Source of the DNA: Candidatus Bathyarchaeota archaeon
GTDB taxonomy: Archaea > Thermoproteota > Bathyarchaeia > 40CM-2-53-6 > RBG-13-38-9
Reading direction: 5' to 3'
NCBI GenBank assembly: GCA_026015185.1
Contig: JAOZGX010000047.1
Span: 3,475 to 67,474 of the forward strand
DNA: 64,000 bases
A program made the translations under genes and the position numbers. Positions 1 to 64,000 of this stretch are shown here, piece by piece. Positions within the stretch are counted from its first letter, which is position 1. The number at the start of each line of letters is the position of its first letter. Below the pieces are notes generated by a model that was given only the letters and a program-made list of their open reading frames with translations, had not been told where the DNA came from and ran no database searches.

Positions 1-362
1 TCTGTTTGACACCGATGATACCTTTGCAAAGATCAATTGGAAGAAAAAAGGCACTAGAGATGCTTATAACAGGAGAGCCGATAAGCGCAGTTGAGGCGGA
101 GAAATTAGGATTAATAAATAAATTAGTACCGAATGGAAAACATGTTGAAGCTGCTATTGACCTTGCACAGAAAATATCCGATAAAAGCAGGATTGCATAT
201 ACAATAGGTAAGCCTGCCTTTTACATGATGGGAGATATGGAGTATATTAAAGCACTGCATTATGCAAAAGATTTAATCTCACTGGCAATAACTGCTGAGG
301 ACGCGAAAGAGGGAATGAATGCTATCTTGGAAAAAAGACCTCCGGTATGGAAAAATCGATAA
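1..362 (+). CDS. Enoyl-CoA hydratase/crotonase family protein, C-terminal part (5' end outside window)
   Basis: The frame is open from the window edge. C-terminal crotonase-fold motifs are present (ALEMLITGEPISAVEAEKLGLINKLVP; EDAKEGMNAILEKRPPVW). Confidence 0.7.
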   Translation, partial: CLTPMIPLQRSIGRKKALEMLITGEPISAVEAEKLGLINKLVPNGKHVEAAIDLAQKISDKSRIAYTIGKPAFYMMGDMEYIKALHYAKDLISLAITAEDAKEGMNAILEKRPPVWKNR

Positions 363-371
363 AATTACTAA

Positions 372-1451
372 TTATATTTTATTTTTAATATACTCAGCTA
401 TATGTTCTCCAACTTGAGTGCAATTCAATTTCCCACTAAGCTCCATAGGCAATTGTGTACTCGATAGCATCTTCTCTATAGCCTTCTCTATTGCGATCGA
501 TGCCTTTAAGCAACTATTATCGCGGTAAGCCTCTGCCAAAAATTCAAACATGAGAGAGATGCTTCTAATCATCCCTATTGGATTGGCTTTCCCAGTTCCC
601 GCTATATCTGGAGCAGAACCATGAGTGGGTTCAAATAAACCTATTTTTTTCTCAGGATTCATATTTGTTCCAGCGGTCATACCTAGTCCCCCAGCTATTT
701 GTCCTGCTAAATCGCTAAGAAGATCGGCCAAAAGATTTGTTGAAACAATAGTATCGAATTCATGGGGCCTTCTTACGAGATGGGCAGTAAGAGCGTCCGC
801 ATAATAATTCTCAAATCTAATTTCAGGATATTCAGATGAAATGTCTTCAAAAGCTTTGGAGAACATTCCGTGACTTTTTCGAATAATATTTGCTTTATGT
901 GCACAAGCAACTATGCCTTTTCCGATCCCATTTTTCAATCTCCTCATTGCATAATTAAATGAGAAACGGGCTATGCGTTCACAGGTTTCTTGTGTGTATA
1001 CTCCGGTTACTGTCCATACCCCAGGAATGACCTCGTTCTCCATAGCCCTATATATTCCCTCTGAATTCTCCCTTATCACAACTAGGTTTATATCTGGTCT
1101 CAGAGCTGGTGGGCAAATGTTAGGATAGGATATCGCCGGTCTAATATTTACATAAAGTCCGAATCTTTTTCTGAAAGCTAAAAAAAGATCTCTTACACTT
1201 TCACCTACAGGTCCTTTTATACCTGCATCGCATTCTTGAAAGATCTTAATCGATTCTTCTGGAACTGCCGACCCTGTTTCTTTTTTAACCGCATCACCAG
1301 CGGGTGCAGCTCTATATTTGACATTAATATTATAAGCTTCTCCAATAGCACCAATGACTATTTTTGCAGCATTCATAATTTCTGGGCCGATCCCGTCACC
1401 CTGTATCTCGCAGATCTCATAAGTTTTACTTCCCATCTCTTTTCCTCCCAA
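372..1451 (-). CDS. Isocitrate/3-isopropylmalate dehydrogenase family (beta-decarboxylating dehydrogenase)
   Basis: 359 aa. N-terminal GDGIGPEI motif and the overall length and architecture fit the IDH/IMDH family. The true start may be the internal ATG (MGSKTY) at about 1436. Confidence 0.75.
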   Translation of the reverse strand: MGGKEMGSKTYEICEIQGDGIGPEIMNAAKIVIGAIGEAYNINVKYRAAPAGDAVKKETGSAVPEESIKIFQECDAGIKGPVGESVRDLFLAFRKRFGLYVNIRPAISYPNICPPALRPDINLVVIRENSEGIYRAMENEVIPGVWTVTGVYTQETCERIARFSFNYAMRRLKNGIGKGIVACAHKANIIRKSHGMFSKAFEDISSEYPEIRFENYYADALTAHLVRRPHEFDTIVSTNLLADLLSDLAGQIAGGLGMTAGTNMNPEKKIGLFEPTHGSAPDIAGTGKANPIGMIRSISLMFEFLAEAYRDNSCLKASIAIEKAIEKMLSSTQLPMELSGKLNCTQVGEHIAEYIKNKI

Positions 1452-1545
1452 TCTTCATCATGCTATTGATTACATTTTAGAATACCACCGATTTTGGATT
1501 CTTATTAAATTTTGTTGTTCTACAATTTACGCAAAAATATATAGA

Positions 1546-3270
1546 GTGTTAACCTTCTTATCATCTCAAACTGGGGTAGTAGATTTGGCAAGAAACAAGA
1601 TTGTCATAATTGGAGGTGTTGCTACAGGACCGAAAGCTGCAGCTAGAGCTAGAAGGATAGATCCTGATGCGGATATTACAATAATCGATAAGGGAGAGCT
1701 ATTTTCTTATGCAGGTTGTGGAATGCCGTTTTATATCGAGGGACTTATTGAAGATGTAAACGAATTGATGTGTACTCCTCTTGGAGTTGTTAGAGATGAA
1801 TCCTTTTTTAAAAATACTAAGAATGTGAAAGTACTTGGAAAGACAGAAGCTATAAAAATTAATAGAAATGCTAAAAAAATTACTGTTAAAAATTTGAAAA
1901 CAGATGAGATTCAAGATATTGAATATGATAAATTAATATTAGCCACAGGAGCTTATCCAGTAACTCCTCCAATCGAAGGTATAGATCTAGCAAGGGTTTA
2001 TCAACTTAATAATCTAAAAGACGCTCGGGCCATAAGGGAAACTCTTGAAAAAGGAGCAAATGAAATTGTAATAATCGGAGCAGGCTTGATTGGTTTTGAA
2101 ACTTGTGGAGCCTTTGTCTCTAGAGGCTGTAAAGTTACAATAGTAGAGATCTTAGATCAGATCTTGCCTGGTTTGCTGGATTCTACTATGGCTGCGTTAT
2201 TGACAAATTATCTGAAGGATAAGGGAGTAGAGGTATTGGTCTCTGAAAAAGTTACTAAAATTGAAGGTGACGAACAGGGCTATGTTAAGAAGGTCATAAC
2301 TGATAAAAATGAAATCAATGCGGATATGATCATAGTTGCAGTTGGAGTTAGACCAGAAGCCAAATTAGCAAAAGAGGCTGGAGTGAAGCTTGGAGATATG
2401 GGGGGCATATTAGTAAACGAATATCTTCAAACCAACGATCCAAATATCTATGCTGGTGGCGATTGTGTGGAAAATCTGAACCTCATTACAGGTATTAATT
2501 CTTATGTTCCGATGGGTTCTACTGCTAATAAACATGGTAGAGTGATCGGAGACAATATTACGGGTGGCAAAACAACTTTTCCAGGGATAACAGGAACCGT
2601 TGTTTTTAAAATCTTAGATTATAATATCGGCAAGACTGGACTTAATGAGAAACAGGCCATTGACCTTGGATATGAACCGATTACCTGCATAAGACCGTCT
2701 CCAGACTGTGCACATTATCATCCTAGCACTAAACCATTCATAATTAAACTGATAGTTGATCACAAGACTGGAAAAATTCTTGGTGGTCAAGGATTAGGTG
2801 CTGGTGAAGTAGTTAAACGTATAGATACCCTCGCTACAGCGATTAAATTCGGGGCTACGGTAAAAGATCTTGTTGATATAGATCTGGGATATGCTCCTCC
2901 TTATTCAACATCAATTGACGCAATTGCTCATGCAGCTAATATCATAAGAAATAAAATCGAGGGTTTAGCTAAAGGAATTTCACCAATTGAGCTAAAAGAG
3001 AAAATTGAACGAAATGATGATTTCATTTTATTAGATGTAAGAACTAAAAAAGAGATTGAAAAAAGGACATTTAAAGATAAGAGGGTCAATTGGATTCCTT
3101 TGGGATCGCTTCAAGATAAATTAAACCAACTGCCAAAAGGAAAGGAGATAATTATTTACTGCCAATCTAGTCTACGGGCATATGAAGCGCAACGGATCAT
3201 TGAAGGTAAAGGTTTTAAGGATGTCAAATTCTTAGATGGCGGACTTCTGGCATGGCCATATGATCTGTGA
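1546..3270 (+). CDS. CoA-disulfide reductase / NADH oxidase-type pyridine nucleotide-disulfide oxidoreductase with C-terminal rhodanese domain
   Basis: N-terminal FAD Rossmann fold (KIVIIGGVATGP), a second NAD fold (IVIIGAGLIGFE), and a C-terminal rhodanese with active-site Cys (IIIYCQSSLRA). GTG start. Confidence 0.75.
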   Translation: MLTFLSSQTGVVDLARNKIVIIGGVATGPKAAARARRIDPDADITIIDKGELFSYAGCGMPFYIEGLIEDVNELMCTPLGVVRDESFFKNTKNVKVLGKTEAIKINRNAKKITVKNLKTDEIQDIEYDKLILATGAYPVTPPIEGIDLARVYQLNNLKDARAIRETLEKGANEIVIIGAGLIGFETCGAFVSRGCKVTIVEILDQILPGLLDSTMAALLTNYLKDKGVEVLVSEKVTKIEGDEQGYVKKVITDKNEINADMIIVAVGVRPEAKLAKEAGVKLGDMGGILVNEYLQTNDPNIYAGGDCVENLNLITGINSYVPMGSTANKHGRVIGDNITGGKTTFPGITGTVVFKILDYNIGKTGLNEKQAIDLGYEPITCIRPSPDCAHYHPSTKPFIIKLIVDHKTGKILGGQGLGAGEVVKRIDTLATAIKFGATVKDLVDIDLGYAPPYSTSIDAIAHAANIIRNKIEGLAKGISPIELKEKIERNDDFILLDVRTKKEIEKRTFKDKRVNWIPLGSLQDKLNQLPKGKEIIIYCQSSLRAYEAQRIIEGKGFKDVKFLDGGLLAWPYDL

Positions 3271-3598
3271 TTATTATTTATTTTAAAATAATTTACTATC
3301 ACTAATTTGAGGCGGATATTTTAATGAAAAAAAATGAAGCGCAGTACATTGAAATCATTATTGGTTTATAGCGCGCGCATTAATTCATTGGCGGAGTAAA
3401 AAACTAGTATGGATTATGATATATCCGCCACCTATTCAAAAGCAAATACTTAACATTCTACCGTACTTACCATGGGTAATAAGCATAGTATTAATCTTAG
3501 ACTATATTCGTAAGATTATCAACAATAGGGGCAAGAAATAATTTAATAATAAAGACAAACACATCCCAATTTGATCGATCACTCTAGTAGTTGACTTT

Positions 3599-4633
3599 TT
3601 GTTGTCCTCAGATAGATTTTTTTTAGGTGGAAAAATAAGAGCAAAACCAACTGACTTCATTGTTGAAGAAGTATGGGAGAATCGTATATGCGACATAAAT
3701 TATCCATTTTTGAATAATTTTAGAACTTCATTAAATGCCAGAATTCATAAGAATCGTACATATCTGCATTTTACACTAGTAAAAAGCAATTGGGATACAA
3801 TTCGAGCTTTGAATTATATTGGAAGAAGAATTTTCTGTTCACTGAAACGTTTTGGAATTTCAGGTATGAAAGACAAGTGGGCACTTACTTCTCAAAGAGT
3901 CTCTCTATGGAAGGAAAAAATGGATACATTAGCGCATCTTAAGCTTCCAGATATGTTTCTCAAAGATTTTGAGTATAGAGATGATAGAATAACGTTGGGC
4001 AACTCTTCTGGAAATCAATTTACAATAACTATTCGAAATATTCCTAAAGATGATGAAGTGATCCTTCGAACATTAGGAAGTTTTGAAAAAGAAGTAAAAA
4101 CAAAAGGATTGCCAAACTTTTTTGGCCCTCAAAGATTGGGAGGGGATAATGCAGAAGTTGGAAGGGCAATTAAGAATGATGACCTTAAAGGTGCTGTTGA
4201 AATAATACTAAGAAAAATTCAACCCTTTATTAAAGATGGTCAATTTCAAAATATACCGAAAACATTCTGGTATGAGAAACGAGTGTTACAACACTTAACC
4301 GCATATCCTAATGATTTTGCTGGAGCTTTAAGGAAAATACCGAAGCGAATCTTAAGGCTTTATACACATGCGTATCAATCGAAAAATTTCAATGATATGC
4401 TTGCTACAGCTATTAAGAATAACAAAGTTCCGAAAAGCATAATCATTCCTGGATTTAATGTCTCAAAGATGCCAAATTTAAGTACTTTACACATTGAGCG
4501 AAAAAGCCATCTCTTAACTAAAGATTTCAAAGTATTAAGAATTGAAAATGGTATCGTAAAATTGAAATTCACATTGGGAAGTGGAGAATACGCTTCAACT
4601 CTGCTTTCTCATCTAGTAGTAAGTGATCGATAA
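3599..4633 (+). CDS. truD: tRNA pseudouridine(13) synthase TruD-like
   Basis: 344 aa. Contains a TruD-type catalytic motif GMKDKWA (GxKDxxA) and an FFGPQRLG motif. TTG start. Confidence 0.6.
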   Translation: MLSSDRFFLGGKIRAKPTDFIVEEVWENRICDINYPFLNNFRTSLNARIHKNRTYLHFTLVKSNWDTIRALNYIGRRIFCSLKRFGISGMKDKWALTSQRVSLWKEKMDTLAHLKLPDMFLKDFEYRDDRITLGNSSGNQFTITIRNIPKDDEVILRTLGSFEKEVKTKGLPNFFGPQRLGGDNAEVGRAIKNDDLKGAVEIILRKIQPFIKDGQFQNIPKTFWYEKRVLQHLTAYPNDFAGALRKIPKRILRLYTHAYQSKNFNDMLATAIKNNKVPKSIIIPGFNVSKMPNLSTLHIERKSHLLTKDFKVLRIENGIVKLKFTLGSGEYASTLLSHLVVSDR

Positions 4634-4650
4634 GCAAGAAAATTGCATAA

Positions 4651-5505
4651 CTAAGTTAGAGATTCTGTTCTTTTACCAAAATAAGGTAACTTGTCTGTAA
4701 GACCTGATCCTCTCGAAGTATAATGGTCTAATGTCTTTCTTCTATAGTCTCCAACTAAAACATCTAACCTTCCAATATCTATTTCTTTCATTTTATTTTT
4801 CCCTTTTGAAAGATACTCTATAGCTAATTCGAGCATCTCGTATCTTTCGATCCTCAATACGTTTATCAGATCGTTTTTATTTTCCTTTAGAAAATTTGAT
4901 AATTTTTCGTAATCCATAGGAACGCTTCTGTAACCAAAATCAATCCTCTTCCAAAGAGAATTCATCTCAAAAGTATCGATATCGATTCCAGTAGATAATT
5001 GATGGATGATATTTTTTGAAATTCTTCCATCATCAGGATCTGTAATATCCATCCCCATATCTACACCAATTTTATAGAAATGATCTGCAAATTTGTTCCA
5101 GTCGCGTAGTTTAACAGATTTTAGATTTCCTTCTCGATCAGTCTCCCTCCAGGAAAAGCTTTCATTACCAAAAGCCCATTCATATAAATATGCCTCATAC
5201 GAGTCATCTCCGACTCTACTGATCGAGCCTAAGGGCCTAGGGATGTGGGCCAGATTATAAACATGTTTTCTGTAAAAATAATCTTCTAATTTTTTAATAA
5301 TCATATGCCTAAGAAACATTTTATGACCGCTTTTTGGAGAGAGGTTATATTCTTCACGTAATGCAGTAACTGCTCCTTCTTGAGTGATAATTGTTCCACC
5401 TATGCCAGGAAATTTAGTTCTTAACTCAACTAGAACTCTAGCTTCACTACCAATACCACCTTCACATATGAATTCAATGATGCCTTCTTCGTTCCTTTTT
5501 ACCAT
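4651..5505 (-). CDS. Hypothetical protein
   Basis: 284-aa ORF in a dense coding context. No motif recognised by eye. Confidence 0.4.
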   Translation of the reverse strand: MVKRNEEGIIEFICEGGIGSEARVLVELRTKFPGIGGTIITQEGAVTALREEYNLSPKSGHKMFLRHMIIKKLEDYFYRKHVYNLAHIPRPLGSISRVGDDSYEAYLYEWAFGNESFSWRETDREGNLKSVKLRDWNKFADHFYKIGVDMGMDITDPDDGRISKNIIHQLSTGIDIDTFEMNSLWKRIDFGYRSVPMDYEKLSNFLKENKNDLINVLRIERYEMLELAIEYLSKGKNKMKEIDIGRLDVLVGDYRRKTLDHYTSRGSGLTDKLPYFGKRTESLT

Positions 5506-5588
5506 TAGTATCAGATTTTACTTAACTAAATCCCCAGCTATAAAATATTTGGCACGTTTTTCCTAGAAATATCAAGGCATAGAGAGTT

Positions 5589-5912
5589 TTATTCTGATCC
5601 AAATTCACGAATTATCTCTAATCTCATTGAAATAACTTCTAAAGTTAATTGACTTTTAAGTACTAAAGCAACTATCTTTCTTACTTTCGCACATTCATTT
5701 GCATACATTTTGGCTCTAGTGAAATCTTTGGTCATCTGAGAAGATACACATCGATCAAAGAGTTTTTCGTTATACTTTTGCATCTTCTTAAAAATGTTCT
5801 CTAATCTATTTTGTTGAATTTTCAAATCTTCTATGGAATCTAAGATCTTTTCTTTTGCGTGTTGAGAATCCCAATCATTCGATAACGAGTTCTTGATATT
5901 ATTAGATAGCAA
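5589..5912 (-). CDS. Truncated ESCRT-III/CdvB-like paralog (N-terminal half only)
   Basis: 107 aa. Aligns to the N-terminal helices of the CdvB gene at 25475-26143 (MLSNNIKN.. vs MPSNRIKN..; FDRCVSSQMTKDFTRAKMYANECAKVRK vs FDKCVSSQMTKDSARAAMYANECAEVRK). It stops right after REFG. Confidence 0.55.
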   Translation of the reverse strand: MLSNNIKNSLSNDWDSQHAKEKILDSIEDLKIQQNRLENIFKKMQKYNEKLFDRCVSSQMTKDFTRAKMYANECAKVRKIVALVLKSQLTLEVISMRLEIIREFGSE

Positions 5913-6087
5913 TTATTCCACAATTTTGTTTGTGCCCTAAATTGAAATATAAATAATAGAGTGATTTTGAATTATACGGAGAGTTAACTGAAAATATTAT
6001 TGAGTATAGTTTTGCATCAGTATACTTTAATTATCAAGTATAGAAATCATTTATTTAATTCTAGAAATTAGAAGGATCGTTAGAATT

Positions 6088-7098
6088 ATGAAAGCTATTC
6101 TGCTCGATAAACCTAGTAAAATAGAACAAAATCCCCTAAGATACGATAAGTGTGAGGATCCAGTTCCAAACGATGAAGAAGTGTTAATTAAAGTTCAAGC
6201 TTGTGGAGTTTGTAGATCGAATCTGAATGTTATTGAGGGTGTTTATAGCAAACTTGGGATCCCCTCAAAGTCCCCAATTATTCCAGGCCATGAGGTTGTT
6301 GGAACAATTGAAGAGATCGGATCAAATGTTGCTAACTTGGCTATAGGTGATAAAGTAGGAATGCAACCGCTATATTCTGCATGCGGTACTTGTGAATACT
6401 GTCTAAGCGGTCAAGAAATTCTTTGTCCTTCAAGATTGATTGTTGGAGAGACTGTGGATGGAGGGTATGCTGAATATATAAAGGGTAATGCTAATTTTGT
6501 CTATAAAATACCTGATAATCTTAAAGATCAAGAAGCTGCACCACTATTTTGCCCTGGAATAACTGCGTATAGGGCTGTAAAAAAAGCAGATCTAGCGATG
6601 AGTAAGAAAGTTGTAATATTTGGTATAGGAGGAGTTGGACATGTTGCAGTTCAGTTTGCTAAATTGACTGGTGCAAATGTTATCGCTGTGAGCAGAAATA
6701 AGAAAAATTTAGATCTGGCTTCAAAAGTTGGGGCTGATATTGTTCTTTCTCAAGATGAAAATCTCGTTTCTGAAATGAAGAAACTTGGTTATGCTGATTC
6801 TGCAATAGTTTTTGCTCCATCTCAAGAGGCGATAGATCGAGCGCAAAGAGTTACAAGACCTGGTGGAACTATTGTTCTTGGAGTAACTGGCGATATTAAT
6901 AATCTTGTGTTCTTTTTTGAAAAGACTATAAAAGGTACTGCCATAGGGACTAGACTAGATACCCGAGAAGTCCTAAAGATCGCTTCCGAAGATAAGATCA
7001 AGATTATTACAAAAGCATATCCTTTAGAAGATGCAAGTAATGTCCTCCTTAAACTCAAAAATGGGGAGATCGAGGGGAGAGCTGTATTAGTTCCTTAA
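6088..7098 (+). CDS. Zinc-dependent alcohol dehydrogenase (MDR family)
   Basis: GHEVVG catalytic Zn motif, a structural-Zn Cys cluster (CGTCEYCLSGQEILC) and an NAD fold (GIGGVGH). Confidence 0.8.
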   Translation: MKAILLDKPSKIEQNPLRYDKCEDPVPNDEEVLIKVQACGVCRSNLNVIEGVYSKLGIPSKSPIIPGHEVVGTIEEIGSNVANLAIGDKVGMQPLYSACGTCEYCLSGQEILCPSRLIVGETVDGGYAEYIKGNANFVYKIPDNLKDQEAAPLFCPGITAYRAVKKADLAMSKKVVIFGIGGVGHVAVQFAKLTGANVIAVSRNKKNLDLASKVGADIVLSQDENLVSEMKKLGYADSAIVFAPSQEAIDRAQRVTRPGGTIVLGVTGDINNLVFFFEKTIKGTAIGTRLDTREVLKIASEDKIKIITKAYPLEDASNVLLKLKNGEIEGRAVLVP

Positions 7099-7188
7099 AG
7101 GTTCAGCGAATATCTTGATGAAAGTATATTTATTTTAGCGGAATTACTGGGTCTCATAGATAAAATCAATTTTGATTTTATTTAATAG

Positions 7189-8529
7189 ATGTTGCTGAGA
7201 ATACTTGAAATGAAAAACTTAGATGAAAATCTTATCTCAAGGGCAAAGTCCATTTTAGAAAATAATTGGAGAGGAAGTTTTACAGTCCCTTCGCCAACCC
7301 TATACCCTCACCAATGGAGCTGGGATTCTGCTTTTATAGCTATAGGTTATTCTCACTATGCATTAGATTACGCTAAGAGTGAATTGAATAGCATTTTACA
7401 GGGTCAATGGGATAATGGCTTACTCCCTCATATAATTTTCAATCCCAAAGCCAAAGGATATTTCCCTGATTCTAAATATTGGAGGACAAACGAACACTCT
7501 CCAACCGGAACTCTTACTTCAGGAATAACGCAACCCCCTGTTCATGCAATAGCCGCTTTGAAATACTTCGATCATAGCCATGATAAAAAGACCATACAAA
7601 ATTGGTTCCCAAAATTGAAAAAATTCCATCAATATCTCTTAGAAAACCGCGATCCTGAGCATTCTGGATTTGTATCGATTTACCATCCATGGGAATCAGG
7701 GTTTGATAACTCGCCAAGATGGGATGAAGCTCTTGGTCGTATCAAACCGAAAGACCTTCCTGAATATAAGCGAAGCGATTTAAGTCACGTGGGAAGTGCA
7801 GAGGAGAGGCCAACAAAGAAAGATTATGATAGATATATTTACTTAACTGAAATTCTGAAAAAATTCAATTATGATGATAAGGAAATTTATAAAGAAATTC
7901 CTTTTAAGATAAAAGATGTTGTCTTCAACACGATCCTCTATGTTGCAAACAAAGCGTTATTTGAAATTTCAAAAATTTTAGGGAAAAACAGTAATGAAAT
8001 CTTAGAATGGATAGGACTCCAAGAGGATAATTTTCTTAATCAGTTTTGCCCTGATCCAAAAGATGGCCTTTTCTATGATTATGATGTGATAGCAAATCAA
8101 TTCGTTTTAAAAAGAACAGTTGCTGCTTTAATTCCAATTTATTCAGGTTTATTTGAAGATGCTATCATTGAAAATACAGTTGAGTGGCTAGAGCACTCCC
8201 ATTTCTGTGGTAATATTTCTGGAGAGAGATTTTGCAAGTATCCAGTTATCCCAAGTACAAGTCTTGATTCTCCACATTTTGCTCATATAACTTATTGGCG
8301 AGGACCAATATGGATAAATGCTAATTGGATGCTCTATCAAGGATTACGTAAATACAACTACAAGGAAAAAGCTGATCGTTTAAGGGAAGCCATATTAAAG
8401 CTGGTCATGGAGAATGGTTTCTATGAATATTTTGATCCACATGATGGGTCAGGTCATGGATCTAAAAATTTCTCATGGACCGCATCCTTGATTATTGATC
8501 TGCTCCATAAATGTGATTACACTAACTAG
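7189..8529 (+). CDS. Glycoside hydrolase, (alpha/alpha)6-barrel, GH63-like (possible alpha-glucosidase/trehalase-like)
   Basis: 446 aa. Motifs WSWDSAFIAIGY and YHPWESGFDNSPRWD resemble the GH63 / amylo-alpha-1,6-glucosidase catalytic region. Confidence 0.5.
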   Translation: MLLRILEMKNLDENLISRAKSILENNWRGSFTVPSPTLYPHQWSWDSAFIAIGYSHYALDYAKSELNSILQGQWDNGLLPHIIFNPKAKGYFPDSKYWRTNEHSPTGTLTSGITQPPVHAIAALKYFDHSHDKKTIQNWFPKLKKFHQYLLENRDPEHSGFVSIYHPWESGFDNSPRWDEALGRIKPKDLPEYKRSDLSHVGSAEERPTKKDYDRYIYLTEILKKFNYDDKEIYKEIPFKIKDVVFNTILYVANKALFEISKILGKNSNEILEWIGLQEDNFLNQFCPDPKDGLFYDYDVIANQFVLKRTVAALIPIYSGLFEDAIIENTVEWLEHSHFCGNISGERFCKYPVIPSTSLDSPHFAHITYWRGPIWINANWMLYQGLRKYNYKEKADRLREAILKLVMENGFYEYFDPHDGSGHGSKNFSWTASLIIDLLHKCDYTN

Positions 8530-8691
8530 TACGCTTAATAATTGCTTTTCAATCATCCCCCACATATTTTGACCCTTAATAATCACAATAGCAAAAGGTT
8601 TTTATCTTAATTTTCTTTGCTTACTCATAATTCATTCAAAATTGCAAATTTAAGAATAGAAATTGAAAAAAACGGAGGTAGTTTGAAAAAT

Positions 8692-10344
8692 ATGGCTTAT
8701 CTTGCAGGTCAACCTATAATAGTATTAAAGGAAGGGACCTCTAGAAGTAGTGGAAAAGACGCTAAGAGATCCAATATCATGGCAGCGAAAGTTATTGGTG
8801 AAGTCGTTAAAAGTACACTTGGCCCACGTGGCATGGATAAAATGCTTGTGGACAGTCTTGGAGATGTTACCGTTACCAATGACGGAGCTACAATATTAGA
8901 TGATATAGATGTACAGCATCCTGCTGCAAAGATGATGGTGGAAGTTGCCAAAACACAAGATGATGAGGTTGGTGATGGAACAACAACAGCTGTTGTAATA
9001 GCATCTGAATTATTGAAAAGAGCAGAAGAACTCCTGGACGATAAAATTCACCCGACAATCATTGTAAGTGGTTATAAGAAAGCTGGGGAAAAGGCGATGG
9101 AGGTATTGAATTCGATCGCTGTTCCAGTTGATTTAAAAGATAGAAATATTCTCAAAAAGGTAGCTATAACTTCTATGCATAGCAAGGGTGTTGGAGCAGC
9201 TCGAGAACATTTTGCAGAAATATCAATAGATGCTGTAAATCAAATAGTAGAAAAAGTTGGAGAAATTAACTCTGCTGATCTGGATAATATTCAGATCATA
9301 AAGAAAGAAGGTAAAAGCCTTCTCGATACAGAATTAGTAAAAGGCATGATAATCGACAAAGAAGTAGTTCATACAGGCATGCCAAAGAGTCTTGAGAATC
9401 CAAAGATAACCCTATTAGACTGTGCACTGGAGATTGAAAAAACAGAATTCAGTGCAGAGATAAGAATTAACGATCCAAATCAGATGAAGGCATTTCTCGA
9501 TGAAGAGACACAAATGATGAAGAGCATGGTTGATAAGATAAAAGCCTCTGGAGCAAATGTAGTTTTATGCCAAAAAGGTATAGATGACACAGTCCAACAC
9601 TTCTTAGCTAAAGAGGGCATAATGGCTATAAGAAGAATAAAGAAATCGGATATGGAGAAGCTCGCTAGAGCTACTGGTGCAAAAATTATAACTAATGTAG
9701 ATGATTTGACATCAAAGGATCTTGGAACTTCAGGTACCATAGAAGAGAAAAGGCTTGGAGACGATAAGATGGTATTCATAGAAGGGTGCAAAGATCCGAA
9801 ATCAGTCGCGATACTGATCAGAGCGGGATTGGAAAGGTTAGTAGATGAGGCTGAAAGAGCTTTGAATGATTCGCTATCAGTGCTTGCTGCTGTAGCAAGA
9901 GATCCAAGAATTGTGGCTGGCGGAGGAGCCGTTGAGATCGAAGTTTCGAAGAAGATAAAAGACTATGCTTCTAAAGTGGGCGGTAGAGAGCAAATGGCGA
10001 TTGAATCATTTGCTGGTGCTTTAGAAACTATACCTAGAACTCTTGCAGAGAACGCAGGTTTGGATCCAATAGACATAATGGTCAACCTAAAAGCAGCTCA
10101 TGAAAAGAAAGATGGCCTGTGGTTTGGCGTAGATGTTTTCAGTGGAAACAACAAAGATATGATGAAGAAGGGAGTTATTGAACCATTAAGAGTAAAGACA
10201 CAAGCTATAAAGTCAGCTGTCGAATCATGTTCTATGATCTTAAGAATAGATGATGTAATAGCTGCTGCAAGAGCGCCTCCAGGTCCGCCTGGTGGAATGC
10301 CTGGTGGAATGCCTGGTGGAATGCCCGGTATGCCCGAATATTAG
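8692..10344 (+). CDS. ths: Thermosome (group II chaperonin) subunit, paralog 1
   Basis: Group II chaperonin motifs ([23 protein letters not shown]-binding GDGTTT) and a C-terminal [12 protein letters not shown] tail. GGAGGT sits 12 nt upstream of the ATG at 8692. Confidence 0.9.
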
Positions 10345-10373
10345 ATGAATGCTAAAAAGGAGTGATAAGTTAA

Positions 10374-12041
10374 ATGTCTCAATCAGAAGTAATATCTGCT
10401 AATGTTGGTGGTCAACCCGTTCTAATACTAAAGGAGGGTACGCAAAGAAATACGGGCAAGGAAGCTCAGAAGAATAATATCATGGCAGCGAAAATTGTAT
10501 CCGAGTCGGTAAGATCTTCTCTTGGCCCAAAAGGCATGGATAAAATGCTTGTAGACAGCTTCGGTGATGTTACAGTAACTAATGACGGGGCAACAATTCT
10601 AAAAGAAATAGATGTGCAACATCCAGCTGCAAAGATGATGGTAGAAGTATCAAAGGCTCAAGATGATGAGGTTGGTGATGGAACTACAACGGCTGTAGTT
10701 CTTGCAGGTGAACTGCTCAGCAAAGCAGAGGATCTCATTGATAAGGAAATCCACCCAACGGTCATTGTCGATGGCTACCGCAAAGCATCAGAAAAAACAC
10801 TGGAGTTGTTAAAAGACATAAGTACAAAAGTTGATCCTGATGATAAGAATGTTCTAAAGAAAGTGGCCATTGTTTCTCAAATAAGTAAACTATTAGCCGA
10901 CCATGCTGACTTCATAGCAGATCTAACAGTAGGAGCTGTATTACATGTAGCTGAAAAAACTCCAGAAGGATATAAGGCAGATATTGAGGATATCAAGGTA
11001 GAGAAAAAAGCTGGGGAATCACTTACTGATACAAGATTGATTAAGGGAATTGTTTTGGACAAAGAAGTTGTCCATACAGGCATGCCAAAGAGATTGGAAA
11101 ATCCCAAGATCGCTCTACTTAATTGTCCATTAGAAGTTGAAAAAACTGAGTTCGATGCAAAGATAAATATTCAAAATCCTGATCAGATGAAGGCATTTCT
11201 AGATGAGGAAGAAAATCTACTCAAAGACATGGTTGAAAAATTATCTTCAAGTGGGGTCAATCTAGTAGTCTGTCAAAAAGGCATTGACGATATGGCACAA
11301 CATTACTTAGCAAAGAAAGGAATAGCTGCTGTGAGAAGAGCTAGTGAGAAAGATCTGGAGAAACTGGCTAGAGCTACTGGTACCAGAATAGTCACTAATG
11401 TTGATGATCTTAGCTCAAAGGATTTAGGAACAGCAGGACTATTCGAAGAGCGAAAGATCGGAGATGATAAGATGACATTCATAGAGGAGTGCAAGAGTCC
11501 TAGGGCAGTTACTATACTAATTCGTGGTGCAACTGAGAGGATAATAAACGAGGCTGAAAGGTCGATACACGATGCATTATGTGTAGTCAGGGATGTTGTA
11601 AGGGACCCAAGAATCGTAATCGGTGGAGGGGCTATCGAGGTCGAATTATCTGTCAATCTTGATGAGTGGGCTGAAAAAGAGTCAGGAAGAGAACAGCTTG
11701 CAATAAAGGCTTTCGCTGAATCCTTGGAAGCTATTCCCACTGTTTTAGCAGAGAACGCAGGTTTGGATCCAATAGACATAATGGTCAACCTAAGAGCTGC
11801 ACATGAGAAAGGCGAAAAATGGGCAGGAATCGATTTGTTTGAGGGAAAAATCAAGGATCTTTACAAAGAAGGTGTATATGAACCAGCCGTTGTGAAAGAA
11901 CAGATTGTCAAATCAGCTGGCGAAGCTGCAAATATGATCCTAAAGATTGATGATGTCATCGCATCCTCCAAGACTAGAGAAGGCCCAATGCCCCCTGGTG
12001 GAGGACCTCCAGGTGGAATGGGTGGAGAAGACCTAGAGTAG
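10374..12041 (+). CDS. ths: Thermosome (group II chaperonin) subunit, paralog 2
   Basis: Same family motifs as paralog 1 and a glycine-rich C-terminal tail. About 60% identical to paralog 1. Confidence 0.9.
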
Positions 12042-12049
12042 TAGAAACT

Positions 12050-12072
12050 ACTTATTTTCTTTTTTTTTGAAT
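12050..12072 (+). terminator. T-rich archaeal terminator-like tract after the thermosome genes
   Basis: cttattttctttttttttg lies immediately after the stop codon. Confidence 0.35.
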
Positions 12073-12124
12073 ATTTTCTAGATATTCTGGCATTAGCGAA
12101 AGCTTACAATTAGAAAATTCGATA

Positions 12125-12559
12125 CTATTCCACTAATAATTTTCCATCAGGAAGTATCAAAATCGATAGGGTTTTTGTTACTCTCTTTTTACTGATTTTA
12201 TCCCTGCCTTTAATCTTAATTCTATCCAACAATTCTACGCAATCGGTTCCTATCCTTATGTTGGCTTTATCAGCATTTTTTAGAATAATGTTAGCTATAT
12301 CGAGAACATGCGTTTTTGGTTTAATAAAAATTCTAATAGCCATCCCGAGATCTTTTAAAGCCTCAATAGTTTCTCTTGCACGATCAATATTTCTATGTGC
12401 CCTACTTTCAAGAATAGTGATATTCTCCCTACTAGTGCTTAGTTTTTTAGCCACTTCTTCTTGCGTAAGTCCTTTGTTTCTTAATTTTAATACTTGTATC
12501 TGACGGTCCGTCAATAATGTAATCGAATCTTTAGTCAAATCATAGATCGCCTTATTCAA
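12125..12559 (-). CDS. tfx: Tfx-family DNA-binding protein
   Basis: 144 aa. N-terminal sigma-70 region-4-like HTH (LTDRQIQVLKLRNKGLTQEEVAKKLSTSRENI) plus the C-terminal domain typical of archaeal Tfx. Confidence 0.6.
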   Translation of the reverse strand: MNKAIYDLTKDSITLLTDRQIQVLKLRNKGLTQEEVAKKLSTSRENITILESRAHRNIDRARETIEALKDLGMAIRIFIKPKTHVLDIANIILKNADKANIRIGTDCVELLDRIKIKGRDKISKKRVTKTLSILILPDGKLLVE

Positions 12560-13025
12560 CTAAGCATGGATTCATTTTATCTATGGATTATTTTGGATTA
12601 ATTTTGTTATTGCACATTTTATCTAATTTGTTAAGTAAGCAATAATATTTACTGATTTATAACTAGTAAGCAATTATTTATAATTTATCTTAAATGTTTC
12701 CTTCATATTAATTTAAACTAATAGAATTCAATCTAAAAATGATGAGTTTCACCAGAACATCTTTTAGTGAAAGATGTCGCCTACAACACTAACACTCAGC
12801 TTCACAGAGGTGCTTCGCCCCACTTTGCTGAGCTCTCTCAGAGGCAGGCATTTATTGGTGCTCAACATTTATTCGTAAATTCACATAGCGACAAAGATCT
12901 AAAATAAATATATGCTAAAAGTAATTTCTGCGAGATAAAAATCATATGTTTAACTTTATAGAAGAATTATTTCATAGAACGAATTTATATTCGTGACAAA
13001 TGTAATTTTTAGAAGGTGTTAGTGA

Positions 13026-14048
<1,023 letters not shown>

Positions 14049-14056
14049 TGATATGA

Positions 14057-15277
14057 TTGTCTGAGTTCCTAACCTTAGACGATGTTGATGTCAAAAAAAA
14101 GGTTGTATTATTAAGGGTTGACATAAACGTCCCATATGATCCTCAAACAGGTTCTATATCAGATAGTGAAAGGTTAAGAGCTCATGCAGAAACTGTGAGA
14201 GAATTATCAGATAAAAGCGGCAGAATAGTTGTTTTAGCTCATCAGGGAAGGAAAGGGGAGCAAGATTTTATTCACCTTAATCAACATGCTGATTTCTTAA
14301 GCAAGCATTCCAATAAAGAAATCAAATATGTTGAAGATGTGATTGGTAAAGCGGCAGTAGGTGGTATTAAGAATCTTAGAGAGGGAGAAGTTCTACTTTT
14401 AGATAATGTTAGGCTGCTCGATGATGAAACCATAGAAAAAAGTATTGAAGAACATGCCAATAGTAAACTAGTCTATACTCTCTCACCTTTGGCTGATGTA
14501 TTCGTTAATGATGCTTTCTCAGTAGCACATAGGGCTCATGCTTCAATAATTGGATTCACAGCTAGGTTGCCTTCATTTGCAGGAAGAGTAATGGAGCGAG
14601 AAATAAAATCCTGTGAAAAGGCGTTGAATCCTGAAAGGCCAAATGTATTCATCCTAGGTGGAGCAAAACCCAAGGATTATGTTAAAATTCTTGATCATAT
14701 GCTAAGTAAAGGGATTCTAACTGAAGTATTAACATGTGGTTTGTTAGGTCAACTTTTCTTATTAGCCAATGGTATAGATATAGGTCAAGCAAGTACTGAG
14801 GTTCTAAAGAAAAAAGGTGTATTTTATTTAATTGAGAAATTGAAGGATCTTTATACCGAATACGAGGAAAGAATTAAAATTCCATTAGATGTTGCTGAAG
14901 AAGTAAACGATGCAAGAGTTGAAAGGAAAATAAATGAGCTACCCTGTGAAGGACCTATAATGGATATAGGTAATAACACAATTGAAAAATATAAAGAGAT
15001 TCTAAAAAGTGCAAAAACCATAGTTGTAAAGGGCCCGGCAGGAGTATATGAAAAAAAGGGGTTTGGATTAGGGACTCGCAATTTATTAGACGAAATCAGC
15101 AAATCCAAAGGTTTTACGCTAATTGGTGGTGGTGACACTTCAGTAGCTGTTGCAAAGTTAGGTTTCAAATCTGATAATTTCTCATATGTCAGCATAGCTG
15201 GAGGTGCACTTATCACTTATTTATCAGGAAAAGATATGCCTGGTGTGAGGGCTCTAAAAGAGGTTGCAAAGCGTTAA
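14057..15277 (+). CDS. pgk: Phosphoglycerate kinase
   Basis: 406 aa with archaeal PGK architecture (RVDINVP, ILGGAKP-KD, GGGDT). TTG start directly after gap. Confidence 0.8.
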   Translation: MSEFLTLDDVDVKKKVVLLRVDINVPYDPQTGSISDSERLRAHAETVRELSDKSGRIVVLAHQGRKGEQDFIHLNQHADFLSKHSNKEIKYVEDVIGKAAVGGIKNLREGEVLLLDNVRLLDDETIEKSIEEHANSKLVYTLSPLADVFVNDAFSVAHRAHASIIGFTARLPSFAGRVMEREIKSCEKALNPERPNVFILGGAKPKDYVKILDHMLSKGILTEVLTCGLLGQLFLLANGIDIGQASTEVLKKKGVFYLIEKLKDLYTEYEERIKIPLDVAEEVNDARVERKINELPCEGPIMDIGNNTIEKYKEILKSAKTIVVKGPAGVYEKKGFGLGTRNLLDEISKSKGFTLIGGGDTSVAVAKLGFKSDNFSYVSIAGGALITYLSGKDMPGVRALKEVAKR

Positions 15278-15317
15278 ATCAAGTACCCAGATTTTCAAAC
15301 TAAAGGAAATGTAGAAG

Positions 15318-16403
15318 ATGGATCTTGAAAAAAGATTGAGTCAAATCACCAAGAATGTAAAAGAGATTGTGACTATTGAAGAGTTAAGAAAACTCATTGA
15401 AACAGAGAAACGCCCTAAAGCATACTGGGGATTTGAGTGCTCCGGCCTGATGCATTTAGGAATGGGGCTTGTATGTGGTAATAAGATCAGGAATTTAGTA
15501 GATGCAGATTTTGATTTCACTATTTTTCTAGCTGATTGGCATTCTTGGATTAACAATAAACTAGGAGGAGATATAGAGAATATTAGGATTTGCGGTGAGT
15601 ATTTCAAGCATTGCTTCACTGCAATTGGAATCCCACCTGATAAAGTAAATTATCTATGGGCCTCTGATTTGGTAAAAGGTTCTGACTATTGGGAGAAGGT
15701 AATAAAGATCGCCAAAGAGACATCTCTTCAAAGAGTATCAAGAGCATTACCTATAATGGGTAGGCAACTAAAGCAGGAGGATATCGAAGCTGCATCAATA
15801 TTCTATCCTTGTATGCAAGCAGCTGATATTTTTCAGATAGGTGTTGATGTTGCGTGTGCTGGTATGGATCAAAGAAAAGCACATATGCTAGCTAGAGATG
15901 TTGCCGAGAAATTAGGTTTTAAGAAAAGTATAAGCTTGCACACACCGCTCTTGATGGGTTTGTCTGATCCAAAAAAATCTAGTGAGGTTTATGATGAGGA
16001 TTCAGATTTAAGTAAGCAAATAACAACAAAGATGTCAAAAAGTATCCCTGGAAGCTCAATATATATTCATGATTCTCCAGAGGAGATAAAGAAAAAAATT
16101 CAAAATGCATACTGCCCACCCAAGCAAGTAGAAGAGAACCCTATGATTGAAATTATTAAATACATCATTCTTCCTGAAAGGACAGAATTCGAAGTTGTAA
16201 GACCTGAGAAATATGGTGGAAATATTAGCTTCACCAGTCTTGACGAAATAATAGAATTATATCGAAAGGAGGCTATTCATCCGCTCGATCTTAAGAATAG
16301 CGTGGCTGAAAGCCTCATAGAAATATTGAAAAGAGTCAGAGATTATTTTGAAAAGAATCCAGAGCCTTTAGAAGCCATGAATAAGATAGAAGTTACAAGA
16401 TAG
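15318..16403 (+). CDS. tyrS: Tyrosyl-tRNA synthetase (archaeal type)
   Basis: Class I HIGH-like motif (GLMHLGMG) and KMSKS (KMSKS present). The C-terminus is near-identical in pattern to M. jannaschii TyrRS (NPMIEI.KY...PEK.GG...LKN.VAE). Confidence 0.85.
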   Translation: MDLEKRLSQITKNVKEIVTIEELRKLIETEKRPKAYWGFECSGLMHLGMGLVCGNKIRNLVDADFDFTIFLADWHSWINNKLGGDIENIRICGEYFKHCFTAIGIPPDKVNYLWASDLVKGSDYWEKVIKIAKETSLQRVSRALPIMGRQLKQEDIEAASIFYPCMQAADIFQIGVDVACAGMDQRKAHMLARDVAEKLGFKKSISLHTPLLMGLSDPKKSSEVYDEDSDLSKQITTKMSKSIPGSSIYIHDSPEEIKKKIQNAYCPPKQVEENPMIEIIKYIILPERTEFEVVRPEKYGGNISFTSLDEIIELYRKEAIHPLDLKNSVAESLIEILKRVRDYFEKNPEPLEAMNKIEVTR

Positions 16404-16589
16404 AGTCGATCGACAACGACAAGTATTAAAAGAAAGCTAGAGAGAATAGAGAAAGTTCTAGATAAAATATCATCAAGTTCTGAGAGAGGCATCCCTATAA
16501 TAGTAGAAGGAAAAAAAGATGAATGTTCTTTAAGACGATTACAGATACAAGGCAAGATAATTTGCATTCAATCAACTAGGGAAAATCTG

Positions 16590-16829
16590 ATGGACTCGTT
16601 GAATGTTGTAAGGAATTTTAATGAAATACTAGTGTTAACTGATTTTGATCGTAAAGGAGAAGAACTAGCAAAATTTATAGAACAGGAACTCTCTTCCATG
16701 AGAATTAAGTCCAACTTTAGGATATGGAAAGAGTTGAAGGGGCTTACAAGCCATGATCTCAATGAAATTGAGGGGTTATCAAAATATGTTGAGAATCTTA
16801 GGCTTAAAATGAGAAATGAAGATAGATAA
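16590..16829 (+). CDS. Small Toprim-domain protein (N-terminus probably extends upstream to about 16425)
   Basis: A Toprim-like motif IPIIVEGKKDE plus DFDRKGEEL is encoded in frame. It lies partly upstream of the first ATG and in the same frame as tyrS. Confidence 0.45.
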   Translation: MDSLNVVRNFNEILVLTDFDRKGEELAKFIEQELSSMRIKSNFRIWKELKGLTSHDLNEIEGLSKYVENLRLKMRNEDR

Positions 16830-16847
16830 AATAGAGCGATATATGAT

Positions 16848-16965
16848 GGGCCGGTAGTTCAGCCCGGTATACCTTTAATACAAAGGGCCAAAGAACGTCC
16901 GGTTTGCAAGGTATTTTACCCAAAATGCCGGAAAGCCGCGGGTTCAAATCCCGCCCGGTCCACCA
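16848..16965 (+). tRNA. tRNA-Ala (UGC) with two intron-like insertions (D-arm ~23 nt; anticodon-loop region ~18 nt), CCA encoded
   Basis: Acceptor stem GGGCCGG/CCGGUCC with a G3:U70 pair. Anticodon stem UCCGG/CCGGA with loop UUUGCAA, and T-arm GCGGG-UUCAAAU-CCCGC. 118 nt against 77 nt mature. Confidence 0.8.
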
Positions 16966-17281
16966 TAAAAATTATCCGGACCCATTTTTCTAAAGATATC
17001 TAATAGAGTACATTATTCAAATTATAGCGCTCGCAAAATAACCATATACACATATAAATATCATGAACTTTAATGCATAATACAATTTGGTGTTTAAAAG
17101 GCTTAAAGATAATGTTTTATTGTTTAGTTAAGATTGAGAGAAAAGAATATTTAAGAGGAGTTTTGGATGGGCAAACAAAGAATGGTTAAGAAACCTAAAA
17201 AGAAAAAAGAGAAGGAAAATAAAGCCTAGTTGATGCCACTCGGTCAATCAAAATTATAGTTGTAGAAGATTTACTGCCAAA

Positions 17282-17893
17282 CTATTTTTTACTTTTTTGA
17301 CCTATTGGGCAAGCTTTCATGCATTCAAAACAATCATAGAAGATGCCTGAAGTTGTGGATTGCCAAATCCTCCAAAATGTGGGGTCCAAAAAATAATTTT
17401 TTAGATAATTGTCGATATCATTCGTATCCACTATTTTTTTTCTAAGACCAATCAAGCCAAGTATGCCGTATTTTATGTTCTCCTTAACGCATTTATTGAC
17501 ATCAACCCCATCATCGGTTATAGCATTAACTGGACATGCACTAGCACAAAACTTTTCACAACCTTTGCAAAGATTTTCATGATACTCTTCATCCTGCTCC
17601 AATTCAGCTGAAGTCAGAACTGTAGCTAACCTAACCTTGGTCCCTAAATTTGGAGTTACTAATAATCGGCAATACCCCAAGCAACCTAAGCCTGCCTTTG
17701 CTGCAAGATGTCTATGTGAAACATCACCGAAAAGACCTTTAGTTTCAATGCTCATTTCGACTGGGATATATGGTGAAAATGTTATTGCTTCATATCCTTT
17801 CTTTTCAAGAAATCTAACAAGCCTATAGGATATTTGACTTAATTCTTGCATTATACCATAGGTGTCGTATTGAAGTGGCCTGATATTTTTCAA
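17282..17893 (-). CDS. 4Fe-4S cluster protein (QueG/reductive-dehalogenase-like ferredoxin domain); N-terminus likely extends upstream
   Basis: CxxCxxxCP motifs (CKGCEKFCASACP; CFECMKACP). The open frame continues upstream to about 18040 with conserved-looking sequence and no canonical start. Confidence 0.45.
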   Translation of the reverse strand: MKNIRPLQYDTYGIMQELSQISYRLVRFLEKKGYEAITFSPYIPVEMSIETKGLFGDVSHRHLAAKAGLGCLGYCRLLVTPNLGTKVRLATVLTSAELEQDEEYHENLCKGCEKFCASACPVNAITDDGVDVNKCVKENIKYGILGLIGLRKKIVDTNDIDNYLKNYFLDPTFWRIWQSTTSGIFYDCFECMKACPIGQKSKK

Positions 17894-18249
17894 TCTGAAA
17901 GTACTATTTGAATGCTTACATCCAATTACTATGGCTTTATTGAATTGGTTAATATCTTTTTTATCTTCTATTTTATAATCAGAACTGCCGAAATCGCATA
18001 TACCAACTAAATTAGCGCCTGATTTCTCTGCGCATTCCTTTATCTGAGTGGATAATTTAAAAATTAATACACCTTCTGCTTATCATCAAATTCATTATCA
18101 TTAATTTTAATTCTATGGAATATATATCGGTATTCTCTTTTTTTTAGTTTGTATTATGTAATAAATCACAAAATTTTAGAGTAATAACCTACAATTAAGT
18201 GAAATTTTTAATTCTTTGCATTCTATTATGATAATTGGGCAACTAAACT

Positions 18250-19533
18250 TTGAAAGTGATCGCAGATTTTCATATACATTCTAGATATAGCCGTGCAACC
18301 AGTAAGAATATGGATCTAATTGAAATCTCACGTTTCTGCAAGATTAAAGGATTAAACCTAATCGGCACCGGAGATTTTACTCACCCCAAATGGCTAAGCG
18401 AATTGAGAGAAGGATTAACGGAAATTGATGGAAGCGGTTTGTATAGACTCTCACATAATGAGAAGGACCCCACGCTTTTCATGATAAGCGGAGAAGTTTG
18501 CACAATCTTTAACCGTAATGAAAAGAGCCATAGAATTCATCATGTAATCCTTGCACCAAGTTTAGATAATGCAGAACAAATATCTGATGCTCTTCAGAAA
18601 TATGGAGACCTTGATGTAGATGGAAGACCCTTCCTCAAGATGAATGCTGCTCATTTAGTTGAAATCATCTCAGAATTATCAAATCAAAATGTAATTTTTC
18701 CTGCTCATGCTTGGACTCCGTGGTATAGTGTCTTCGGCTCAATTTCAGGATTTGATTCTTTAGAAGACTGCTATGAAGATTTTTCACATAAGATTTTTGC
18801 ATTAGAAACTGGACTTTCTTCGGACCCGTTAATGAATTGGAGAGTAAGTGATTTAGATAATTTGGCTTTACTATCAAACTCAGATAGTCATTCAGCCTGG
18901 CCTTGGAGGATTGGTAGAGAGGCTAATGTCTTTGAACTGAATAAAATGACATATAATGATATAATTGATTCAATAAAAAGCAGAAATGATAATTTTCTTT
19001 TTACAATAGAGACTAATCCTGCCTATGGAAAATATCATTGGACAGGACACAGAAATTGTGGAATTTCTTTCCCTGCAAAAGATGCAATGTCTCGGGGCAA
19101 TGTTTGTCCCATATGTCGTAAAAAATTGACTAAAGGTGTTGAACAACGGGTTGAGGAAATGGCCGACCGAGAAATCGGTTATAAACCTTCAAATGCCAAA
19201 GACTTTTTCCATCTTCTTCCACTTTCAGAGATAATAGCATTTATACTTGGAAAGGAACAATTGGCCAGCCCTAAAATCTGGGAAGTATATAACTCTCTTA
19301 TTAAAAAATTCGATAATGAATATTCCGTACTTATTGATGCAAAAAAAGAGGGTATAACGATGGTTGCTGGAAAAGAAATTGCTGACACAATAATTGGGAT
19401 AAGAGAAGGGAGAATGAGAGTCGAGCCTGGTTATGATGGTGTTTATGGTAAACTCGAAAAAAAAGACAAATTAGACAGACAAAAAACAAAAGAAGTCAAG
19501 AAGATTACTAATCTTGATGATTATATTAACTAA
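18250..19533 (+). CDS. Endonuclease Q-like (PHP domain + C-terminal zinc ribbon)
   Basis: N-terminal DFHIHSRYSRATS PHP motif, as in Pyrococcus EndoQ, and a C-terminal CPICRKKL zinc ribbon. 427 aa. Confidence 0.6.
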   Translation: MKVIADFHIHSRYSRATSKNMDLIEISRFCKIKGLNLIGTGDFTHPKWLSELREGLTEIDGSGLYRLSHNEKDPTLFMISGEVCTIFNRNEKSHRIHHVILAPSLDNAEQISDALQKYGDLDVDGRPFLKMNAAHLVEIISELSNQNVIFPAHAWTPWYSVFGSISGFDSLEDCYEDFSHKIFALETGLSSDPLMNWRVSDLDNLALLSNSDSHSAWPWRIGREANVFELNKMTYNDIIDSIKSRNDNFLFTIETNPAYGKYHWTGHRNCGISFPAKDAMSRGNVCPICRKKLTKGVEQRVEEMADREIGYKPSNAKDFFHLLPLSEIIAFILGKEQLASPKIWEVYNSLIKKFDNEYSVLIDAKKEGITMVAGKEIADTIIGIREGRMRVEPGYDGVYGKLEKKDKLDRQKTKEVKKITNLDDYIN

Positions 19534-19544
19534 GGATATAGGAT

Positions 19545-20162
19545 CTATTCAAAATTCTGGTCCAGTTTCTTTTCTTCCGATTCTTTGATAATATCTTCTA
19601 CATCTTTTTTTTCTAGAAACAAAAAGTTCAGATTTTGTTCGATCGATTTTGATGCTTTTGTATATTTGCTACTCTCAATTTTTCCTTCTTTCTTTCCAGT
19701 TCTTATCTCTACTAAAAAGTTTGTTAATTCATTGATTTGTCTGTCTAATTCTTCTTGTCGTTGCTTCATGCTACTAATGAATTCATTATTCTGTCCCTTC
19801 AATGAATCTATCGATTGCTTCTGATTGGCTTTGAGATTTTCATAGATTTCTTTACTTACTTCTTCCTTCTCCAGCATTGCCTCCAGGGCATCCATTCTGC
19901 TTCGGAATGTATTGAGCTCTTTTATCATTTGTTCAGCCTGAATTTTCCATTCTGGTATGATTACTATCTCATCTTTATTCGTCATCATTTGCTCTGCGGA
20001 ATATTTGACTAATCTGCCTTCACTTTGATCTACCTTAATGGATTCTAATTCGCCATCAGAATTCTTTAAAATCGCCACAACTTGACCTAAATAACGTCCA
20101 TAGATGTCCCTAGTCTTTTTTCCAAAGAAATGTTTCATTTCAATATTAGAAAATGAAAACAT
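19545..20162 (-). CDS. cdvA: CdvA (PRC-barrel + coiled-coil cell-division protein)
   Basis: N-terminal PRC-barrel-like region (GRYLGQVVAI...IVIIPEW) followed by a long coiled coil and an acidic C-terminus. Adjacent to a cdvB. Confidence 0.7.
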   Translation of the reverse strand: MFSFSNIEMKHFFGKKTRDIYGRYLGQVVAILKNSDGELESIKVDQSEGRLVKYSAEQMMTNKDEIVIIPEWKIQAEQMIKELNTFRSRMDALEAMLEKEEVSKEIYENLKANQKQSIDSLKGQNNEFISSMKQRQEELDRQINELTNFLVEIRTGKKEGKIESSKYTKASKSIEQNLNFLFLEKKDVEDIIKESEEKKLDQNFE

Positions 20163-20200
20163 ACTTTCAACGACTGTTTATTTTATTTCCTAAAAGAGTA

Positions 20201-20818
20201 TCAGATTTTTGATTCCTTAGTAGGTATTGGTGGAATCTCTGGAAGCGTTTCCTTCATCTTCTGTTCAGCTACAGCCGTGGCTTCATCCAAGATTTTATTA
20301 CCTTCTTCTGTTGGAATTGATGTATCAACTGATTGATCAGTAGCATCTCCTATCTCTACAACCATATTTTGTAATGTTTCACCAATGTCTGATAATTCAT
20401 TAGAGATGTCAGGAAGAATGCTCACAAGCTGTGACTTGATTCCGTCAATTACGCTAAGAACAGATCCCATTAGATATGTGTACTCTCCAAAGTCTTTAAT
20501 CGTCTCCAGTCGTAATTTTACCTGTTCCAGAGCAAGTTGACTTTTTATTGTTGTCATCATAATTTTCCGTATTTCTGCACATTCGTTCGCATACATTGTA
20601 GCCATTTCATTTTTCTTTGATTGCAAAGCAGAAACACATTTCTTGTATAATTCTTTGTCTCTATTTTGTAATTGATATGATTTTCTCTCTAAATGCTTAA
20701 GTTGAACAGAAAGTCGATGGAGAGTCGAAGTAATCTTTCGTTTCATTGGGGTTGGATGTATAGCTTCCTTTATTCTTTCTGTAAATGATGGTTTTTTTCT
20801 AAACACTATTTTTCTCAA
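20201..20818 (-). CDS. cdvB: CdvB (ESCRT-III/Snf7 family) with proline-rich MIM2-like C-terminus
   Basis: Snf7 core (MYANECAEIRK.., LALEQVKLRLETIKDFGE) and a C-terminal LPEIPPIPT motif. Confidence 0.8.
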   Translation of the reverse strand: MRKIVFRKKPSFTERIKEAIHPTPMKRKITSTLHRLSVQLKHLERKSYQLQNRDKELYKKCVSALQSKKNEMATMYANECAEIRKIMMTTIKSQLALEQVKLRLETIKDFGEYTYLMGSVLSVIDGIKSQLVSILPDISNELSDIGETLQNMVVEIGDATDQSVDTSIPTEEGNKILDEATAVAEQKMKETLPEIPPIPTKESKI

Positions 20819-20828
20819 CTCTTTATTT

Positions 20829-21509
20829 TTATTTTATTTTTGGTGTTTCCAAAAATATTTCCTTATTTGCCATTTTAGCAATCTTAAGATTATTAGTGGT
20901 CAATAAGACCGTACGATCTCGTAAATGTTTAAGGCCTTTTAGAAATGGAATAAAGGTATTTATTGTTGGAGAATCAAGATTGGATACTGGCTCATCCAAG
21001 ATAAGAATTGGTGGATCCAAGATAAGTGCGCGAGCGATCTCAGTTTTTTTTCTTTCACCAGCACTGATTTCATTTGGTAGGAACTTGGATTTTTTTGATA
21101 TTCCAAAAAATTCCAGTAGCTCTTTAACTCGAGATTTCTGCTCAGAAAATGGAATCTTTTTTAGTAGCATTGGCAATTGGATGTTCTCATAAACAGTAAG
21201 ATCAGATATCAAAGTTGATGTTTGAAGAACTAATCCCATTTTTTCTAATCTTAGTCTTGTTATCTTTCTATCTCCAATTTTTGATAAATCTTGGCCAATA
21301 ACAGATATAACTCCCTCGCTCGGTTTTTCCAATCCTGTTAAAATATTTACTAGAGTAGTCTTTCCGGTTCCGCCCTCTCCAATAATTACAATAAAGTCTT
21401 TCTCATTTAAGCTGAAATTAAGACCATTAAAGAGACGCACAGCTAATCCATTCCTTTCGAACCTTTTATGCAGATTCTCAACATTGATCAGATATTCAAA
21501 ATCTTTCAT
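20829..21509 (-). CDS. ABC transporter ATP-binding protein, FtsE/LolD/MacB-like with degenerate motifs
   Basis: Walker A GEGGTGKTT and Walker B ILILDEP. The signature is the atypical SAGERKK, and an H-loop His is apparently absent (LLTTNN). Its stop overlaps the start of the downstream permease. Confidence 0.7.
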   Translation of the reverse strand: MKDFEYLINVENLHKRFERNGLAVRLFNGLNFSLNEKDFIVIIGEGGTGKTTLVNILTGLEKPSEGVISVIGQDLSKIGDRKITRLRLEKMGLVLQTSTLISDLTVYENIQLPMLLKKIPFSEQKSRVKELLEFFGISKKSKFLPNEISAGERKKTEIARALILDPPILILDEPVSNLDSPTINTFIPFLKGLKHLRDRTVLLTTNNLKIAKMANKEIFLETPKIK

Positions 21510-22000
21510 CGATTAAGCATCTCAGGAATATTCAATTTGGATATTTTTATCAGAGGGGATAGGCAACCAATTAAAGCTGAGATCATAACAAGAATCAATA
21601 CATCTATTATCAGCATCAATCTAGGTGCTACATTAAATAATATCATAAGAGCGATATTTCCGATAACAAATCCTATTATCGATCCTATTAAACCTATGAT
21701 TAGAGATTTGATAATAAAAAAGGTCCATAAAAAGAGCCTTTGGAATCCAATTGCACGAAAGATACTTATATCTCGGGTTCTTTGTGCAAATTCTGAATTC
21801 ATGCATAAGATAATCACACTTGTTATCAGCAATACAGCTGAAGCCATGAGAATATAATTTAATGATTGCATATTGAGCGTATTCAATTCTGTTGTAATCA
21901 CAATTAACAATACTATAGTACCTACATTCAATAATCCCAAAATTAGATTGGGAGATCGAATTTTGAATACCTGCCTAAAAATAAAAAGAAATGTGTTCAT
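21506..22000 (-). CDS. Minimal FtsX-like ABC permease domain (4 TM, no large extracytoplasmic domain)
   Basis: 164 aa. FtsX/MacB permease motif AQRTRDISIFRAIGF. Four predicted TM helices. Confidence 0.6.
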   Translation of the reverse strand: MNTFLFIFRQVFKIRSPNLILGLLNVGTIVLLIVITTELNTLNMQSLNYILMASAVLLITSVIILCMNSEFAQRTRDISIFRAIGFQRLFLWTFFIIKSLIIGLIGSIIGFVIGNIALMILFNVAPRLMLIIDVLILVMISALIGCLSPLIKISKLNIPEMLNR

Positions 22001-22007
22001 TTTATCA

Positions 22008-22490
22008 TCAACCCATACTGACGTCTTTAGTCAGTAATTTTAGGAAGTTTCCAGAATCTCTATTTCCATAGGTCTTTATGACAGGGGCAGTATATTCCAT
22101 CTTAACATTGAAGATTTTAAGTTTCGATATTGCCTCATTAATTTCAGCTTTATCTTTGCCTACTAGAAGAATTATGCTTTCAGGAGAGCCTAAAGAGCTT
22201 ATCACTTTCATTGTTTGAGGGATCGCCATAATTTTTTTGAGTATTTCTTCTCTCTCAGAGTTTGGTGGAAGAGTCAATCCTACATACATTTGTTCATTTA
22301 GGCCAAGTTTTTCAAAATCCAATTCCACAGTATAATCCTTAATTATTCCTTGCTTCTCCATTTTGTTTATTCTATATGCTACAACGTTTGGATGAAGGTT
22401 TAGTTTTTTGCCGATCTTAACAAGTGAGGTTTTAGAGTTCTCAATTAATTCAGACAAAATCTTTAAATCAATATAATCAATGAACTTCAT
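22008..22490 (-). CDS. Lrp/AsnC-family transcriptional regulator
   Basis: N-terminal HTH (DLKILSELIENSKTSLVKIGKKLNLHPNVVAYRI) plus a C-terminal RAM domain. 160 aa. Confidence 0.75.
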   Translation of the reverse strand: MKFIDYIDLKILSELIENSKTSLVKIGKKLNLHPNVVAYRINKMEKQGIIKDYTVELDFEKLGLNEQMYVGLTLPPNSEREEILKKIMAIPQTMKVISSLGSPESIILLVGKDKAEINEAISKLKIFNVKMEYTAPVIKTYGNRDSGNFLKLLTKDVSMG

Positions 22491-22505
22491 CTAATTACCC
22501 CCATA

Positions 22506-23645
22506 TTAAAGAGCTTTAAACTCCTCAAACCACTTCTCATAATGCCTGATAGTATTAGGAGAAATGCTTGGTTTTCTTCTCTTGAAAATTTCTGAGAAAT
22601 CATTCATGTCAATATATCTTGGAGCAGTATTCTTGTCTTCCGGATTGCCATTCTCAAATAGATCTCTTACCACTTTGATTTGAGCTGATTGAAAGATATC
22701 TCTTATATCGCTTCCAGAGTAGCCAGCAGTCATTTTTGAAAGTTCATTGAAATCAACATTGGGAGATATCTTAAGATTTTTTGAAAACAGCTTAAACATT
22801 TCTGATCTTGATATAGCATCAGGTAAAGGAACAAAGATCCTTTTCTGAAACCTTCTAATGAATGGGTGATCCAGTGCCCAAGGTTTATTGGTGGCACCTA
22901 TAACGTAAGAATGTGTAGATTGGTTTTTGTCCAAAATCCCGTCCATTTCTTTAAGAAATTGATTTCTCGCTCTAGCTTCGCCACCCACTTCACCAACACT
23001 ATATCTAACTAAAGAATCTATCTCATCAATGAAAATGATCGCTGGTTGATCATTAGTGCTTTTTTTCTTAGCATCTTTAAAAAGTTGTGCAACATTCTTT
23101 TCGGATTCACCAAGCCATTTTGACATTATTGAAGCTGCATCGACACAAAAGAAAGTTGCATCGATTTCGGTAGCAATAGCCGCAGCCAGTAATGTTTTTC
23201 CACAACCAGGAGGACCAAAAAACAATATACCTCCTGGCCACCCAAGTGGAAACAGATCAGGTCTTTTTGCAGGAAAAACTATTGATTCTTCTATAGCCTT
23301 TTTTGCTACTTTTAAATTAGCAATGTCGCTCCATCTAACGGAGGGCTTTTCGGTCAATACTAATTGATCAAATTTAGCTTTACCTTCATCAGAGGGTAAT
23401 AAAGTTGAGTCTTGACTTTCTGGTTGGCCACTTAAGGATTCAATCCTTTTTTTGTAAGACTCCACATGTTCCATGTATATTTTATTTTGAGGTGAATTCG
23501 GATATAGTGCACAAAGTTTCAGTAAAATTTCAATAGCCCTTTGAAATTTTGCAGTCGCTAATCCTCTGGAACCTTGTTGATCTAATTGAATAGCCTCTGA
23601 AGCATATTTGACAGCTAATTTTTCTAATTCTTCAGAAGCGGACAT
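22506..23645 (-). CDS. cdvC: CdvC / Vps4-like AAA+ ATPase with N-terminal MIT domain
   Basis: MIT-like helical N-terminus, Walker A GPPGCGKT, Walker B IIFIDEID and second region of homology. ATG at 23645 is preferred over the upstream GTG. Confidence 0.85.
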   Translation of the reverse strand: MSASEELEKLAVKYASEAIQLDQQGSRGLATAKFQRAIEILLKLCALYPNSPQNKIYMEHVESYKKRIESLSGQPESQDSTLLPSDEGKAKFDQLVLTEKPSVRWSDIANLKVAKKAIEESIVFPAKRPDLFPLGWPGGILFFGPPGCGKTLLAAAIATEIDATFFCVDAASIMSKWLGESEKNVAQLFKDAKKKSTNDQPAIIFIDEIDSLVRYSVGEVGGEARARNQFLKEMDGILDKNQSTHSYVIGATNKPWALDHPFIRRFQKRIFVPLPDAISRSEMFKLFSKNLKISPNVDFNELSKMTAGYSGSDIRDIFQSAQIKVVRDLFENGNPEDKNTAPRYIDMNDFSEIFKRRKPSISPNTIRHYEKWFEEFKAL

Positions 23646-23678
23646 AAACACCACAAGACCATTTTTTATTCAAGCTTA

Positions 23679-24233
23679 TTATTCGATTATCACTTTTCCT
23701 TCCTTTTTCAGGTAATCTACCGCTCTTTTCACATCCTCTGGAGTAACTTCTAACCAAGAGGCACATTCTGTAATGCTTAAATCACCTTTACGTTCTTTCA
23801 GATAATCATAAACTCGCTCATACAATGGCAATGCTTCTCCATCCGTTGTTAAAGCTACAGGTTCAGGTTTGTTTGACTCTTTGGAGAATGTTGGGAAATC
23901 TGGTATATCGGGGAATTGTTCTTTAATTCTCTGTTCAGCAAGTATATTTGATTCTTCTAAAACCTTTTTTGCTTCTTGATTTGCAGCAACTTCCTCAATA
24001 TTTCTTACCGATGGTACAGCTGCTTCGGTACTTAACTCGTTTAGCATAGAGTTGACATCTTCAATACCACTAGCCACTTCGGGAACAAAATCTGAAATCC
24101 TATTTTCAGTTTCTTTTAAAATGCTCATTACTGGGTTTAGATTTGTCAGAACGTCTTTAAATTCGGAAATCCTTTGAAGTCTAATAACAACCTTTTCTAA
24201 AGAAAGCTGACTACTTATTGCTAGTTTTACCAT
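23679..24233 (-). CDS. cdvB: CdvB paralog (ESCRT-III) with MIM2-like motif and C-terminal winged-helix-like domain; real N-terminus encoded upstream (to about 24446) without canonical start
   Basis: The annotated ORF starts mid-Snf7 domain. The upstream in-frame sequence encodes ...LKDKLSQVIYQLNDQ...AKIYANECAEIRK, contiguous with MVKLAISSQ. The C-terminus contains FPDIPDFP and LSITECASWLEVTPEDVKRAVDYLKKEG. Confidence 0.6.
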   Translation of the reverse strand: MVKLAISSQLSLEKVVIRLQRISEFKDVLTNLNPVMSILKETENRISDFVPEVASGIEDVNSMLNELSTEAAVPSVRNIEEVAANQEAKKVLEESNILAEQRIKEQFPDIPDFPTFSKESNKPEPVALTTDGEALPLYERVYDYLKERKGDLSITECASWLEVTPEDVKRAVDYLKKEGKVIIE

Positions 24234-24465
24234 TTTCCGTATTTCTGCACATTCATTCGCATAGATTTTTGCATGTGAAAAATCCTTAGTAACTTGAGCG
24301 CCTACACACTTTTGGAGGATTTCTTTGTCTCTTTGCTTAAGTTTTGATATAGAGTTTTCTAGGTTTTCTAATTGATCATTGAGCTGGTAAATTACCTGCG
24401 ATAATTTATCTTTAAGAGATTTAGAGGGGAGAATCTTTCCCTTTATCCTCTCGAGGATTGAAATC

Positions 24466-25458
24466 TCAAAAATCCTCCCTTATTTTAACTATAATTTTAT
24501 CTTTTGGTTCATCTGAAGTTGTTTGGGTTTCTTCTTCCTCAATGGTTGAAGAAGTCATGTCGTCTTTTGGTTCTTCTGAAGTGGCCTGGGTTTCTTCTTC
24601 ATCTATGGTTTCTTCTTTATCCGTGGTTTCTTCTTCTTCCTCTTCTTCTTCCTCTGTTGAAGTTACATCATCCTTTAATTCTTCGTCATCCGTGGTTTTT
24701 TCTTCATCCATGCTTGTAGAGGTCATGTATTCCTTTGATTCATCTAAAGTTGTTTGGGTTTCTTCTTCCTCAATGGTTGAAGAAGTCATGTCGTCTTTTG
24801 GTTCTTCTGAAGTGGCCTGGGTTTCTTCTTCCTCTGTTGTTGAAATAACTACCTTAGTTTCGTCAAAGCTAATAATTTCTTTAGAAATGTCATCAATCTT
24901 ATTTTTCTCTTTTAGTGCACTCTCAATATGCTTTTGGATGATTTCTTGACAAGGTTTGAATGTCACCTCGTCCATTTCTCCCGAATGAAATTGCATTTTA
25001 TTATTGGCAAAAATAATTTGAAGTTCATTTATTTTATTGATCAGATCTTCCTTTCTCTTTTCTGCTTTTTCTAAAATATTTTCACGCGACTCTTTTATTT
25101 TTGAAAATGAGCTTTCATAATTGCTTTTCAATGATTTATAGAATTCTTCACGTATTTCTCCAGATTTATAAAGTTCATCTAGTGCATTGATTCTCTTTCT
25201 CAAAGTATTAAGCTGTCTTAGTATCCCTTTTGCCTCTTTTTCCCATGGCGGCAGGCAAATAATTCGCCCTTGCTCAATAGCCACTTGATTTATAGGGTAC
25301 TCAATGAATTCGCCTTTTCCTGATAGTGTCTTAATGGATTCAGCTTTATTATTAGCATCTAACTCAAGATTAATTATCTTGCCTATTGTTCTTCCGTAGG
25401 CATCAAAAACAGACTCGCCTAAGTATTTCTTAATTTCTTCCAAATTTTTTTCCTCCAA
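24466..25458 (-). CDS. CdvA-like paralog with long acidic Thr/Glu-rich repetitive C-terminal tail
   Basis: N-terminal PRC-barrel-like region plus coiled coil, homologous to 19545-20162 (IICLPPWEKEAKGILRQLNTLRKRINALDE vs IVIIPEWKIQAEQMIKELNTFRSRMDALE). Then about 130 aa of TTEEEETQ(A/T)TS(E/D)EPKDDMTSS repeats. Confidence 0.6.
   Translation of the reverse strand: MEEKNLEEIKKYLGESVFDAYGRTIGKIINLELDANNKAESIKTLSGKGEFIEYPINQVAIEQGRIICLPPWEKEAKGILRQLNTLRKRINALDELYKSGEIREEFYKSLKSNYESSFSKIKESRENILEKAEKRKEDLINKINELQIIFANNKMQFHSGEMDEVTFKPCQEIIQKHIESALKEKNKIDDISKEIISFDETKVVISTTEEEETQATSEEPKDDMTSSTIEEEETQTTLDESKEYMTSTSMDEEKTTDDEELKDDVTSTEEEEEEEEETTDKEETIDEEETQATSEEPKDDMTSSTIEEEETQTTSDEPKDKIIVKIREDF
24500..24600. 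repeat. Direct repeat copy 1 (~100 bp, ~95% identical to 24731-24831) inside the CdvA-like tail coding region
   Basis: catctgaagttgtttgggtttcttcttcctcaatggttgaagaagtcatgtcgtcttttggttcttctgaagtggcctgggtttcttcttc recurs with 2-3 substitutions. Confidence 0.85.
24731..24831. repeat. Direct repeat copy 2
   Basis: See copy 1. This encodes the repeated peptide KDDMTSSTIEEEETQTT. Confidence 0.85.
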
Positions 25459-25474
25459 TTTTATTTTTTTAATA

Positions 25475-26143
25475 TCAGGTTTGTGATTGTTCTCTGGTTC
25501 TATAATCCGAGGCTTGAGTGGAATCTGATTCCATAGATGTAAAGTCTGGGAATTTCTCTTTCACTCTCTGCTCAGCCACTGTTTCAGCCTCGCCTAAAAT
25601 TTTGCTAGCTTCTGAGCTTGGTGCTTCTGTATTAATATCTTGACCAGTGGCTTCACCTATCTCAACTACCATACCATTGAGTGTCTCCCCAATATCATCA
25701 AGTTCATAGGACATTTCAGGCATTATACCACTGATTTGTGTCTTCACAGATCTCACGACTTCGGTAACAGGTCCCATTAAAGCAGCAAATTCTCCAAATT
25801 CACGAATTGTTTCTAATCTTAATGATACTTGTTCTAAGGCAAGTTGACTCCTAAGAGTTATTGCAGCCATCTTTCTTACTTCAGCACACTCATTAGCGTA
25901 CATGGCAGCTCGAGCAGAGTCTTTTGTCATTTGGGATGAGACACATTTATCAAATAATTCTCTGTCGTGTCGTTGCATCCTCATTACAGCATTTTCTAGC
26001 TTATTTTGTTGAGTTCGTAACCGGTAAATAGTTTTCGAAATTTTTTCCTTAAGACTCGGTTGCTGCTGTAGTATACCTGAGAATTTTATATTAACGGGTG
26101 GACTTTCATCTTTATCCCAGTTTTTTATCCTATTACTTGGCAA
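25475..26143 (-). CDS. cdvB: CdvB (ESCRT-III/Snf7 family)
   Basis: Snf7 core (MYANECAEVRKM, LALEQVSLRLETIREFGE) and a C-terminal FPDF motif. 222 aa. Confidence 0.8.
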   Translation of the reverse strand: MPSNRIKNWDKDESPPVNIKFSGILQQQPSLKEKISKTIYRLRTQQNKLENAVMRMQRHDRELFDKCVSSQMTKDSARAAMYANECAEVRKMAAITLRSQLALEQVSLRLETIREFGEFAALMGPVTEVVRSVKTQISGIMPEMSYELDDIGETLNGMVVEIGEATGQDINTEAPSSEASKILGEAETVAEQRVKEKFPDFTSMESDSTQASDYRTREQSQT

Positions 26144-26398
26144 TTTAATTCCTCAATTTGTGATTCTCATGAATAGTTTTTGATAAATACAAAAAATACG
26201 GCAGAATCCTTTAAGATTAATAAAAGGAATATGTAAAAAACTAAGAAAATAACTAGAAGATTTCTCATAATTTCGTCTTAAATAGACTAGCCTAAGTGTT
26301 GGTTGAAAAAGAGCCAGATTGTCTTATTCAATAATAAAACTTAAGTAAAACTCAAGTAGGCTATGAATCTTGAAAGAGTGCGTATTCAAGGAATGCAA

Positions 26399-26406
26399 GG
26401 AGGTGA
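26399..26406 (+). promoter_or_regulatory. Shine-Dalgarno-like GGAGGTGA upstream of alba
   Basis: GGAGGTGA lies 6 nt before the ATG at 26413. Confidence 0.5.
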
Positions 26407-26412
26407 AATTGC

Positions 26413-26751
26413 ATGTCTGAAAGTTCAAATGATACAGAGAAAGAGGCAGAAGTAGCACCAAAAGCAAGAACTCCTATCCCCCCAGACACCATACTAATAG
26501 GTAGCAAGCCAGTCATGGCCTATGCAACGGCTGTTATGATGCATTTCCATGGAGGTAGGAATACCTTAACTATTAAAGCCAGAGGTAGAGCCATTAGCAG
26601 AGCAGTCGATGTAGTCGAAGTTGTACGAAGGAGGTTCTTTGGAGGTAAATTAGCAGTCAAAGATGTACAAATTGGAACCCAAGCTCTAGGTGAGGGCGGA
26701 GACGTAAGGAACGTATCTACAATAGAAATCAAAGTGGAGAAAAAAGATTAA
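26413..26751 (+). CDS. albA: Alba DNA/RNA-binding chromatin protein
   Basis: 112 aa with Alba core (IGSKPVMAYATAVMMHFHGG..TIKARGRAISRAVDVVEVVRRRF). Confidence 0.85.
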   Translation: MSESSNDTEKEAEVAPKARTPIPPDTILIGSKPVMAYATAVMMHFHGGRNTLTIKARGRAISRAVDVVEVVRRRFFGGKLAVKDVQIGTQALGEGGDVRNVSTIEIKVEKKD

Positions 26752-26995
26752 ATCGAAAATATTTAATGCGAAGAATTTAACTCGTCGTTAATCGAAACTC
26801 CCATTTGAAATTTTTTTCCTTTATTTTTTCACTATTAAAAGCGCAGATCAAAGCTATTCTAACATCATAGGCTAATTCTGCATCTCTACTTGCACACTAT
26901 TCATTTTTTAACTCAGCGTGAGCGTTAAACTATAAATAAATGATGCCTACAGTCTTTACTAATTCAAATTTGCAGTTCAGGATGGTAAGAAACAA

Positions 26996-27991
26996 ATGCC
27001 AAAAAAAAAGGTTAAAGTAGCTGTTGCTGGGCTCGGATTCGTTGGTGGTCAAGCTCATGCTCCTGCATTCAAAAAAATTACAAATGCAGATTTAGTTGCT
27101 GTAATAGATGTGATAGAAGAAAGTGCACAAAAATTTGCTTCAAAATATAATATAAAATATTATTTGGATCATAATGAAGCGCTTAAAGATCCTGAGATCG
27201 ATGCTGTAGTAGTAGCTGTTCCCACTCCTTTTCACTTCCAGATAGTTACAGATTGTATAGCTAATGGTAAGCATGTACTTTGTGAAATGCCTTTAACGCC
27301 AACTGTAGATCAGTCTAAGAAATTAGGAAATGATGCAAAAAAGGCTGGAGTAATATTGATGCCTGATCTGAATTTTAGATTTACGCCAAACTATGTCAAA
27401 GCAAAAGAGTTAATCCTACAGGGAGCTATTGGAAATCCTATAACGATTAATTTCAGTGAATTTATTCCAGCAAAAGATTTGGCAAAACAATGGCCATCTG
27501 GATCATGGGCTTGGGATATTGAAAAAAGTGGAGGATACCCAGATTTTACACTTTCAGTCTGGTCTATTGATTTGGCAAGATGGATAACTGATGCTGAGAT
27601 TAATGATGTTGATTGGTTTTCAAATTATTCGCCGTTGGAAGGAATCGAAAATTATCGTGGATATAATACAACAGGCATTATAAAATTATCAAATGGAGCA
27701 GTCGGAACCTTGCATTACTGTGCAACGGTTGCATCAGGATTAGGAACTAGTAGATTGGAGATTTTTGGCGATAATACTAATGTTCTGGAGGCAAAATGGA
27801 ACAATCATCTAAAAATATCAGGAGCATCATCAGAATTAGAATGGAATTTCAAAGAAAAAGGTACTAGAGTCTGGGGTCACTATCAGATCGATTCGCATTT
27901 TGTGGATTGTATCCTGCAAAAAAAGAAACCGGAAGTAACAGTTGAGGATGCTGTTAAGGCGCAAACCATAGCTTCTAAAATGATAAAATAA
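26996..27991 (+). CDS. Gfo/Idh/MocA-family NAD(P)-dependent oxidoreductase
   Basis: N-terminal Rossmann fold VAVAGLGFVGGQAHAPA and the family architecture. 331 aa. Confidence 0.7.
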   Translation: MPKKKVKVAVAGLGFVGGQAHAPAFKKITNADLVAVIDVIEESAQKFASKYNIKYYLDHNEALKDPEIDAVVVAVPTPFHFQIVTDCIANGKHVLCEMPLTPTVDQSKKLGNDAKKAGVILMPDLNFRFTPNYVKAKELILQGAIGNPITINFSEFIPAKDLAKQWPSGSWAWDIEKSGGYPDFTLSVWSIDLARWITDAEINDVDWFSNYSPLEGIENYRGYNTTGIIKLSNGAVGTLHYCATVASGLGTSRLEIFGDNTNVLEAKWNNHLKISGASSELEWNFKEKGTRVWGHYQIDSHFVDCILQKKKPEVTVEDAVKAQTIASKMIK

Positions 27992-28014
27992 ATTAAAATT
28001 TTAAACACTAAGCG

Positions 28015-28554
28015 CTAGAAGATAGAGTATGACTTTCGAATGTCTTCTGGTGCCTCAATTACTTTGATTCCTTTCATGCCCTTCAATTTTTCTGTGTTCT
28101 CGATATCTATATCTCTCATAATGAGTGTTTTTTCTTCACCTGTAGGTAGTAGAGTAGTTGTTTTACCAGGTTTTTGATCTACTGGTAGAATTATTATTTC
28201 TATACCTCCCTTTTGAGCTTGAGCTACTGCATTAGTTATCAAAGTATCTGCTATTCCATGTACTATTTTTGCCACAGTATTTGCTGTCGCAGGAGCTACT
28301 AGTAAACTATTATACTTACCAACCTGCAAAGGTCCAGCAATAAATGGGCTATTTGCATTGTATTCGAATAACACTCTTTTAGATATCTTCTCAATGCGTT
28401 CGCTTAACTTATACCAATTTACAACCATCTTGGCAGCTTTGGATAGACAAGTTGTTATCTCTACTTTACCTGTATCAACCAATTTCTCTAATTCTTCAGT
28501 AACCTCTGGTAGTAAATCGCCGGAACCTGTTATTCCCCATACTATCTTTATCAT
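28015..28554 (-). CDS. Flavoprotein (HFCD/archaeoflavoprotein-like)
   Basis: 179 aa with a Rossmann-like flavoprotein fold (IVWGITGSGD...LVAPATANTVAKI), typical of the Flavoprotein family. Confidence 0.55.
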   Translation of the reverse strand: MIKIVWGITGSGDLLPEVTEELEKLVDTGKVEITTCLSKAAKMVVNWYKLSERIEKISKRVLFEYNANSPFIAGPLQVGKYNSLLVAPATANTVAKIVHGIADTLITNAVAQAQKGGIEIIILPVDQKPGKTTTLLPTGEEKTLIMRDIDIENTEKLKGMKGIKVIEAPEDIRKSYSIF

Positions 28555-28572
28555 TAAGAAGATCCCATTCCA

Positions 28573-29181
28573 TTAACTTTTCATTATTTCCAACATCTTG
28601 GCTAATCTATCGACCATTTTATAGATGCTTTTTAATCCTACTGAATCTTCTTTTGCACCTTCTACCATTTTGTCTTTTGACCAAATTGTGCCTCCCAAAT
28701 TCGCTCCAAAAGCGCCACCACCGACAGGTATCATTTCGTTTATTATAAAAAAATCCATTATTGTCTTAATAGAAGGTTCTTGACCTCCTACGCGATCGCC
28801 ACCAACGGCTATCGCACCTCCGATCTTATTCTTTAATATGCTAGGATTTTTTGCAGATATCGCCCTACAACGATCAAGAATAGTTTTTGTCTGTGCACTT
28901 AGATTTCCCTGATAAACGGGTGTACCGATTATCCATGCATTAGCATTCTCCATCATTGAATAAATTTTCGCAAGATCGTCTTTGAAAACACAGCCTTTCT
29001 TTGTTTTTACACAATGGTCACAATGAATACAAAATTTTACTTCCTTACCAGCTACTGTAAAATATTCCGTTCTTAAATTATGTTTGTCCTCTGCCCATTT
29101 CAAAGCAGCTTTTACCACAAAATCTGTGGAAGCTATACGAGGACTTCCACAAATGCCTAAAAGGAGCATCTTATTTTCCAT
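28573..29181 (-). CDS. Iron-sulfur flavoprotein (Isf) / NADPH-dependent FMN reductase family
   Basis: FMN-reductase fold (LLLGICGSPR) and a compact Cys motif (CIHCDHCVKTKKGC). Confidence 0.65.
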   Translation of the reverse strand: MENKMLLLGICGSPRIASTDFVVKAALKWAEDKHNLRTEYFTVAGKEVKFCIHCDHCVKTKKGCVFKDDLAKIYSMMENANAWIIGTPVYQGNLSAQTKTILDRCRAISAKNPSILKNKIGGAIAVGGDRVGGQEPSIKTIMDFFIINEMIPVGGGAFGANLGGTIWSKDKMVEGAKEDSVGLKSIYKMVDRLAKMLEIMKS

Positions 29182-29256
29182 AAAGAACTATTCCTTTTAT
29201 TTAGAACAAGTTCGACTATTATTTCAGATTACAAAATTTCCTATCTATCCATTACA

Positions 29257-31146
29257 CTAATTACCGTTTATCAATCTACCGTTGTTCTGGAGTTTTTCTT
29301 TGACTTCAGTTAGGTTAAGTTTCTCCAAATTACCAGTAGTCTGCCAACCAGTTTTAACATCCCATCCATGTAAACTATAATATTCATCAAGCATCCTATC
29401 GTAGGATACCTTATCTATTATGCAATCCTTTTTTGGCCCTGAGCGAATTGGTTCTTGCATAAATCTGGCAGGAGGATAATCATCTGAACGTTTAAAACCT
29501 GCATGTATCGTATTGAAAGCTTTTTCAACATTACGAACTCTTTGACCAACTAATATTAACTCACTCGTACTCAATGATACTCCTGTAGCTTTGGAGAATA
29601 AGGACGAAATATCCTCTGGTCCCAGCAAATCGCTATTGCTCCATACAGTCGCAAAATAGCAAATTCCCATCATATCTACAATTGCTTTGAATCTCTCAAA
29701 CCAAAAAACCTTTTCTGCTTTAGAATTTGGTGATGTAGGATCCCCTGCACCTGGGGTTTTATGAGATTGAAAAGCACCATCTAGATGGCCTCCACCTCTT
29801 GCAGCTGTTGAACACCCTAAAGCCCATCCTAGATCTGATCTCATTGCTTCAATCGAATCCTGTCCTTTAATATGCGAAATATAATTCTCAGATCCCTTGC
29901 CAATAATTTCGGATGCACGCTTTGAACCTTCAGCGAGAATTTTGCCAAAACCTTCCTTTTTGGCAATTTTGTTAAGCAATTCAGTTACTACTTCTGTATT
30001 TCCCCATTCTAACCTTAGACCGTTGGTATCATCTGTTCCAATTATACCTTTTTCAAATAGCTCAAAAGCCCATGATATTGGGGCTGAAGAGTTGTCAATA
30101 TCCAATCCGAGTTCAGTGCACAAAGCGTTTATTCTTATCAATGCCTCAGGATCATCGATGTCCAGTTTTCCAGTAAAGTCCCAATCCACATTTAATTGAA
30201 ATCCTTCGCTATGAAGCTTTTGATTATCTCCATATTCAATTCTGTATAAGTGGCTACAGTAGATAGGACAATTAAAACAAGCTAGCTTTCTTATCTCATA
30301 TTTTTCGTTCAATAGATCTTGCTTTACTTTTTCAGCTTTTTCTAAACTCAAAAAATCATCTTGAAAGTTTCTAACTCCCAAAAATCCAAGTTCGTTTGAA
30401 GCTGAAAGAAATGCTCTAGTCCCAAAAGTCCTTCTCATCTCAGTAGACTTGTTCTGATCAATTTTATACCAGACTCTATTGACTTCACTCATGAACTTTT
30501 CTGGTTCGGCTAATTCCACACCGCCTGTTCCTCTTATAGCTATGGCTTTGAGCTTCTTTGATCCCATTATTGCACCGATTCCACCTCGTCCTGCAGCACG
30601 ACCTCGGTCAGCAATTATACAAGCTGGTTTTGCCAGATTTTCACCAGCTATTCCAATTGAAGCCACTCTTAAATTTTTATCAGCCAGATCTTTTCTCAAT
30701 ATTTGTTCTGTTTCCCAAGTATTTTTTCCCCATAGATGCTTTGCATCCCTTATTTCAGCTTCTTCATCTTTGATTAAAATATACTTAGGACTCTTGGAGG
30801 CTCCCTCTATAATTATGAAATCAAAACCAGCGAATTTTAATTCTGGACCTATATGTCCACCACAATTAGACGATAACACCCCTCCTGTATACAGATTTTT
30901 TGTATCTATACTGGTTCTGCAAGAGGCAGGAGCCATTGTTCCAGTGAGTGGACCTGTACTAACAATCAATAAATTTTCAGGATGAAGGGGTGGAATTTTT
31001 GAACGCAAATGCCTGAAAAGCATCCACTGACCAACTCCTCTCCCACCAATATATTCCTTATTGATACTAGTAGAGGAATTGGTTTTTGTCTCGTTTTTGG
31101 TTAAATCTATTCTTAGAAATTTACCTATCCATCCATTGACTGCCAA
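29257..31146 (-). CDS. Aldehyde:ferredoxin oxidoreductase (tungsten-containing AOR family)
   Basis: 629 aa with AOR family N- and C-terminal domains (GRGVGQW, GGRGGIGAIMGSKKLKAI, CFNCPIYC). Confidence 0.8.
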   Translation of the reverse strand: MAVNGWIGKFLRIDLTKNETKTNSSTSINKEYIGGRGVGQWMLFRHLRSKIPPLHPENLLIVSTGPLTGTMAPASCRTSIDTKNLYTGGVLSSNCGGHIGPELKFAGFDFIIIEGASKSPKYILIKDEEAEIRDAKHLWGKNTWETEQILRKDLADKNLRVASIGIAGENLAKPACIIADRGRAAGRGGIGAIMGSKKLKAIAIRGTGGVELAEPEKFMSEVNRVWYKIDQNKSTEMRRTFGTRAFLSASNELGFLGVRNFQDDFLSLEKAEKVKQDLLNEKYEIRKLACFNCPIYCSHLYRIEYGDNQKLHSEGFQLNVDWDFTGKLDIDDPEALIRINALCTELGLDIDNSSAPISWAFELFEKGIIGTDDTNGLRLEWGNTEVVTELLNKIAKKEGFGKILAEGSKRASEIIGKGSENYISHIKGQDSIEAMRSDLGWALGCSTAARGGGHLDGAFQSHKTPGAGDPTSPNSKAEKVFWFERFKAIVDMMGICYFATVWSNSDLLGPEDISSLFSKATGVSLSTSELILVGQRVRNVEKAFNTIHAGFKRSDDYPPARFMQEPIRSGPKKDCIIDKVSYDRMLDEYYSLHGWDVKTGWQTTGNLEKLNLTEVKEKLQNNGRLINGN

Positions 31147-31157
31147 ATTTCCTCTCC

Positions 31158-31403
31158 TTATTCATTTTGCAAAACAAGAGCGCCGGCTGAGCAGTATTTA
31201 ATGCATAGAGGCTCATCTTTTCCTTTGCAAAGATTGCATTCATTATTTATTGAAATATCCATACCATTAGATTCCACATCAAAATAGACTTTGATTAGGG
31301 ATTTGCTTGGTTGATGGATTCCCAGTTTACCATATGAGCAAGCTATTTCACAAGATCTACAGCCAGTACAGACATCTTCCCTTATAGAGATTCTTTTTAT
31401 CAA
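31158..31403 (-). CDS. 4Fe-4S ferredoxin-domain protein, likely AOR-associated electron carrier
   Basis: 81 aa with CTGCRSCEIAC and CNLCKGKDEPLCIKYC motifs. Immediately upstream of the AOR on the same strand. Confidence 0.6.
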   Translation of the reverse strand: MIKRISIREDVCTGCRSCEIACSYGKLGIHQPSKSLIKVYFDVESNGMDISINNECNLCKGKDEPLCIKYCSAGALVLQNE

Positions 31404-31546
31404 ATTCAGCCCTCTCTTTTTTTTAGTATGAGCTAATAATTAAAGCGGTCATAGGTAATATTTTGATATGAGGGAGCACTATTTCTTTTTTTTATAATAT
31501 TTATATCTGTATTGAATTATAAGATTGAATAAACATTCCAACTTGG

Positions 31547-33097
31547 TTGATTTTAATGAGAATTATGAATAAGCTTATGAAAAAGGAATTTATCATAATA
31601 ACGTTTCTTATTCTATCATTAACCTTAATCATTGATTTCAAAGAGCTTAATGCACAACCGCCCTTACTAGTCTATGTTTCTACAAATAAAGCTGCATATT
31701 CTCCAGGTGAAGATGTCGTATTAAAAGTAGAGGTTAGGGAGACAGATGGAGTTACTAGAGTTTCAGGAGCTGATGTATGGATTGGTTTAGTTCCGCCACC
31801 TGGTCCTGCTATTGCTTTTCCTGCAGCAGAAATTGGAATTCAACCTGGTGATTATTTTTACACTTACAGTCTATCACCTAGTGAAGCATCAGGAACCTGG
31901 AGCGTCTCTGCTCAAGCCTCAAAAATGGGCTTTTCAGATGGAAGTGACTCAACCTCTTTTCAAGTTGTCGGCGGCGGTCCACCGACATATGTAACAGACT
32001 GGAAGATTTATGGTCCGGGAGTCTCACCACCTAATCCAACTACTGAGGACTTTGTAAAATGTTTCGCTTGGATCGAGATAAAAAGCACGATAAATCCATT
32101 GCCACAACAAGTGGATGTAATATGTATAGTTGATGGAATGCCTGTAGGGGGCGGTTCAATAGAGATAAATTCCATAAACGCTTGGCAAGTTTATACCCCG
32201 GTTAAGAAATATTCACCAGGCCTACACACAGGTACTTGGATCGTTGATCCTGATATGAAAGCGGATAATACTGATAGATCAGATAATGAAGTAAATTTCC
32301 AATTTACTGTAGCACCACCTGCACCTGGATTCGACTTTACATTTACTACTTCCACTCATAGCCAAACTGTACCAGCTGGGGAAAATGCATTATATGTAAT
32401 CACTGCAGAACATATTAGCGGACCTCCAGAGTCCATAAATCTACATGCTGAGGGAATTCCACCAGGTGCTTCGCATACACTAATACCAAATGCGGGAACC
32501 CCAACCTTTAGCACTACTTTAACTATTCAAACTACCGAACATGTATCCATAGGGACTTTTCCTATAACTATCATAGGTGAAGGAGCAGGAGTATCAAAAA
32601 CCTTAAGCGTTACACTGATTATTGAAAGCTCTGAAGAATCTGATTTTGAATTATCTGTTGTTCCAACAGAGCAATCAGCTACACATCAACAATCGATCAA
32701 CTTCATGGTCTCTGTAATTGGACAAGGTGGTTTTAATTCCGAAGTGAATTTAGCAGTTTCTGGAGTCCCATCAGGAATTCAAACTTCATTTACTCCCACA
32801 AGTGGAGTGACAGATCTATCATCTACTCTAAGACTGGATATAACAAAAGCAGTTGAACCTGGAGTCTATGCGTTGACGATATATGCATCTGGTGGTGGTA
32901 TAACTAAATCAACTATGATAGAACTTGAGGTTCAGAAAGCGCCTTTAACTGAAACTCCCCCTTCAATAACTCCAACTGATGGAGTATCATCGATTTGGAA
33001 TTTACTAGCCGGACAAAACTATCTGATAATACTTCTAATGGCTGTGATTATAATCCTAGCAGTAGCTTTACTTTTGAAGGGTCGCAAACAAGAATAA
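31547..33097 (+). CDS. Cell-surface protein with N-terminal signal/TM, Ig-like/CARDB-like repeats and C-terminal TM anchor
   Basis: N-terminal hydrophobic segment and Thr/Ser/Pro-rich beta-rich body. The C-terminus has a hydrophobic helix plus basic tail (LIILLMAVIIILAVALLLKGRKQE). Confidence 0.5.
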   Translation: MILMRIMNKLMKKEFIIITFLILSLTLIIDFKELNAQPPLLVYVSTNKAAYSPGEDVVLKVEVRETDGVTRVSGADVWIGLVPPPGPAIAFPAAEIGIQPGDYFYTYSLSPSEASGTWSVSAQASKMGFSDGSDSTSFQVVGGGPPTYVTDWKIYGPGVSPPNPTTEDFVKCFAWIEIKSTINPLPQQVDVICIVDGMPVGGGSIEINSINAWQVYTPVKKYSPGLHTGTWIVDPDMKADNTDRSDNEVNFQFTVAPPAPGFDFTFTTSTHSQTVPAGENALYVITAEHISGPPESINLHAEGIPPGASHTLIPNAGTPTFSTTLTIQTTEHVSIGTFPITIIGEGAGVSKTLSVTLIIESSEESDFELSVVPTEQSATHQQSINFMVSVIGQGGFNSEVNLAVSGVPSGIQTSFTPTSGVTDLSSTLRLDITKAVEPGVYALTIYASGGGITKSTMIELEVQKAPLTETPPSITPTDGVSSIWNLLAGQNYLIILLMAVIIILAVALLLKGRKQE

Positions 33098-33186
33098 ATA
33101 CGAATTACAAGTTAATCTGGTGGATAAATCAACAATTAGATATTAACTACCTGACATAACTCCAATATTTTTTATTTTACAGATTC

Positions 33187-34593
33187 TTAATTTGAGCTAT
33201 TTTCAGGTAAGACTTTACCAGGATTGAGTATGTTTTTTGGATCGAATATTTTTTTGATTGCCTTCATAAGTTCTATCTCTTCTTGACTTAAGCTGTAATG
33301 GAGATCATTAATCTTCTGGATTCCAATACCGTGTTCTGCCGTTATCGCACCGTTTAAACTCCTTCCAGCTTCAAAAATTTCTTTTTTAATCTGTTCATAT
33401 TTTTGCCTCCAATCATCGCCAAGACCTTTTTTCATTATGTGCACGTGCACATTTCCATCACCAGCATGTCCATAAACTGGAAGATTTACCTTGTTTTTTG
33501 AGGAGGTAATTTTAACTTTCTCTACAAATTCAGCTATTTTGCTAGGAGGAACAGCAACATCAAACAGATCTATCATCTCTGGCTTTAATCCTTCATATAG
33601 ATTGCTTCTGATTCGCATTATCACGTCCTGTTCTTTTTTCTTGTCAGCAAGCAATACATCCTTTGCTCCATTCTCTTCTCCGACTGCAGCTATTTTTTCG
33701 CATACTGAATAAAGCTCATCTTTTTCATTCCCTACAACTACAACCATCAAAAAAGCTTGGCCTTTGGCAGGCCAGACCTCCCCTAACATTTTCTCAGTAG
33801 GGGTTATACCCTCTCTCTCAACATATTCCAACCCCAGTGGTATTTCACCAGTTCTTAGAAGTTTGGGCACAGTTGATATTGCACTATTAACATCCTCATA
33901 TTCCATAAGTAGAATCATCATTTCTTTTGGTTTGGGAAGTAGCCTTAAGGTCACTTTTGTAAATATTGCAAGAGTTCCCTCACTTCCTATCAGAAGCTGA
34001 AGGAGGTTATAACCAGTATTATCTTTGAGTAATTTTCCTGATAGATTGACTATTTTTCCTGTAGGTAACACAACTTCAGCGCCTTTAACAAAATTCCTCA
34101 TAACTCCATATTTGACCGTCCTCACTCCTCCAGCGTTAGTTGCGATAGCGGCACCTATATGTGCGCTCTCATCACCAGGATGAGGGGGGAAGAATAGATC
34201 TATATCTTCTAACGCTTCATAGATCTTCATAAGTGGAACCCCAGATTCTACAGTCATCATCAGATCATTTTCATCGATCTCAATGATCTTATCCAATCTA
34301 TCCAAGCTAAGAACAATTCCACCCTTTATTGGAACTGCTCCTCCACTAAGCCCTGTACCAGCTCCTCTAGGAGTAACAGGGACAAGGTTCTCATAAGCCA
34401 GCTTGAGTACTTTTGCAACTTCTTCGCTGTTTCCAGGCTTCAATACTATATCTGGCATTTGGGTTATTGCAACGTATGTAGCGGTTTCATCATGTGAAAA
34501 ATCTTCTAATTCCGAGCCTTTTTCAATAATATTCTCTTTACCTACAATTTGTCTGAGATTTTCAAGTAGTTTGGGAGTTATCTTGCCATACAA
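33187..34593 (-). CDS. FAD-linked oxidase (GlcD / D-lactate dehydrogenase family)
   Basis: 468 aa with an FAD-binding PCMH domain (PRGAGTGLSGGAVP). Confidence 0.75.
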   Translation of the reverse strand: MYGKITPKLLENLRQIVGKENIIEKGSELEDFSHDETATYVAITQMPDIVLKPGNSEEVAKVLKLAYENLVPVTPRGAGTGLSGGAVPIKGGIVLSLDRLDKIIEIDENDLMMTVESGVPLMKIYEALEDIDLFFPPHPGDESAHIGAAIATNAGGVRTVKYGVMRNFVKGAEVVLPTGKIVNLSGKLLKDNTGYNLLQLLIGSEGTLAIFTKVTLRLLPKPKEMMILLMEYEDVNSAISTVPKLLRTGEIPLGLEYVEREGITPTEKMLGEVWPAKGQAFLMVVVVGNEKDELYSVCEKIAAVGEENGAKDVLLADKKKEQDVIMRIRSNLYEGLKPEMIDLFDVAVPPSKIAEFVEKVKITSSKNKVNLPVYGHAGDGNVHVHIMKKGLGDDWRQKYEQIKKEIFEAGRSLNGAITAEHGIGIQKINDLHYSLSQEEIELMKAIKKIFDPKNILNPGKVLPENSSN

Positions 34594-34851
34594 GTCGCAA
34601 CCAACACCTCAATTGACTTATACGTAATGCAGAAAGTTAGATTTTAAGGATTCTTTCTCTTATATAGATCGCTTGCTTGAATGTTTATAAATAATCTAGC
34701 TGACAGTGATAGTTATGTTGAACGGAGAACTCGTTAAAAGTATTACCTCTGATGGAATTGAAGCGCCCGCGCTTTCAAAAATAATATACTCTTAGATTAA
34801 TCAGCTAATTCTATAAAGAATAGAACTTATGCTTGCCAAGTTGTGCTGACT

Positions 34852-35637
34852 ATGGATATTATTGTTTGTATAAAACAAGTACCGGAAACTACAGAAGTAA
34901 AGATCGATCCTGAAACAAAGACTTTGGTCAGAGAAGGTGTCCCATCAGAAATCAATCTTTTAGATTTGCATGCGATAGAAGAGAGCCTTAGAATTCGAGA
35001 AAAATTTGGTGGCAAAGTTATTGTAATAAGTATGGGTCCACCTCAAGCAGAGGAGGCCATTAGGGATGCTTTGGCAATGGGTTGTGATGATGGATTATTG
35101 ATTAGCGATAATGCTTTTGCTGGTTCTGACACCCTAGCAACATGGTATGCATTAGCACTAGGAATAAAAAAGATTGGTTATTATGATTTGGTCATATGTG
35201 GAATGAAAACTACTGATGGTGATACTGGTCAAGTTGGCCCTGGATTAGCCCAAGGACTTGGGATAGCCCACGTTGCTTATGTCAGCAAAATTGAGGAGAT
35301 ATCTGAAAGCCACATAGTTGTAAATAAGATGGTTGAGGATGGTACTGAAGTTATAAAATGTCCATTGCCTTGCCTTTTAACTGTGTTGAAAGGGATAAAC
35401 GAACCAAGACTTCCTTCTTTAAAATTGAAGATTAAAGCAAGAAAATTTCCAATAAAGACTTGGGGTCCAAAAGAACTTAGCGGAGAGTTATCCAGATATG
35501 GTTTAGATGGATCACCTACCCAGGTTGTGGAAGTTTTCAATCCTGAACCTCCTGAGAAAGGGGAGATGATTAGTGGGACACCGCAAGTTCAAGCAGATAA
35601 ACTCTTCAACAAATTAAAAAGCCTTAAGATTTTATAG
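34852..35637 (+). CDS. etfB: Electron transfer flavoprotein beta subunit (FixA-like)
   Basis: MDIIVCIKQVPE start, typical of ETF-beta. An upstream GTG at 34843 is also possible. Confidence 0.8.
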   Translation: MDIIVCIKQVPETTEVKIDPETKTLVREGVPSEINLLDLHAIEESLRIREKFGGKVIVISMGPPQAEEAIRDALAMGCDDGLLISDNAFAGSDTLATWYALALGIKKIGYYDLVICGMKTTDGDTGQVGPGLAQGLGIAHVAYVSKIEEISESHIVVNKMVEDGTEVIKCPLPCLLTVLKGINEPRLPSLKLKIKARKFPIKTWGPKELSGELSRYGLDGSPTQVVEVFNPEPPEKGEMISGTPQVQADKLFNKLKSLKIL

Positions 35638-35648
35638 AGTGGTCTATA

Positions 35649-36836
35649 TTGGCGGAGATCAAGCTAAACAAAAACAAGTGCAATAAATGTAAAATCTGCG
35701 TTGATGCCTGTCCATTTGGTTGTGTCATCTTAGATGACCAATATCCTAGATTCGTAGATTGTCGGTTTTGTGGAATATGTGTTACTAGATGCCCAACTAA
35801 TGCAATTACAATATTTAAGAAAGAAGAAGTCAGTGCCGATTTAACTTCATATAAAGGGATTATGATATTCGCTGAACAAAGACACGGGAAGATCTCTCCA
35901 GTGGTCTATGAGCTCATAGGAAAAGGTGCTGAGCTTGCAAAAAAACTAGGTGAGCCCTTAAAAGCTGTGTTTTTAGGTAATGAGATTATGGATGAAGCGG
36001 AAGAATTAATTCGATATGGAGTAGAAGAAGTATACTTGTATCAAAACCCAAAATTAGAAGTTTTCAAGGATGATTCATATAGTCAAATAATTTCTGATCT
36101 AGTTCAAGAAGTAAAACCAAGCATAGTATTGATGGGGGCAACATCGATTGGAAGATCCCTTGCGCCGAGGATTTCAGCAATATTAAGAACAGGATTAACA
36201 GCGGATTGTACTGGACTCGAGATTGATGAAGATGGTAATCTAATTCAGATTAGACCTGCTTTTGGTGGAAATGTGATGGCAAAAATACTGTGTACTAACA
36301 ATCGACCTCAGATGGCCACCGTAAGATACAAAGTCATGAAAAAGGCTGAGCTAAAACCGTCTTCAAAAGGAAATGTAAAGGAGATGGTTTTTGATATAGG
36401 GAACATCATAAACAGAACAGAAGTTATTGATTTCAAGAAAATGGATAGCAGAGTTTCCATTGTTGAAGCCGATATTATAGTTTCTGGTGGTAAAGGTTTA
36501 GGTGGGCCCGATGGATTTGAATCGCTAAGAGAATTAGCATCTCTTCTAGGAGGGGGTGTTGGGGCAAGTAGATCGGCTGTTGATGAAGGTTGGATTGATT
36601 ATTCGCATCAGGTTGGTTTAAGTGGAAGAACTGTAAGACCGAAAATCTATATAGCATGCGGTATATCAGGTTCAGTTCAACATTTAGCTGGCATGCAAAC
36701 ATCAGAAACAATCATAGCAATCAATAATGATCCTAATGCTCCAATATTCAAAGTCGCTACATATGGAATTGTCGGGGATTTGTATGAAGTAATACCTGAG
36801 TTGATTAAAAAAATCAAAACTGCTAGAAAAGTTTAA
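35649..36836 (+). CDS. etfA: Electron transfer flavoprotein alpha subunit with N-terminal ferredoxin domain (FixB-like)
   Basis: N-terminal 2x CxxCxxC..CP, then ETF-alpha FAD domain (IVSGGKGLG...GLSGRTVRPKIYIACGISGSVQHLAG). Confidence 0.85.
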   Translation: MAEIKLNKNKCNKCKICVDACPFGCVILDDQYPRFVDCRFCGICVTRCPTNAITIFKKEEVSADLTSYKGIMIFAEQRHGKISPVVYELIGKGAELAKKLGEPLKAVFLGNEIMDEAEELIRYGVEEVYLYQNPKLEVFKDDSYSQIISDLVQEVKPSIVLMGATSIGRSLAPRISAILRTGLTADCTGLEIDEDGNLIQIRPAFGGNVMAKILCTNNRPQMATVRYKVMKKAELKPSSKGNVKEMVFDIGNIINRTEVIDFKKMDSRVSIVEADIIVSGGKGLGGPDGFESLRELASLLGGGVGASRSAVDEGWIDYSHQVGLSGRTVRPKIYIACGISGSVQHLAGMQTSETIIAINNDPNAPIFKVATYGIVGDLYEVIPELIKKIKTARKV

Positions 36837-37000
36837 TTGGAATTAGCCCGCGCTTGTTTATATTAGAAAGGTATATAAACTTCAATGAAATATTTTCAAA
36901 AAATGAATCGTTTTAAACCGTTTATTCAAATGACTTAGCCATTTTAATATATATCATGAGGTAACACCATTATAGAATTTCAATCTAAGGAGACTGACCT

Positions 37001-38356
37001 TTGAGTTCTGAAGCTATAAGATCGATTTTTGAGCCAAATTCAATTGCAATAGTTGGAGCATCAAGAAACCGAGAAAAAGTTGGCTATTTAATTCTTGAAA
37101 ATTTACTTAAGAGTGGTTTTAAAGGTAAACTATATCCGATTAACCCAAAAGTCGATGAAATTCTAGGTCTAAGGACATACCCCTCAATCGGGGATGTGAT
37201 AGAAGATATTGATCTTGTGGTCATTGCTATACCAGCAACAATTGTACCAAATATATTAAAGGAATGCGGAAAGAAAGGGATTAAATCTGCCATTGTAATT
37301 TCAGGGGGTTTTCGTGAAACAGGAAAAGAAGGAGAAGAACTAGAGAAATCAATAATTAAAATCATAAATCAAACAGGAATCCGTTTAGTCGGTCCTAACT
37401 GCATTGGTGTAGACAATCCCTATATCGGTATGTCAATGTGGATCGGTGTCAAAAAGAAAGGGCCAATATCAATAGTATCTCAGAGTGGTCTCGTGGGAAC
37501 CGCTTTCCAATGCTGGGCAGAAAAGGAAGGTATCGGAATTAGCAAATGTATATCACTAGGAAACCAAGTTGACGTTAATGAAATTGACATCTCAAGATAT
37601 TTTGAAGAAGACCCCAACACAAAAACCATCGTAATGTATCTTGAGGGCACTCATAATGGAAGGAAATTCATGAGAGTGGCTTCGGAAGTATCAAAAAAGA
37701 AACCCATCATAGCTTTAAAAGGAGGTCGAACTGAAAAAGGCATCAGGGCAGCAAGATCTCACACGAGATCCCTCTCTGGAAAAAGTGAGATCTTCGAGAC
37801 AGCAATAAAGCAATCCGGTATTCTTAGTGCAAATACCCTCGAGGAACTCTATATCTATGCAAAAGCGCTATCATTTTTACCTTTACCTAAAGGTCGAAAA
37901 GTACTCATCATAACATCATCCGGAGGCGCGGGAATTATGGCTGCCGATACAGTTGATAGACTTAATTTAGAACTACCTGCCATCTCAGAGAATGTTGAAA
38001 AACGTCTTCGACAAAAATTACCTAGCTACTGTGTATTTGACAATCCATTCGATGTGACCACTACCAGAGTAGAATCATTTCAGCTAGTGATGCAGGAAAA
38101 TCTTGAAGATGAAAATATTGATGCGTTTCTACCTATCTTTGCGGATCCTCTCCCCCGTGCAGCTGAAGCTGTAAAAAGCATTACAGAAAAAACTGACAAA
38201 CCAATTGTAGTTTGTTATGTTGGTGGTGGTAAAATCGAAGACATCGAAAAAGAAAAGATGCATAAAACAGGGATTCCTGTATTTTCAACCCCTGAAAAAG
38301 CCGTAACCGCTTTGTATGCATTAGTAAGATATCATGAACTTCAAAGCGCGCACTAA
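37001..38356 (+). CDS. ADP-forming acyl-CoA synthetase alpha subunit (CoA-binding/succinyl-CoA synthetase-like)
   Basis: CoA-binding Rossmann fold (SIAIVGASRNREKVGY) and a ligase-CoA domain with phosphohistidine region (SRSHTRSLSG). Confidence 0.7.
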   Translation: MSSEAIRSIFEPNSIAIVGASRNREKVGYLILENLLKSGFKGKLYPINPKVDEILGLRTYPSIGDVIEDIDLVVIAIPATIVPNILKECGKKGIKSAIVISGGFRETGKEGEELEKSIIKIINQTGIRLVGPNCIGVDNPYIGMSMWIGVKKKGPISIVSQSGLVGTAFQCWAEKEGIGISKCISLGNQVDVNEIDISRYFEEDPNTKTIVMYLEGTHNGRKFMRVASEVSKKKPIIALKGGRTEKGIRAARSHTRSLSGKSEIFETAIKQSGILSANTLEELYIYAKALSFLPLPKGRKVLIITSSGGAGIMAADTVDRLNLELPAISENVEKRLRQKLPSYCVFDNPFDVTTTRVESFQLVMQENLEDENIDAFLPIFADPLPRAAEAVKSITEKTDKPIVVCYVGGGKIEDIEKEKMHKTGIPVFSTPEKAVTALYALVRYHELQSAH

Positions 38357-39579
38357 AATTTGGATTTAATCATTTCTGATTGAATTTCCATATAATCTTT
38401 CAGATGTCTAGTAATTAGAAAATTCTTTTTTACATATTCTCTTCCTTGTAATCCTAGGACATTTGCAAGATCACGTTTCTTTAAGAGTTGAACAATTCTA
38501 TCCGCCGCTTCTCTAATATCACTAACCAGAAAGCCCGTTATGCCATCTATCACTTGAAGAGGTATTCCACCTACTTTTGTGCCTACGACTGGAGTTCCTT
38601 TCCAGAGAGCCTCAGTAACCGTTAAGCCAAAACCTTCTCTGATAGATTTCTGAATCACAACATCAGAAGCTCTTTGAAAGGAATTAACTTCTAAATCGTC
38701 AAGGTTTAATAGCATGTGCACATCTTCGACTTCCTCAGCTTTTCTTGATGTTTTTTCAAACCATTCCTGACCTTCTGGATCATCATAAGCCATGTTGCCA
38801 ATTAAAATGAGTTGAGTATCAGGTACCTTCATTTTTACTAATTTATAGGATTCAATTACGCCTAGAGGATCCTTCCAATAATCAAATCGTGATATTTGAG
38901 AAATTATTGGTTTTTCAGGGTCTATATCAAATTTCTGAAGTGTTTTATGAATAGTCTCCGGGGGCAAGGATTTGTTCTTATCTGAAAGTGGATCAATGGA
39001 TGGGGGTACCAAATATATTCTTTTTTTACTGACGTCTTTGTGGACATATTTATCTAATGAAAAAATAAGTGCGTCATATTTAGTGATGATTTGTTTGATA
39101 AAATTCCAGTAAACTAAATTTGCATTAGTTAGATCGATATGACACCGCCAAAGGATTTGTTTATTATCTTTTAACATCTCTATTATCGGTGCTGGTTGTG
39201 GGTCGTGGACGACTAGCAAATCCGAGCCCAAGTCTGTTGTATCGGCGAATTCCCTGTTGTATCTAAAGTATATATCCTTCATAGGTTCGGTTAATGGTAA
39301 ATCCATCCCCTGAAGAGCATTGTGAAAACTTTTTGTTACCTCAAAAAATTCAGGGGCCCCTTTAATAACTTGCCACCTCATATCCAATCCAATAGAGCTG
39401 GCTAAAGGAATTAAATTCTGTAAAATCTCTGCAACTCCACCACCAATCTTTGTAGAATTGATGTGAATTATAGATGTTCCCTTTAAACGCTCAGCTAATT
39501 CTACGATCCCATTTACTGAGTCTTGTCCTATAATATCGGCGTATTGCTCTATTGATTTATTTTCAGCCAACCGAACCAC
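38353..39579 (-). CDS. Glycosyltransferase family 4, TreT-like (putative trehalose glycosyltransferring synthase)
   Basis: 408 aa. GT-B fold, with a C-terminal GT4 region ending EGFGLTVTEALWKGTPVV. Divergent from the otsA/otsB fusion. Confidence 0.5.
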   Translation of the reverse strand: MVRLAENKSIEQYADIIGQDSVNGIVELAERLKGTSIIHINSTKIGGGVAEILQNLIPLASSIGLDMRWQVIKGAPEFFEVTKSFHNALQGMDLPLTEPMKDIYFRYNREFADTTDLGSDLLVVHDPQPAPIIEMLKDNKQILWRCHIDLTNANLVYWNFIKQIITKYDALIFSLDKYVHKDVSKKRIYLVPPSIDPLSDKNKSLPPETIHKTLQKFDIDPEKPIISQISRFDYWKDPLGVIESYKLVKMKVPDTQLILIGNMAYDDPEGQEWFEKTSRKAEEVEDVHMLLNLDDLEVNSFQRASDVVIQKSIREGFGLTVTEALWKGTPVVGTKVGGIPLQVIDGITGFLVSDIREAADRIVQLLKKRDLANVLGLQGREYVKKNFLITRHLKDYMEIQSEMIKSKF

Positions 39580-39773
39580 ATTCCTCTATTTATCTAAAAT
39601 TTTCTAGGCATTATTCTCAAAGCAATTGATTTTTCAATATTGAGCGGTTTTGCCTCAATATATTTTTATTGATTTCAAAAGAAGCTTAATCAAGGGTCCA
39701 TGGAAATTCATATAACAATTATCATCTTATTATTCCATAGATGACTTAATGGTTGCTAAATTAGGTTAATAAT

Positions 39774-41954
39774 ATGTCTCGTTTGCTGACGATTTCAAAT
39801 AGATTACCATTCAATATTGTAAGAAAAAAAGATACAATAAGATTTCAAAAAAGCATAGGTGGATTAGCAACTGGCTTAGGTTCATTTTATAAATCAAATC
39901 AGAGCTTCTGGATAGGATGGCCAGGAATAGCATTAGAAGAGATAAATCAGAAAGAACTTGAAAAGATTAAGAAAGGGTTGGCCTCTAAGAATTGTTATCC
40001 TGTTTTCCTATCTCGAAATGATATTTCGAATTATTATCAAGGCTTTTGTAACAAGACCATATGGCCTTTGTTTTCATATTTTCCTCAATATACAATTTAT
40101 GAAGAAAAATTTTGGAAATCTTACAAGGATGTAAATGAAGCTTTTTGTGATGCGGTAATTCAAGTTCTAAAAAAGGACGATATAATCTGGGTCCATGATT
40201 ATCAATTGATGTTACTGCCAAGATTGTTGAGAGAGAAGCTTCCCGATGCTACAATTGGATTTTTTCTTCACATTCCCTTTCCATCATCTGAATTATTCCG
40301 TCTACTGCCATGGCGCGAGGAAATAATTGAAGGTCTTTTAGGAGCAGATCTTATTGGATTTCATACCTACGATTATGTAAGACATTTTCTGAATAGTCTA
40401 CGTTTTATTTCGGGTTATGATTCAACTTTTGGTCAGATAAACATTGGAAATAGAATAATAAAAGCAGATATCTTTCCAATGGGGATAGAATACAACCGAT
40501 TTGCGAGTGCTACTAAGAATCCCAAAGTGCAAAAGGAGATTAGAAAATTCAAAAGAAAACTTGGTGATCGTAAAATAATTCTTTCGATGGATAGGTTAGA
40601 TTATACAAAAGGCCTATCACAAAGATTAAAATCATTTGATTATTTCTTAGCAGAGAATCCTGAGTTTATAGAGAAGGCAACTCTAATTCTTGTTGCTTCT
40701 CCTTCAAGAATGGATGTAGATCAATATAAGCTGATGAAAAAAGAGATAGACGAGATCGTTGGAAGAATTAATGGAAAATACGGCACTATGGGATGGGTGC
40801 CAATTTGGTATATTAATCGATATTTAGATGGTGATTCTGTCTCTGCTCTGTATAGTATTGCAGATGTCGCTCTTGTAACTCCACTAAGAGATGGAATGAA
40901 CCTAATATCGAAGGAATTCATAGCCACAAAAACAAATGGTCTAGGAGTTTTAATATTAAGTGGAATGGCAGGAGCTGCAAAAGAACTAGGAGAAGCAATT
41001 ATAGTAAATCCAAACAATATTGAATCTATTGCTTCAGCACTTGTAGACGCGTTAAAGATGTCAAAAAGCGAGCAAATTGCACGAAATAGAACGATGCAAA
41101 AAAGACTTCGACGTTATAATATTGAACGATGGGCAAAGGATTTCATTGAAGGTCTTAAGTCTATCAAGAAGACTCAAAGAGAATTAACCTCAAAGAGACT
41201 TACTTCCAACAGTATGAAGCAAATAGTAGATGATTATAAAAGAAGCAAAGATAGACTGTTTTTGTTAGATTACGATGGTACCTTAGTCTCGTTTACAAGT
41301 AAACCGACCAAAATTAAACCAGATAGAGAATTATCAGGATTGCTTAAGGGACTCATTAGTGAGTCGAATAATGAAGTCATAATTGTAAGTGGACGAGATA
41401 AAAATTCTCTAGGAAAAGGGTTCAAGAAATTAGATGTAAATCTAATAGCGGAACATGGTGTCTGGATCAAGTGTAAAAAAAGCTCGTGGGAAATAATTGA
41501 ACCTTTGAGAGATGATTGGAAAGAAGAAATACATCCATTACTGGAATTATATGTTGACAGAACGCCTGGCTCTCTTATTGAAGAGAAAGATTATTCTCTT
41601 GTTTGGCATTATCGAAAAGCAGATCCTGAACTAGCATCAGTTAGAGCAAGAGAGCTTAGAGATGATTTATTACATTTAACTTCAAATCTTGATGTTGGAG
41701 TATTAGAAGGAAGTAAGGTTATAGAAGTCAAGAATTTAAATGCAAACAAAGGACAGGCCGCAGCTCGTTTTATTTCAAAAAAGAAATGGGATTTTATATT
41801 AGCTATTGGTGATGATCAAACGGACGAAGATGTATTCGCTGCTCTTCCAGACACAGCTTATTCCATTAAGGTAAGATTAGGTCCTTCGCAAGCCAAATAC
41901 ACAATTGAGTCTCCTGAAGATGTGAGGCATTTATTAAAGGAATTAATATCCTAA
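39774..41954 (+). CDS. Bifunctional trehalose-6-phosphate synthase (GT20, OtsA) / trehalose-6-phosphate phosphatase (HAD, OtsB)
   Basis: N-terminal GT20 domain (RLLTISNRLPF, WVHDYQLMLLP, GFFLHIPFPS). C-terminal HAD domain (LFLLDYDGTL, AIGDDQTDEDVF). Confidence 0.85.
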   Translation: MSRLLTISNRLPFNIVRKKDTIRFQKSIGGLATGLGSFYKSNQSFWIGWPGIALEEINQKELEKIKKGLASKNCYPVFLSRNDISNYYQGFCNKTIWPLFSYFPQYTIYEEKFWKSYKDVNEAFCDAVIQVLKKDDIIWVHDYQLMLLPRLLREKLPDATIGFFLHIPFPSSELFRLLPWREEIIEGLLGADLIGFHTYDYVRHFLNSLRFISGYDSTFGQINIGNRIIKADIFPMGIEYNRFASATKNPKVQKEIRKFKRKLGDRKIILSMDRLDYTKGLSQRLKSFDYFLAENPEFIEKATLILVASPSRMDVDQYKLMKKEIDEIVGRINGKYGTMGWVPIWYINRYLDGDSVSALYSIADVALVTPLRDGMNLISKEFIATKTNGLGVLILSGMAGAAKELGEAIIVNPNNIESIASALVDALKMSKSEQIARNRTMQKRLRRYNIERWAKDFIEGLKSIKKTQRELTSKRLTSNSMKQIVDDYKRSKDRLFLLDYDGTLVSFTSKPTKIKPDRELSGLLKGLISESNNEVIIVSGRDKNSLGKGFKKLDVNLIAEHGVWIKCKKSSWEIIEPLRDDWKEEIHPLLELYVDRTPGSLIEEKDYSLVWHYRKADPELASVRARELRDDLLHLTSNLDVGVLEGSKVIEVKNLNANKGQAAARFISKKKWDFILAIGDDQTDEDVFAALPDTAYSIKVRLGPSQAKYTIESPEDVRHLLKELIS

Positions 41955-41966
41955 GAATGGCACCCA

Positions 41967-42596
41967 CTATTTTGATTTCTTCTGGCTAACCAATTTATCC
42001 AAATAATCATGGAAGAAGAACCAAATAGCAAATACTCCTATAGTTATCCCCAACCCTAATGATAATCCTTTTTGAAGTTCCTGTTGTGTCAAGGGACTGA
42101 GACTAGCCAAATCAAATATCATCATTGTTATCAGAATGAGGAGAATAAACATAATATAACCTCTCATTCTGGTTTGAACAGTCACTTTTCCAATAAGTAT
42201 GTTAAACAAGAAGAAAATTATGAGTATAATAAATAAATCACTAAGGATACGACTGGAATATTGAAAAGCTTCTTTGACTATTGACAATTGTTGAAGTTCT
42301 AAGAAGTAGTTAGCTAATCCGAAAAGAGCAATAAGCACAATACCTACATCGATAAGTAGAATTATTAAATTATTTAGAGAGAATGGAAGTTCAATCTTCC
42401 CTATTTTCTTTAACATGCCATCTAGATCTACTAGCTTCAGAATTCTACTGAATAGACTATTTACAAGTCTGATTATAAGGAATGTAATGATAAGAACGAT
42501 TAATACCAAAATTATCTTTGGCAAAAAAGCTATGATATCATATGCTATTTCCTGCAATGCTTCTTTAAGAAAGTCAAATGGGGTTTCTTGACTCAT
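41967..42596 (-). CDS. Hypothetical membrane protein
   Basis: 209 aa with several hydrophobic helices. Confidence 0.4.
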   Translation of the reverse strand: MSQETPFDFLKEALQEIAYDIIAFLPKIILVLIVLIITFLIIRLVNSLFSRILKLVDLDGMLKKIGKIELPFSLNNLIILLIDVGIVLIALFGLANYFLELQQLSIVKEAFQYSSRILSDLFIILIIFFLFNILIGKVTVQTRMRGYIMFILLILITMMIFDLASLSPLTQQELQKGLSLGLGITIGVFAIWFFFHDYLDKLVSQKKSK

Positions 42597-42635
42597 ATAA
42601 AGAAAGAATGGTAACTTGTGTATAAAATGATTTTG

Positions 42636-43964
42636 CTAGAAGACCATAAGGAATAAGATTCTGTAAATGACATAAAGGAATAACAAGACTAGAGAAAAGC
42701 CAACTAATCTCAAAGTCAACATAATAGTATCTTTTGATAGCTCAACTGAGATATTGTATCCCATGATACTTTTATCATAAAGAGTGAATGAATAGGTTCT
42801 TGCAACTTGTTCAGGTAAAATCGCTACCTCAGGTATGGTCGTTGAAGCGAGTATGAATGCAATCAATTTTATTCCAAAAACGAACAGGAATAAAAGGAAA
42901 TATTCCTCTTTTATGAAGATGCCTATCGGTGCTACCAATATATTCGCAATACACAAGATAACCGCCATTAAAATGCTCGGTTTGATTGCACCAAGCCATT
43001 TCTTGTAACCTGCAAATAAGAAACTTGCTATGAAGTTCGAACCAGTGAAAGTAAATGATGAAATTGCAGAAAGCATTGGATGGATTAATGCGATAGGAGT
43101 GGCCAAAGCCAATATCGGCGTCACAGAGTCCAAACCTACATTGTATCTTAAAGCCTTGAAGGACCATCCCTTACATAAAAGGGATGCCAAGATGCTTGTT
43201 AGAGTAATAACAAGGTTCATTGCCACAGCCAAATAATCTGGACCTTTCAAATGATCCATAACATAAGGAATCCAAACCATATATAGCAGGTTTCCACCCG
43301 CTAGCATGGCAACCATATAAGCAGAAGTAGAAAATAATTTCTCAGGATGTTCAATACTCTTAGGAATCTCTATACTCTCAAGATGCGATAAGTTCATCAA
43401 TGAAATTGTTGAAGTAGCCATTAAACCAATCGCCACGCCCAGCAGATATATATAGAAAAATTTTGTCTCAGGAGGCAGAAATGCTAAAAGAATAATAGCA
43501 ATAACGTAACCTAAAATACTTGATACGCCAAGAGTTGCTGTTCGTTTAGCTGTAACGTCTTTTATTTCTTTCTCTGAAAATGATCCAAAAATTGCAAGGT
43601 TCATAAAAGCTGTTGTCGGTGTAGCAGCGGCCACAGAGTAGATTAATGCAATCACGAAATAATTTTGGGTGAGTGGAATGAAAATAAAGAAAATCCGATC
43701 CAATCCATGATTAAGGATAAAGTTGGCTCTGATCTTTGTAATAAGAAATTGGGGATACTTGTAAAATAGAATGTGAGTAATCAGCTTGATTATTGCTGAA
43801 ACTCCAACAACAACTGATATGCCTTCAACGCCTGCTCCTATAGAAACGATATAAACAAAGAGTAAACCTGTTGTTAAAGCTGAAGATACGCCATAAAATA
43901 ATGCTTCTATCACTAGTAAGAATTTCAACCTAGTATTATGCACTATCGCCTTTGTACTATTCAT
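42636..43964 (-). CDS. MFS-type transporter-like polytopic membrane protein
   Basis: 442 aa with about 12 predicted TM helices. Confidence 0.5.
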   Translation of the reverse strand: MNSTKAIVHNTRLKFLLVIEALFYGVSSALTTGLLFVYIVSIGAGVEGISVVVGVSAIIKLITHILFYKYPQFLITKIRANFILNHGLDRIFFIFIPLTQNYFVIALIYSVAAATPTTAFMNLAIFGSFSEKEIKDVTAKRTATLGVSSILGYVIAIILLAFLPPETKFFYIYLLGVAIGLMATSTISLMNLSHLESIEIPKSIEHPEKLFSTSAYMVAMLAGGNLLYMVWIPYVMDHLKGPDYLAVAMNLVITLTSILASLLCKGWSFKALRYNVGLDSVTPILALATPIALIHPMLSAISSFTFTGSNFIASFLFAGYKKWLGAIKPSILMAVILCIANILVAPIGIFIKEEYFLLFLFVFGIKLIAFILASTTIPEVAILPEQVARTYSFTLYDKSIMGYNISVELSKDTIMLTLRLVGFSLVLLFLYVIYRILFLMVF

Positions 43965-43985
43965 CTTAAACGCAAGCTTTGGCTT

Positions 43986-44696
43986 CTAATCAACTAGTTT
44001 AAAATAAATTCTGCGATTATTCTTGCCTTTATTCTCTGCCTTTATCATCTCTATAACGCCTATTTCCTTTAAATTCTTGACATGAGTGCCTGCATCAGCT
44101 TGCTTATCAAATCCTTCGATCTCCACTATCCTTAAAGAGGAAACATTAGGTGGCAAAGCCTTTGCTAGTTTAACAACTCCGGGTATTTTCATTGCCTCTT
44201 CTCTAGGCAATTCATACCAGCTAACTGGGATATCCTGTTTAAAGAGTTCATTGGCTTTATGAATATAATTTCCTAAAGCTTCACGATCGAATTTTTCAAT
44301 GCTAAAATCAAACCTGATTTTATCAACTTCCAACTGGTTGCCAGTTATCAATGCTCCTGTTTCATTCATTAATATGGTTGCTAAAGTATGAGCAGCCGTA
44401 TGACTACGCATTAGCTTATATCTGCGCTCCCAATCTAATTCACAATGAACTTTATCTCCTGCTTTTAATCCAGGTCGATCTACTTCATGTGAAATATCCC
44501 CACTGAATTTCCCAACATAAACTACGTTATAGTTTTCGCTTCCACTAATTATCTTGCCAGTATCCCAAGGTTGACCTCCACCTTTTGGATGAAAGATAGT
44601 CTGATCTAATACTACGTATTTATCATCCTTAACAGAAAGAATTGTTGCATCGTATTCTTTGAGGTAACTATCCTGTAAATAAAGTGCTTTAGACAT
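43986..44696 (-). CDS. AlaX-M-type alanyl-tRNA editing protein
   Basis: HTAAHTL zinc-binding motif of the Ala/Thr-tRNA synthetase editing domain. 236 aa. Confidence 0.75.
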   Translation of the reverse strand: MSKALYLQDSYLKEYDATILSVKDDKYVVLDQTIFHPKGGGQPWDTGKIISGSENYNVVYVGKFSGDISHEVDRPGLKAGDKVHCELDWERRYKLMRSHTAAHTLATILMNETGALITGNQLEVDKIRFDFSIEKFDREALGNYIHKANELFKQDIPVSWYELPREEAMKIPGVVKLAKALPPNVSSLRIVEIEGFDKQADAGTHVKNLKEIGVIEMIKAENKGKNNRRIYFKLVD

Positions 44697-44813
44697 AACT
44701 CAATATAATTACACAAAAAGCAATAAGAATTTAATGTGTGGTAGAATCTGAATTAAATTTAATATATAACAAAGTTATGATCTGTAGCATACAAAAAATT
44801 TGGTGATTTAATT

Positions 44814-45308
44814 ATGAAAACAGATGATAATCTTAAAGCTGCTTTTGCAGGAGAGTCGCAAGCTAATAGAAAGTATACAGCTTTTGCCATAAAGGCAGAG
44901 CAAGAAGGATTTTCTCAGGTTGCAAAGCTGTTCAAAGCTGCAGCTGATGCAGAGACTGTGCACGCACTTAATCATTTAAGGACCTTAAAGGAAGTCGGAT
45001 CTACTATTGAAAATCTTAAAGTGGCTAAAGAGGGGGAAACGCATGAGTTCAAGGAAATGTATCCAGATTTTATTAAAAATGCGGAAGAAGAGAATCGTGC
45101 TGATGCTAAATTAACATTTAGTTATGCGAACAAAGTTGAAGAAGTGCATGCACAATTATATCAAGAAGCTACAGAAGCTGTTGAGTCGGGTAAAGATTTG
45201 CCTGATTCTGATTTATTCGTATGTCAGACTTGTGGTTACACGGCAAAAGAAGCCCCAGACGTATGCCCAGTATGCAGCTCACCTAAAGAACGGTTCAAGA
45301 AAATCTAA
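44814..45308 (+). CDS. Rubrerythrin with C-terminal rubredoxin-like domain
   Basis: Diiron ferritin-like motifs (ESQANRKY; ETHEFKEMY) and C-terminal CQTCGY...CPVCSSP. Confidence 0.85.
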   Translation: MKTDDNLKAAFAGESQANRKYTAFAIKAEQEGFSQVAKLFKAAADAETVHALNHLRTLKEVGSTIENLKVAKEGETHEFKEMYPDFIKNAEEENRADAKLTFSYANKVEEVHAQLYQEATEAVESGKDLPDSDLFVCQTCGYTAKEAPDVCPVCSSPKERFKKI

Positions 45309-45358
45309 AATTAACCCTCCCTTTTTATTGTGAAAATTCAAAAGTATGGTGTGAATTT

Positions 45359-46060
45359 ATGCCGGTTTTTGAAGCAGAATTATTGGAAACCATTCCTAGA
45401 ACAGATAACATCTCAAGTTTCAGATTTAGCAACCCAGTAAATCTTCAATTTGAAGCAGGTCAATATTTTATAATTACAATTAAAGAAGGAGATAATACGC
45501 TAGTTCATCATTTCTCATTTTCCAACAGCCCAACTGAGGTGGGCTATCTGGAATTCACAACTAGATTAAGGGATTCTGAATTCAAAAATGCATTAAAAAG
45601 ATTGAAAAAAGGCGATACTGTTAAATTGAATGGTCCATTTGGTGAATTTTTACTTAAGGCTGATGCGGAAAAGATCAGTATGGTTTCTGGAGGCATTGGG
45701 ATAACCCCCTTTAGAAGCATGATCAAATATTGCACAGATAATCATCTTAAAACAAAAATCACACTCCTGTATGGCAATCGTTCAGAGGCAGATATCGCAT
45801 TCAAAGACGAACTTGATATTATGCAGAAAGACAATTCAAATTTAAAGGTAGTTCATACTCTATCAGAAGCTGATGAAGGTTGGAGTGGGTATAAAGGTCA
45901 TATTGATGAATCAATGATAAAAAAAGAGATTCCAGATTATGCTGACAATATTTTTTATTGTAGTGGACCTCCAGGTATGGTCAAAGCTATGGGAGATCTT
46001 ATCCTCAACGTAGGTGTCAACAAAGATAATATAATAAAAGAAAATTTCTCTGGTTATTAA
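45359..46060 (+). CDS. FAD/NAD(P)-binding oxidoreductase (ferredoxin-NADP reductase-like)
   Basis: FNR-like beta-barrel followed by a Rossmann fold (ISMVSGGIGITP; FYCSGPPGMV). Confidence 0.7.
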   Translation: MPVFEAELLETIPRTDNISSFRFSNPVNLQFEAGQYFIITIKEGDNTLVHHFSFSNSPTEVGYLEFTTRLRDSEFKNALKRLKKGDTVKLNGPFGEFLLKADAEKISMVSGGIGITPFRSMIKYCTDNHLKTKITLLYGNRSEADIAFKDELDIMQKDNSNLKVVHTLSEADEGWSGYKGHIDESMIKKEIPDYADNIFYCSGPPGMVKAMGDLILNVGVNKDNIIKENFSGY

Positions 46061-46097
46061 CACAATCTTGTTTCATATTAATAGAGTGCTATAAGAA

Positions 46098-47153
46098 TTG
46101 AATGAAGATACTGTTTTTACCTTCGGTGGTTTCCATCCCGATTTCGCTGAGGAGATAGAGTATTTTAGGAAATGTAAAGTCTATAGTCTGCAAATTGAGG
46201 CAAATCTTGCTTGTCCTCAAGGTTGTCTCTACTGTTATGCTTCATCCACTGATAAGCCCATGAAAGAATTACCAGCGGAGGATATCATCAAGGTCATTGA
46301 TTCCGCTGCAAAGATGGATATCCGGATGATCGACTGGTTGGGTGGTGATCCACTTCTTAGAAGTGATTGGTATGAGCTAATGAGTTACGCAAAGAGCAAG
46401 AATTTAAAGAACACCGTCTGGACAAGCGGCATACCTTTAGAGAATATAGAGGTGGCTAAGAAGGCGGTAGAAGTGACGGAGGGCGGTTTCATCTCTGTTC
46501 ATCTTGATAGCTTAGATGAGGGGATCTATAGAAAACTACATACTGGAGATCCTAAAAGAAAGATAGCGTCTATCTTGAAAGGGGTGGATAATGTACAATC
46601 TCTCGGAAAAAATCCAGACCAAATGATCAATTGCATTACCTTTACAAAATTAGTATCAGAAGATGTTGATAGAACGATAAAGTATTTTTATGATAAAAAG
46701 GGAATGCGAACCTGCTTAACGCAAATGTGTATGGAAGGCCTGGCTGAAGAACACTCTGATTGGGAACCTACTATTAATGACGTTAAAATGGCTTGCAAGG
46801 CTAGAGATAATATAAACTACCCTGACTCAAAACTGTCGATGGGCAGTATGGATACAAACAAATTCTATTGTGGAGGCATGATCTGCGTAACTGTCGATGG
46901 AGAAGTTACTCCTTGCTCTGTCATTAGAAAAGGTTTTGGAAATATCAAGACAACTCCACTAGAATATATAGTGGAAAAACACAAGAACGAATTGCTTTTC
47001 GCCCATTTGAGAGATACAAAGAACTTGCCAGGGAATTGTAGTAGTTGCGAGCATAATTCAGTTTGTTGGGGTTGTAGAGCAACAGCGTATATTGAGACAG
47101 GAGATCTCTTCGCAGAAGATCCCAAATGCTATATAAATCCCAAAAATAAATAA
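46098..47153 (+). CDS. Radical SAM enzyme with C-terminal SPASM/twitch Cys-rich domain
   Basis: CPQGCLYCY (CxxxCxxC) radical SAM cluster. C-terminal Cys cluster FYCGGMICV...TPCS...CSSCEHNSVCWGCRA. Confidence 0.7.
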   Translation: MNEDTVFTFGGFHPDFAEEIEYFRKCKVYSLQIEANLACPQGCLYCYASSTDKPMKELPAEDIIKVIDSAAKMDIRMIDWLGGDPLLRSDWYELMSYAKSKNLKNTVWTSGIPLENIEVAKKAVEVTEGGFISVHLDSLDEGIYRKLHTGDPKRKIASILKGVDNVQSLGKNPDQMINCITFTKLVSEDVDRTIKYFYDKKGMRTCLTQMCMEGLAEEHSDWEPTINDVKMACKARDNINYPDSKLSMGSMDTNKFYCGGMICVTVDGEVTPCSVIRKGFGNIKTTPLEYIVEKHKNELLFAHLRDTKNLPGNCSSCEHNSVCWGCRATAYIETGDLFAEDPKCYINPKNK

Positions 47154-47177
47154 CATAAGTTTAGGGCGAACTTTTTA

Positions 47178-47984
47178 TTGAATATTGAAAAGGGTAAAAA
47201 ACTTGATTTTACAATCTCTGATGTTAACGAGGTCTATGACGGTCCTGTTGGAATTCTTTGGGAAATGTTGATGGGAGAACAGATCCATGTAGGTGGAGAG
47301 AAAGAAACCGATATTCTTGCTGAAAAGGCACAAATAACTAAAGAAAAGACTGTTTTAGATGTCTGTAGTGCTTTAGGAGGTCCAGCTAGACATTTAACAA
47401 AAAAATACGGCTGTAAAATCACAGGATTAGATGCAACAACAACTATGACAAATGAAGCTATTAAAAGAACAGAAAAGGCGGGTTTAGCTGATCTTATTAA
47501 TTATAAGTTAGGTAATGCCTTGGATATGCCATTTAAGGCAAACTCGTTTGATATAGTCTGGGGTCAAGATGCTTGGTGCTACATAACCGATAAGGACAGA
47601 CTGATAAGCGAAGCCCATAGAGTTATTAAACCCAATGGAATCATCGCCTTCACAGACTGGCTCCAAGTAGGTAACATGACGGATAAAGAATGGGATGATC
47701 TTAATAGTTTCATGGCATTCCCATACATGGAAACCTTAGATGGATATGAACAAATATTGAAGAAAACCGGATTTGAAGTCATTGAGAAAGAGGACTTGAG
47801 TGAAGATTTCGCCAAACATTGCCACATTTACCAAGATATGCTTAGAACCGAATTAAAAGATGGGATATTACAAAAATATGGGGAAGATATGTTCAAGATT
47901 GCTGATGGTGGATTAAATCTTTGGGTAAAAGCAGCTGACGAGGGAAAAGTTGGACGTGGAAGGTTAATAGGCAAAAAATTATAA
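47178..47984 (+). CDS. Class I SAM-dependent methyltransferase
   Basis: Motif I VLDVCSALGGPARHL and a post-I acidic residue (GLDAT). Confidence 0.7.
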   Translation: MNIEKGKKLDFTISDVNEVYDGPVGILWEMLMGEQIHVGGEKETDILAEKAQITKEKTVLDVCSALGGPARHLTKKYGCKITGLDATTTMTNEAIKRTEKAGLADLINYKLGNALDMPFKANSFDIVWGQDAWCYITDKDRLISEAHRVIKPNGIIAFTDWLQVGNMTDKEWDDLNSFMAFPYMETLDGYEQILKKTGFEVIEKEDLSEDFAKHCHIYQDMLRTELKDGILQKYGEDMFKIADGGLNLWVKAADEGKVGRGRLIGKKL

Positions 47985-48017
47985 AATACTATTCACAAAA
48001 GCATAAGTTGATCGTTA

Positions 48018-48668
48018 ATGAAGTGGGAAAGATTAACAAATGTTGGTTCAGGAATTCTACTAATAGGAATCGTATGGCTAATATTCTGGTTGACCGTTGC
48101 ATTTCAATTATTTGAAAATGATCCACGCTGGGGGCATAACTTTGCTATTCCCTTAATCTTCATAACAATTGGATTAGCTTATCATTTCAACAAAATATCT
48201 TGTCAATTGGTTTCTGTGTTTTCTTCCTTCCTAACAGTACCAATATTTCTAGCTTTCATTGCGTGGGATACAGGGACCATTATAGCAGTTGTGTTATTAT
48301 TATTGACAATAATTCTATATCTGATAGAGGGGAAGAGAAAAGTGCAAATCATAAATCCAAAACCGATGCTAAGGATTTGGCTAAAAATACACCCATTGAA
48401 TTTTGCTTATTTTGGTCTTTTACACATGCCTTTGTTATTTTTCCTTGTAAGATGGTTCAACCCTGATCCTTTCCTCATATATTTGCCTGTAGAGCATGAA
48501 CCTTCAACAAGCATCTTTAATTTTATGTTGTTGATACTAACGCCATTAGCCATAATGGAGCGATATGTCAACAAAATAGGGAGATTTGAGGTTTCGAAAA
48601 TTGGTTTCTTTTGGACAATACTAATGATAATTTTGCCACTGATCTCAATAGGTATTCTAGGGCATTGA
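48018..48668 (+). CDS. Membrane protein of uncharacterised family (paralog of the C-terminal domain of 50845-52029)
   Basis: 216 aa with about 6 TM. Shares motifs DPRWGHNFA, LIEGKRK, WLKIHPL and LLHMP with the fusion protein on the opposite strand. Confidence 0.55.
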   Translation: MKWERLTNVGSGILLIGIVWLIFWLTVAFQLFENDPRWGHNFAIPLIFITIGLAYHFNKISCQLVSVFSSFLTVPIFLAFIAWDTGTIIAVVLLLLTIILYLIEGKRKVQIINPKPMLRIWLKIHPLNFAYFGLLHMPLLFFLVRWFNPDPFLIYLPVEHEPSTSIFNFMLLILTPLAIMERYVNKIGRFEVSKIGFFWTILMIILPLISIGILGH

Positions 48669-48741
48669 TATCTTGATAGTTCTAGAATCTTTTAATTACC
48701 AGAATAAATCAAAAAAGATAGAATGTGCATAGTAATTTATT

Positions 48742-50154
48742 ATGAATCTCAAACTAAGACCTTCCAAATCTATTTCCAAGATAACAATGCTACAAAAACA
48801 TAAATCCAAATTATTTCTTTTCTTTTTATCAGGTTTTTTTCAACTTCTTATCTACTATAATTTATTTACAATAGGAAATCTCGGCGAAAACATCACGTTA
48901 TTTCTTAGAAACTATATCTTATTGTTTGTAATCTATTTTTTGACTCTATTTTCTTGTATGAAGAATGGATTAGCAAAGAGTTACTTCTCAAGATACTTGG
49001 CTTTGATGTTCTTATTTTCTATTTTATTTAGAAGCCTTATGGTGATCTCTGATGTGTCACTCAGCACAGACATTTTAAGATACCTATGGGATGGAATGCT
49101 TCTAAACAATGGAATAGATCCGTATGAATATATTCCACTATCATCAGAACTTGATAGGTTTAAGGATGTTGAATTCTATCAAGCTTACGACCATAAAGGC
49201 GAATTTACTCCTTACCCTCCATTCTCTCAACTATTCTTCACAATAAGCTACTTGATATTCAATGCAAGTATTACAGGAATGAAGTCCTTACTATCCGTCT
49301 TCGATTTTCTTAACGGCATTTTAATAATACTACTTATTTTGAAAATTAGAGGCGATACTCTTCAAGCTTTTCAAGGTGCTTTAATTTATTTATGGAATCC
49401 TCTTGTAATAATAGAATTTTCACATAGTGGGCATATAGATGCGTTAGCGATATTTCTGACTCTTCTCAGCCTTTACTTTCTTTCTAATTTATCTGTTATC
49501 AACTCATCAGTTCTGATCTTGCTAAGTACCTTAACTAAATGGTTCTCTTTACTTTTCACTCCACTCTATCTCAAATACTTTTTCAAAAATAGCATAAGAT
49601 CCTCTATTTTGACTATTGCATCAATATCTTTTACTTTTTCAATGTTAGTAATACCATTCTATCTTAATTCTAGATTCAATTTTGTAATGGGAATGATTTA
49701 TTTCATAAAGAACTGGAGGTTTGAGTCTTTTCTATCAAGACTCATAACAATTTTTCTTCAGCTAGATACCCCAGAAGAGACATACATAGCGAAATTAACT
49801 TCCTATCTTATTTTCTTAACATCTTATTTTTTCATTCTCTATAAATCAAAATTATATCAAGTATCGAATGTGATAGAATATTCAATTTTAACCCTACTAA
49901 CATTCTACTTTATAACTCCATCCATATTTCCTTGGTACATGCCTTGGATATTGGCTTTGTTTTCAATTTTGAAGGTCGATAGGAGAACTTGGCTTACTAT
50001 TTTTCTATCGGGAATTTCAGTAATAAGCTATATAATGGAGTTTTATCCGCTTTCGGAGTTTGAATTTTGGTTCGCATATATACTATGGTTCATTCCAATA
50101 GTTGGAATCTATTTCCTACATACATCTGAATTGATTAAACAAGGGGATAAATAA
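48742..50154 (+). CDS. Polytopic membrane protein, GT-C-fold glycosyltransferase-like (DUF2029/GT87-like)
   Basis: 470 aa with more than 10 TM. The size and topology are typical of GT-C mannosyltransferase-like proteins. No firm motif. Confidence 0.4.
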   Translation: MNLKLRPSKSISKITMLQKHKSKLFLFFLSGFFQLLIYYNLFTIGNLGENITLFLRNYILLFVIYFLTLFSCMKNGLAKSYFSRYLALMFLFSILFRSLMVISDVSLSTDILRYLWDGMLLNNGIDPYEYIPLSSELDRFKDVEFYQAYDHKGEFTPYPPFSQLFFTISYLIFNASITGMKSLLSVFDFLNGILIILLILKIRGDTLQAFQGALIYLWNPLVIIEFSHSGHIDALAIFLTLLSLYFLSNLSVINSSVLILLSTLTKWFSLLFTPLYLKYFFKNSIRSSILTIASISFTFSMLVIPFYLNSRFNFVMGMIYFIKNWRFESFLSRLITIFLQLDTPEETYIAKLTSYLIFLTSYFFILYKSKLYQVSNVIEYSILTLLTFYFITPSIFPWYMPWILALFSILKVDRRTWLTIFLSGISVISYIMEFYPLSEFEFWFAYILWFIPIVGIYFLHTSELIKQGDK

Positions 50155-50239
50155 TCATTATATAAAGGCTGATATAACTAGCGAAATTATATTGTCTTTA
50201 TTTCTCATATTTCATTAATAGATCTTTAAGAATCATTGA

Positions 50240-50830
50240 GTGTATGTTATGCATCGACTTAGGCAAATATTATTAAAATCCCCTTGGATTATTTATTTTC
50301 CACTTTGGGCTTTATGGATAGTTCTTAATTTCACTGGCCCTGGGGCTTGGATTGGTCCAACAGTTCTAAAGCAACTTGTTTTAGGGCCAAGAACAGATTT
50401 GAATGTTATCTTTCCGATTACTTGGATAAGTGCTGTCGTATCTTTTATCTTTATAATTTATTTTCTTAGGAATCGGACTTCATTTTTTAATTCGTTGGCC
50501 ATATCTGCAGCATCTCAACTTGGAGCTACTTTCTTATTTGAATTCATCTTTAGTATTATCGCACTTTGTATTCATGATCATCCTATTTTAGAAGGAAATC
50601 CTTACTACATAGTGATCGGTCTATCATGGCTTGTCATGCCGATATGTGGAATAAGTTTCTGGTCATGGAATCAGCATCTTCAGGTATCAATAGGATTATT
50701 TGTATTGGGATTTTTGGTATGGTCGTTTATCGGATTTCCGATTTTGAAGGGGATAGATAGCATAGTATTAAACTATCTTACCAAGATTGCCTCATTTTAT
50801 ATAATTACGAGTTTGTACATTTCGGAATGA
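50240..50830 (+). CDS. Hypothetical membrane protein
   Basis: 196 aa with about 5 TM. Confidence 0.4.
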   Translation: MYVMHRLRQILLKSPWIIYFPLWALWIVLNFTGPGAWIGPTVLKQLVLGPRTDLNVIFPITWISAVVSFIFIIYFLRNRTSFFNSLAISAASQLGATFLFEFIFSIIALCIHDHPILEGNPYYIVIGLSWLVMPICGISFWSWNQHLQVSIGLFVLGFLVWSFIGFPILKGIDSIVLNYLTKIASFYIITSLYISE

Positions 50831-50844
50831 TGCTCATTTGAAGG

Positions 50845-52029
50845 CTACACTTCACAGACCGGCGCTCGCTTATATGCCCATAGAGAGATCAATAGAATTG
50901 CAATTGTTACAGCAAGTGGCAATCCGTATATGTTCCAAGCACTTGATGACATACCAAGTAATAGAATGCCTAGGATAGTGATCATTAAAGCCCACCAGTA
51001 AGCGAGTTTTGAAACCCTCAATTTTCTTCTAAAAGATCCTCTCAATCTTTCAGCCATACCAAAAAGACCAAATGGAATTATCAGAATATTGAATAATGCA
51101 GTACCCCAATGCATAGGATCCCAAGGTGGTTCGGGTGGAAGATTCACTTCCATAGGTTCACCAAAGAAAGCTCTAGATACCCAATAGATAAAGGGCATGT
51201 GTAATAGAAATAGAAAAGCAAGGGTTAAGAAGTGAATTTTGAGCCAATTTCGCCAGCGATGATGTGAAAATAGAAGCTCTTGCTTTCTGCCCTTTTCAAT
51301 TAGAATTAAAACAGCCATAATTATTAATAATATTAATGCTACGTATGTGCTTTGAATTCCAGATATCGCACCTGCCTCAGTTGGAATGATCAAAAAAGCC
51401 GAAAGTGCAGCTACAAGACTTGAGGATAATTTTTTCGCTTTGTATGCAACACCAATAGTAATTAGAATAATAGGGAAAGCGAAGTTATGTGCCCATCTGG
51501 GATCTGAAAGATAAGATGATAAATGTGGAAATAGCCACAAATATAGCCAGAACATTCCCATGAGGATTAGACCCGCACCAATATCAGTGAATCTCTTTAT
51601 TTTTAAGGCAACAGTTCTTGGAGGATTTAGGATCTCACACAACCTTTCATGGTGACCTTCCTCATCTGTATATATTTTTTGTAAAAGTTTCTTTATTCGC
51701 TCTTCTCCCTCTTCGTCCGCTATCTTGATGTATTTCTCAAGACGCCTCATGGCTTCAGCTTCGACATCTATATCTCTTTTTATAAGTTCTTCACGGGTCT
51801 TTCCAGCAGGTTTTAATTTTTTAGGAACTGTAGTAGGCACACCACCAAGACGAGCCACTTCTCTGGAACACCATTCAATGTGAGACATCTCTTCCATTGA
51901 GAAGTCTTCCATTAAATCGATCATCAGAGGATCATCAGTTAGGTAAGCGTGCTGTTGGTACTCTGCTACAGCTGCAAGCTCCACTGCAACAAGATCATTT
52001 AAAAATGTAATAAGTCTAGATTTGCCCAT
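50845..52029 (-). CDS. Ferritin-like/rubrerythrin-like diiron domain fused to a 6-TM membrane domain
   Basis: N-terminal four-helix-bundle-like region with E...ExxH-type carboxylate/His motifs (EMSHIEW; EEGHHERL). The C-terminal half is homologous to the ORF at 48018-48668. Confidence 0.5.
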   Translation of the reverse strand: MGKSRLITFLNDLVAVELAAVAEYQQHAYLTDDPLMIDLMEDFSMEEMSHIEWCSREVARLGGVPTTVPKKLKPAGKTREELIKRDIDVEAEAMRRLEKYIKIADEEGEERIKKLLQKIYTDEEGHHERLCEILNPPRTVALKIKRFTDIGAGLILMGMFWLYLWLFPHLSSYLSDPRWAHNFAFPIILITIGVAYKAKKLSSSLVAALSAFLIIPTEAGAISGIQSTYVALILLIIMAVLILIEKGRKQELLFSHHRWRNWLKIHFLTLAFLFLLHMPFIYWVSRAFFGEPMEVNLPPEPPWDPMHWGTALFNILIIPFGLFGMAERLRGSFRRKLRVSKLAYWWALMITILGILLLGMSSSAWNIYGLPLAVTIAILLISLWAYKRAPVCEV

Positions 52030-52098
52030 TGATAACGCCTTCAATTAACCAAACTATGAAATAGTCAGCTAAAAAATTTGATATTTTAATTATATATA

Positions 52099-53367
52099 TT
52101 ATTTGGCATATTTCTTGCTATCCTTTACCAATTTTATGATATATGTCCATCCCAAAACCTGCCAGGGTATCATTATTAGAAATTTTAACAACAATCTTGG
52201 GAATTTCACAATTCTATCCAATTCTCTTATAAAAGTCAATGGACGCGAAGAAATTAGGAAGAACATTTGGAAAGGGCTTGTATTTATGATCGAAAATATT
52301 GATGGCAAAATCCACGCCAGAGAGATTATCTTCCAATTCTTATCATAAACTAAAGTTGGGAGAATTATTAACGGAATTAAGAGAATAATATTCTGCTCAG
52401 AGACCCAACTTCTTGTTAGAATTGTAATGAAGATAATTGAAGAAGCCCATCTAAAAAGATCAATTCTATTTTCCAACTTTGTTTTTGACAACCCATAATA
52501 TAGAAAAACAAGTGCTGGAATCCATAGGTAACCCAGAAATTCTAATTCAGGAGGAAGTTTTTCCATGCCAGACAATAGATCAAAAATATTGAAGAAAGTA
52601 AAACATCCAGCTCTAATGAAATGGAAATCCAAATTACTAATTATAATGTTTAGATCCCAATCGAATATTCTAAAGGGTAGATAAGATAAACTGATAAAAG
52701 CCACTACAAAGGTTAAAAAAAATTTAATACTGCTTGAGGATTCATGATTTCTTTTTAGAAATATTAGATACATTGGAAAAAGTAAAAGCGGGATTATCTT
52801 CAAAGAAGTTGCAAGGGCAATAAGTAAAGATGATTTGATCCATTTACAATACAGTAAATAATCTATCGCCAAAATCACCAGCATGATAACAACGGAATCG
52901 AATTGCCCCCAGACAGCAGAGATATAGATGAAATAAGGATTAAAAAGAAAGAAGTGAAAAATCCTGTTCGAATTTATTTTATCTATACCTTCTTGATTGG
53001 CAATCTTTTCCATTATGAAAGCTAGTCCTATGTTGGCTAATATTCCAGGAATCTTTACTGCCAGATTATATACGAATATGTTGCTTGTGGATTTGTAGAC
53101 AATGAGATACACTAAGCCTAGAAATAGTCCCCAAGGAGGAGGGTATCCTAATCCAGGAAGGATTTCAAAGAATCCTTGATGATCGAAAATTGGACTTGTA
53201 GAAAATAATCCATAAGGTGCATTTCCGTTTGCAACAATATATCCACTTGTTAGGAAAATGCCCATATCGTATTGATGTCCTAAGAACAATCCTAAAATGC
53301 ATTGAATAATAAAACTGAATAGAACAAGAAAGAATCTTTTCCTATTAAATATCAACTTATTCGCCAT
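52099..53367 (-). CDS. Polytopic membrane protein, GT-C-fold glycosyltransferase-like
   Basis: 422 aa with about 11 TM. Compositionally and topologically similar to 48742-50154. Confidence 0.4.
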   Translation of the reverse strand: MANKLIFNRKRFFLVLFSFIIQCILGLFLGHQYDMGIFLTSGYIVANGNAPYGLFSTSPIFDHQGFFEILPGLGYPPPWGLFLGLVYLIVYKSTSNIFVYNLAVKIPGILANIGLAFIMEKIANQEGIDKINSNRIFHFFLFNPYFIYISAVWGQFDSVVIMLVILAIDYLLYCKWIKSSLLIALATSLKIIPLLLFPMYLIFLKRNHESSSSIKFFLTFVVAFISLSYLPFRIFDWDLNIIISNLDFHFIRAGCFTFFNIFDLLSGMEKLPPELEFLGYLWIPALVFLYYGLSKTKLENRIDLFRWASSIIFITILTRSWVSEQNIILLIPLIILPTLVYDKNWKIISLAWILPSIFSIINTSPFQMFFLISSRPLTFIRELDRIVKFPRLLLKFLIMIPWQVLGWTYIIKLVKDSKKYAK

Positions 53368-53382
53368 TCAGTTCTGCTATAA

Positions 53383-54744
53383 TTATCTTAAGACTCTGAA
53401 TATTTTATCAGTAAACCAATTAAACGGCTGCCCGAATATTTTGTAACCAGATCGTCCAAGATATTTCACAATCCTAAATTGCACAGCTGCTTTGATAATC
53501 GCAAATTTCAGTTTAGATTCAGAAAATTCTGAATCAAATTCCAATCTTTGATTGATAAGCCTTATTCCATGTGATTTTTTACTTTTCAAGGTATTCTTTA
53601 CCTTCATATGAAGACCGGTCCCTGGAATGGGATATGGAAGAGTGAAGGATACGTAATCTAAAGGAAGAGAAATTGCAAAGTCTATTGTATCAAGAATCGT
53701 CTCATTGCTTTCACCAGGATAACCTAAAATGAAAAAAGCCCCAGTCTCGATGCCAGCTGAACTAGCGGCGTTTATACCTTCTCTAGCTGTCTGAATTTCT
53801 ATATCTTTTTTCATAATCGTTTTTAAAATCTTATCATTCCCGGACTCAAGTCCAAAGTATATCCTTTGACAGCCAGCTTTCTTCATATGGTGAGCCATCT
53901 CCGCATCAAAGGTGTCTGCTCTAGATAAGCACTGCCATCTTATATCTAGATTTTGAGAAATTATCTCTTTACAGATTTCAATCACTCGCTCTTTTGAGAT
54001 AGTAAAACAATCATCTGCAAACCAGATCACATCATATCCTAATTTCTTGATCGAAACCATTTCCTCGACTATATTTTTAGGAGACCGAAGTCGTACAGTA
54101 TCGCCAAAAATCGGTTTGCTGCAAAAATCACAGTTATATGGGCAACCTCTAGTTGATATCATAGATGTCATTTTGTGACCAAAATATCTTTCATAGTAAT
54201 TCTGGTATGATTCATTATCAAAGAGTTCTCTAGCAGGTGAAGGAATTGAATCAATATCTTTGATAATAGAACTTTGCCTATTGTAATGGATTTTACCTTT
54301 ATCATTATATGCTATTCCAATAGTCTTCCGAAAATCTTTAGAATTGAAATAATTCATCGTTAGCTCTAGCATAATCTTTTCACCTTCTCCAATTATGACA
54401 GCATCAAAATCCTTTAGAAAATTTGAGGGTTCAATCGTAGGGAGTGGTCCTCCAACGACCAACAGACCAGTCATGTCCCTAACACTTTTTGCTAGAGATA
54501 TGCTTTCTTTTTCAATAGAATACATGGAATAGAATCCAATTATCTGTGGCTCTGATTTTTTGATCTCATTTAACACATCTACTTCAGTCTTAAAAGTACA
54601 ATCTATTATTCTTACCGTAAAATTTTCTTGCTTCAAAGTCGAAGCAATATATCCTAGTCCCAAAGGCGGAAATCTAAAAGGAGAATTATTCCATCTCTTC
54701 TTAAAGATAGGATTAACAAGAAGAACATCTACCAATAGATTCAC
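53383..54744 (-). CDS. B12-binding-domain radical SAM protein (class B)
   Basis: N-terminal cobalamin-binding Rossmann-like domain (PPLGLGYIASTLKQENFTVRIIDC). Radical SAM cluster TRGCPYNCDFC. Confidence 0.75.
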   Translation of the reverse strand: MNLLVDVLLVNPIFKKRWNNSPFRFPPLGLGYIASTLKQENFTVRIIDCTFKTEVDVLNEIKKSEPQIIGFYSMYSIEKESISLAKSVRDMTGLLVVGGPLPTIEPSNFLKDFDAVIIGEGEKIMLELTMNYFNSKDFRKTIGIAYNDKGKIHYNRQSSIIKDIDSIPSPARELFDNESYQNYYERYFGHKMTSMISTRGCPYNCDFCSKPIFGDTVRLRSPKNIVEEMVSIKKLGYDVIWFADDCFTISKERVIEICKEIISQNLDIRWQCLSRADTFDAEMAHHMKKAGCQRIYFGLESGNDKILKTIMKKDIEIQTAREGINAASSAGIETGAFFILGYPGESNETILDTIDFAISLPLDYVSFTLPYPIPGTGLHMKVKNTLKSKKSHGIRLINQRLEFDSEFSESKLKFAIIKAAVQFRIVKYLGRSGYKIFGQPFNWFTDKIFRVLR

Positions 54745-55589
54745 CTTTTGAGATGAATGTTATATGTGAAACATTCAATTCTTTTTGGGATCGAATAACA
54801 AAAACCAGACCAATTTAAACGTGGTCTAAGAGATTCACGTCCTCTAAATAGAACCGTTCCAGGAATTTCTTCAAGGCAAAACTTGACATTTGCCGCAATA
54901 TTTGATAAACATGCTTTTTTCGACTTAACTTCCTGCCATACTCCAATTTCGTCGTTTGTTAGAGTCTTTCCTTCTTCTTCATAAATATTAAAGTCAGAGG
55001 ATTGTTCATTAAAGATCAATATTTTTTGAATTTTTTTATCAATCAAGCCAGTAGAATCTACACTGATTTTTAATTGATCACCAATCAGTGAATAAACAAT
55101 TCTGATTTGACCCTTAGTTTCAATTTTTTGATGTGATAATCTTACACCAATTAATGATTGAATCCTAATAAGGGCATTCAGTAATGGTCTAGCTTTTTTG
55201 TTTTCTCTATATATTTTCGTTAACTTAGGTAGTAAAGTACCATAGAACCGATTATCTACATAGAATTTGCCTTTCCAATTTCTTCTTAAAATAGTATCAA
55301 TTTCAAAATTTTTCACTAAAGCGTCATTTTTTTTTGATATGCTTGCTGTGGAGGAGAAAATAACATCATTAGGATATTCTATAGCAACTGAACCGAATCC
55401 GATACCTTCACCACTTAGAGATCGATCCCTAAAATAGAGTTCAAGACCCTTTTGCAATCCCGATGAATCCCCAATATTGAAATGGTTCATATCAAATAAT
55501 TTCAATGAGATCTCACCATCAAGAATTAGGGATTTTTTTTCGAGTTTTTCGTAAGAAGTTTGATTGAGAGATCGATTTTTAACATTCAT
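54741..55589 (-). CDS. Hypothetical protein, translationally coupled to the B12-rSAM gene
   Basis: 282-aa ORF. Its stop overlaps the rSAM start by 4 nt. Confidence 0.4.
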   Translation of the reverse strand: MNVKNRSLNQTSYEKLEKKSLILDGEISLKLFDMNHFNIGDSSGLQKGLELYFRDRSLSGEGIGFGSVAIEYPNDVIFSSTASISKKNDALVKNFEIDTILRRNWKGKFYVDNRFYGTLLPKLTKIYRENKKARPLLNALIRIQSLIGVRLSHQKIETKGQIRIVYSLIGDQLKISVDSTGLIDKKIQKILIFNEQSSDFNIYEEEGKTLTNDEIGVWQEVKSKKACLSNIAANVKFCLEEIPGTVLFRGRESLRPRLNWSGFCYSIPKRIECFTYNIHLKR

Positions 55590-55747
55590 TACGATTTAAT
55601 GCATCCCTATATTTTCCTTATTAATGCTTACAAATCTAGTAAAAAATTTATTGATTCGCAATCCTATTCATAAGAAGTCTTATTAAAATTATTTTAGGAG
55701 AAATTTCAGTTATTCTTTTTGAAACCATTCTTTTATATTTTATAAAA

Positions 55748-56206
55748 TTGCAATTATTTCGAGGGGTTTTAAAAAATATGTCTTCTTCAGTCCTGGTTAG
55801 AGATTTAATGAGCAGAAATGTGAAAACCGTAAGACCTGATTCCAAGCTAAGAGAAGTTATTGAGAAGATGGTTAAATTTCATATTGGATCTATTATAGTT
55901 GTTCAAGGCGATAAGCCCATTGGTATCATTACAGAAAGGGATACTTTAAAATGTCTAACTGAGTCCCGTTTTGATTTAGAAGTCGCAGAAGCTAAGGATA
56001 TCATGTCAGGTCCTTTAGTTACAATAACAGAGGATGAGGATATAGAGCAGGCTTCCAGACTTATGATTAGAAATAATATCAAGAAGTTGCCCGTAGTTAT
56101 GGAAGGTAAGTTAGTAGGGATAGTCACTTCTTCAGACATAGTCAGAGGAACAGACCTGCTAACAGATACTCTTAAAGACATTTATAAAATCGGCAGAGAT
56201 GATTAA
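55748..56206 (+). CDS. CBS-domain pair protein
   Basis: Two CBS motifs (VVQGDKPIGIITERD; VVMEGKLVGIVTSSD). Confidence 0.8.
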   Translation: MQLFRGVLKNMSSSVLVRDLMSRNVKTVRPDSKLREVIEKMVKFHIGSIIVVQGDKPIGIITERDTLKCLTESRFDLEVAEAKDIMSGPLVTITEDEDIEQASRLMIRNNIKKLPVVMEGKLVGIVTSSDIVRGTDLLTDTLKDIYKIGRDD

Positions 56207-56452
56207 GAAATTTATCTCATGCTAAAGCAAAAAAAACTTTTAATATAAATTATTGAAAATAATTTTGAAATTATTTAGGTTTAAACTTTCCACAATAATA
56301 ATCCTTTTTTACTTTTTGCTTAATCAAAGAACAATTCAAGACCCCTTTTTTACTCCTCAAATATGCACAATTTTTACAGATCTTTTCCACGTCCATTCAT
56401 GTTCACCAAATTAATTTTTGTTATATTAATTATCTAACTATATCAAACTTTT

Positions 56453-56878
56453 TTAGGTTAATTTTTTAGAATGCAATCCTAATTTTTTTTCAATCCATGC
56501 TAACTTTAAAGTCATGTATGAAATCGCTGCAACAATTATTGCAGCTGAATAGAAGCCAATGCCAACTGCCATTCCTATTGAAGATGCTACCCATAAAGTT
56601 GCAGCAGTTGTGATTCCTGTAACCCTATCTCTAGTTTGAATGATAGTCCCAGCTCCAATAAAGCCTACACCAGCCACTATATAGGCCGCTATTCTAGATG
56701 GATCGGATCCTGGAAAAGCATAGAAAGAAAGGATTGTAAATTGAGCAGAACCTATCGAAACCAATATATGGGTTCTAAGGCCGGCTGGTTTGTCCCCTCT
56801 TTCTCTCTCAAGACCTATTAATGCACCCAATAGAAGAGCCAGAAATAATCTGATAATTAATTCAAATTCTGAGATCAT
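56453..56878 (-). CDS. MgtC/SapB-family membrane protein
   Basis: 141 aa with MgtC N-terminal domain signature (LLGALIGLERE...GLRTH). Confidence 0.7.
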   Translation of the reverse strand: MISEFELIIRLFLALLLGALIGLERERGDKPAGLRTHILVSIGSAQFTILSFYAFPGSDPSRIAAYIVAGVGFIGAGTIIQTRDRVTGITTAATLWVASSIGMAVGIGFYSAAIIVAAISYMTLKLAWIEKKLGLHSKKLT

Positions 56879-56936
56879 GATTAGTTATTTATTAGCGATT
56901 TAGTTTATAAAATCGTGGGCATGCAATAGTATTGCA

Positions 56937-57653
56937 CTAAATCATTCGTTTATTCTTAATCAAATACCCAATTATTAACAAAGAGAAATGAACTAATGTC
57001 GCATCTAGTCCCAATATGAACATGCTATTTTTAAATGTGGTAAGCGTCACATTAATCGACTCTAATTCAATCGCTATTGCTCTAATAATTACTGAAAAGG
57101 ATTTGAGAGAATTTCTAATGAAGTCAATAATCTTCACTCCCATACGAGTGACATCATCAATCTCGTCGACAGTTTTGAAAATATCATCAAGACTGAGGCT
57201 TTGGCTTTCAAAAGCTTGGGACAACTCCTTCAGATCCATCGCTGCATTACTAAGTGTGGTGGCAAAATCCTCTGATATCAATAACAGTATTGGTGAGCCG
57301 GATGCTTGAGTTAATTGTTCTGATGCCCTCTCTATATCAATAGACAATCTTGAGAGCGCTATTGATGATTCATTCAAGGTAAAAAATACATTGGTAAATT
57401 TATCTTCAAAATCAATAGCTGATCTTCTTAAATCATCAAGTTGAGAGTATGTTTCATTCATTGAGTTTTCTACAATTCTCAGTTCATTAACAACAGTTCT
57501 CAAAGTAGATTCCGTCTGTCCAAGGCTAAACATATAATATGAGCCTACTATTGGCCAAATTATTGTTCCTAATAAACCAAAAACAATCAGAAATAGAGGA
57601 AATATTCTTTTAGGAGTTATCTTTCGATTTTTCAATTTTGATTTATTTGTCAT
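56937..57653 (-). CDS. Hypothetical membrane-anchored coiled-coil protein
   Basis: N- and C-terminal TM helices flank a predicted helical domain. Confidence 0.35.
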   Translation of the reverse strand: MTNKSKLKNRKITPKRIFPLFLIVFGLLGTIIWPIVGSYYMFSLGQTESTLRTVVNELRIVENSMNETYSQLDDLRRSAIDFEDKFTNVFFTLNESSIALSRLSIDIERASEQLTQASGSPILLLISEDFATTLSNAAMDLKELSQAFESQSLSLDDIFKTVDEIDDVTRMGVKIIDFIRNSLKSFSVIIRAIAIELESINVTLTTFKNSMFILGLDATLVHFSLLIIGYLIKNKRMI

Positions 57654-57833
57654 AATAAAAACCTAGCTTGACTTGAATTATAAGAATATGAGGTCTATTT
57701 AATTGAATTTGTAAGCTTAGTATGCTTAAATATAACTGTGTTATATTTTTTTCTCCAGTATTATTTTTAATTTATCTTGTTATTTTTATAATTTAAAGTT
57801 TCAAATATCATAACAGTATCGGAGGTGAAAAGA

Positions 57834-57956
57834 TTGGCTAAAAAAGGAGACAAGTACAAATGCGATACATGTGGAATTGTGGTAGTTATTGATGAAGATT
57901 GTGGCTGTGCTGAATGTGATTTAGTTTGCTGTCAAGGATCGATGGAGAAGTGTTAG
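57834..57956 (+). CDS. Desulforedoxin-like small metal-binding protein (40 aa), not in supplied ORF track
   Basis: TTG start 8 nt after GGAGGTG. The peptide is (M)AKKGDKYKCDTCGIVVVIDEDCGCAECDLVCCQGSMEKC. Compare D. gigas desulforedoxin [33 protein letters not shown]. Confidence 0.6.
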   Translation: MAKKGDKYKCDTCGIVVVIDEDCGCAECDLVCCQGSMEKC

Positions 57957-58071
57957 TCTTATATTAAACTGAAATACAAAGAATTTTTCTTAAATCTTTT
58001 TTATACTGCAGAGATAGATCCGTTCTAATGATGTTCATATGGAGGGCAAGACCTTATTCGGGGGTTAATTC

Positions 58072-59283
58072 ATGGAAATCTCAGCTGACATATTATCTCT
58101 TGGCGTGATTTTATTAGGTATTTTAATAGCGCCAATGATTTCGACTAAAATAAAAATTCCCGTACTTATCGTTGAGGTAATTTATGGCATAATTATTGGC
58201 AAGTCTTTTCTAAACATAGTAACTGAGATCGAATGGCTTAGATTTTTCTCTTTTTTTGGTCTTGTTTACCTACTATTCCTTGCTGGATTGGAGATAGAAT
58301 TTGAAGAAATTCGGAGATCTATAATTCCTGTCATAGCTTTGGCTACAGGCTCGCTGGTTGTACCTTTTACTTTTGGCTACTTACTGGCCAGGGTTATTCA
58401 AATCAATCCAATCTTTCTCGGAGTAATTTTATGTACTACTTCCTTAGGTGTTGTACTCCCTATCACCAAATCATTAAGACAATACAAGTCACTCCAAATC
58501 CTTCTAGGGGCTACTGTGCTTGTGGATCTTGTAAGTATGTTTCTTCTTGTACTTACTTTTGAGACTTTTGTAGGATCACTGACATATTCTTATCTCTTAT
58601 CAATATCGTTCTTTCTTGCTATGTTTATACTTCCATTAATTATTGGTAGACTAGGTATTGGATCTAAAATATGGAATTGGTCTTTGAAAAGATCTCACTT
58701 TCAATTTGAGTTAAGATTTTGTTTGGGTTTAATAGCTATATTTGCAGTATTAGCTGAACTTGTTGGAGTACATGCGATATTAGGAGCTTTTTTAGCGGGG
58801 CTAATAATATCAGAATTGACTGATAGGGGTAGCGATTTAGAAGAAAAGCTACTTGGAATTGGTTACGGATTTTTTGTTCCATTTTTCTTTATCTTAGTAG
58901 GAATAAACACAAATATACCTCAAATATTTGGAAGCATGGGCGGCTTGTTTATATTGGTTTCAATTATTTTTGTAGGTATCTTCAGCAAAGTAATAGGTGT
59001 TGGAATTGTATCAAAAATCTTGGGATTCTCTTCGCGAGAAAGTCTAGCTTTAGGGTTTATACAAAGTGCTAGACTCAGTCTTGTGTTAGCTGGCATCGAA
59101 ATAGGAAGAAGTATAGGTTTAATTGACATGGCAATGTATTCAATATTCGTTATTTTCGCAATAGTGAGTGTATTAATTGCACCTTCTATTGGAGTGAGTC
59201 TATTAAGAAAGAGATTAGAAATTGTAAAATCAGTAAGCATACCAGAAGAATTTTGGGAACCATATCACGAAGACTTGATATGA
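58072..59283 (+). CDS. Cation:proton antiporter (CPA/ Na+-H+ exchanger family)
   Basis: 403 aa with about 12 TM, showing the Na_H_Exchanger family pattern. Confidence 0.65.
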   Translation: MEISADILSLGVILLGILIAPMISTKIKIPVLIVEVIYGIIIGKSFLNIVTEIEWLRFFSFFGLVYLLFLAGLEIEFEEIRRSIIPVIALATGSLVVPFTFGYLLARVIQINPIFLGVILCTTSLGVVLPITKSLRQYKSLQILLGATVLVDLVSMFLLVLTFETFVGSLTYSYLLSISFFLAMFILPLIIGRLGIGSKIWNWSLKRSHFQFELRFCLGLIAIFAVLAELVGVHAILGAFLAGLIISELTDRGSDLEEKLLGIGYGFFVPFFFILVGINTNIPQIFGSMGGLFILVSIIFVGIFSKVIGVGIVSKILGFSSRESLALGFIQSARLSLVLAGIEIGRSIGLIDMAMYSIFVIFAIVSVLIAPSIGVSLLRKRLEIVKSVSIPEEFWEPYHEDLI

Positions 59284-59294
59284 CCAATAACCAG

Positions 59295-61442
59295 CTAATA
59301 TAACTCAATTACATCCTTTATTCTGAAGCATAAGGTTCCTTGCTCATGATATAATTTCCCTCTCGCCTTGAACCTTGAATTTTTCTTCATTAACTTAGCA
59401 GGTCCTTCAAAATCATGAGATGCTACTCTCGCTCTCCATTTATCATTTATCCATACTACAGCTCTACCAGGATAAACTTTCTCAACACGCACATCATACA
59501 CGTCTTTTATATATTCTGATTTATTCGATGGTTTTTTAATGGATTTTACTACGAAATAATCTGAACTTTCTTTTGTTATCTTATCCATTTCCTCAAGTTT
59601 CTCTACTGCTGCCTTTACTATATCAGCCGACAATCCTTCTTCTTCAATTAAATCCTGAATCCTTAGACCCTTACCTCCGTGTTTCAAAGCTTTCATATAG
59701 ATTCGACGAGCGGTTTTGTCTGCGTCTCTTATGAAATCCTTCACTTTATCCTGTTCGGATTTAAAAAGATGGGATTCTGTTTGAGTTATTTCTGCTTCCT
59801 GTTTTATATCTTTCAATTCTTCATCTGAAATAAGTACTTTCTCAAGCTTGGGACCTGGACGAAACATAGAATCCAATTCTTGGTTAAGTGAACCAACAAT
59901 GTTATTCATTTTACCAACTTTACGTTTACTAGCGTAGAGGTAAACCATGTCGTAGGTATCCTTTGTTGCCAATATCAAAGCCTTTCCAGCAACTTTCCTG
60001 CCAGTTCTTCCTTTTCTTTGAATATATCTGATCTCGCTTGGAATTGGCTCATAGAATATAACCAGGTCAACACTGGGTATATCCAATCCCTCCTCCGCAA
60101 TGCATGTGGCTACGAGAACATTTGTATCACCTTCCCTGAAATCCTCGATCAATTTGGCTTGTTCTTTTTGCCTTAATCCACGGTCGCCAGCTTTGTTGGC
60201 TTGGCCTACAAATCTCTCGACGGAGACATTGGTTATTGATTTTAAACGATCCACTAAATACGAAGCGGTATCCCTATACTGAGTAAATACAATTACCTTA
60301 GAATCTTTTTTCTTGAGTTGGTTTTCCACTTCTTGATTTAATAATTCTATCTTGGGATGATCAAGAGTCTCTTTTTCATTTAGAAGTTTAACAAGCTTAC
60401 CATATCTATCGTCTTTGATAATTGATTTGTAACTTTTCTTTTTCTCGCTCTCTGATTCAATCCTATCTAAAAATAGTTTTGCTGTAACAATTCCTTGTGT
60501 TTCAAGTAACTCAAGAGAGTGAGAAAGAGTCAAAGCAGCAGATTGAACTACAATAGCACTATATATTGGTCCCTTCTTCTCATTTGGAACTATTTTTAGT
60601 TGATGACGAAGTTTTTCACCGATTTCTAATAATTCTCGCCTGGAAATATAATCGGGCCTTTTATAGATAAATCCCATTTTTACAAGCCATTTATTCTTCT
60701 CAGACAGCATTTCCCTTATTATTTTTGAAGCTTTTTTGAATTCATCGGGTAGATCAATGTATTTCCAATCAACTTTTACAGGATTGATATAAGGGGAAAC
60801 ATCCTCGTCCTCTTCTGATCGATGCTCAACTTGTTCAATATATAGAGCTTTACAGATTTCTTCGATCCTCTTCTTTTCAGCCCCTGGACTTGCAGTCATT
60901 CCAAGTATCGTTGGCCAACTAGATTGCTCCACGTACTTTTTAGCCACAAGTGTATAAGCGTAGTCCTTTCTAGCTCGATGACATTCATCAAAAACTAGGA
61001 GGCTAAAATCTTTGAGTGTTAAGATATTATTCTCTAAATCGTTCTTAACAACTTGAGGAGTTGCAAAGATTACTTTAGCATCCCCTTCCCAAATTTTTTT
61101 CCTATATATGCTAGGAATCTTCCCGGTTAATGCGATTGCATCTTTATCACGAAGAGTTAGGAAATTCATGAAGCTGTCCTTATGCTGCATGACAAGCGGC
61201 CTAGTAGGGGCCATAACTAGAATCCTTGTATTTTTATAATTATAGAGAAAGTGGGCTGCAACTATAGCTGATATAATTGTCTTGCCTAATGCTGTTGGAA
61301 GTACAACTAAGGTATTCTTATGAATGGCTTTTTCTGCAATTACCTTTTGATACTGGCGAGCCTCAATTCGATTAGGCCATATCAAAGGTTTTTCAATATA
61401 TTTCTTTTCTAAAAAACCTTGAAGGCCCATAATTAAATTCAC
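59295..61442 (-). CDS. Superfamily-2 DECH-box helicase of the Hef/FANCM/RIG-I-like family (no ERCC4 nuclease domain)
   Basis: Motif I TALGKT, motif II DECH, motif VI QRKGRTGR. The C-terminal ~150 aa lack the ERK nuclease signature. Confidence 0.7.
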   Translation of the reverse strand: MNLIMGLQGFLEKKYIEKPLIWPNRIEARQYQKVIAEKAIHKNTLVVLPTALGKTIISAIVAAHFLYNYKNTRILVMAPTRPLVMQHKDSFMNFLTLRDKDAIALTGKIPSIYRKKIWEGDAKVIFATPQVVKNDLENNILTLKDFSLLVFDECHRARKDYAYTLVAKKYVEQSSWPTILGMTASPGAEKKRIEEICKALYIEQVEHRSEEDEDVSPYINPVKVDWKYIDLPDEFKKASKIIREMLSEKNKWLVKMGFIYKRPDYISRRELLEIGEKLRHQLKIVPNEKKGPIYSAIVVQSAALTLSHSLELLETQGIVTAKLFLDRIESESEKKKSYKSIIKDDRYGKLVKLLNEKETLDHPKIELLNQEVENQLKKKDSKVIVFTQYRDTASYLVDRLKSITNVSVERFVGQANKAGDRGLRQKEQAKLIEDFREGDTNVLVATCIAEEGLDIPSVDLVIFYEPIPSEIRYIQRKGRTGRKVAGKALILATKDTYDMVYLYASKRKVGKMNNIVGSLNQELDSMFRPGPKLEKVLISDEELKDIKQEAEITQTESHLFKSEQDKVKDFIRDADKTARRIYMKALKHGGKGLRIQDLIEEEGLSADIVKAAVEKLEEMDKITKESSDYFVVKSIKKPSNKSEYIKDVYDVRVEKVYPGRAVVWINDKWRARVASHDFEGPAKLMKKNSRFKARGKLYHEQGTLCFRIKDVIELY

Positions 61443-61568
61443 TTTTAGGATCCATAAGATCTTTCTTACTTTTAATAAAAATCTCCTAAATCTTGCTTAT
61501 GCTAAATAAAGTGTCTTAACTGTAATTATTTTAAACCCTGTTTCAAAAGGAAATTAAAAAAAGGTTTT

Positions 61569-62423
61569 TTATTTCATTTTTAGTTTTGTCAAATTTTTAT
61601 ACTCTTCTTCTTTCATATGGATGCAATGTTTATCTTCAGGGAACTTGCCATCCTTCACTTCTTTTCTGTAAGATTCGAAAGCATTTAACATAGAGTCATG
61701 CAAGTTGGCCCAATTCTTGGCAAAACTTGGTGTTAATCCAAGTCCTAAACCTAGAATATCACAAACATTAAGCCCAATCCCATCGCAGTGTGGACCCGAA
61801 CCCCAGCTAAGAGTCGGAATAGATAATCTTTCCGTGATTATTTTAGCTGATTCTGTTGTTGCAAATTCTATTACTATCGCAAAAGCTCCACTTTTCTCAA
61901 GTTCAATAGCATCTTCTAAGATTTTTCTAGCATTCTGTGCGGTTCTACCTTGGACTCTATATCCACCTGAAAGTGATGCGGATTGAGGGGTTAATCCAAT
62001 ATGTCCAACTAAAGGTATCCCAGCTTCACTTATCGCTTTTACTTTGTCGCAGACTTCTTTACCTCCTTCAAGTTTAACAGCATCCACCCCAGCTTCTTTC
62101 ATAAAGCGAGCGACATTTTGAAGTGCTTGCTCGTCACTTATTTGATAAGACATAAAGGGCATATCGCCCATTACTAATGGGTGTTTAGCACCCCTTACCA
62201 CAGCCTTACAAGCTATAATCATTTCATCCATTGAGACGGGGATGGTGTTGTTGTAACCCAAACCCGTCATTCCTACACTACCATCACCGACTAGAACCAT
62301 ATCAGCTCCAGCCATTTCTGCAAAAGCTGCAGTTGGATAATCATGAAGACTTATCGCGACTATTTTCTCACCTTTCTTCTTCATTTCCATTAAATCACGG
62401 ATAGTAACTTTCTTTCTCTCCAA
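61569..62423 (-). CDS. panB: 3-methyl-2-oxobutanoate hydroxymethyltransferase (ketopantoate hydroxymethyltransferase)
   Basis: 284 aa with PanB motifs (VTIRDL, TAYD, VGDS, LKLEGG). Confidence 0.8.
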   Translation of the reverse strand: MERKKVTIRDLMEMKKKGEKIVAISLHDYPTAAFAEMAGADMVLVGDGSVGMTGLGYNNTIPVSMDEMIIACKAVVRGAKHPLVMGDMPFMSYQISDEQALQNVARFMKEAGVDAVKLEGGKEVCDKVKAISEAGIPLVGHIGLTPQSASLSGGYRVQGRTAQNARKILEDAIELEKSGAFAIVIEFATTESAKIITERLSIPTLSWGSGPHCDGIGLNVCDILGLGLGLTPSFAKNWANLHDSMLNAFESYRKEVKDGKFPEDKHCIHMKEEEYKNLTKLKMK

Positions 62424-62493
62424 AAAATCACTCCCATTAATAGGAATCTATTTTAAATCATATAAATGGCTGCACCTATCTCAATCGATAAAG

Positions 62494-63468
62494 CTAGGTT
62501 TTCTTCCTCTTGACAACTTCTTTAGCTGCTTTGGCTATATCAATTTTGGTAAGGTTATATTCCGCCTTTAATTCTTCAATCGATCCTGTTTGGCCGAATC
62601 TGTCTCTCGCACCGATTCTTTGCAACGGCACCAAGACATTCTCTGTTACAACCTCTGCAACGATTCCACCTAGACCACCAAGAATATTACTGTCCTCCAC
62701 TGTGACTATCGCCCCTGTTTCTAGAGCAGCCTCCTTTATGGCTTTTCCATCGGCTGGTTTGAGTGTATGCATATTGATGACTCTGGCATCGATTCCATCC
62801 TTAGATAGAAGATCGGCTGCCTCAAGGGCTTCTAAAACCATTATTCCGGTAGAAAAAATAGTCAGATCGCTTCCTTCCTTTAATTTGACAGCTTTCCCTA
62901 TCTGGAATGTATAATCCTCATTATAGATAACGGGTAACTCTGGCTGAGCTATCCTGATAGCAACAGGACCATCATATTCTACTGCTGCTTTTGAAGTTTT
63001 TTTGGCTTCAACAGCATCAGCAGGGGAGACCAATACCAAGTCTGGAACGGTACGAAGAGAAGCTATGTCTTCAATCATCTGATGTGATGCACCCATAAAC
63101 CCCCAAAGCATTCCACTATTACAGAGTACTATTTTTACATTGAGCTTATCGAAAGCTAATTGCCTAATTTGATTATATCCCCTTCCGATAGCAAAAATAT
63201 TATGACAGTGGGTAAAAGGTATCTTACCTCCGGCCGCCAAACCACCAGCTACAGTAATCATATTTCCTTCTGCTATTCCTAGATTGAGCAGCCTATGAGG
63301 ATATTTATCTTTGAAATACTTTCCTGCTTCATCTTGTGGAAAATCAGCATAAAGAGTGACCACATCTCTATTCTCTTCTGCCAACTCTATCAAAGCTTCA
63401 TTATGCCCAGTATACATCATCTTCATTTCTCCTGGTTGATCTCTAAGATATTTTTCGCTCATCCACAT
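62494..63468 (-). CDS. Transketolase, C-terminal subunit (split archaeal transketolase)
   Basis: Pyrimidine-binding and C-terminal domains of TK (GIAEGNMITVAGGLAAGG). Confidence 0.8.
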   Translation of the reverse strand: MWMSEKYLRDQPGEMKMMYTGHNEALIELAEENRDVVTLYADFPQDEAGKYFKDKYPHRLLNLGIAEGNMITVAGGLAAGGKIPFTHCHNIFAIGRGYNQIRQLAFDKLNVKIVLCNSGMLWGFMGASHQMIEDIASLRTVPDLVLVSPADAVEAKKTSKAAVEYDGPVAIRIAQPELPVIYNEDYTFQIGKAVKLKEGSDLTIFSTGIMVLEALEAADLLSKDGIDARVINMHTLKPADGKAIKEAALETGAIVTVEDSNILGGLGGIVAEVVTENVLVPLQRIGARDRFGQTGSIEELKAEYNLTKIDIAKAAKEVVKRKKT

Positions 63469-63478
63469 TTCACTCAGT

Positions 63479-64000
63479 TTATTTTAATACCTCCATAGCT
63501 TCAGAATACATATCATCAGTGATTTTTGTAAAGTGTAATCTACGCTCCTCAAAAGAAGGGACGCCTTTACCCTTGATTGTATGCGCTATTATAGCAGTTG
63601 GCTTGTCAGGAGTTTTATTTGCTTCATTTAAAGCATCAATTATTTGAGCCATGTCATGCCCATCAATATCTATTACATGCCAGGAAAAATTTCTCCATTT
63701 CTCTGTAAATGGTTCCAATCTCATTATATCAACCACTTTGCCAGTGGATTGGTAATCATTTCTATCGATAATTGCAGTTAGATTGCCCAACTCAAAATGA
63801 GATGCAGTAAGAGCTGCTTCCCATACTTGCCCTTCGTCACACTCACCATCACCAAGTATACAATAAACATTGAATTCTTGGCCGTCAAGACTTTTACCAG
63901 GCCTGTCTATTTTGGTAGCAAGAGCTTCACCAACAGCAAAAGACAATCCAGTACCAAGAGAACCACCTGAATATTCTACTCCTGGTGTTGTGGTTTGACT
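63479..64000 (-). CDS. Transketolase, N-terminal (TPP-binding) subunit, partial (N-terminus beyond window end)
   Basis: TPP-binding motifs GDGECDEGQVWEA and HTIKGKG. The frame is open to the window edge. Confidence 0.8.
   Translation of the reverse strand, partial: SQTTTPGVEYSGGSLGTGLSFAVGEALATKIDRPGKSLDGQEFNVYCILGDGECDEGQVWEAALTASHFELGNLTAIIDRNDYQSTGKVVDIMRLEPFTEKWRNFSWHVIDIDGHDMAQIIDALNEANKTPDKPTAIIAHTIKGKGVPSFEERRLHFTKITDDMYSEAMEVLK

Follow-up and report, generated by a model that had tools for sequence, protein, structure and literature searches.

Probable AUU initiation of a winged-helix cdvB gene at the cdvA-cdvB junction of Bathyarchaeia

The window analyzed in this study is a single stretch of 64,000 nucleotides from a Candidatus Bathyarchaeota archaeon, and positions are counted from its first letter. 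A Bathyarchaeia cdvB1/2-cdvA-cdvB-cdvC operon lies on its minus strand, and the gene studied here is the winged-helix-bearing cdvB of that operon, combining an ESCRT-III core, a MIM2-like motif and a predicted winged helix. The genes and the parts of CdvB were located as follows.

25475-26143, minus strand: paralogue of the cdvB1/B2 type, first in the cluster (Pfam, NCBIfam and alignment with CdvB)
24466-25458, minus strand: cdvA, with a PRC barrel and the CdvA coiled coil (PF18822, 4.5e-18; PF05239; NCBIfam CdvA)
23679-24464, minus strand: proposed full-length cdvB coding sequence, 261 aa plus a TAA stop, starting at ATT 24464-24462
23892-23915, minus strand: MIM2-like motif FPDIPDFP of CdvB, residues 184-191, fitting phi-P-x-phi-P
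23691-23858, minus strand: predicted C-terminal winged-helix domain of CdvB, residues ~203-258
22506-23654, minus strand: cdvC/Vps4, with MIT, AAA and Vps4_C domains (NF041006, 9.5e-154)

Thus cdvA lies directly upstream and cdvC directly downstream of cdvB. The likely start of cdvA is TTG 25443, preceded by GGAGG with 8 nt between them, and the beta-strand-like C-terminus of CdvA (..I[IV]V[KR][IV]REDF, followed by the stop) was conserved across the clade.

The 261-aa CdvB contained an ESCRT-III core, scoring 29.1 bits against Pfam Snf7 (PF03357; cutoff, 27.3), and was matched by the NCBIfam CdvB1/B2 model NF041005 from residue 2. The NCBIfam CdvB model NF041008 aligned residues 15-261 with model positions 19-259/260 at 144.4 bits, below the 370-bit equivalog cutoff; the protein is CdvB-like in architecture, yet no equivalog by the NCBI cutoff. 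A phmmer search of the PDB returned CdvB2 (5.4e-36) and CdvB (4.2e-29). The top Foldseek matches of the AF2 model (pLDDT 79) were structures of Sulfolobus CdvB2 and CdvB (9s98 and 9s9j, E 1e-8 to 1e-10), with 33% identity to S. islandicus CdvB (9s9j, E 1.7e-8) and 35% identity to CdvB2 filaments.

The core of a MIM2 motif is defined as phi-P-x-phi-P (PMC8970359), a pattern matched by FPDIP at residues 184-188, behind the ESCRT-III core. A preliminary description of this DNA had called FPDIPDFP MIM2-like, and the label held: the motif aligned with LPDLPHP of S. islandicus CdvB (9s9j), its LPDLP included, and F184 and P185 were invariant in 81 homologues. These alignments support a MIM2-like motif, with CdvC's MIT domain as its putative binding partner. 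The C-terminal domain was predicted by AF2 as strand-strand-helix-helix-helix (pLDDT 80-90). Since the PDB sequence search with CdvB did not reach this domain, a separate model of the 66 C-terminal residues was needed, and Foldseek matched it to winged-helix domains including 2xvc_A, the S. solfataricus CdvB winged helix in complex with CdvA E3B (TMt 0.71, rmsd 1.5 A, probability 0.98; E 0.42, owing to the small size of the domain). Pfam winged-helix matches stayed below threshold. The superposition on 2xvc_A supports the winged helix proposed earlier and the CdvB architecture with it; core, MIM2-like motif and predicted winged helix follow in the same order as in Sulfolobus CdvB, as had been claimed, and binding of CdvA by the winged helix is putative.

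The elements at and near the cdvA-cdvB junction are given below, from 5' to 3' on the minus strand.

24480-24482, minus strand: in-frame TAA bounding the cdvB frame on its 5' side
24474-24480, minus strand: candidate Shine-Dalgarno (SD) sequence AGGGAGG within the last cdvA codons, part of an invariant block
24471-24473, minus strand: ATT-1, alternative AUU start with an 8-nt overlap with cdvA, invariant in the clade
24466-24468, minus strand: cdvA stop, TGA in the window and TAA in relative L012, 1 nt before ATT-2
24462-24464, minus strand: ATT-2, the favoured AUU initiation codon, 9 nt after GGAGG (24478-24474)
24427-24440, minus strand: segment rich in pyrimidines (AAAGAUUCUCCCCU; codons 9-13 of cdvB when ATT-2 is codon 1), predicted to pair with the SD arm 24479-24468
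24390-24392, minus strand: ATT at which NCBI protein MCW4032623.1 (237 aa, MYQLND...) starts, with no SD at a useful spacing
24231-24233, minus strand: internal ATG picked by gene callers, giving a shortened 184-aa product, without SD

Translation of the minus strand showed that the cdvB frame is open downstream from the TAA at 24482-24480. As the preliminary description had stated, this open frame holds no ATG, GTG or TTG above the internal Met; the stretch from the TAA to ATG 24233 comprised 82 codons (246 nt), translated as GRIFEISILERIKGKILPSKSLKDKLSQVIYQLNDQLENLEN...AKIYANECAEIRK, and was also free of CTG. The first canonical start in the frame is ATG 24233-24231 (MVKLAISSQ...). Given the codon usage of 50 window genes, 82 sense codons without a canonical start have a probability of ~0.019, and the stretch was the longest of its kind among the long ORFs of the window. 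Because cdvB has no normal start codon, gene finders drop its first 77 residues.

A sequencing or assembly error, either an indel in the T5 homopolymer at the junction or an SNP, could mask a genuine fusion of cdvA with cdvB, or else a canonical start, and the loss of a single T would indeed fuse the two genes in frame. However, five independent metagenome assemblies from one species-level group (the window, L002, L003, L012 and L017) had identical junctions, and lineages with an interrupted run (TTTCT) showed unchanged frames. An error in the T5 run was rejected on both grounds, and the probability of an artefact at this site is negligible.

The start-less layout was kept in eight lineages of 59-98% protein identity, drawn from independent JGI, ENA, NCBI and Logan assemblies. 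A metagenome scan contributed three more clade members, and a scan of a genome collection with the single CdvB protein found one distant locus only. Above the internal Met, pS was 0.7-0.9 and pN 0.1-0.25, the same as downstream of it, and the stretch is under frame-specific purifying selection. The Pfam Snf7 threshold was passed only by the extended protein; this and the coding constraint agree with the earlier proposal that the start-less stretch encodes the N-terminal helices. Homology to the paralogue at 25475-26143 was likewise seen at the protein level, as had been described (37% identity over 193 aa), and the alignment began at residue 6 of the extended CdvB. The N-terminal region is very likely translated and the gene intact.

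An opposing view of the gene is that only the 184-aa product of ATG 24233 is made, or that cdvB is a decaying pseudogene. ATG 24233 is the sole canonical start, and Prodigal-type callers give products of 182-189 aa in five relatives. However, the 77 codons upstream were constrained as strongly as the remainder of the gene, no SD precedes ATG 24233, and L009 and L011 have Val in place of the Met, so that a check of where orthologues start did not lead to the internal Met. The ESCRT-III hairpin of the shortened protein would also be without alpha1 and the greater part of alpha2, and this protein lost its Snf7 match, with none even at E<=1. ATG 24233 was rejected as the start for these reasons (no SD, Val in two lineages, loss of Snf7 and upstream constraint), and a truncated or decaying gene is highly improbable.

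Three non-canonical codons further downstream were considered as starts: ATA 24446 and ATT 24434, the two initiators suggested by the preliminary description, and ATT 24392. L010 has GTG at the 24446 position, used by a gene caller; a weak AGGA lies 9 nt before ATT 24434; and the NCBI protein of the same 90% cluster begins at ATT 24392. Against these points, conservation was poor at all three positions: among seven other lineages, position 24446 was GTA in four and GTG in one and position 24434 was CTC in five, and position 24392 was TCT in L004. Codons 5' of all three were under frame-specific constraint. The six codons 5' of ATA 24446 had a pN/pS of 0.34 in frame vs 0.76 and 1.80 out of frame, and the 23 codons between ATT-2 and 24392 had 0.38 in frame vs 1.15 and 1.31 in the other frames. 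Furthermore, residue 2-3 of the ATT-2 protein is where the alignments with Sulfolobus CdvB2 and the NCBIfam models begin, and helix alpha1 of the AF2 model starts at residue 17, upstream of 24392. The two codons proposed earlier are thus present, but they are not conserved, and coding constraint already begins above 24446. All three were rejected as best candidates on conservation and upstream constraint; the NCBI start at ATT 24392 is probably too far downstream, and initiation at any of these codons is very unlikely.

Initiation at a non-canonical ATH codon at the junction itself, ATT-2 or ATT-1, is what we consider likely, with good confidence. An 11-nt block, AGGGAGGATTT (24480-24470), was invariant in the eight lineages, and neighbouring synonymous sites varied (pS 0.7-0.9). 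It includes minority codons of the window, with AGG making up 19% of Arg codons and GAG 32% of Glu codons. Judged by its sequence, the block is a Shine-Dalgarno sequence. It also provides codons for the conserved CdvA C-terminus REDF, which counts against this assignment, and GGAGG occurred 88 times over both strands of the window, mostly within genes, so that the motif by itself says little. SD spacing in window genes was mostly 6-10 nt; ATT-2 stands 9 nt from GGAGG, the same spacing as in the window Alba gene (GGAGG, 9 nt, ATG), and the P. abyssi aEF1A mRNA has GGAGG, 8 nt and AUG. ATT-2 lies 1 nt past the cdvA stop and was ATT in seven of eight clade lineages; ATC was found at the aligned position in L063, L065 and L066. 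The codons directly after it showed frame-specific constraint. The gene has what is seen in AUU-initiated genes, namely constrained coding 5' of all in-frame ATG, GTG and TTG codons and a conserved ATT at GGAGG plus 9 nt.

L008 carries ATA at the ATT-2 position, and distant orthologues begin, with GTG or ATG, in the ATT-1 column or one codon later, three codons upstream of ATT-2; both observations speak against ATT-2.

If ATT-1 were used instead, termination-reinitiation would deliver ribosomes with little help from the SD, and the product would begin (M)FEISILERIK.... ATT-1 was invariant in every clade member, L008 included, and its position is exactly that of the GTG start in most of the distant Bathyarchaeia orthologues (MVAFSIF..., MIAISFL...). 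Its -8 nt overlap is among the three commonest overlap classes (PMC10666635), and some canonical orthologues have just 2 nt from an SD-like GGAGG or GAGG to their ATG or GTG. However, ATT-1 is 0 nt from GGAGG, compared with 6-10 nt in window genes, and the two codons that follow it change non-conservatively in the cdvB frame (F/S, E/K) through substitutions that leave the CdvA protein unchanged (TTT/TTC and an exchange of stops, TGA/TAA). The invariance of ATT-1 can be attributed to the cdvA codons GAT TTY together with the SD. We regard ATT-1 as an unlikely start and ATT-2 as probably the codon used.

The mechanism we propose begins with GGAGG 24478-24474, in the last codons of cdvA, which would direct initiation at AUU 24464-24462 and yield a 261-aa protein, (M)SILERIKGK.... 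Because the SD lies inside cdvA and AUU follows the cdvA stop by 1 nt, ribosomes ending cdvA probably feed cdvB. Coupled gene pairs are recognized by a stop-to-start distance of -8 to +10 nt and an SD in the 3' end of the upstream gene (PMC10666635). The junction has this geometry: ATT-2 is at +1 nt and ATT-1 at -8 nt, and the SD (24480-24474) is inside cdvA. Both distances fall within the range of archaeal termination-reinitiation, and interacting proteins are overrepresented among such pairs (PMC6728339; PMC10666635). From this layout, cdvB translation is probably coupled to that of cdvA, either by termination-reinitiation or by the unfolding of a stem that occludes the SD. With a weak AUU, little CdvB would be made, and its amount would be linked to that of CdvA, its binding partner. 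Concerning the stem, RNAalifold placed an SD-occluding structure in all eight lineages, with 96.9% of cells paired vs 66-80% in slid controls; there were no compensatory changes, and the single-sequence z-score was -0.06, no better than shuffled sequences. An SD-sequestering hairpin at the junction is possible on this evidence. An Rfam scan of 23400-25600 gave just a sub-threshold, snoRNA-like chance match. Taken as a whole, SD-led AUU initiation, probably coupled to cdvA and yielding a 261-aa CdvB, has a probability of roughly 0.6.

Similar junctions occurred elsewhere. Of 72 distinct cdvB junctions in Bathyarchaeia, about 20 had no canonical start. Two other start-less lineages showed an SD, 8 nt and then ATC or ATT at the homologous position, and the cdvB of L020 had ATA where its sister lineages carry ATG. 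The window also holds a second, unrelated gene with an SD and ATT:

17282-18064, minus strand: gene for a 4Fe-4S protein, with a candidate SD AAGGTG (18075-18070), 7 nt and a putative ATT start at 18064-18062

Its product resembled QueG and reductive dehalogenases weakly, at scores below threshold. The codon directly 5' of the ATT is TGA in L097, a 93% relative. It is conceivable, though rather doubtful, that the class Bathyarchaeia uses AUU, AUC and AUA as regular starts genome-wide; this would imply relaxed discrimination by aIF1 or initiator tRNA.

The start-less layout could also be explained by recoding. In E. coli prfB, a slippery codon stands before UGA with an SD-like element a short way upstream, and the downstream frame is +1. 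A +1 programmed frameshift of this type at the end of cdvA would make a CdvA-CdvB fusion that needs no start codon; tRNA-Phe would slip from UUU to UUU, giving the junction peptide ...IREDFEISILER. The window junction resembles the prfB site in several respects: cdvB is read in the +1 frame of cdvA, the sequence GAT TTT TGA G would allow perfect re-pairing while the stop occupies the A site, and 2 nt separate the SD-like AGGGAGG from UUU_UGA. In addition, another Bathyarchaeia lineage (L057, L060, L074, L077, L082, L087, L090 and L091) has cdvA and cdvB in one frame with a single stop between them and no canonical start after it; L057 has no ATH codon there either. The junction would then be a recoding site in Bathyarchaeia, reached by a prfB-like shift in the window clade and by stop-codon readthrough in the same-frame sister lineage, and the fusion would nucleate the division ring.

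The comparative data did not follow the prfB pattern. The slippery U was not conserved: the P-site codon before the cdvA stop was UUU in the window, L012, L008 and L010 but UUC in L007, L004, L009, L011 and L019, and with TTC_TGA, found in four of eight lineages, the +1 codon UCU is unable to re-pair with tRNA-Phe. The cdvA stop alternated between TGA and TAA, and L063, L065 and L066 had the non-slippery GCT_TAA. None of 101 homologues was a fused CdvA-CdvB, the longest being 293 aa, and neither a conserved downstream stimulatory structure with covariation nor an Rfam element was found. No ORF from which a shift could occur lies upstream of the second ATT gene. In the passages searched of a review of archaeal recoding, the one case given was a -1 frameshift, in the S. 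solfataricus fucosidase gene, and no +1 case appeared (PMC8211752). We down-weighted frameshifting because of UUC_UGA in half of the clade, the variable stop, the lack of fusion orthologues and the second ATT gene without an upstream ORF; we consider the frameshift improbable to a high degree, and the wider recoding scheme, by either route, equally so.

The missing canonical start has consequences for annotation. In at least five relatives CdvB has been cut to 182-189 aa, with loss of alpha1-alpha2 and the Snf7 signature, and two of the shortened proteins are misnamed "myo-inositol-1-phosphate synthase" and "response regulator". With starts shortened or misplaced in this way, surveys of Cdv/ESCRT could miss or misclassify the winged-helix CdvB of Bathyarchaeia. 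This matters for a known contrast, in which CdvA binds CdvB via the winged helix in Crenarchaeota and Thaumarchaeota lack the winged helix (PMC8970359). What is known of AUU as an initiator counts against its use here: in E. coli, initiation at AUU is ~0.3% of that at AUG, as quoted in PMC10666635, and in vitro AUU is disfavoured by archaeal aIF1 (PMC4705826). Our literature search found nothing specific on AUU starts in Bathyarchaeia or archaea, and as far as this search reached, there is essentially no documentation of conserved AUU starts in archaea. The start-less cdvB junctions and the second ATT gene are natural substrates for studies of archaeal start-codon fidelity (aIF1).

Among known systems, the protein is closest in build to Sulfolobus/Saccharolobus CdvB (Saci_1373, SSO0910), where ESCRT-III is combined with MIM2 and with a broken winged helix to which the CdvA E3B peptide binds; the CdvB class as such is Snf7 plus MIM2 plus broken winged helix (PMC8970359), and in Sulfolobus division both CdvB dosage and the interaction of the winged helix with CdvA are critical (PMC12909875). 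The two share the order of their parts, the length (261 aa), the ESCRT-III core, the proline motif and the predicted winged helix, with cdvA and cdvC as neighbours. They differ in the host, which is a member of the Bathyarchaeia and not of the Sulfolobales, in the additional cdvB1/2 gene ahead of cdvA, in the NF041008 score of 144 bits, far under the 370-bit cutoff, and in the absence of a canonical start from the window cdvB.

The gene arrangement is that of archaeal termination-reinitiation pairs, with co-directional genes, distances of +1 or -8 nt, an SD in the 3' end of the upstream gene and products that are interaction partners, as known in Sulfolobus; the described cases restart at ATG, GTG or TTG (ATGA, TGATG), whereas the codon here would be ATT. 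A conserved AUU behind a functional SD is also found in bacterial infC (IF3) and other AUU genes, where it provides a weak start at genes whose dosage matters (PMC4705826). Unlike infC, cdvB belongs to an archaeon, where the start codon is policed by aIF1 rather than IF3. Since cdvB does not encode an initiation factor, no autoregulatory logic is evident; its AUU instead lies 1 nt after an upstream stop, a position that suggests coupling.

The cdvB gene lies in a compact nine-gene cluster on the minus strand, at 19.5-26.2 kb of the window, in this order:

26143-25475, minus strand: cdvB1/B2-type gene, first in the cluster
25458/25443-24466, minus strand: cdvA, second
ending at 23679, minus strand: cdvB, the gene under study, third
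23654-22506, minus strand: cdvC/Vps4, fourth
minus strand: Lrp/AsnC regulator, fifth
minus strand: FtsX-like permease, sixth
minus strand: ABC ATPase, seventh
20818-20201, minus strand: second cdvB1/B2-type gene (NF041005, 1.5e-52), eighth
20162-19545, minus strand: second, shorter cdvA-like gene (NF041007, 1.3e-21), ninth and last

The gene order around the second cdvB1/B2-type and CdvA-like pair is kept in relatives L004, L007 and L013. Tandem repeats form the acidic C-terminal half of CdvA (24589-24834, minus strand; a 63-nt unit x2.2 and an 18-nt unit x6.9); L002, L003 and L017 differ from the window in this region though they are close relatives, and cdvA of L002 was called as three fragments.

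The preliminary description reported that cdvB lacks a canonical start, and this was confirmed: the first in-frame ATG, GTG or TTG is the ATG at 24233, above which the frame is open for 82 codons, to a TAA at 24482-24480, with none of the three. The chance of 82 such codons, calculated from the codon usage of the window, is about 0.019, and the stretch is the longest unstarted one among the long ORFs of the window. Elsewhere, a 41-codon open stretch without a canonical start (1423-1545, plus strand) lies above the GTG at 1546 of a 574-aa ORF; its translation appears non-coding (VLLPISFPPNLHHAIDYILEYHRF...).

The stretch above the internal Met is coding and needed. The 261-aa protein read from the ATT at 24464 passed the Pfam Snf7 threshold (29.1 vs 27.3 bits), matched the NCBIfam CdvB model end to end (15-261 to 19-259/260) and matched the CdvB1/B2 model from residue 2; the 184-aa form starting at the internal Met gave no Pfam Snf7 match even at E<=1. 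In a PDB sequence search, Sulfolobus CdvB2 aligned over residues 3-194 of the protein (5.4e-36) and S. islandicus CdvB over residues 20-190. The AlphaFold2 model (81-sequence alignment; pLDDT 79 overall, >90 at residues 21-90) contained the ESCRT-III helices, with helix alpha1 from residue 17, and its best Foldseek matches, with E-values down to 8e-11, were CdvB2 filaments and CdvB. By Nei-Gojobori counts over seven diverged lineages, the 76 codons from the ATT to the internal Met had a pS of 0.5-0.9 and a pN of 0.04-0.26, as did the next 70 codons; in the 23 codons just past the ATT, pN/pS was 0.38 in the cdvB frame vs 1.15 and 1.31 in the other frames. Comparison with orthologues agreed with the earlier view that the protein does not begin at the internal Met, which is replaced by Val in relatives L009 and L011. 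The cdvB gene is intact, and the observation is real.

The cdvA-cdvB junction was compared in eight lineages (59-98% protein identity; JGI, ENA, NCBI and Logan assemblies), taken from relatives' contigs and a metagenome scan. The layout was the same in all eight: CdvA ends in ...I[IV]V[KR][IV]REDF and a stop, with codons AGG GAG GAT TT[TC] T[GA]A, and in the cdvB frame the junction reads TAA GGG AGG ATT T[TC]T [GA]A[GA] AT[TA] TCA. The longest invariant block of the alignment is the 11-nt AGGGAGGATTT (24480-24470). Since neighbouring synonymous sites are saturated, and AGG and GAG make up only 19% of Arg and 32% of Glu codons in the window, this block is conserved as a nucleotide sequence, which is what a Shine-Dalgarno (SD) element would show. 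Where window genes have a clear SD, its GGAGG ends 6-10 nt ahead of the start codon (Alba, 9 nt to ATG; cdvA, 8 nt to TTG; gene 1436, 7 nt to ATG), and the P. abyssi aEF1A leader has 8 nt to AUG. The ATT at 24464-24462 lies 9 nt from GGAGG and 1 nt past the cdvA stop; the position is ATT in seven of the eight lineages and ATA in L008. No SD was found before the ATG at 24233. SD-led initiation at AUU 24464 is the best explanation for cdvB, with a probability of about 0.6.

Another ATT, at 24473-24471, is a real but unlikely alternative: it is invariant in the clade and aligns with the GTG/ATG start of most of the distant orthologues (MVAFSIF..., MIAISFL..., MPFSIIKK), but it stands 0 nt from GGAGG, its invariance is already accounted for by the cdvA codons GAT TTY plus the SD, and the two codons after it vary non-conservatively in the cdvB frame (F/S, E/K) while silent for cdvA. 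The two initiators proposed earlier are probably wrong, as neither is conserved: the position of ATA 24446 reads GTA in four lineages and GTG in a fifth, and that of ATT 24434 reads CTC in five.

Homologue searches returned relatives called as fragments of 182-189 aa, both at 96-98% identity (protein records P0002 and P0003) and at 60-62% (P0009, P0018 and P0060), as is typical when a canonical start is missing. The truncated records P0002 and P0018 carry the misleading source names 'myo-inositol-1-phosphate synthase' and 'response regulator of citrate/malate metabolism'. NCBI protein MCW4032623.1 (P0111; 237 aa; 'Snf7 family protein [Candidatus Bathyarchaeota archaeon]') matches the window CdvB residue for residue downstream of its own start; it begins MYQLND, so ATT 24392 was the annotated start and public annotation had already resorted to a non-canonical one. 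That codon is an unlikely start: L004 has TCT there, no SD precedes it, and it falls within alpha1, downstream of constrained codons. An indel artefact in the T5 run was ruled out, because the junction is identical in five assemblies from the window's species-level group and the frames are unchanged in lineages with the run interrupted (TTTCT). The probable AUU-started arrangement of cdvB persists across deeply diverged lineages, and public records mis-annotate it.

A prfB-type +1 frameshift at the end of cdvA would instead yield a CdvA-CdvB fusion. The window junction is strikingly prfB-like: it reads GAT TTT TGA G, an SD-like sequence ends 2 nt before its TTT, and cdvB follows in the +1 frame. 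It shares with the E. coli site the SD-like element, the UGA stop and the +1 downstream frame. However, +1 re-pairing fails at the TTC_TGA of half of the clade, the cdvA stop switches between TGA and TAA, L063-type junctions (GCT_TAA) are non-slippery, no fused CdvA-CdvB was present in 101 homologues, and no Rfam element or covarying stimulator was found at the junction. In the passages retrieved from a review of archaeal recoding (PMC8211752), the only case is a -1 event in S. solfataricus. We consider the frameshift very improbable, also because a second ATT gene is barred from this route.

A window-wide scan for an SD followed by 5-11 nt and ATT, ATC or ATA above the first canonical start gave only two strong cases, cdvB and this gene, ORF 17282-18079 (minus strand). 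The ORF encodes a 4Fe-4S protein that resembles QueG and reductive dehalogenases weakly, below threshold. Its first canonical start sits 62 codons into the open frame, and the upstream peptide aligns with the N-termini of orthologues that are 57-58% identical. AAGGTG (18075-18070) precedes ATT 18064-18062 with an aligned spacing of 7 nt. In L097 (a 93% relative, positions 1-400), a TGA stands directly before this ATT, so no codon further upstream could start the conserved N-terminus; the adjacent T-run differs by substitution, not indel. No upstream ORF exists to shift or read through from, which speaks for straightforward SD-led initiation at AUU in this organism. Gene callers truncate the 4Fe-4S gene to 189 aa.

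Among 75 distinct junction sequences of Bathyarchaeia, the aligned N-terminus carried a canonical start in 51, only ATT, ATC or ATA in 22, and neither in two; three of the non-canonical junctions were other paralogues with frames continuing upstream. L020 has ATA (~1495-1510) exactly where its sisters L021, L022 and L013 have the cdvB ATG (AIPFSIIKK vs VMPFSIIKK), with the same upstream GAGGAGG; ATG seems to have been replaced naturally by ATA here. L063/65/66 carry GGGAGGGATCTGAA ATC at the position of ATT 24464. In another lineage (L057, L060, L074, L077, L082, L083, L087, L090 and L091-93; ~position 1500 of the full-flank loci), cdvA (...DIVIVRMEP) and cdvB share one frame with a single stop (TAA or TGA) between them. 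GAG GGA TC is invariant past this stop, and most loci then have ATC/ATT 8 nt after GAGG and no canonical start. TTC stands at this position in L074, where a TTG follows two codons later, and in L057, which offers no candidate start of any kind; readthrough or another mechanism may operate in this lineage.

The earlier assignment of a CdvB with a MIM2-like motif and a winged helix (wH) was borne out by motif alignment and predicted structure. FPDIPDFP (residues 184-191) fits the core phi-P-x-phi-P (PMC8970359), and its aligned counterpart in S. islandicus CdvB is LPDLPHP; two short strands and three helices were predicted at residues ~203-258 (pLDDT 82-90). A separate 66-aa C-terminal model matched Lrp/AsnC, DeoR, MntR and Z-alpha winged helices in Foldseek, as well as 2xvc_A, the S. 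solfataricus CdvB wH bound to the CdvA E3B peptide (TMt 0.71, rmsd 1.5 A over 47 columns, prob 0.98); the small size of the domain keeps the E-values of these matches weak (0.1-0.5), and Pfam wH matches were sub-threshold only. S. acidocaldarius CdvB has the same layout (MIM2 183-193, linker 194-211, wH 212-253; PMC12909875) and the same length of 261 aa. The NCBIfam equivalog cutoff was missed (144 vs 370 bits): the architecture of the window protein makes it CdvB-class, though no equivalog of the one in Sulfolobales.

Initiation at AUU 24464 would be SD-led and probably coupled to cdvA; we infer both the exact start codon and the coupling. RNAalifold paired the SD arm GGGAGGAUUUUU (24479-24468) in all eight lineages with AAAGAUUCUCCC, a pyrimidine-rich run 28 nt downstream (24440-24427, minus strand; cdvB codons 9-13 from ATT 24464). 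Pairing holds in 96.9% of the cells of this stem, where the only changes, C/U or A/G, leave the pairs in place; slid controls reach 66-80%, no compensatory pairs occur in the eight lineages, and the window junction folds no better than shuffled sequences (z -0.06). An SD-occluding hairpin at 24427-24479 (minus strand) could thus form but is statistically unconvincing; it would bar de novo initiation until the ribosome ending cdvA opened it. AUU is a weak start, at ~0.3% of AUG in E. coli according to a figure cited in PMC10666635, and aIF1 rejects it in S. solfataricus extracts (PMC4705826); coupling to cdvA and the strong SD are perhaps what renders it usable.

The stop-to-start distance, +1 nt for ATT 24464 and -8 nt for ATT 24473, falls in the narrow termination-reinitiation range of Haloferax and E. 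coli, and subunits of complexes are over-represented among such gene pairs (PMC6728339, PMC10666635). Sulfolobus CdvA and CdvB are direct partners, through the E3B peptide and a broken wH, and CdvB dosage matters there, as excess wH blocks division (PMC12909875); the weak AUU may set a low CdvB:CdvA ratio. Both AUU initiation and translational coupling are of known kinds, and cdvB would place them newly in an archaeal cell-division operon.

Follow-up and report, generated by a model that had tools for sequence, protein, structure and literature searches.

An expanded acidic repeat linker in the main CdvA cell-division scaffold of a Bathyarchaeota archaeon

The cdv locus and its two CdvA paralogs

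The window analyzed here is the whole 64-kb stretch of DNA from a Bathyarchaeota archaeon, in which cdvA, cdvB, and cdvC/Vps4 lie on the same strand. A second CdvB–CdvA pair is located 3.6 kb away. The genes and protein features are listed below; related loci and proteins are referred to by L and P numbers.

25475–26143, minus strand: upstream ESCRT-III/CdvB paralog (222 aa) without a winged helix (Pfam Snf7, E 2.8e-5)
24466–25458, minus strand: cdvA (CdvA2; the "second CdvA" of the first-pass annotation), 330 aa from TTG 25458
25240–25437, minus strand: PRC-barrel domain of CdvA, residues 8–73 (Pfam PF05239, E 1.5e-5)
24835–25197, minus strand: coiled-coil domain of CdvA, residues 88–208 (Pfam PF18822, E 4.5e-18)
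24508–24858, minus strand: acidic Thr/Glu-rich linker of CdvA, predicted disordered, residues 201–317, in degenerate 21-aa (63-nt) units
24469–24507, minus strand: C-terminal peptide PKDKIIVKIREDF of CdvA with an invariant ending, an E3B-type (ESCRT-III/CdvB-binding) beta-strand motif
24462–24479, minus strand: cdvA/cdvB junction GGGAGG-ATTTTTGAG-ATT, with the Shine–Dalgarno (SD) sequence within the last cdvA codons and the cdvA stop TGA (24466–24468) in the spacer
23679–24464, minus strand: cdvB with a C-terminal winged helix (wH), 261 aa counted from the probable start ATT 24464 (matches to CdvB2 9s97, E 5e-36, and CdvB 9s9j, E 4e-29)
23682–23840, minus strand: wH domain of CdvB, "broken" type, the chain ending after one post-helix strand (GKVIIE) in the AlphaFold model
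22506–23654, minus strand: cdvC/Vps4 with MIT, AAA, and Vps4_C domains (Pfam)
19545–20818, minus strand: second pair, a CdvB paralog without wH (20201–20818, 205 aa) and CdvA1 (19545–20162, 205 aa), from Pfam
24458–24949, plus strand: spurious Ser-rich antisense ORF (163 aa)

The ORF at 24466–25458 with its acidic Thr/Glu-rich repeat tail is real, as judged from the ORF listing, Pfam, and composition. Its product is the main CdvA cell-division scaffold of this archaeon and represents an uncommon form of an established design. The NCBI protein MCW4032624.1 (P0001) is 100% identical to it and begins five codons later, at TTG 25443 (325 aa). TTG 25443 is the more likely start because a GGAGG sequence sits 8 nt upstream. 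The PRC barrel (25.4 bits; cut-off 21.2) and the coiled coil (65.9 bits; cut-off 30) both exceeded their thresholds. In the AlphaFold model, residues 16–68 form the strands of a beta barrel (pLDDT ~90), and the coiled coil consists of three long helices (residues 71–98, 104–158, and 164–200; pLDDT 86–97). The solved structure of S. islandicus CdvA (9s9g) aligns to residues 7–226 with an E value of 7.5e-19.

The cdvA–cdvB(wH)–Vps4 arrangement was found in at least eight related loci. The longer order Alba/CdvB'–CdvA–CdvB(wH)–Vps4–Lrp is kept in L001, L002, L003, and L006 and in the distant Bathyarchaeia L011 and L012, where the cdvA slot holds a 227-aa CdvA ending in SRDVVVIKMREPT; the synteny of cdvC is kept in L001, L002, and L006–L012. 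The ESCRT-III paralog upstream of cdvA scored 24.3 bits with Snf7, which is below the gathering cut-off of 27.3 bits, and its position is kept in all related loci. The second CdvB–CdvA pair is kept in L001 and L002.

The first-pass annotation took the product of 19545–20162 for the canonical CdvA and the tailed protein for its paralog. The window does hold two paralogous CdvA proteins, which share 26% identity over 187 aa (BLASTP E 6e-26), but these labels have to be exchanged. CdvA1 has a tail of only 10 aa and no E3B-like site by motif scoring. It adjoins a CdvB without wH and serves as an internal control. The tailed gene is the canonical cdvA because it occupies the conserved slot upstream of CdvB(wH) and CdvC and carries the E3B motif.

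The last 72 residues of CdvB were modeled by AlphaFold as three helices with a mean pLDDT of 72, and the terminal GKVIIE strand was not packed. All Foldseek matches of this wH model were wH or HTH folds, including the CdvB wH–E3B complex 2xvc_A (probability 0.98, TM 0.73, rmsd 1.4 Å), which ranked only 25th among many generic wH matches. A PDB sequence search with the CdvB wH did not recover 2XVC; the fold search alone did.

The C-terminal motif and the cdvA/cdvB junction

CdvA ends in KDKIIVKIREDF, which matches the E3B motif of the family (...PIPVKVINTL in S. islandicus and ...DVVVIKMRE in other Bathyarchaeia). The last ~10 residues are KIIVKIREDF, and the core I-x-V-K-[VI] is common to this protein and the S. 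islandicus E3B peptide PIPVKVINTL. The ending [KR][IV]REDF is invariant across orthologs that are 45–56% identical and have unrelated linker sequences. An E3B motif was learned by EM from 129 C-termini of the CdvA family, with shuffled tails as the null. The C-terminus of the window protein was the best site in the whole sequence, at 4.5 nats versus 3.2 nats for the 99th percentile of the null. This score is below the family median (6.6 nats) and that of S. islandicus (8.1 nats). An E3B-like peptide at the extreme C-terminus, for which the first-pass annotation had proposed to look, is thus found both by motif scoring and by the invariance of the ending. Many CdvA proteins of the family end in E3B-like sequences of the PIPVKIIE or PLVLRL type. 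In Sulfolobus, the E3B strand completes the "broken" wH sheet of CdvB with a Kd of ~6 μM (Samson et al. 2011; PDB 2XVC). Judging from the sequences, the predicted partner of the E3B motif in the window CdvA is the wH of CdvB, to which CdvA would bind through the peptide SDEPKDKIIVKIREDF. The conserved in-frame C-terminal motif also fixes the coding strand, and the antisense ORF is spurious, as had been proposed; it is a mirror reading of the GAA/ACN-rich codons of the tail.

The start of cdvB is unusual. No ATG, GTG, or TTG codon was found for the full-length frame, and ORF finders and public gene calls give only a 184-aa product from ATG 24233. No stop interrupts the frame as far as 24479, and the extra 77 codons align to the N-termini of Bathyarchaeia CdvB proteins of 261–266 aa with 100% coverage. 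The junction sequence is nearly invariant in nine loci, whereas neighboring synonymous sites vary, and the SD spacing is similar at other genes of the operon. From this conservation, cdvB probably starts at ATT 24464 (AUU), preceded by the conserved SD sequence. In contrast, cdvB of the canonical Bathyarchaeia loci has a normal GTG start after a spacer of 11–14 nt. A prfB-like +1 programmed frameshift (GGGAGG-AU-UUU-UGA), which would yield a CdvA–CdvB fusion, was considered but not adopted as the main reading. The SD sequence and the stop are conserved, but the codon before the cdvA stop is UUU in four and UUC in five of the nine loci, and UUC would slip to UCU with a central mismatch.

The acidic linker and the turnover of its repeats

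Residues 201–330 contain 38 Glu, 26 Thr, 15 Asp, and 12 Ser. The linker has a net charge of −43 (NCPR −0.37), and its mean hydropathy of 0.311 is far on the disordered side of the Uversky boundary of 0.545. AlphaFold assigned it no secondary structure at a pLDDT of 33–45, and the pLDDT remained below 50 across residues 204–330. The tail (132 aa) has a D+E fraction of 0.42, and no other low-complexity segment of the 64-kb window is strongly acidic. The best 60-aa segment of the tail contains 55% D+E, versus 28% or less in the other 83 open frames of at least 100 aa. A genome-wide bent toward acidic low-complexity tracts was rejected on this basis. The linker of ~117 aa is about three times as long as the family median of ~36–40 aa. 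Among the best 150 family representatives, the E3B class has a median tail of ~36 aa, and the window tail is the longest and the most acidic. The charge and disorder predictions thus agree with the first-pass description of the tail as acidic, repetitive, and disordered.

TRF gave a period of 63 nt (21 aa) for the repeat array, which contains the following DNA elements, listed without strand.

24500–24600: near-identical DNA block, promoter-distal copy, encoding EEETQATSEEPKDDMTSSTIEEEETQTT, the unit adjoining the E3B motif
24731–24831: near-identical DNA block, promoter-proximal copy, whose 63-nt core is missing in L003 and L001 (DNA alignment)
24628–24655: (TTC)9 on the plus strand, or (GAA)9 on the coding strand, encoding the E-run (TRF)

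The similarity of the two blocks is far above chance. They match at 98 of 101 positions (97%, rather than the ~95% of the first-pass annotation, which had rightly called them near-identical) and at 89 of 90 positions over 24511–24600, and they are identical over at most 85 consecutive nt. The blocks are not adjacent but lie 231 nt (77 aa) apart within the degenerate 63-nt array, which speaks against a simple tandem duplication. The alignment indicates that the promoter-proximal block arose recently in the lineage of the window, by insertion or gene conversion, since the close relatives L003 and L001 lack its 63-nt core. The copy number in the window is that assembled in this contig.

Variation of the copy number among related strains, which had been suspected, was observed. 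The tail of L003 has exactly 63 + 12 nt fewer than that of the window, and these indels are in frame. In L001, the 63 nt and a further in-frame block are missing (58 aa in all), and the E-run tract is 12 nt shorter in both relatives. The arrays of L013 and L014 are rearranged or extended. Overall, the organization of the array differs in all five close relatives through in-frame changes. Where the copies of close relatives are complete, their tails measure 79–132 aa; contig ends truncate two more. The repeat units are specific to the lineage (17–21 aa), whereas the ending is common to all related lineages: L007 has its own unit of 51 nt in at least 3.3 copies with 100% identity, L006 has its own 63-nt unit in three copies, and P0004 and P0006 have repeated peptides different from those of the window. 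Clade orthologs down to ~47% identity all keep acidic tails of ~80–130 aa with an NCPR of −0.13 to −0.34, and none has reverted to the short form. Within the tail, the end motif is conserved and the linker sequence is not, which answers only in part the objection that the tail might be a conserved, described domain.

Comparison with known systems and the role of the linker

The CdvA proteins of Sulfolobales (S. islandicus, 9s9g; S. acidocaldarius Saci_1374; 2XVC) have the same PRC barrel, coiled coil, flexible linker, and E3B motif, and their genes are likewise directly upstream of those for the wH-containing CdvB and CdvC/Vps4. A tailed CdvA with a long polyanionic linker and an E3B motif is therefore not a new system. 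The window differs from Sulfolobales in the length of the linker (~117 aa, compared with 33 residues for the linker and E3B segment together in S. islandicus), in its extreme acidity and near-identical repeats, in the extra ESCRT-III gene before cdvA and the second CdvB–CdvA pair, and in the overlap of cdvA with the ribosome-binding site of cdvB. The canonical Bathyarchaeia CdvA (~227 aa; L011 and L012) occupies the same slot and has an E3B-type ending (DVVVIKMRE, compared with DKIIVKIRE in the window), but it shares only 27% identity with the window CdvA, and its linker of ~20–30 aa is neither acidic nor repetitive.

The statement that such a tail is not a described feature of CdvA holds only in part. 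A linker followed by E3B is the Sulfolobus architecture, and Glu-rich unstructured extensions have been reported on Bathyarchaeal CdvA-like proteins, such as KPV61682.1 (Makarova et al. 2024, mBio, PMC10936438). Those proteins share with the window a CdvA-like core and an unstructured Glu-rich extension (38 Glu in 130 aa and pLDDT < 50 in the window tail). As compared by description only, they are additional copies outside the cdv locus, whereas the Glu-rich CdvA of the window lies within the locus and carries E3B. In a profile search of a 5.8-billion-protein set, KPV61682.1 was not among the matches listed, in which CdvA proteins of ~280–300 aa, several named Nitrosopumilus, were dominant. 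Searched with the CdvA alignment, the GTDB species genomes gave only two loci, one of which is identical to L002; the clade of the window CdvA is rare. In Thaumarchaea, CdvB lacks the wH (PMC10936438). Long tails are frequent in thaumarchaeal CdvA, and tails of 100–326 aa were found among the representatives surveyed, including those named Nitrososphaerota or Cenarchaeum. Like the window protein, the long-tailed representatives, including those named Nitrososphaerota (Thaumarchaeota), have low-complexity and often acidic tails after the coiled coil. The examples are ~282–286 aa overall in Nitrosopumilus, 370 aa in P0247 (Cenarchaeum), 367 aa in P0191 (Nitrososphaerota), and 469 aa in P0200, whose tail has a D+E fraction of 0.31. 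Unlike the window CdvA, these proteins, those named Nitrososphaerota or Cenarchaeum among them, have no E3B motif and end in DWLSRMxxQ, ...[VI]VYSTQ (three proteins), or ...TVCPTQ (P0191).

In bacterial and archaeal FtsZ, the C-terminal linker is disordered, highly variable in length and sequence, and followed by a conserved C-terminal peptide. The function of this linker reportedly depends on its disorder and length and not on its sequence. FtsZ and CdvA are unrelated in fold and partners, and the likeness is an analogy only: both have a polymerizing core, a variable disordered linker, and a short conserved partner-binding peptide. A role of the CdvA linker can be suggested by this analogy.

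Here, we propose that the tailed protein is the canonical CdvA of a cdvB'–cdvA–cdvB(wH)–cdvC locus in which the normal linker has probably been expanded, through repeat turnover, into a polyanionic disordered tether to the E3B motif. The N-terminal 200 residues would form filaments through the PRC barrel and coiled coil. The E3B strand (KIIVKIREDF) would complete the "broken" wH of CdvB, as in Sulfolobus, and thereby recruit ESCRT-III. The segment between them would be the normal flexible linker, grown from ~36–40 to ~117 aa and rich in Thr, Ser, and Glu. Its expansion and continuing change probably proceed by replication slippage and by unequal recombination or gene conversion among units of 51–63 nt. 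Such ongoing processes would therefore leave near-identical units specific to each lineage, and close strains would differ in the number and order of units. Selection would act only to keep the tail in frame, acidic, and disordered, with the E3B motif at its end. By analogy, the most likely role of the linker is that of a long, self-repelling tether or brush, which would hold the E3B motif at a distance from the CdvA filament and determine how far out and at what spacing CdvB is captured.

It is possible, though less likely, that the expansion is neutral: in a region that has only to be flexible, a stretch rich in GAA/ACN and prone to slippage would have ballooned and would go on fluctuating, with no function beyond that of the ordinary short linker. 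The differences in linker sequence and unit type between lineages, the fluctuation in length among close relatives, and the linker of only ~20–40 aa in canonical Bathyarchaeia CdvA are consistent with this. However, all lineages of the clade retain the long acidic tail, with no return to the short form, and the other ORFs of the window contain no comparable tract, which argues against a genome-wide habit of slippage. The persistence of long tails is also compatible with mere tolerance. The opposite extension of our proposal appears rather unlikely at present: the linker would be a selected element, a polyelectrolyte brush or spacer setting the geometry of CdvB capture and perhaps serving in DNA exclusion or mimicry, and the E3B-encoding end of cdvA would double as the ribosome-binding site of a cdvB initiated at AUU, so that production of one binding partner would be coupled to that of the other.

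An active electrostatic role of the tail is doubtful. The tail would be a DNA mimic or an autoinhibitor in competition with the DNA or membrane binding of CdvA, or a binder of the basic N-terminal halves of ESCRT-III proteins, and it might be tuned by Ser/Thr phosphorylation. The net charge, the 29% Ser/Thr content of the 132-aa tail, the basic N-terminal halves of the three CdvB paralogs (pI 9.6–10.2), and the description of CdvA in a review as a membrane and DNA binder would fit such a role. The linker nevertheless has no conserved internal sequence feature, its charge density varies 2.5-fold across orthologs, and the annotated genes of the cluster include no identified kinase or phosphatase; the idea is inferential throughout.

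It is quite improbable that the extra near-identical 100-bp copy arose as an artefact of short-read MAG assembly, although eight related contigs break or are gapped within the tail (including ends in L005, L007, L008, L009, L013, and L014 and N-gaps in L006). An 85-nt exact repeat is under typical read and k-mer lengths and should be resolvable, and assemblers would usually collapse repeats rather than add in-frame copies. Moreover, the 63-nt insertion preserves the frame and the conserved C-terminus, and other in-frame variants of the same array occur in independent assemblies from other samples. Finally, it is hardly credible that the internal units are degenerate extra E3B sites for multivalent CdvB recruitment: the array directly adjoins E3B, the unit ...EEPKDDMTSSTIEEE lines up in register with the terminal ...DEPKDKIIVKIRED, and MAFFT placed canonical E3B motifs on the first unit, but the internal units score only ~0.1–0.4 nats with the family motif, on which ground they were rejected as E3B sites, their hydrophobic positions are swapped for Ser/Thr, and the units of other lineages (DEYASDEFAKTEDIPKT) are unlike E3B.

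The canonical CdvA with an expanded tether, as proposed above, corrects the logic of annotation here: the operational CdvA is the one with the tail, and the E3B–wH partnership would reach beyond Crenarchaeota. For comparative work on archaeal ESCRT systems, it also matters that gene calls of cdvB systematically omit 77 N-terminal residues, because a canonical start codon is lacking, and that many MAG assemblies are broken or gapped at the repeat array. If the linker were a selected element, the series of lengths from strain to strain would be a natural allelic series for tether length versus ESCRT-III ring assembly. With the E3B motif strictly kept, the CdvA linker can grow to about three times the family median and become strongly polyanionic, which points to a tunable element of Cdv rings, comparable with the linker of FtsZ.

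Gene order of the cdv cluster and the cdvA–cdvB junction

The cdv genes of the window are all encoded on the minus strand, in the following order:

25475–26143, minus: CdvB-like protein, 222 aa
24466–25458, minus: tailed CdvA
23679–24464, minus: CdvB with a C-terminal winged helix
22506–23654, minus: Vps4/CdvC
next in order, minus: Lrp/AsnC regulator
20829–22000, minus: FtsX-like permease and ABC ATPase
20201–20818, minus: CdvB-like protein, 205 aa, no winged helix
19545–20162, minus: CdvA1, 205 aa, without linker/tail or E3B (the C-terminal ESCRT-III/CdvB-binding strand of CdvA)

This order is kept in contigs from other samples (L001 and L003 at 79–88% identity, L002 at 47%). The more distant Bathyarchaeia loci L011 and L012 have a core of Alba / CdvB′ (the ESCRT-III paralog upstream of cdvA), CdvA, CdvB with a winged helix, Vps4, and Lrp; the protein in the CdvA slot there is 227 aa long and ends ...SRDVVVIKMREPT. 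Because the tailed CdvA occupies this slot, it is orthologous by position to the canonical CdvA; its identity to L011 CdvA is 27%, versus 17% for CdvA1. The first-pass annotation had called the tailed protein the second CdvA and CdvA1, which lacks both tail and E3B, the canonical one, and these labels are to be reversed. CdvA1 is the extra copy, paired with the CdvB lacking a winged helix.

The 164-aa FtsX-family permease and the 226-aa ABC ATPase, located between Lrp and the second CdvB–CdvA pair, form a curious FtsEX-like pair within an ESCRT-type division locus. They are kept in L001, L002, L006–L009, and the contig of homolog P0006; the canonical loci L011 and L012 lack them. A gene for the chromatin protein Alba (26413–26751, plus strand) adjoins the cdv operon and is oriented against it. 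Alba is also beside the cdv locus in L001–L003, where it is likewise on the opposite strand, and in L011 and L012, where it shares the strand of the cdv genes. Elsewhere in the window, an Rfam tRNA match (16848–16962, plus strand; 115 nt, 49.5 bits), where ARAGORN reports none, is probably an intron-containing archaeal tRNA.

The ORF of the tailed CdvA is real by the ORF listing, and its product is 100% identical to NCBI MCW4032624.1 (325 aa, "CdvA-like protein [Candidatus Bathyarchaeota archaeon]"). The 5-codon difference between the two corresponds to two in-frame TTG codons (25441–25458, minus strand). TTG 25443 is a likelier start than TTG 25458: GGAGG lies 8 nt upstream of it, and it agrees with the 325-aa model, whereas the start set mechanically at 25458 overlaps this Shine-Dalgarno sequence. 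The antisense Ser-rich ORF is present but is a mirror artefact, as had been supposed.

No ATG, GTG, or TTG codon was found over the first ~77 conserved codons of the winged-helix cdvB in the window (24233–24479, minus strand) or in L001, L002, L003, and L006–L010, and the product listed by ORF finders and public gene calls is accordingly only 182–184 aa long. The CdvB N terminus of the window aligns end to end with 261–266-aa Bathyarchaeia CdvB proteins. The junction A-GGGAGG-ATTT[T/C]-T[G/A]A-[G/A]-ATT-TC is nearly invariant in nine loci, and adjacent synonymous sites vary. The sequence indicates a putative Shine-Dalgarno for cdvB within the last cdvA codons (R-E-D of REDF), with the cdvA stop in the spacer, and suggests that cdvB starts at an AUU 9 nt downstream, a spacing of the same kind as that at TTG 25443. 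In other Bathyarchaeia, by contrast, cdvB has a normal GTG start with an 11–14-nt spacer. The GGGAGG-N9-ATT arrangement around the cdvA stop suggests tight translational coupling of cdvB to cdvA. The stop context AGG-GAG-GAU-UUU-UGA-G (24462–24482, minus strand) resembles the bacterial prfB +1 frameshift site, with a Shine-Dalgarno 2 nt before the slippery codon and then UGA, and slippage there would yield a CdvA–CdvB fusion. Such frameshifting is unlikely, because five of the nine loci have UUC in place of the would-be slippery UUU and one has UAA as its stop.

The acidic linker and the terminal strand

Pfam assigns a PRC barrel (residues 8–73) and a CdvA coiled-coil domain (residues 88–208) to the tailed CdvA, which matches the solved S. 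islandicus CdvA 9s9g (E 7.5e-19). Residues 201–330 contain 29% Glu, 20% Thr, 12% Asp, and 9% Ser, and no other open frame of the 64-kb window has a comparable acidic tract. Residues 201–317 have a net charge of −43 (NCPR −0.37) and a mean hydropathy of 0.311, far below the order/disorder boundary of 0.545. In the AlphaFold model, residues 204–330 are without secondary structure (pLDDT 33–45; folded core, 86–97). The tail is thus acidic and predicted to be disordered, as the first-pass annotation had it.

A CdvA family profile search of 1.84 billion representatives gave 442 matches at E ≤ 1e-3, of which the best 150 were analyzed. In most of these 150, the linker is rich in P/S/T/E and leads to a terminal hydrophobic-basic strand, e.g., DVVVVHVKE, PIVLRIKEA, or PIPVKIIE. 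Among their E3B-class representatives by first classification, the median tail is ~36 aa, and the tail of the window protein is the longest and most acidic of those examined (132 aa from profile position 200; D+E 0.42).

In Sulfolobus, the experimentally defined E3B is the extreme C terminus (residues 221–238 in S. acidocaldarius; ...SEIPLPIPVKVINTL in S. islandicus). Orthologs of the tailed CdvA (45–56% identical) have unrelated linker sequences, yet share one common end peptide: KDKIIVKIREDF, KDKIIVRIREDF, PDSIVVRVREDF, or PDRIVVRIREDF. With the EM motif [QP][QPD]P[IVW][VF]V[HRK][IVM], learned from 129 family C termini, the terminal KDKIIVKI scores 4.5 nats, the top site in the whole protein and above the 99th percentile of shuffled tails (3.2). 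The S. islandicus E3B scores 8.1, the internal repeat units score ~0.1–0.4, and the top score anywhere in CdvA1 is 1.1, in the coiled coil away from the C terminus. The conserved end peptide and the motif score support an E3B-like CdvB-binding peptide at the extreme C terminus, where its presence had been raised for checking, and this end is most probably E3B.

The downstream CdvB matches the solved structures of CdvB2 (E 5e-36) and CdvB (E 4e-29). Its last ~55 residues are predicted to adopt a three-helix winged-helix fold (mean pLDDT 72). A Foldseek search with this model returned only winged-helix/HTH domains, including the Sulfolobus CdvB winged helix crystallized with E3B (2xvc_A; prob 0.98, TM 0.73, rmsd 1.4 Å). 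The chain terminates at GKVIIE, one strand past the helices, and this modeled end matches the "broken" winged helix of Sulfolobus, which is completed by E3B.

Turnover of the repeat array

The near-identical DNA blocks reported at first pass match at 98 of 101 positions, with an 85-nt exact run. Both lie, 231 nt apart, in a degenerate array with a 63-nt (21-aa) period, and a (GAA)9 run falls between them. Compared with the window, L003 is shorter by exactly one 63-nt unit and by 12 nt in the GAA run, and L001 is without that unit and another in-frame block as well, which makes it 58 aa shorter overall; every difference is in frame, and copy number does differ among relatives, a point that had been marked for comparison. 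The window-specific 63 nt and its flanks are an exact copy of the E3B-adjoining unit, which points to a recent event, either duplication or gene conversion. In L013 and L014, two further close relatives recovered by scanning metagenomes, the unit types of the window are arranged differently and a (DEEETT)n run is present as well. More distant lineages have units of their own: 51 nt in 3.3 or more copies that are 100% identical in L007–L009 (DEYASDEFAKTEDIPKT), 63 nt × 3 at 84% in L006, EDTAETEDSKVTETDEETP × 2 in P0004, and YSTSEFSKTEEPESETPKTEE × 2.5 in P0006.

Eight related contigs (L005, L006, L007, L008, L009, L010, L013, and L014) end inside the CdvA tail or have N-gaps there; the breaks in the array are at 1600–2160 in L006, near position 1 in L007–L010, and at the 3′ ends of L013 and L014. 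Assembly systematically breaks at the tail repeat, and in these metagenome and MAG contigs CdvA is frequently incomplete or missing from the gene calls.

Proposed role of the linker and relation to known CdvA

The best-supported interpretation is a standard CdvA design whose linker has been expanded into a long polyanionic disordered tether. The CdvA filament core would be connected through the flexible linker to E3B, which would recruit CdvB via its winged helix. The linker would have lengthened through slippage and unequal recombination, with constraint on frame, composition, and E3B only. By analogy with the C-terminal linker of FtsZ, it may set reach and spacing, and it could hold filaments, DNA, or membranes apart electrostatically.

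Neutral expansion of the linker is a possible but less favored explanation, and a role as an active electrostatic or phospho-regulated module is rather unlikely. It is improbable that the copy number in the window is a misassembly artefact, since ordinary reads should resolve an exact run of 85 nt and preservation of the frame speaks for a real allele. The low motif scores of the internal units make multivalent pseudo-E3B sites highly implausible.

Family-wide (P0108–P0255), CdvA C termini form discrete classes, with the E3B-type strand in the majority; tail-less CdvA is recurrent (13 of ~150 representatives). One class has an amphipathic-looking DWLSRMxxQ / xWLxRxLK end and tails of up to 326 aa, a Cenarchaeum protein being one example. 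In a very acidic class with tails of 170–270 aa, three end ...[VI]VYSTQ and one (named Nitrososphaerota) ends ...TVCPTQ. Representatives named Nitrososphaerota or Cenarchaeum end in DWLSRMxxQ or the ...[VI]VYSTQ type instead of E3B, in line with the published thaumarchaeal CdvB without winged helices (PMC10936438). Where CdvB lacks the winged helix, these other end motifs may have a different binding partner.

The first-pass view that such a tail is not a described CdvA feature holds only in part. Linker plus E3B is the textbook architecture of Sulfolobus CdvA, common to the tailed CdvA, and a Glu-rich extension is shared, by description, with the Glu-rich Bathyarchaeal CdvA-like proteins of Makarova et al. 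(PMC10936438), which are described there as extra copies located away from the cdv locus; the window protein differs from the latter as an in-locus copy that retains E3B. Among the CdvA homologs retrieved, several of them named Nitrososphaerota, Nitrosopumilus, or Cenarchaeum, long tails of low complexity are common. The tailed CdvA is therefore a real and neat variation on a known architecture and does not represent a new system.

Follow-up and report, generated by a model that had tools for sequence, protein, structure and literature searches.

The 64,000-nt stretch of Candidatus Bathyarchaeota DNA that we analyzed (the window) encodes two paralogs of a previously undescribed membrane protein family, one of which carries a complete bacterioferritin-type iron and haem domain, a pairing that is both real and unusual. 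The stand-alone member (ORF A; 48018..48668, + strand) is 216 aa long, and the fusion (ORF B; 50845..52029, - strand; 394 aa) consists of a four-helix bundle of the bacterioferritin or mini-bacterioferritin type (aa 1-135; 51625..52029, - strand) followed by a membrane domain (aa 150-386; 50872..51582, - strand). Both ORFs had been located correctly in a first-pass annotation, which proposed a shared domain of six TM helices and divergent transcription. AlphaFold models give 7 helices for ORF A and 8 for ORF B, and the genes are convergent, with ORF A (+) to the left of ORF B (-), two + strand genes in between and 2,177 nt separating their stop codons. ORF B starts with the ATG at 52029 (an alternative TTG lies at 52044), and the same start is used in the public annotation of this MAG, where the protein (P0121, 100% identity and coverage) is labelled “ferritin-like domain-containing protein”. 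BLASTP aligns residues 1-213 of ORF A colinearly with residues 142-360 of ORF B (36% identity and 59% positives over 219 aa, E = 3e-41), so the proposed similarity is not spurious, and sequence comparison confirms that ORF A and the C-terminal two thirds of ORF B are paralogs with a resemblance far above chance. The motifs noticed earlier (DPRW[GA]HNFA, LIE(K/G)(G/K)RK, WLKIH, LLHMP, EMSHIEW, and EEGHHERL) all occur in the sequences, each at conserved alignment positions.

The membrane domain is an orphan. ORF A has no match in Pfam, NCBIfam, or the PDB, no Pfam family was found in the membrane domain across 85 members, and 194 homologs of ORF A are devoid of any Pfam domain. A PDB sequence search with the membrane domain returned no match, and a PDB fold search returned no significant one (best E 0.27, TM < 0.47). 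The family makes up only 50 clusters among 1.84 billion representative proteins. The stand-alone form occurs in Bathyarchaeia, Thermoplasmata, Methanoperedens/ANME-2, and Methanoregulaceae, and the fusion is restricted to Bathyarchaeia. Most members, including a non-fused 8-TM clade in Chloroflexota, lack the di-iron domain, and the function of the membrane domain therefore cannot depend on it. The patchy distribution in sediment and aquifer archaea, together with 45-60% identity across orders, suggests an accessory, transferable trait. The models are confident for both proteins (AF2; pLDDT 94.5 and pTM 0.91 for ORF A, pLDDT 90.6 for ORF B), and ORF A is predicted to have its N-terminus inside and its C-terminus outside. 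In the positive-inside analysis, the inner loops carry 2.8, 1.6, 2.2, and 3.0 K+R per loop, and the outer loops 0.17, 0.07, 0.07, and 0.07. Conserved residues line both faces: in ORF B, the outer face holds the motif D176-P-R178-W179-x-H181-N182 together with R286 and E300, and the inner face holds E245, E251, W262, K264, H266, E327, and R328.

The N-terminal part of ORF B scored above the cut-offs of both Pfam Ferritin (E 7.5e-16, 58.8 bits) and Pfam Rubrerythrin (7.5e-6, 26.8 bits). Foldseek matched it to the Ca. Methanoperedens mini-bacterioferritin 9qq4 (TM 0.91) and to E. coli bacterioferritin (Bfr), and phmmer to 9viw and 9qq4. Its putative di-iron ligands E17, E47, H50, E90, E123, and H126 align with Bfr E18, E51, H54, E94, E127, and H130, while Y24 and M48 align with Bfr Y25 and the haem ligand M52; none of these eight residues varies among the 22 fusions. 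The ferritin-like di-iron domain suspected earlier thus folds as a four-helix bundle whose E / ExxH / E / ExxH site is complete, but its likeness is specifically to bacterioferritins and not to rubrerythrin. As in mini-Bfr (PMC13168243), helix E is absent. In contrast to Bfr itself, the domain reaches only 41 bits on the bfr equivalog, far below the 126-bit cut-off, and it is tethered to 8 TM helices. The distribution of loop charges places it, by prediction, in the cytoplasm. Because of the covalent tether, a closed 12- or 24-mer shell with a mineral core is implausible, and the domain would therefore be a putatively dimeric, haem-binding di-iron redox module rather than an iron store.

The stand-alone gene belongs to a recurrent cluster made up of a TIGR04283-type GT2 glycosyltransferase, the 7-TM protein, a radical-SAM/SPASM enzyme, a methyltransferase, and a TIGR04282/DUF2064 protein. 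The GT2 gene lies directly upstream and divergent in 32 of 41 loci. In 23 stand-alone loci the sequence covers 4 kb to either side; among these, the radical-SAM gene was found within 6 kb in 20, the methyltransferase in 19, the GT2 in 18, and DUF2064 in 15. The cluster spans four archaeal orders, and the same five genes accompany a family member of only 28% identity (locus L061). The GT2 and DUF2064 proteins score above their family cut-offs (199.5 bits on TIGR04283, cut-off 182; 194.7 bits on TIGR04282, cut-off 134), but neither gene was found in the window. Each membrane paralog pairs with its own GT2, that of the fusion being a Dol-P/polyprenyl-P-type paralog (GT2'), and one Chloroflexota member shows the gene order 8TM-GT2'-DUF2064. 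Both GT2 types match polyprenyl-phosphate glycosyltransferases in the PDB (DPMS 5mlz, ArnC, and GtrB), are about 230 aa long, and lack the TM helices of those enzymes; the GT2 catalytic domain is most similar to DPMS, ArnC, AglJ, and PpgS. In the window, ORF A lies in a same-strand string with gaps of 24-85 nt, headed by a rubrerythrin (44814-45308, +; named by eye from the translation alone) and an FNR-like flavoprotein (45359-46060, +; Pfam/NCBIfam), an arrangement repeated in locus L062. These are followed by a 351-aa radical-SAM/SPASM enzyme (46098..47153, +; Pfam Radical_SAM and SPASM), which resembles NirJ, AhbD, and TIGR04053 but falls far under those NCBIfam cut-offs, and whose CX3CX2C and SPASM cysteines are conserved in 35 orthologs, and by a 268-aa class I SAM methyltransferase (47178..47984, +; Pfam/NCBIfam) that ends 33 nt upstream of ORF A and whose family has two invariant cysteines.

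The most constant neighbor of the fusion is a 196-aa membrane protein (50240..50830, +; convergent with it, with 14 nt between the stop codons), which lies directly downstream in 14 of 21 loci, plus one truncated copy. It has no Pfam or NCBIfam match and no invariant His or Cys. The fusion also adjoins NAD(P)H-oxidizing NuoEFG-like Fe-S genes, the TM-less GT2' (directly upstream in 7 of 21 loci), or a GT-C gene, as is found in clusters of Bathyarchaeia. In the window, a 422-aa GT87-like GT-C glycosyltransferase lies directly upstream (52099..53367, -; Pfam GT87 25.7 bits, cut-off 25) and holds the same position in L062. A 470-aa polytopic membrane protein (48742..50154, +) without a Pfam match of its own is probably another GT-C enzyme, as a 51% identical homolog in locus L005 has a precomputed match to PF26314 (MptA_B_family); this candidate occurs within 7 kb of the fusion in 7 of 25 loci. 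A NuoG-N-terminal-like, [2Fe-2S]-containing gene (Fer2_4), preceded by NuoF- and NuoE-like genes, is directly upstream in 11 of 21 loci and never adjoins the stand-alone type. This recalls the delivery of electrons from Bfd to the haem of Bfr, although the Fe-S neighbor is not of the Bfd family. A peroxiredoxin lies within 7 kb in 8 of 25 loci, and the redox genes of the window or related loci comprise rubrerythrin, an FNR-like flavoprotein, peroxiredoxins, ferritin, hemerythrin, and the NuoEFG-like module. The fusion shares with the rubrerythrin-type NAD(P)H peroxidases of anaerobes a di-iron four-helix bundle, an anaerobic host, a cofactor for electron entry, and nearby NAD(P)H-oxidizing and peroxiredoxin genes, but it has a haem Met in place of a rubredoxin-like domain and is tethered to the membrane. 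Given the redox neighbors, a membrane-bound detoxification unit, as raised in the first-pass annotation, fits the bacterioferritin part better than a lipid oxygenase does, but it leaves the glycosyltransferase and radical-SAM context unexplained.

We tentatively favor, at a probability of roughly 0.3, a reading in which the membrane protein performs the membrane step of an uncharacterized pathway for a lipid-linked sugar or head group, with the bacterioferritin domain as an added, non-cage module that reduces O2 or H2O2 or oxidizes iron. The role of the membrane domain is inferred only from its conserved gene neighbors, and each catalytic or transport step and the electron donor are proposals. 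The soluble enzymes, namely the TM-less GT2 of either type, the CofC-like nucleotidyl-transferase-fold protein TIGR04282/DUF2064, the radical-SAM/SPASM enzyme, and the SAM methyltransferase, would assemble a modified sugar or ribose-derived group and activate it, all in the cytoplasm. From there, the GT2 would move this group onto a membrane lipid held at the inner face of the 7-TM protein (E104, E110, W121, K123, E181, and R182 in ORF A), which would hand the product to a strongly conserved site at the outer face (D35-P-R-W-x-H40-N41, R145, and E159), where, in Bathyarchaeia, it could be available to GT-C glycosyltransferases from neighboring genes. In Bathyarchaeia, a paralog gained the cytoplasmic N-terminal domain, whose likeliest role at the membrane is the reduction of O2 or H2O2 or the oxidation of Fe2+. 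Electrons would come in through an inter-subunit haem, perhaps from the NuoEFG-like Fe-S/flavoproteins or the FNR-like protein.

Split polyprenyl-phosphate glycosyltransferase systems are known in GtrA/GtrB/GtrC, mycobacterial PpgS-Rv3632-Rv3779, Ppm1/Ppm2, and DPM1-DPM2/3. As in these, a GT2 gene in loci of this family adjoins one for a small polytopic membrane protein, and GT-C enzymes are encoded in the same cluster. The membrane protein, however, shows no relation to GtrA, to DPM2/3, or to the Lnt-like Ppm2; a lipid acceptor, a sugar, and a flipping step are all putative here, and the GT2 beside the stand-alone form is of the TIGR04283 type. Bacterial TIGR04283 proteins are soluble (the model spans 221 positions), and we know of no membrane partner for them. 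Several observations run against a lipid-linked pathway. No protein of known function is related to the membrane domain in structure or sequence, the PDB fold search recovered no GT-C, GtrA, or flippase fold, the search of representative proteins yielded no GT2-7TM fusion, and the window itself is missing two of the cluster genes. The fusion appears to have a TATA-like promoter of its own, so its adjacency to NuoEFG may be synteny rather than co-expression, and one relative (L103) has kept NuoEFG and lost the fusion.

The conserved Glu, His, Asn, Asp, and Arg residues on both faces would equally suit an ion or metal path, and an iron exporter, although unlikely, is the first alternative to weigh. 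Membrane-bound ferritins combine an N-terminal cytoplasmic ferroxidase domain that is needed for transport with a C-terminal membrane domain and form no cage, and MbfA is tied to iron and peroxide stress (PMC7762939). The fusion, given its charge topology, has the same architecture as MbfA (erythrin-VIT1) of alpha-proteobacteria, with a cytoplasmic ferritin-like di-iron domain, a polytopic membrane domain, and no cage. The cytoplasmic domain would capture or oxidize iron and the membrane domain would be a new transporter of Fe2+ or another metal or metalloid; the stand-alone form would then lack a built-in ferroxidase and might dock soluble (mini-)bacterioferritins. The ferritin-like domain is the family's only fusion partner, His277 of ORF B lies mid-membrane, and ferritin, peroxiredoxin, and aconitase genes occur near some fusions. 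However, the di-iron domain of MbfA is rubrerythrin-like rather than bacterioferritin-like with a haem Met, and the membrane domain here, from an archaeal host, is unrelated to VIT1/CCC1, matches no other transporter family, contains no internal repeat of the secondary-transporter type (hhalign probability <= 5%), and does not keep its mid-membrane His residues in divergent members. Iron export also leaves unexplained the GT2 adjacency of both paralogs and the occurrence of the stand-alone form with radical-SAM, methyltransferase, and DUF2064 genes in four archaeal orders.

An archaeal variant of an arsenosugar or arsenolipid-type pathway is improbable. In such a scheme, a 5'-deoxyadenosyl-derived organo-(metalloid) sugar would arise from the methyltransferase together with a radical-SAM enzyme other than ArsS, and would be processed by the TIGR04282/TIGR04283 pair. 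The 7-TM protein would link the product to lipid or export it, and the bacterioferritin domain would take over the oxidation credited in bacteria to a peroxidase-like protein. Both transferases exceed the cut-offs of NCBIfam “arsenosugar biosynthesis glycosyltransferase” families, the methyltransferase weakly matches the ArsM family and has the two invariant cysteines, and the patchy sediment and aquifer distribution also fits. Yet those family names derive from gene association and not from tested function, the radical-SAM enzyme is of the SPASM type with no match to ArsS, the methyltransferase reaches 26-28 bits against an ArsM equivalog cut-off of 400 and has an N-methyltransferase as its best match, no ars genes were found in the inspected loci, and the 7-TM protein is an obligatory addition to the ArsS/ArsM arrangement.

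The O2- or peroxide-dependent lipid hydroxylation or desaturation proposed in the earlier reading is not specifically supported. A membrane di-iron oxygenase acting on lipid bound in the membrane domain, with NAD(P)H electrons arriving through Fe-S proteins and haem as cytochrome b5 feeds desaturases, would suit the four-carboxylate, two-His ligand set that di-iron oxygenases also use, the membrane tether, the NuoEFG-like module, and the lipid-type enzymes nearby, but it is improbable, as the haem Met and Tyr25 equivalents are ferroxidase rather than substrate-oxygenase features, fold and sequence are nearest to bacterioferritins, His-box motifs and matches to desaturase or hydroxylase families are absent, the di-iron domain is missing from most family members, and the hosts are anaerobic sediment archaea. 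In the one characterized Bathyarchaeota case, moreover, tetraethers are desaturated and hydroxylated without O2 (Ted/Hgs; bioRxiv 10.1101/2025.10.20.683597). The lipid-type neighbors include GT-C proteins and a 453-aa B12-binding radical-SAM enzyme on the strand of the fusion (53383..54744, -; Pfam B12-binding and Radical_SAM), whose best NCBIfam matches, HpnJ and BchE, are under their cut-offs. Its start is overlapped by 4 nt by the 3' end of a gene for a conserved 282-aa protein with no assigned family (54741..55589, -), and this gene pair recurs in loci of Bathyarchaeia, Methanoregulaceae, and Methanosarcinales.

The low-GC DNA of the window (GC 32-41%) carries two related genes, ORF A (48018-48668, + strand, 216 aa) and ORF B (50845-52029, - strand, 394 aa). 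An NCBI protein (P0121) on a 73.8-kb contig of a Candidatus Bathyarchaeota MAG matches ORF B at 100% identity; its annotation is limited to "ferritin-like domain-containing protein". The first-pass annotation had located both ORFs correctly, and the membrane domain that it proposed they share is borne out by BLASTP, in which the whole of ORF A aligns with residues 142-360 of ORF B at 36% identity (E = 3e-41); the motifs that it quoted are all genuine and lie in the most conserved alignment columns. Two of its claims have to be corrected, namely that the AlphaFold models (ORF A, pLDDT 94.5 and pTM 0.91; ORF B, pLDDT 90.6 and pTM 0.87) give seven transmembrane (TM) helices for ORF A and eight for ORF B instead of six, and that the two genes are convergent rather than divergent. 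The analysis firmly establishes an orphan membrane family with two paralogues in one gene cluster, one of which bears an intact, predicted cytoplasmic centre of the bacterioferritin (Bfr) type.

No Pfam or NCBIfam model matches the membrane domain of ORF A or ORF B, and a scan of all 85 alignment members against the same libraries gave scattered noise alone (DUF4199, DUF1634). A profile search of PDB sequences with the membrane family returned no hits, and Foldseek against the PDB gave insignificant GPCR-like helix-bundle matches (best E = 0.27, TM-score below 0.47). A pseudo-symmetric transporter repeat was rejected, as hhalign of the N- against the C-terminal halves gave a probability of at most 5%. 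Among 1.84 billion cluster representatives, an HMM profile search recovered only 50 clusters, 12 of them below 1e-30, with no tie to a larger family and no fusion partner except the Bfr-like domain. The hosts are Bathyarchaeia, Thermoplasmata/Methanomassiliicoccales, Methanoperedens/ANME-2/Methanosarcinales, and Methanoregulaceae, and further records comprise one labelled Thorarchaeota and two Chloroflexota MAGs. Bacterial labels also occur on short contigs with the archaeal-type cluster or fusion, namely a 3-kb Bacteroidota contig (L047) and a protein assigned to [Eubacterium] cellulosolvens (P0139), which probably reflect mis-binning or contamination and not true bacterial occurrence.

Charge-based topology was assessed by counting Lys+Arg per loop, averaged over 46 aligned sequences. 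The means are 2.8 for the segment before TM1 and 1.6, 2.2, and 3.0 for loops 2-3, 4-5, and 6-7, against 0.17, 0.07, 0.07, and 0.07 for loops 1-2, 3-4, 5-6, and 7-8, which are acidic. By this positive-inside analysis, the alternating charges place the Bfr domain on the predicted cytoplasmic side. The signature D-P-R-W-x-H-N is found at the outer end of TM2, and R286, P298/E300, and T310/N314 are also on the outer side, while E245/E251, W262/K264/H266, and E327/R328 are on the inner face (ORF B numbering). The most divergent members (24-30% identity) retain H40, N41, E104, W121, R145, P157, and E181 (ORF A numbering). Among the histidine columns of the membrane domain in both paralogue types, H181 is invariant and H266 and H277 are conserved in at least 90%; H257 is invariant among the fusions only.

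Residues 1-135 of ORF B are modelled as a four-helix bundle (helices 4-30, 34-60, 79-106, and 110-134), and Foldseek aligns this bundle with Bfr and mini-Bfr structures at TM(target) 0.79-0.91 and rmsd 1.3-2.2 Å. The bundle is structurally closest to mini-bacterioferritin 9qq4 from Ca. Methanoperedens (TM 0.91, 25-27% identity), followed by classical Bfrs. Pfam Ferritin scores 58.8 bits (cut-off 24.5); the best sequence match is 9viw (4e-20), a 306-aa entry deposited as "Bacterioferritin" with two matching stretches, and the second is mini-Bfr (2.9e-13). The full E, ExxH, E, ExxH ligand set is present: E17, E47/H50, E90, and E123/H126 align with Bfr E18, E51/H54, E94, and E127/H130, Y24 corresponds to E. 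coli Bfr Y25, and M48 to the haem ligand M52, the aligned ranges matching those of the 1bcf hit. Every one of these ORF B residues is unchanged in all 22 fusion proteins compared. Pfam Rubrerythrin also scores 26.8 bits (cut-off 22.8) on the bundle alone, but the rubredoxin-like Cys4 domain of rubrerythrin is missing from ORF B, the remainder of which consists of TM helices in the model. The di-iron domain is bacterioferritin-like rather than rubrerythrin-like, a third correction to the first-pass annotation.

ORF B differs from bacterioferritin, a 24-mer cage with a fifth helix E, in that it lacks that helix: helix D leads through a linker into TM1. The NCBIfam bfr equivalog TIGR00754 scores 41.4 bits, far under its cut-off of 125.55. 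Mini-Bfrs are 12-mers that hold Fe-coproporphyrin III at their dimer interfaces (PMC13168243). A closed shell would seem impossible for a subunit whose helix D runs on into eight TM helices, which makes the Bfr domain of ORF B a putative di-iron/haem module outside any cage, a view already advanced for MbfA (PMC7762939). The domain is an add-on, because most family members and the related 8-TM Chloroflexota proteins lack it. The fusion of a ferritin-like with a membrane domain is itself of a known kind, as MbfA (Er-VIT1) is likewise a membrane protein with a cytoplasmic ferritin-like domain at its N-terminus. Here, however, both parts differ and the host is archaeal: MbfA has a C-terminal VIT1/CCC1 domain, while ORF A and ORF B have no VIT1 hit at E <= 0.01, and VIT1 is also missing among the family-wide weak hits listed. 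Membrane-bound ferritins are limited to alpha-proteobacteria according to a review (PMC7762939). ORF B would be their first archaeal counterpart, an independent one whose components differ, pairing a new membrane fold with a mini-bacterioferritin-like haem/di-iron domain, and it bears on the workings of ferritin-like domains outside cages.

The neighbourhood of the stand-alone form was compared by tblastn against reference proteins across 53 loci from species-representative genomes and further contigs. The membrane domain marks a conserved, unannotated cluster of five genes encoding the 7-TM protein, a radical-SAM/SPASM protein (rSAM), a methyltransferase (MTase), a TIGR04282/DUF2064 protein, and a TIGR04283-type GT2. 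At the 23 loci flanked on each side by 4 kb or more, rSAM is present in 20, the MTase in 19, GT2 in 18, and DUF2064 in 15. The usual order is 7TM-rSAM-MTase-DUF2064 on one strand, and of the 41 loci with sufficient flanking sequence, 32 have the 230-aa GT2 gene in divergent orientation directly upstream; the 7TM-rSAM gap is just 2 nt in some Thermoplasmata and Methanoperedens loci. All five genes are kept around a member of only 28% identity (L061), and the Chloroflexota arrangement is 8TM-GT2'-DUF2064, where GT2' is the second GT2 type. The membrane family and its cluster are new to Pfam and NCBIfam and were not found in the literature searched; papers on DUF2064, TIGR04282/3, and ArsS held nothing bearing on the cluster.

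In the window, ORF A stands in a + strand gene string with gaps of 24-85 nt, headed by a rubrerythrin (named by eye from its translation rather than by a family-library scan) and an FNR-like FAD/NAD-binding protein (44814-46060), and continuing with rSAM (46098-47153), the MTase (47178-47984), ORF A, a 470-aa GT-C-like protein (48742-50154), and a 196-aa TM protein (50240-50830). Neither GT2 nor DUF2064 is encoded within the window. L062, a contig of 91% identity, reproduces this layout exactly. For the 470-aa protein, a homologue matches PF26314 (MptA_B_family). As in three-component polyprenyl-phosphate glycosylation systems of the GtrA/B/C type, a GT-C gene is present in the cluster (GT87; MptA_B_family homologue), whereas the flippases of such systems (GtrA, Wzx/MOP, SMR-like) have no Pfam or fold match in the 7-TM or the 196-aa protein. 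FNR-like genes are also found near the family at four other loci (L013, L018, L082, L083). Another O2/redox-related neighbour, a DUF438-hemerythrin-PAS_10 protein, adjoins the TIGR04283-type GT2 in Bathyarchaeia (L005:12915-14144, L019, L011, L072).

The fusion was found at 25 non-identical loci, all of Bathyarchaeia-type sequence. The gene for the 196-aa TM protein is downstream and convergent in 14 of 21 loci (plus one truncated copy); as a cytochrome-like partner this protein was rejected, having no invariant His or Cys. Directly upstream of the fusion is a 229-aa GT2' in 7 of 21 loci, a GT87-like GT-C gene in two (the window, where it scores 25.7 bits for GT87 against a cut-off of 25, and L062), and a peroxiredoxin-like gene in one (L053). 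GT2' is closest to AglJ (119 bits against a cut-off of 325), Dol-P hexose transferase, PpgS, DPMS (5mlz), and ArnC, but it is under the cut-offs of all those families and consists of the catalytic domain only, without their TM helices. Peroxiredoxin genes are found within 7 kb of the fusion at 8 of 25 loci. At one locus, the fusion is directly preceded by genes for a ferritin and two peroxiredoxins. In 11 of 21 loci, the gene directly upstream on the same strand encodes a 206-aa NuoG-N-terminal-like Fe-S protein (Fer2_4 and Nqo3 ferredoxin-like domains), itself preceded by NuoF-like (FMN, 4Fe-4S) and NuoE-like ([2Fe-2S]) genes at all six loci reaching far enough. These loci (L050, L055, L056, L058, L066, L069, L071, L075, L076, L077, L081; for example L075:4726-9167, same strand as the fusion) have no gene for a terminal catalytic subunit, and some short contigs contain the trio only in part. 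Together, the three genes may encode a novel assembly that oxidises NAD(P)H. The trio is missing from the window and never adjoins the stand-alone type.

The spacer before the fusion gene (window 52030-52098; equivalents in L050-L077) is about 70 nt long and, read by eye at many loci, contains an AT-rich TATA-like box (TTAAATA, or TATATATAATTAAAATA in the window) some 55-70 nt upstream of the start codon, whichever gene precedes, followed by a purine-rich Shine-Dalgarno-like stretch. Because of this box, the fusion gene probably has its own promoter, and given the spacer we do not assume co-transcription with the NuoEFG-like genes. A close relative of L075 (L103:7309-10233) keeps the NuoEFG-like genes and a downstream aconitase, between which some 73 aa of the fusion gene survive, pointing to its recent loss. 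A candidate non-fused copy of the fusion-type gene in Bathyarchaeia (L008:2376-3340, beside GT2' and the 196-aa protein gene) was rejected as apparently degenerate and left out of the evidence: a 78-aa ORF is left, tblastn similarity covers 2635-3183, and nothing of the ferritin part can be detected. The copy is a pseudogene or else an artefact of the assembly.

Our main reading, to which we give a probability of roughly 0.3, is that the 7-TM protein is the membrane step of a conserved rSAM/MTase/GT2(/DUF2064) pathway, with the Bfr domain as a redox module. We favour it because this gene set is common to both paralogues, because each paralogue pairs with its own TM-less GT2 (the nearest solved relatives of both types are polyprenyl-phosphate glycosyltransferases), and because GT-C enzymes, which take their sugars from lipid-linked donors at the outer face, are encoded alongside in Bathyarchaeia. 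The 7-TM protein would present a lipid acceptor to GT2, and/or hand the lipid-linked product to its own conserved outer-face site. The invariant ferroxidase and haem residues, the predicted cytoplasmic position, and the redox/ROS neighbours suggest a role in redox for the Bfr domain, which could be an O2/H2O2-reducing or Fe2+-oxidising module fed via its haem.

A less likely possibility places the Bfr-8TM protein at the membrane-docked end of a hitherto undescribed NAD(P)H-oxidising assembly in Bathyarchaeia, as its terminal module. It would then be a bacterioferritin bound to the membrane and without a cage, acting either as an O2/H2O2 reductase or as a redox-gated conduit for iron or electrons. 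Electrons would then pass from the NuoE/F/G-like flavin and Fe-S chain through an inter-subunit haem to the di-iron centre, and the orphan 7-TM fold would elsewhere, in several anaerobic archaeal orders, serve a conserved radical-SAM/glycosyltransferase pathway for membrane-lipid or envelope modification. An MbfA-like metal exporter is similarly doubtful: the architecture is alike and the residue types are suitable, but the coupling to GT2 and rSAM would be left unaccounted for. We consider improbable the O2-dependent lipid oxygenase put forward in the first-pass annotation. It would fit the ligand set and an NAD(P)H chain, but the di-iron domain has Bfr-type features, the hosts are anaerobic, and the precedent of the tetraether desaturase Ted and the hydratase Hgs is O2-independent (bioRxiv 10.1101/2025.10.20.683597); moreover, three His-box motifs were not found, the conserved His columns lie outside any His box, and Pfam gives no FA_desaturase or FA_hydroxylase match.

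A variant of an arsenosugar-like pathway also seems improbable. Both transferases of NCBI's "arsenosugar biosynthesis glycosyltransferase" pair exceed their curated cut-offs in related loci only and not in the window (at L001, 199.5 bits against 182 for TIGR04283 and 194.7 against 134 for TIGR04282; an "arsenosugar" transferase at L051 scores 168.3). The ArsS-type rSAM and ArsM methyltransferase of that cluster are unmatched here. The rSAM is of SPASM type, with NirJ, AhbD, and TIGR04053 as best matches at 85-110 bits, far under their cut-offs, and the MTase scores 26-28 bits on the ArsM equivalog (cut-off 400), its nearest relatives being N-methyltransferases. That the two "arsenosugar" families are tied to a different radical-SAM protein and an obligatory membrane protein calls the specificity of their names into question. 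In the MTase (window 47178-47984, + strand, and 30 orthologues), C63 (in SAM motif I) and C134 are invariant and two further cysteines are conserved at 83-93%; judging from these residues, unusual for a plain small-molecule methyltransferase, its substrate may be thiol-bound (perhaps a metalloid).

The host lineages (Bathyarchaeia, Thermoplasmata, Methanoperedens/ANME-2, Methanoregulaceae) have lipids and envelopes that are used as biomarkers and are genetically explained only in part, and the five-gene cluster is a concrete target for heterologous expression and lipidomics, the approach that recently identified Ted and Hgs. Elsewhere in the window, a B12-binding radical-SAM gene (53383-54744, -) shares 4 nt with the 3' end of a gene (54741-55589, -) for a conserved 282-aa protein, a pair that recurs in Bathyarchaeia, Methanoregulaceae, and Methanosarcinales loci and whose layout resembles Ted and its overlapping hydratase gene Hgs. 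We rejected their identity with Ted/Hgs, as the 282-aa protein has no AttH, CrtC, other Pfam, or PDB hit and no more than 8 homologues, while in length both proteins fall short of the published search thresholds; the likeness is a lead only. A TreT-type synthase gene for trehalose synthesis (38353-39579, -) adjoins, on the opposite strand, a fused trehalose-6-phosphate synthase/phosphatase gene (39774-41954, +). An Rfam tRNA match at 16848-16962 (+; 49.5 bits, 115 nt), not reported by ARAGORN, is probably an intron-containing archaeal tRNA.
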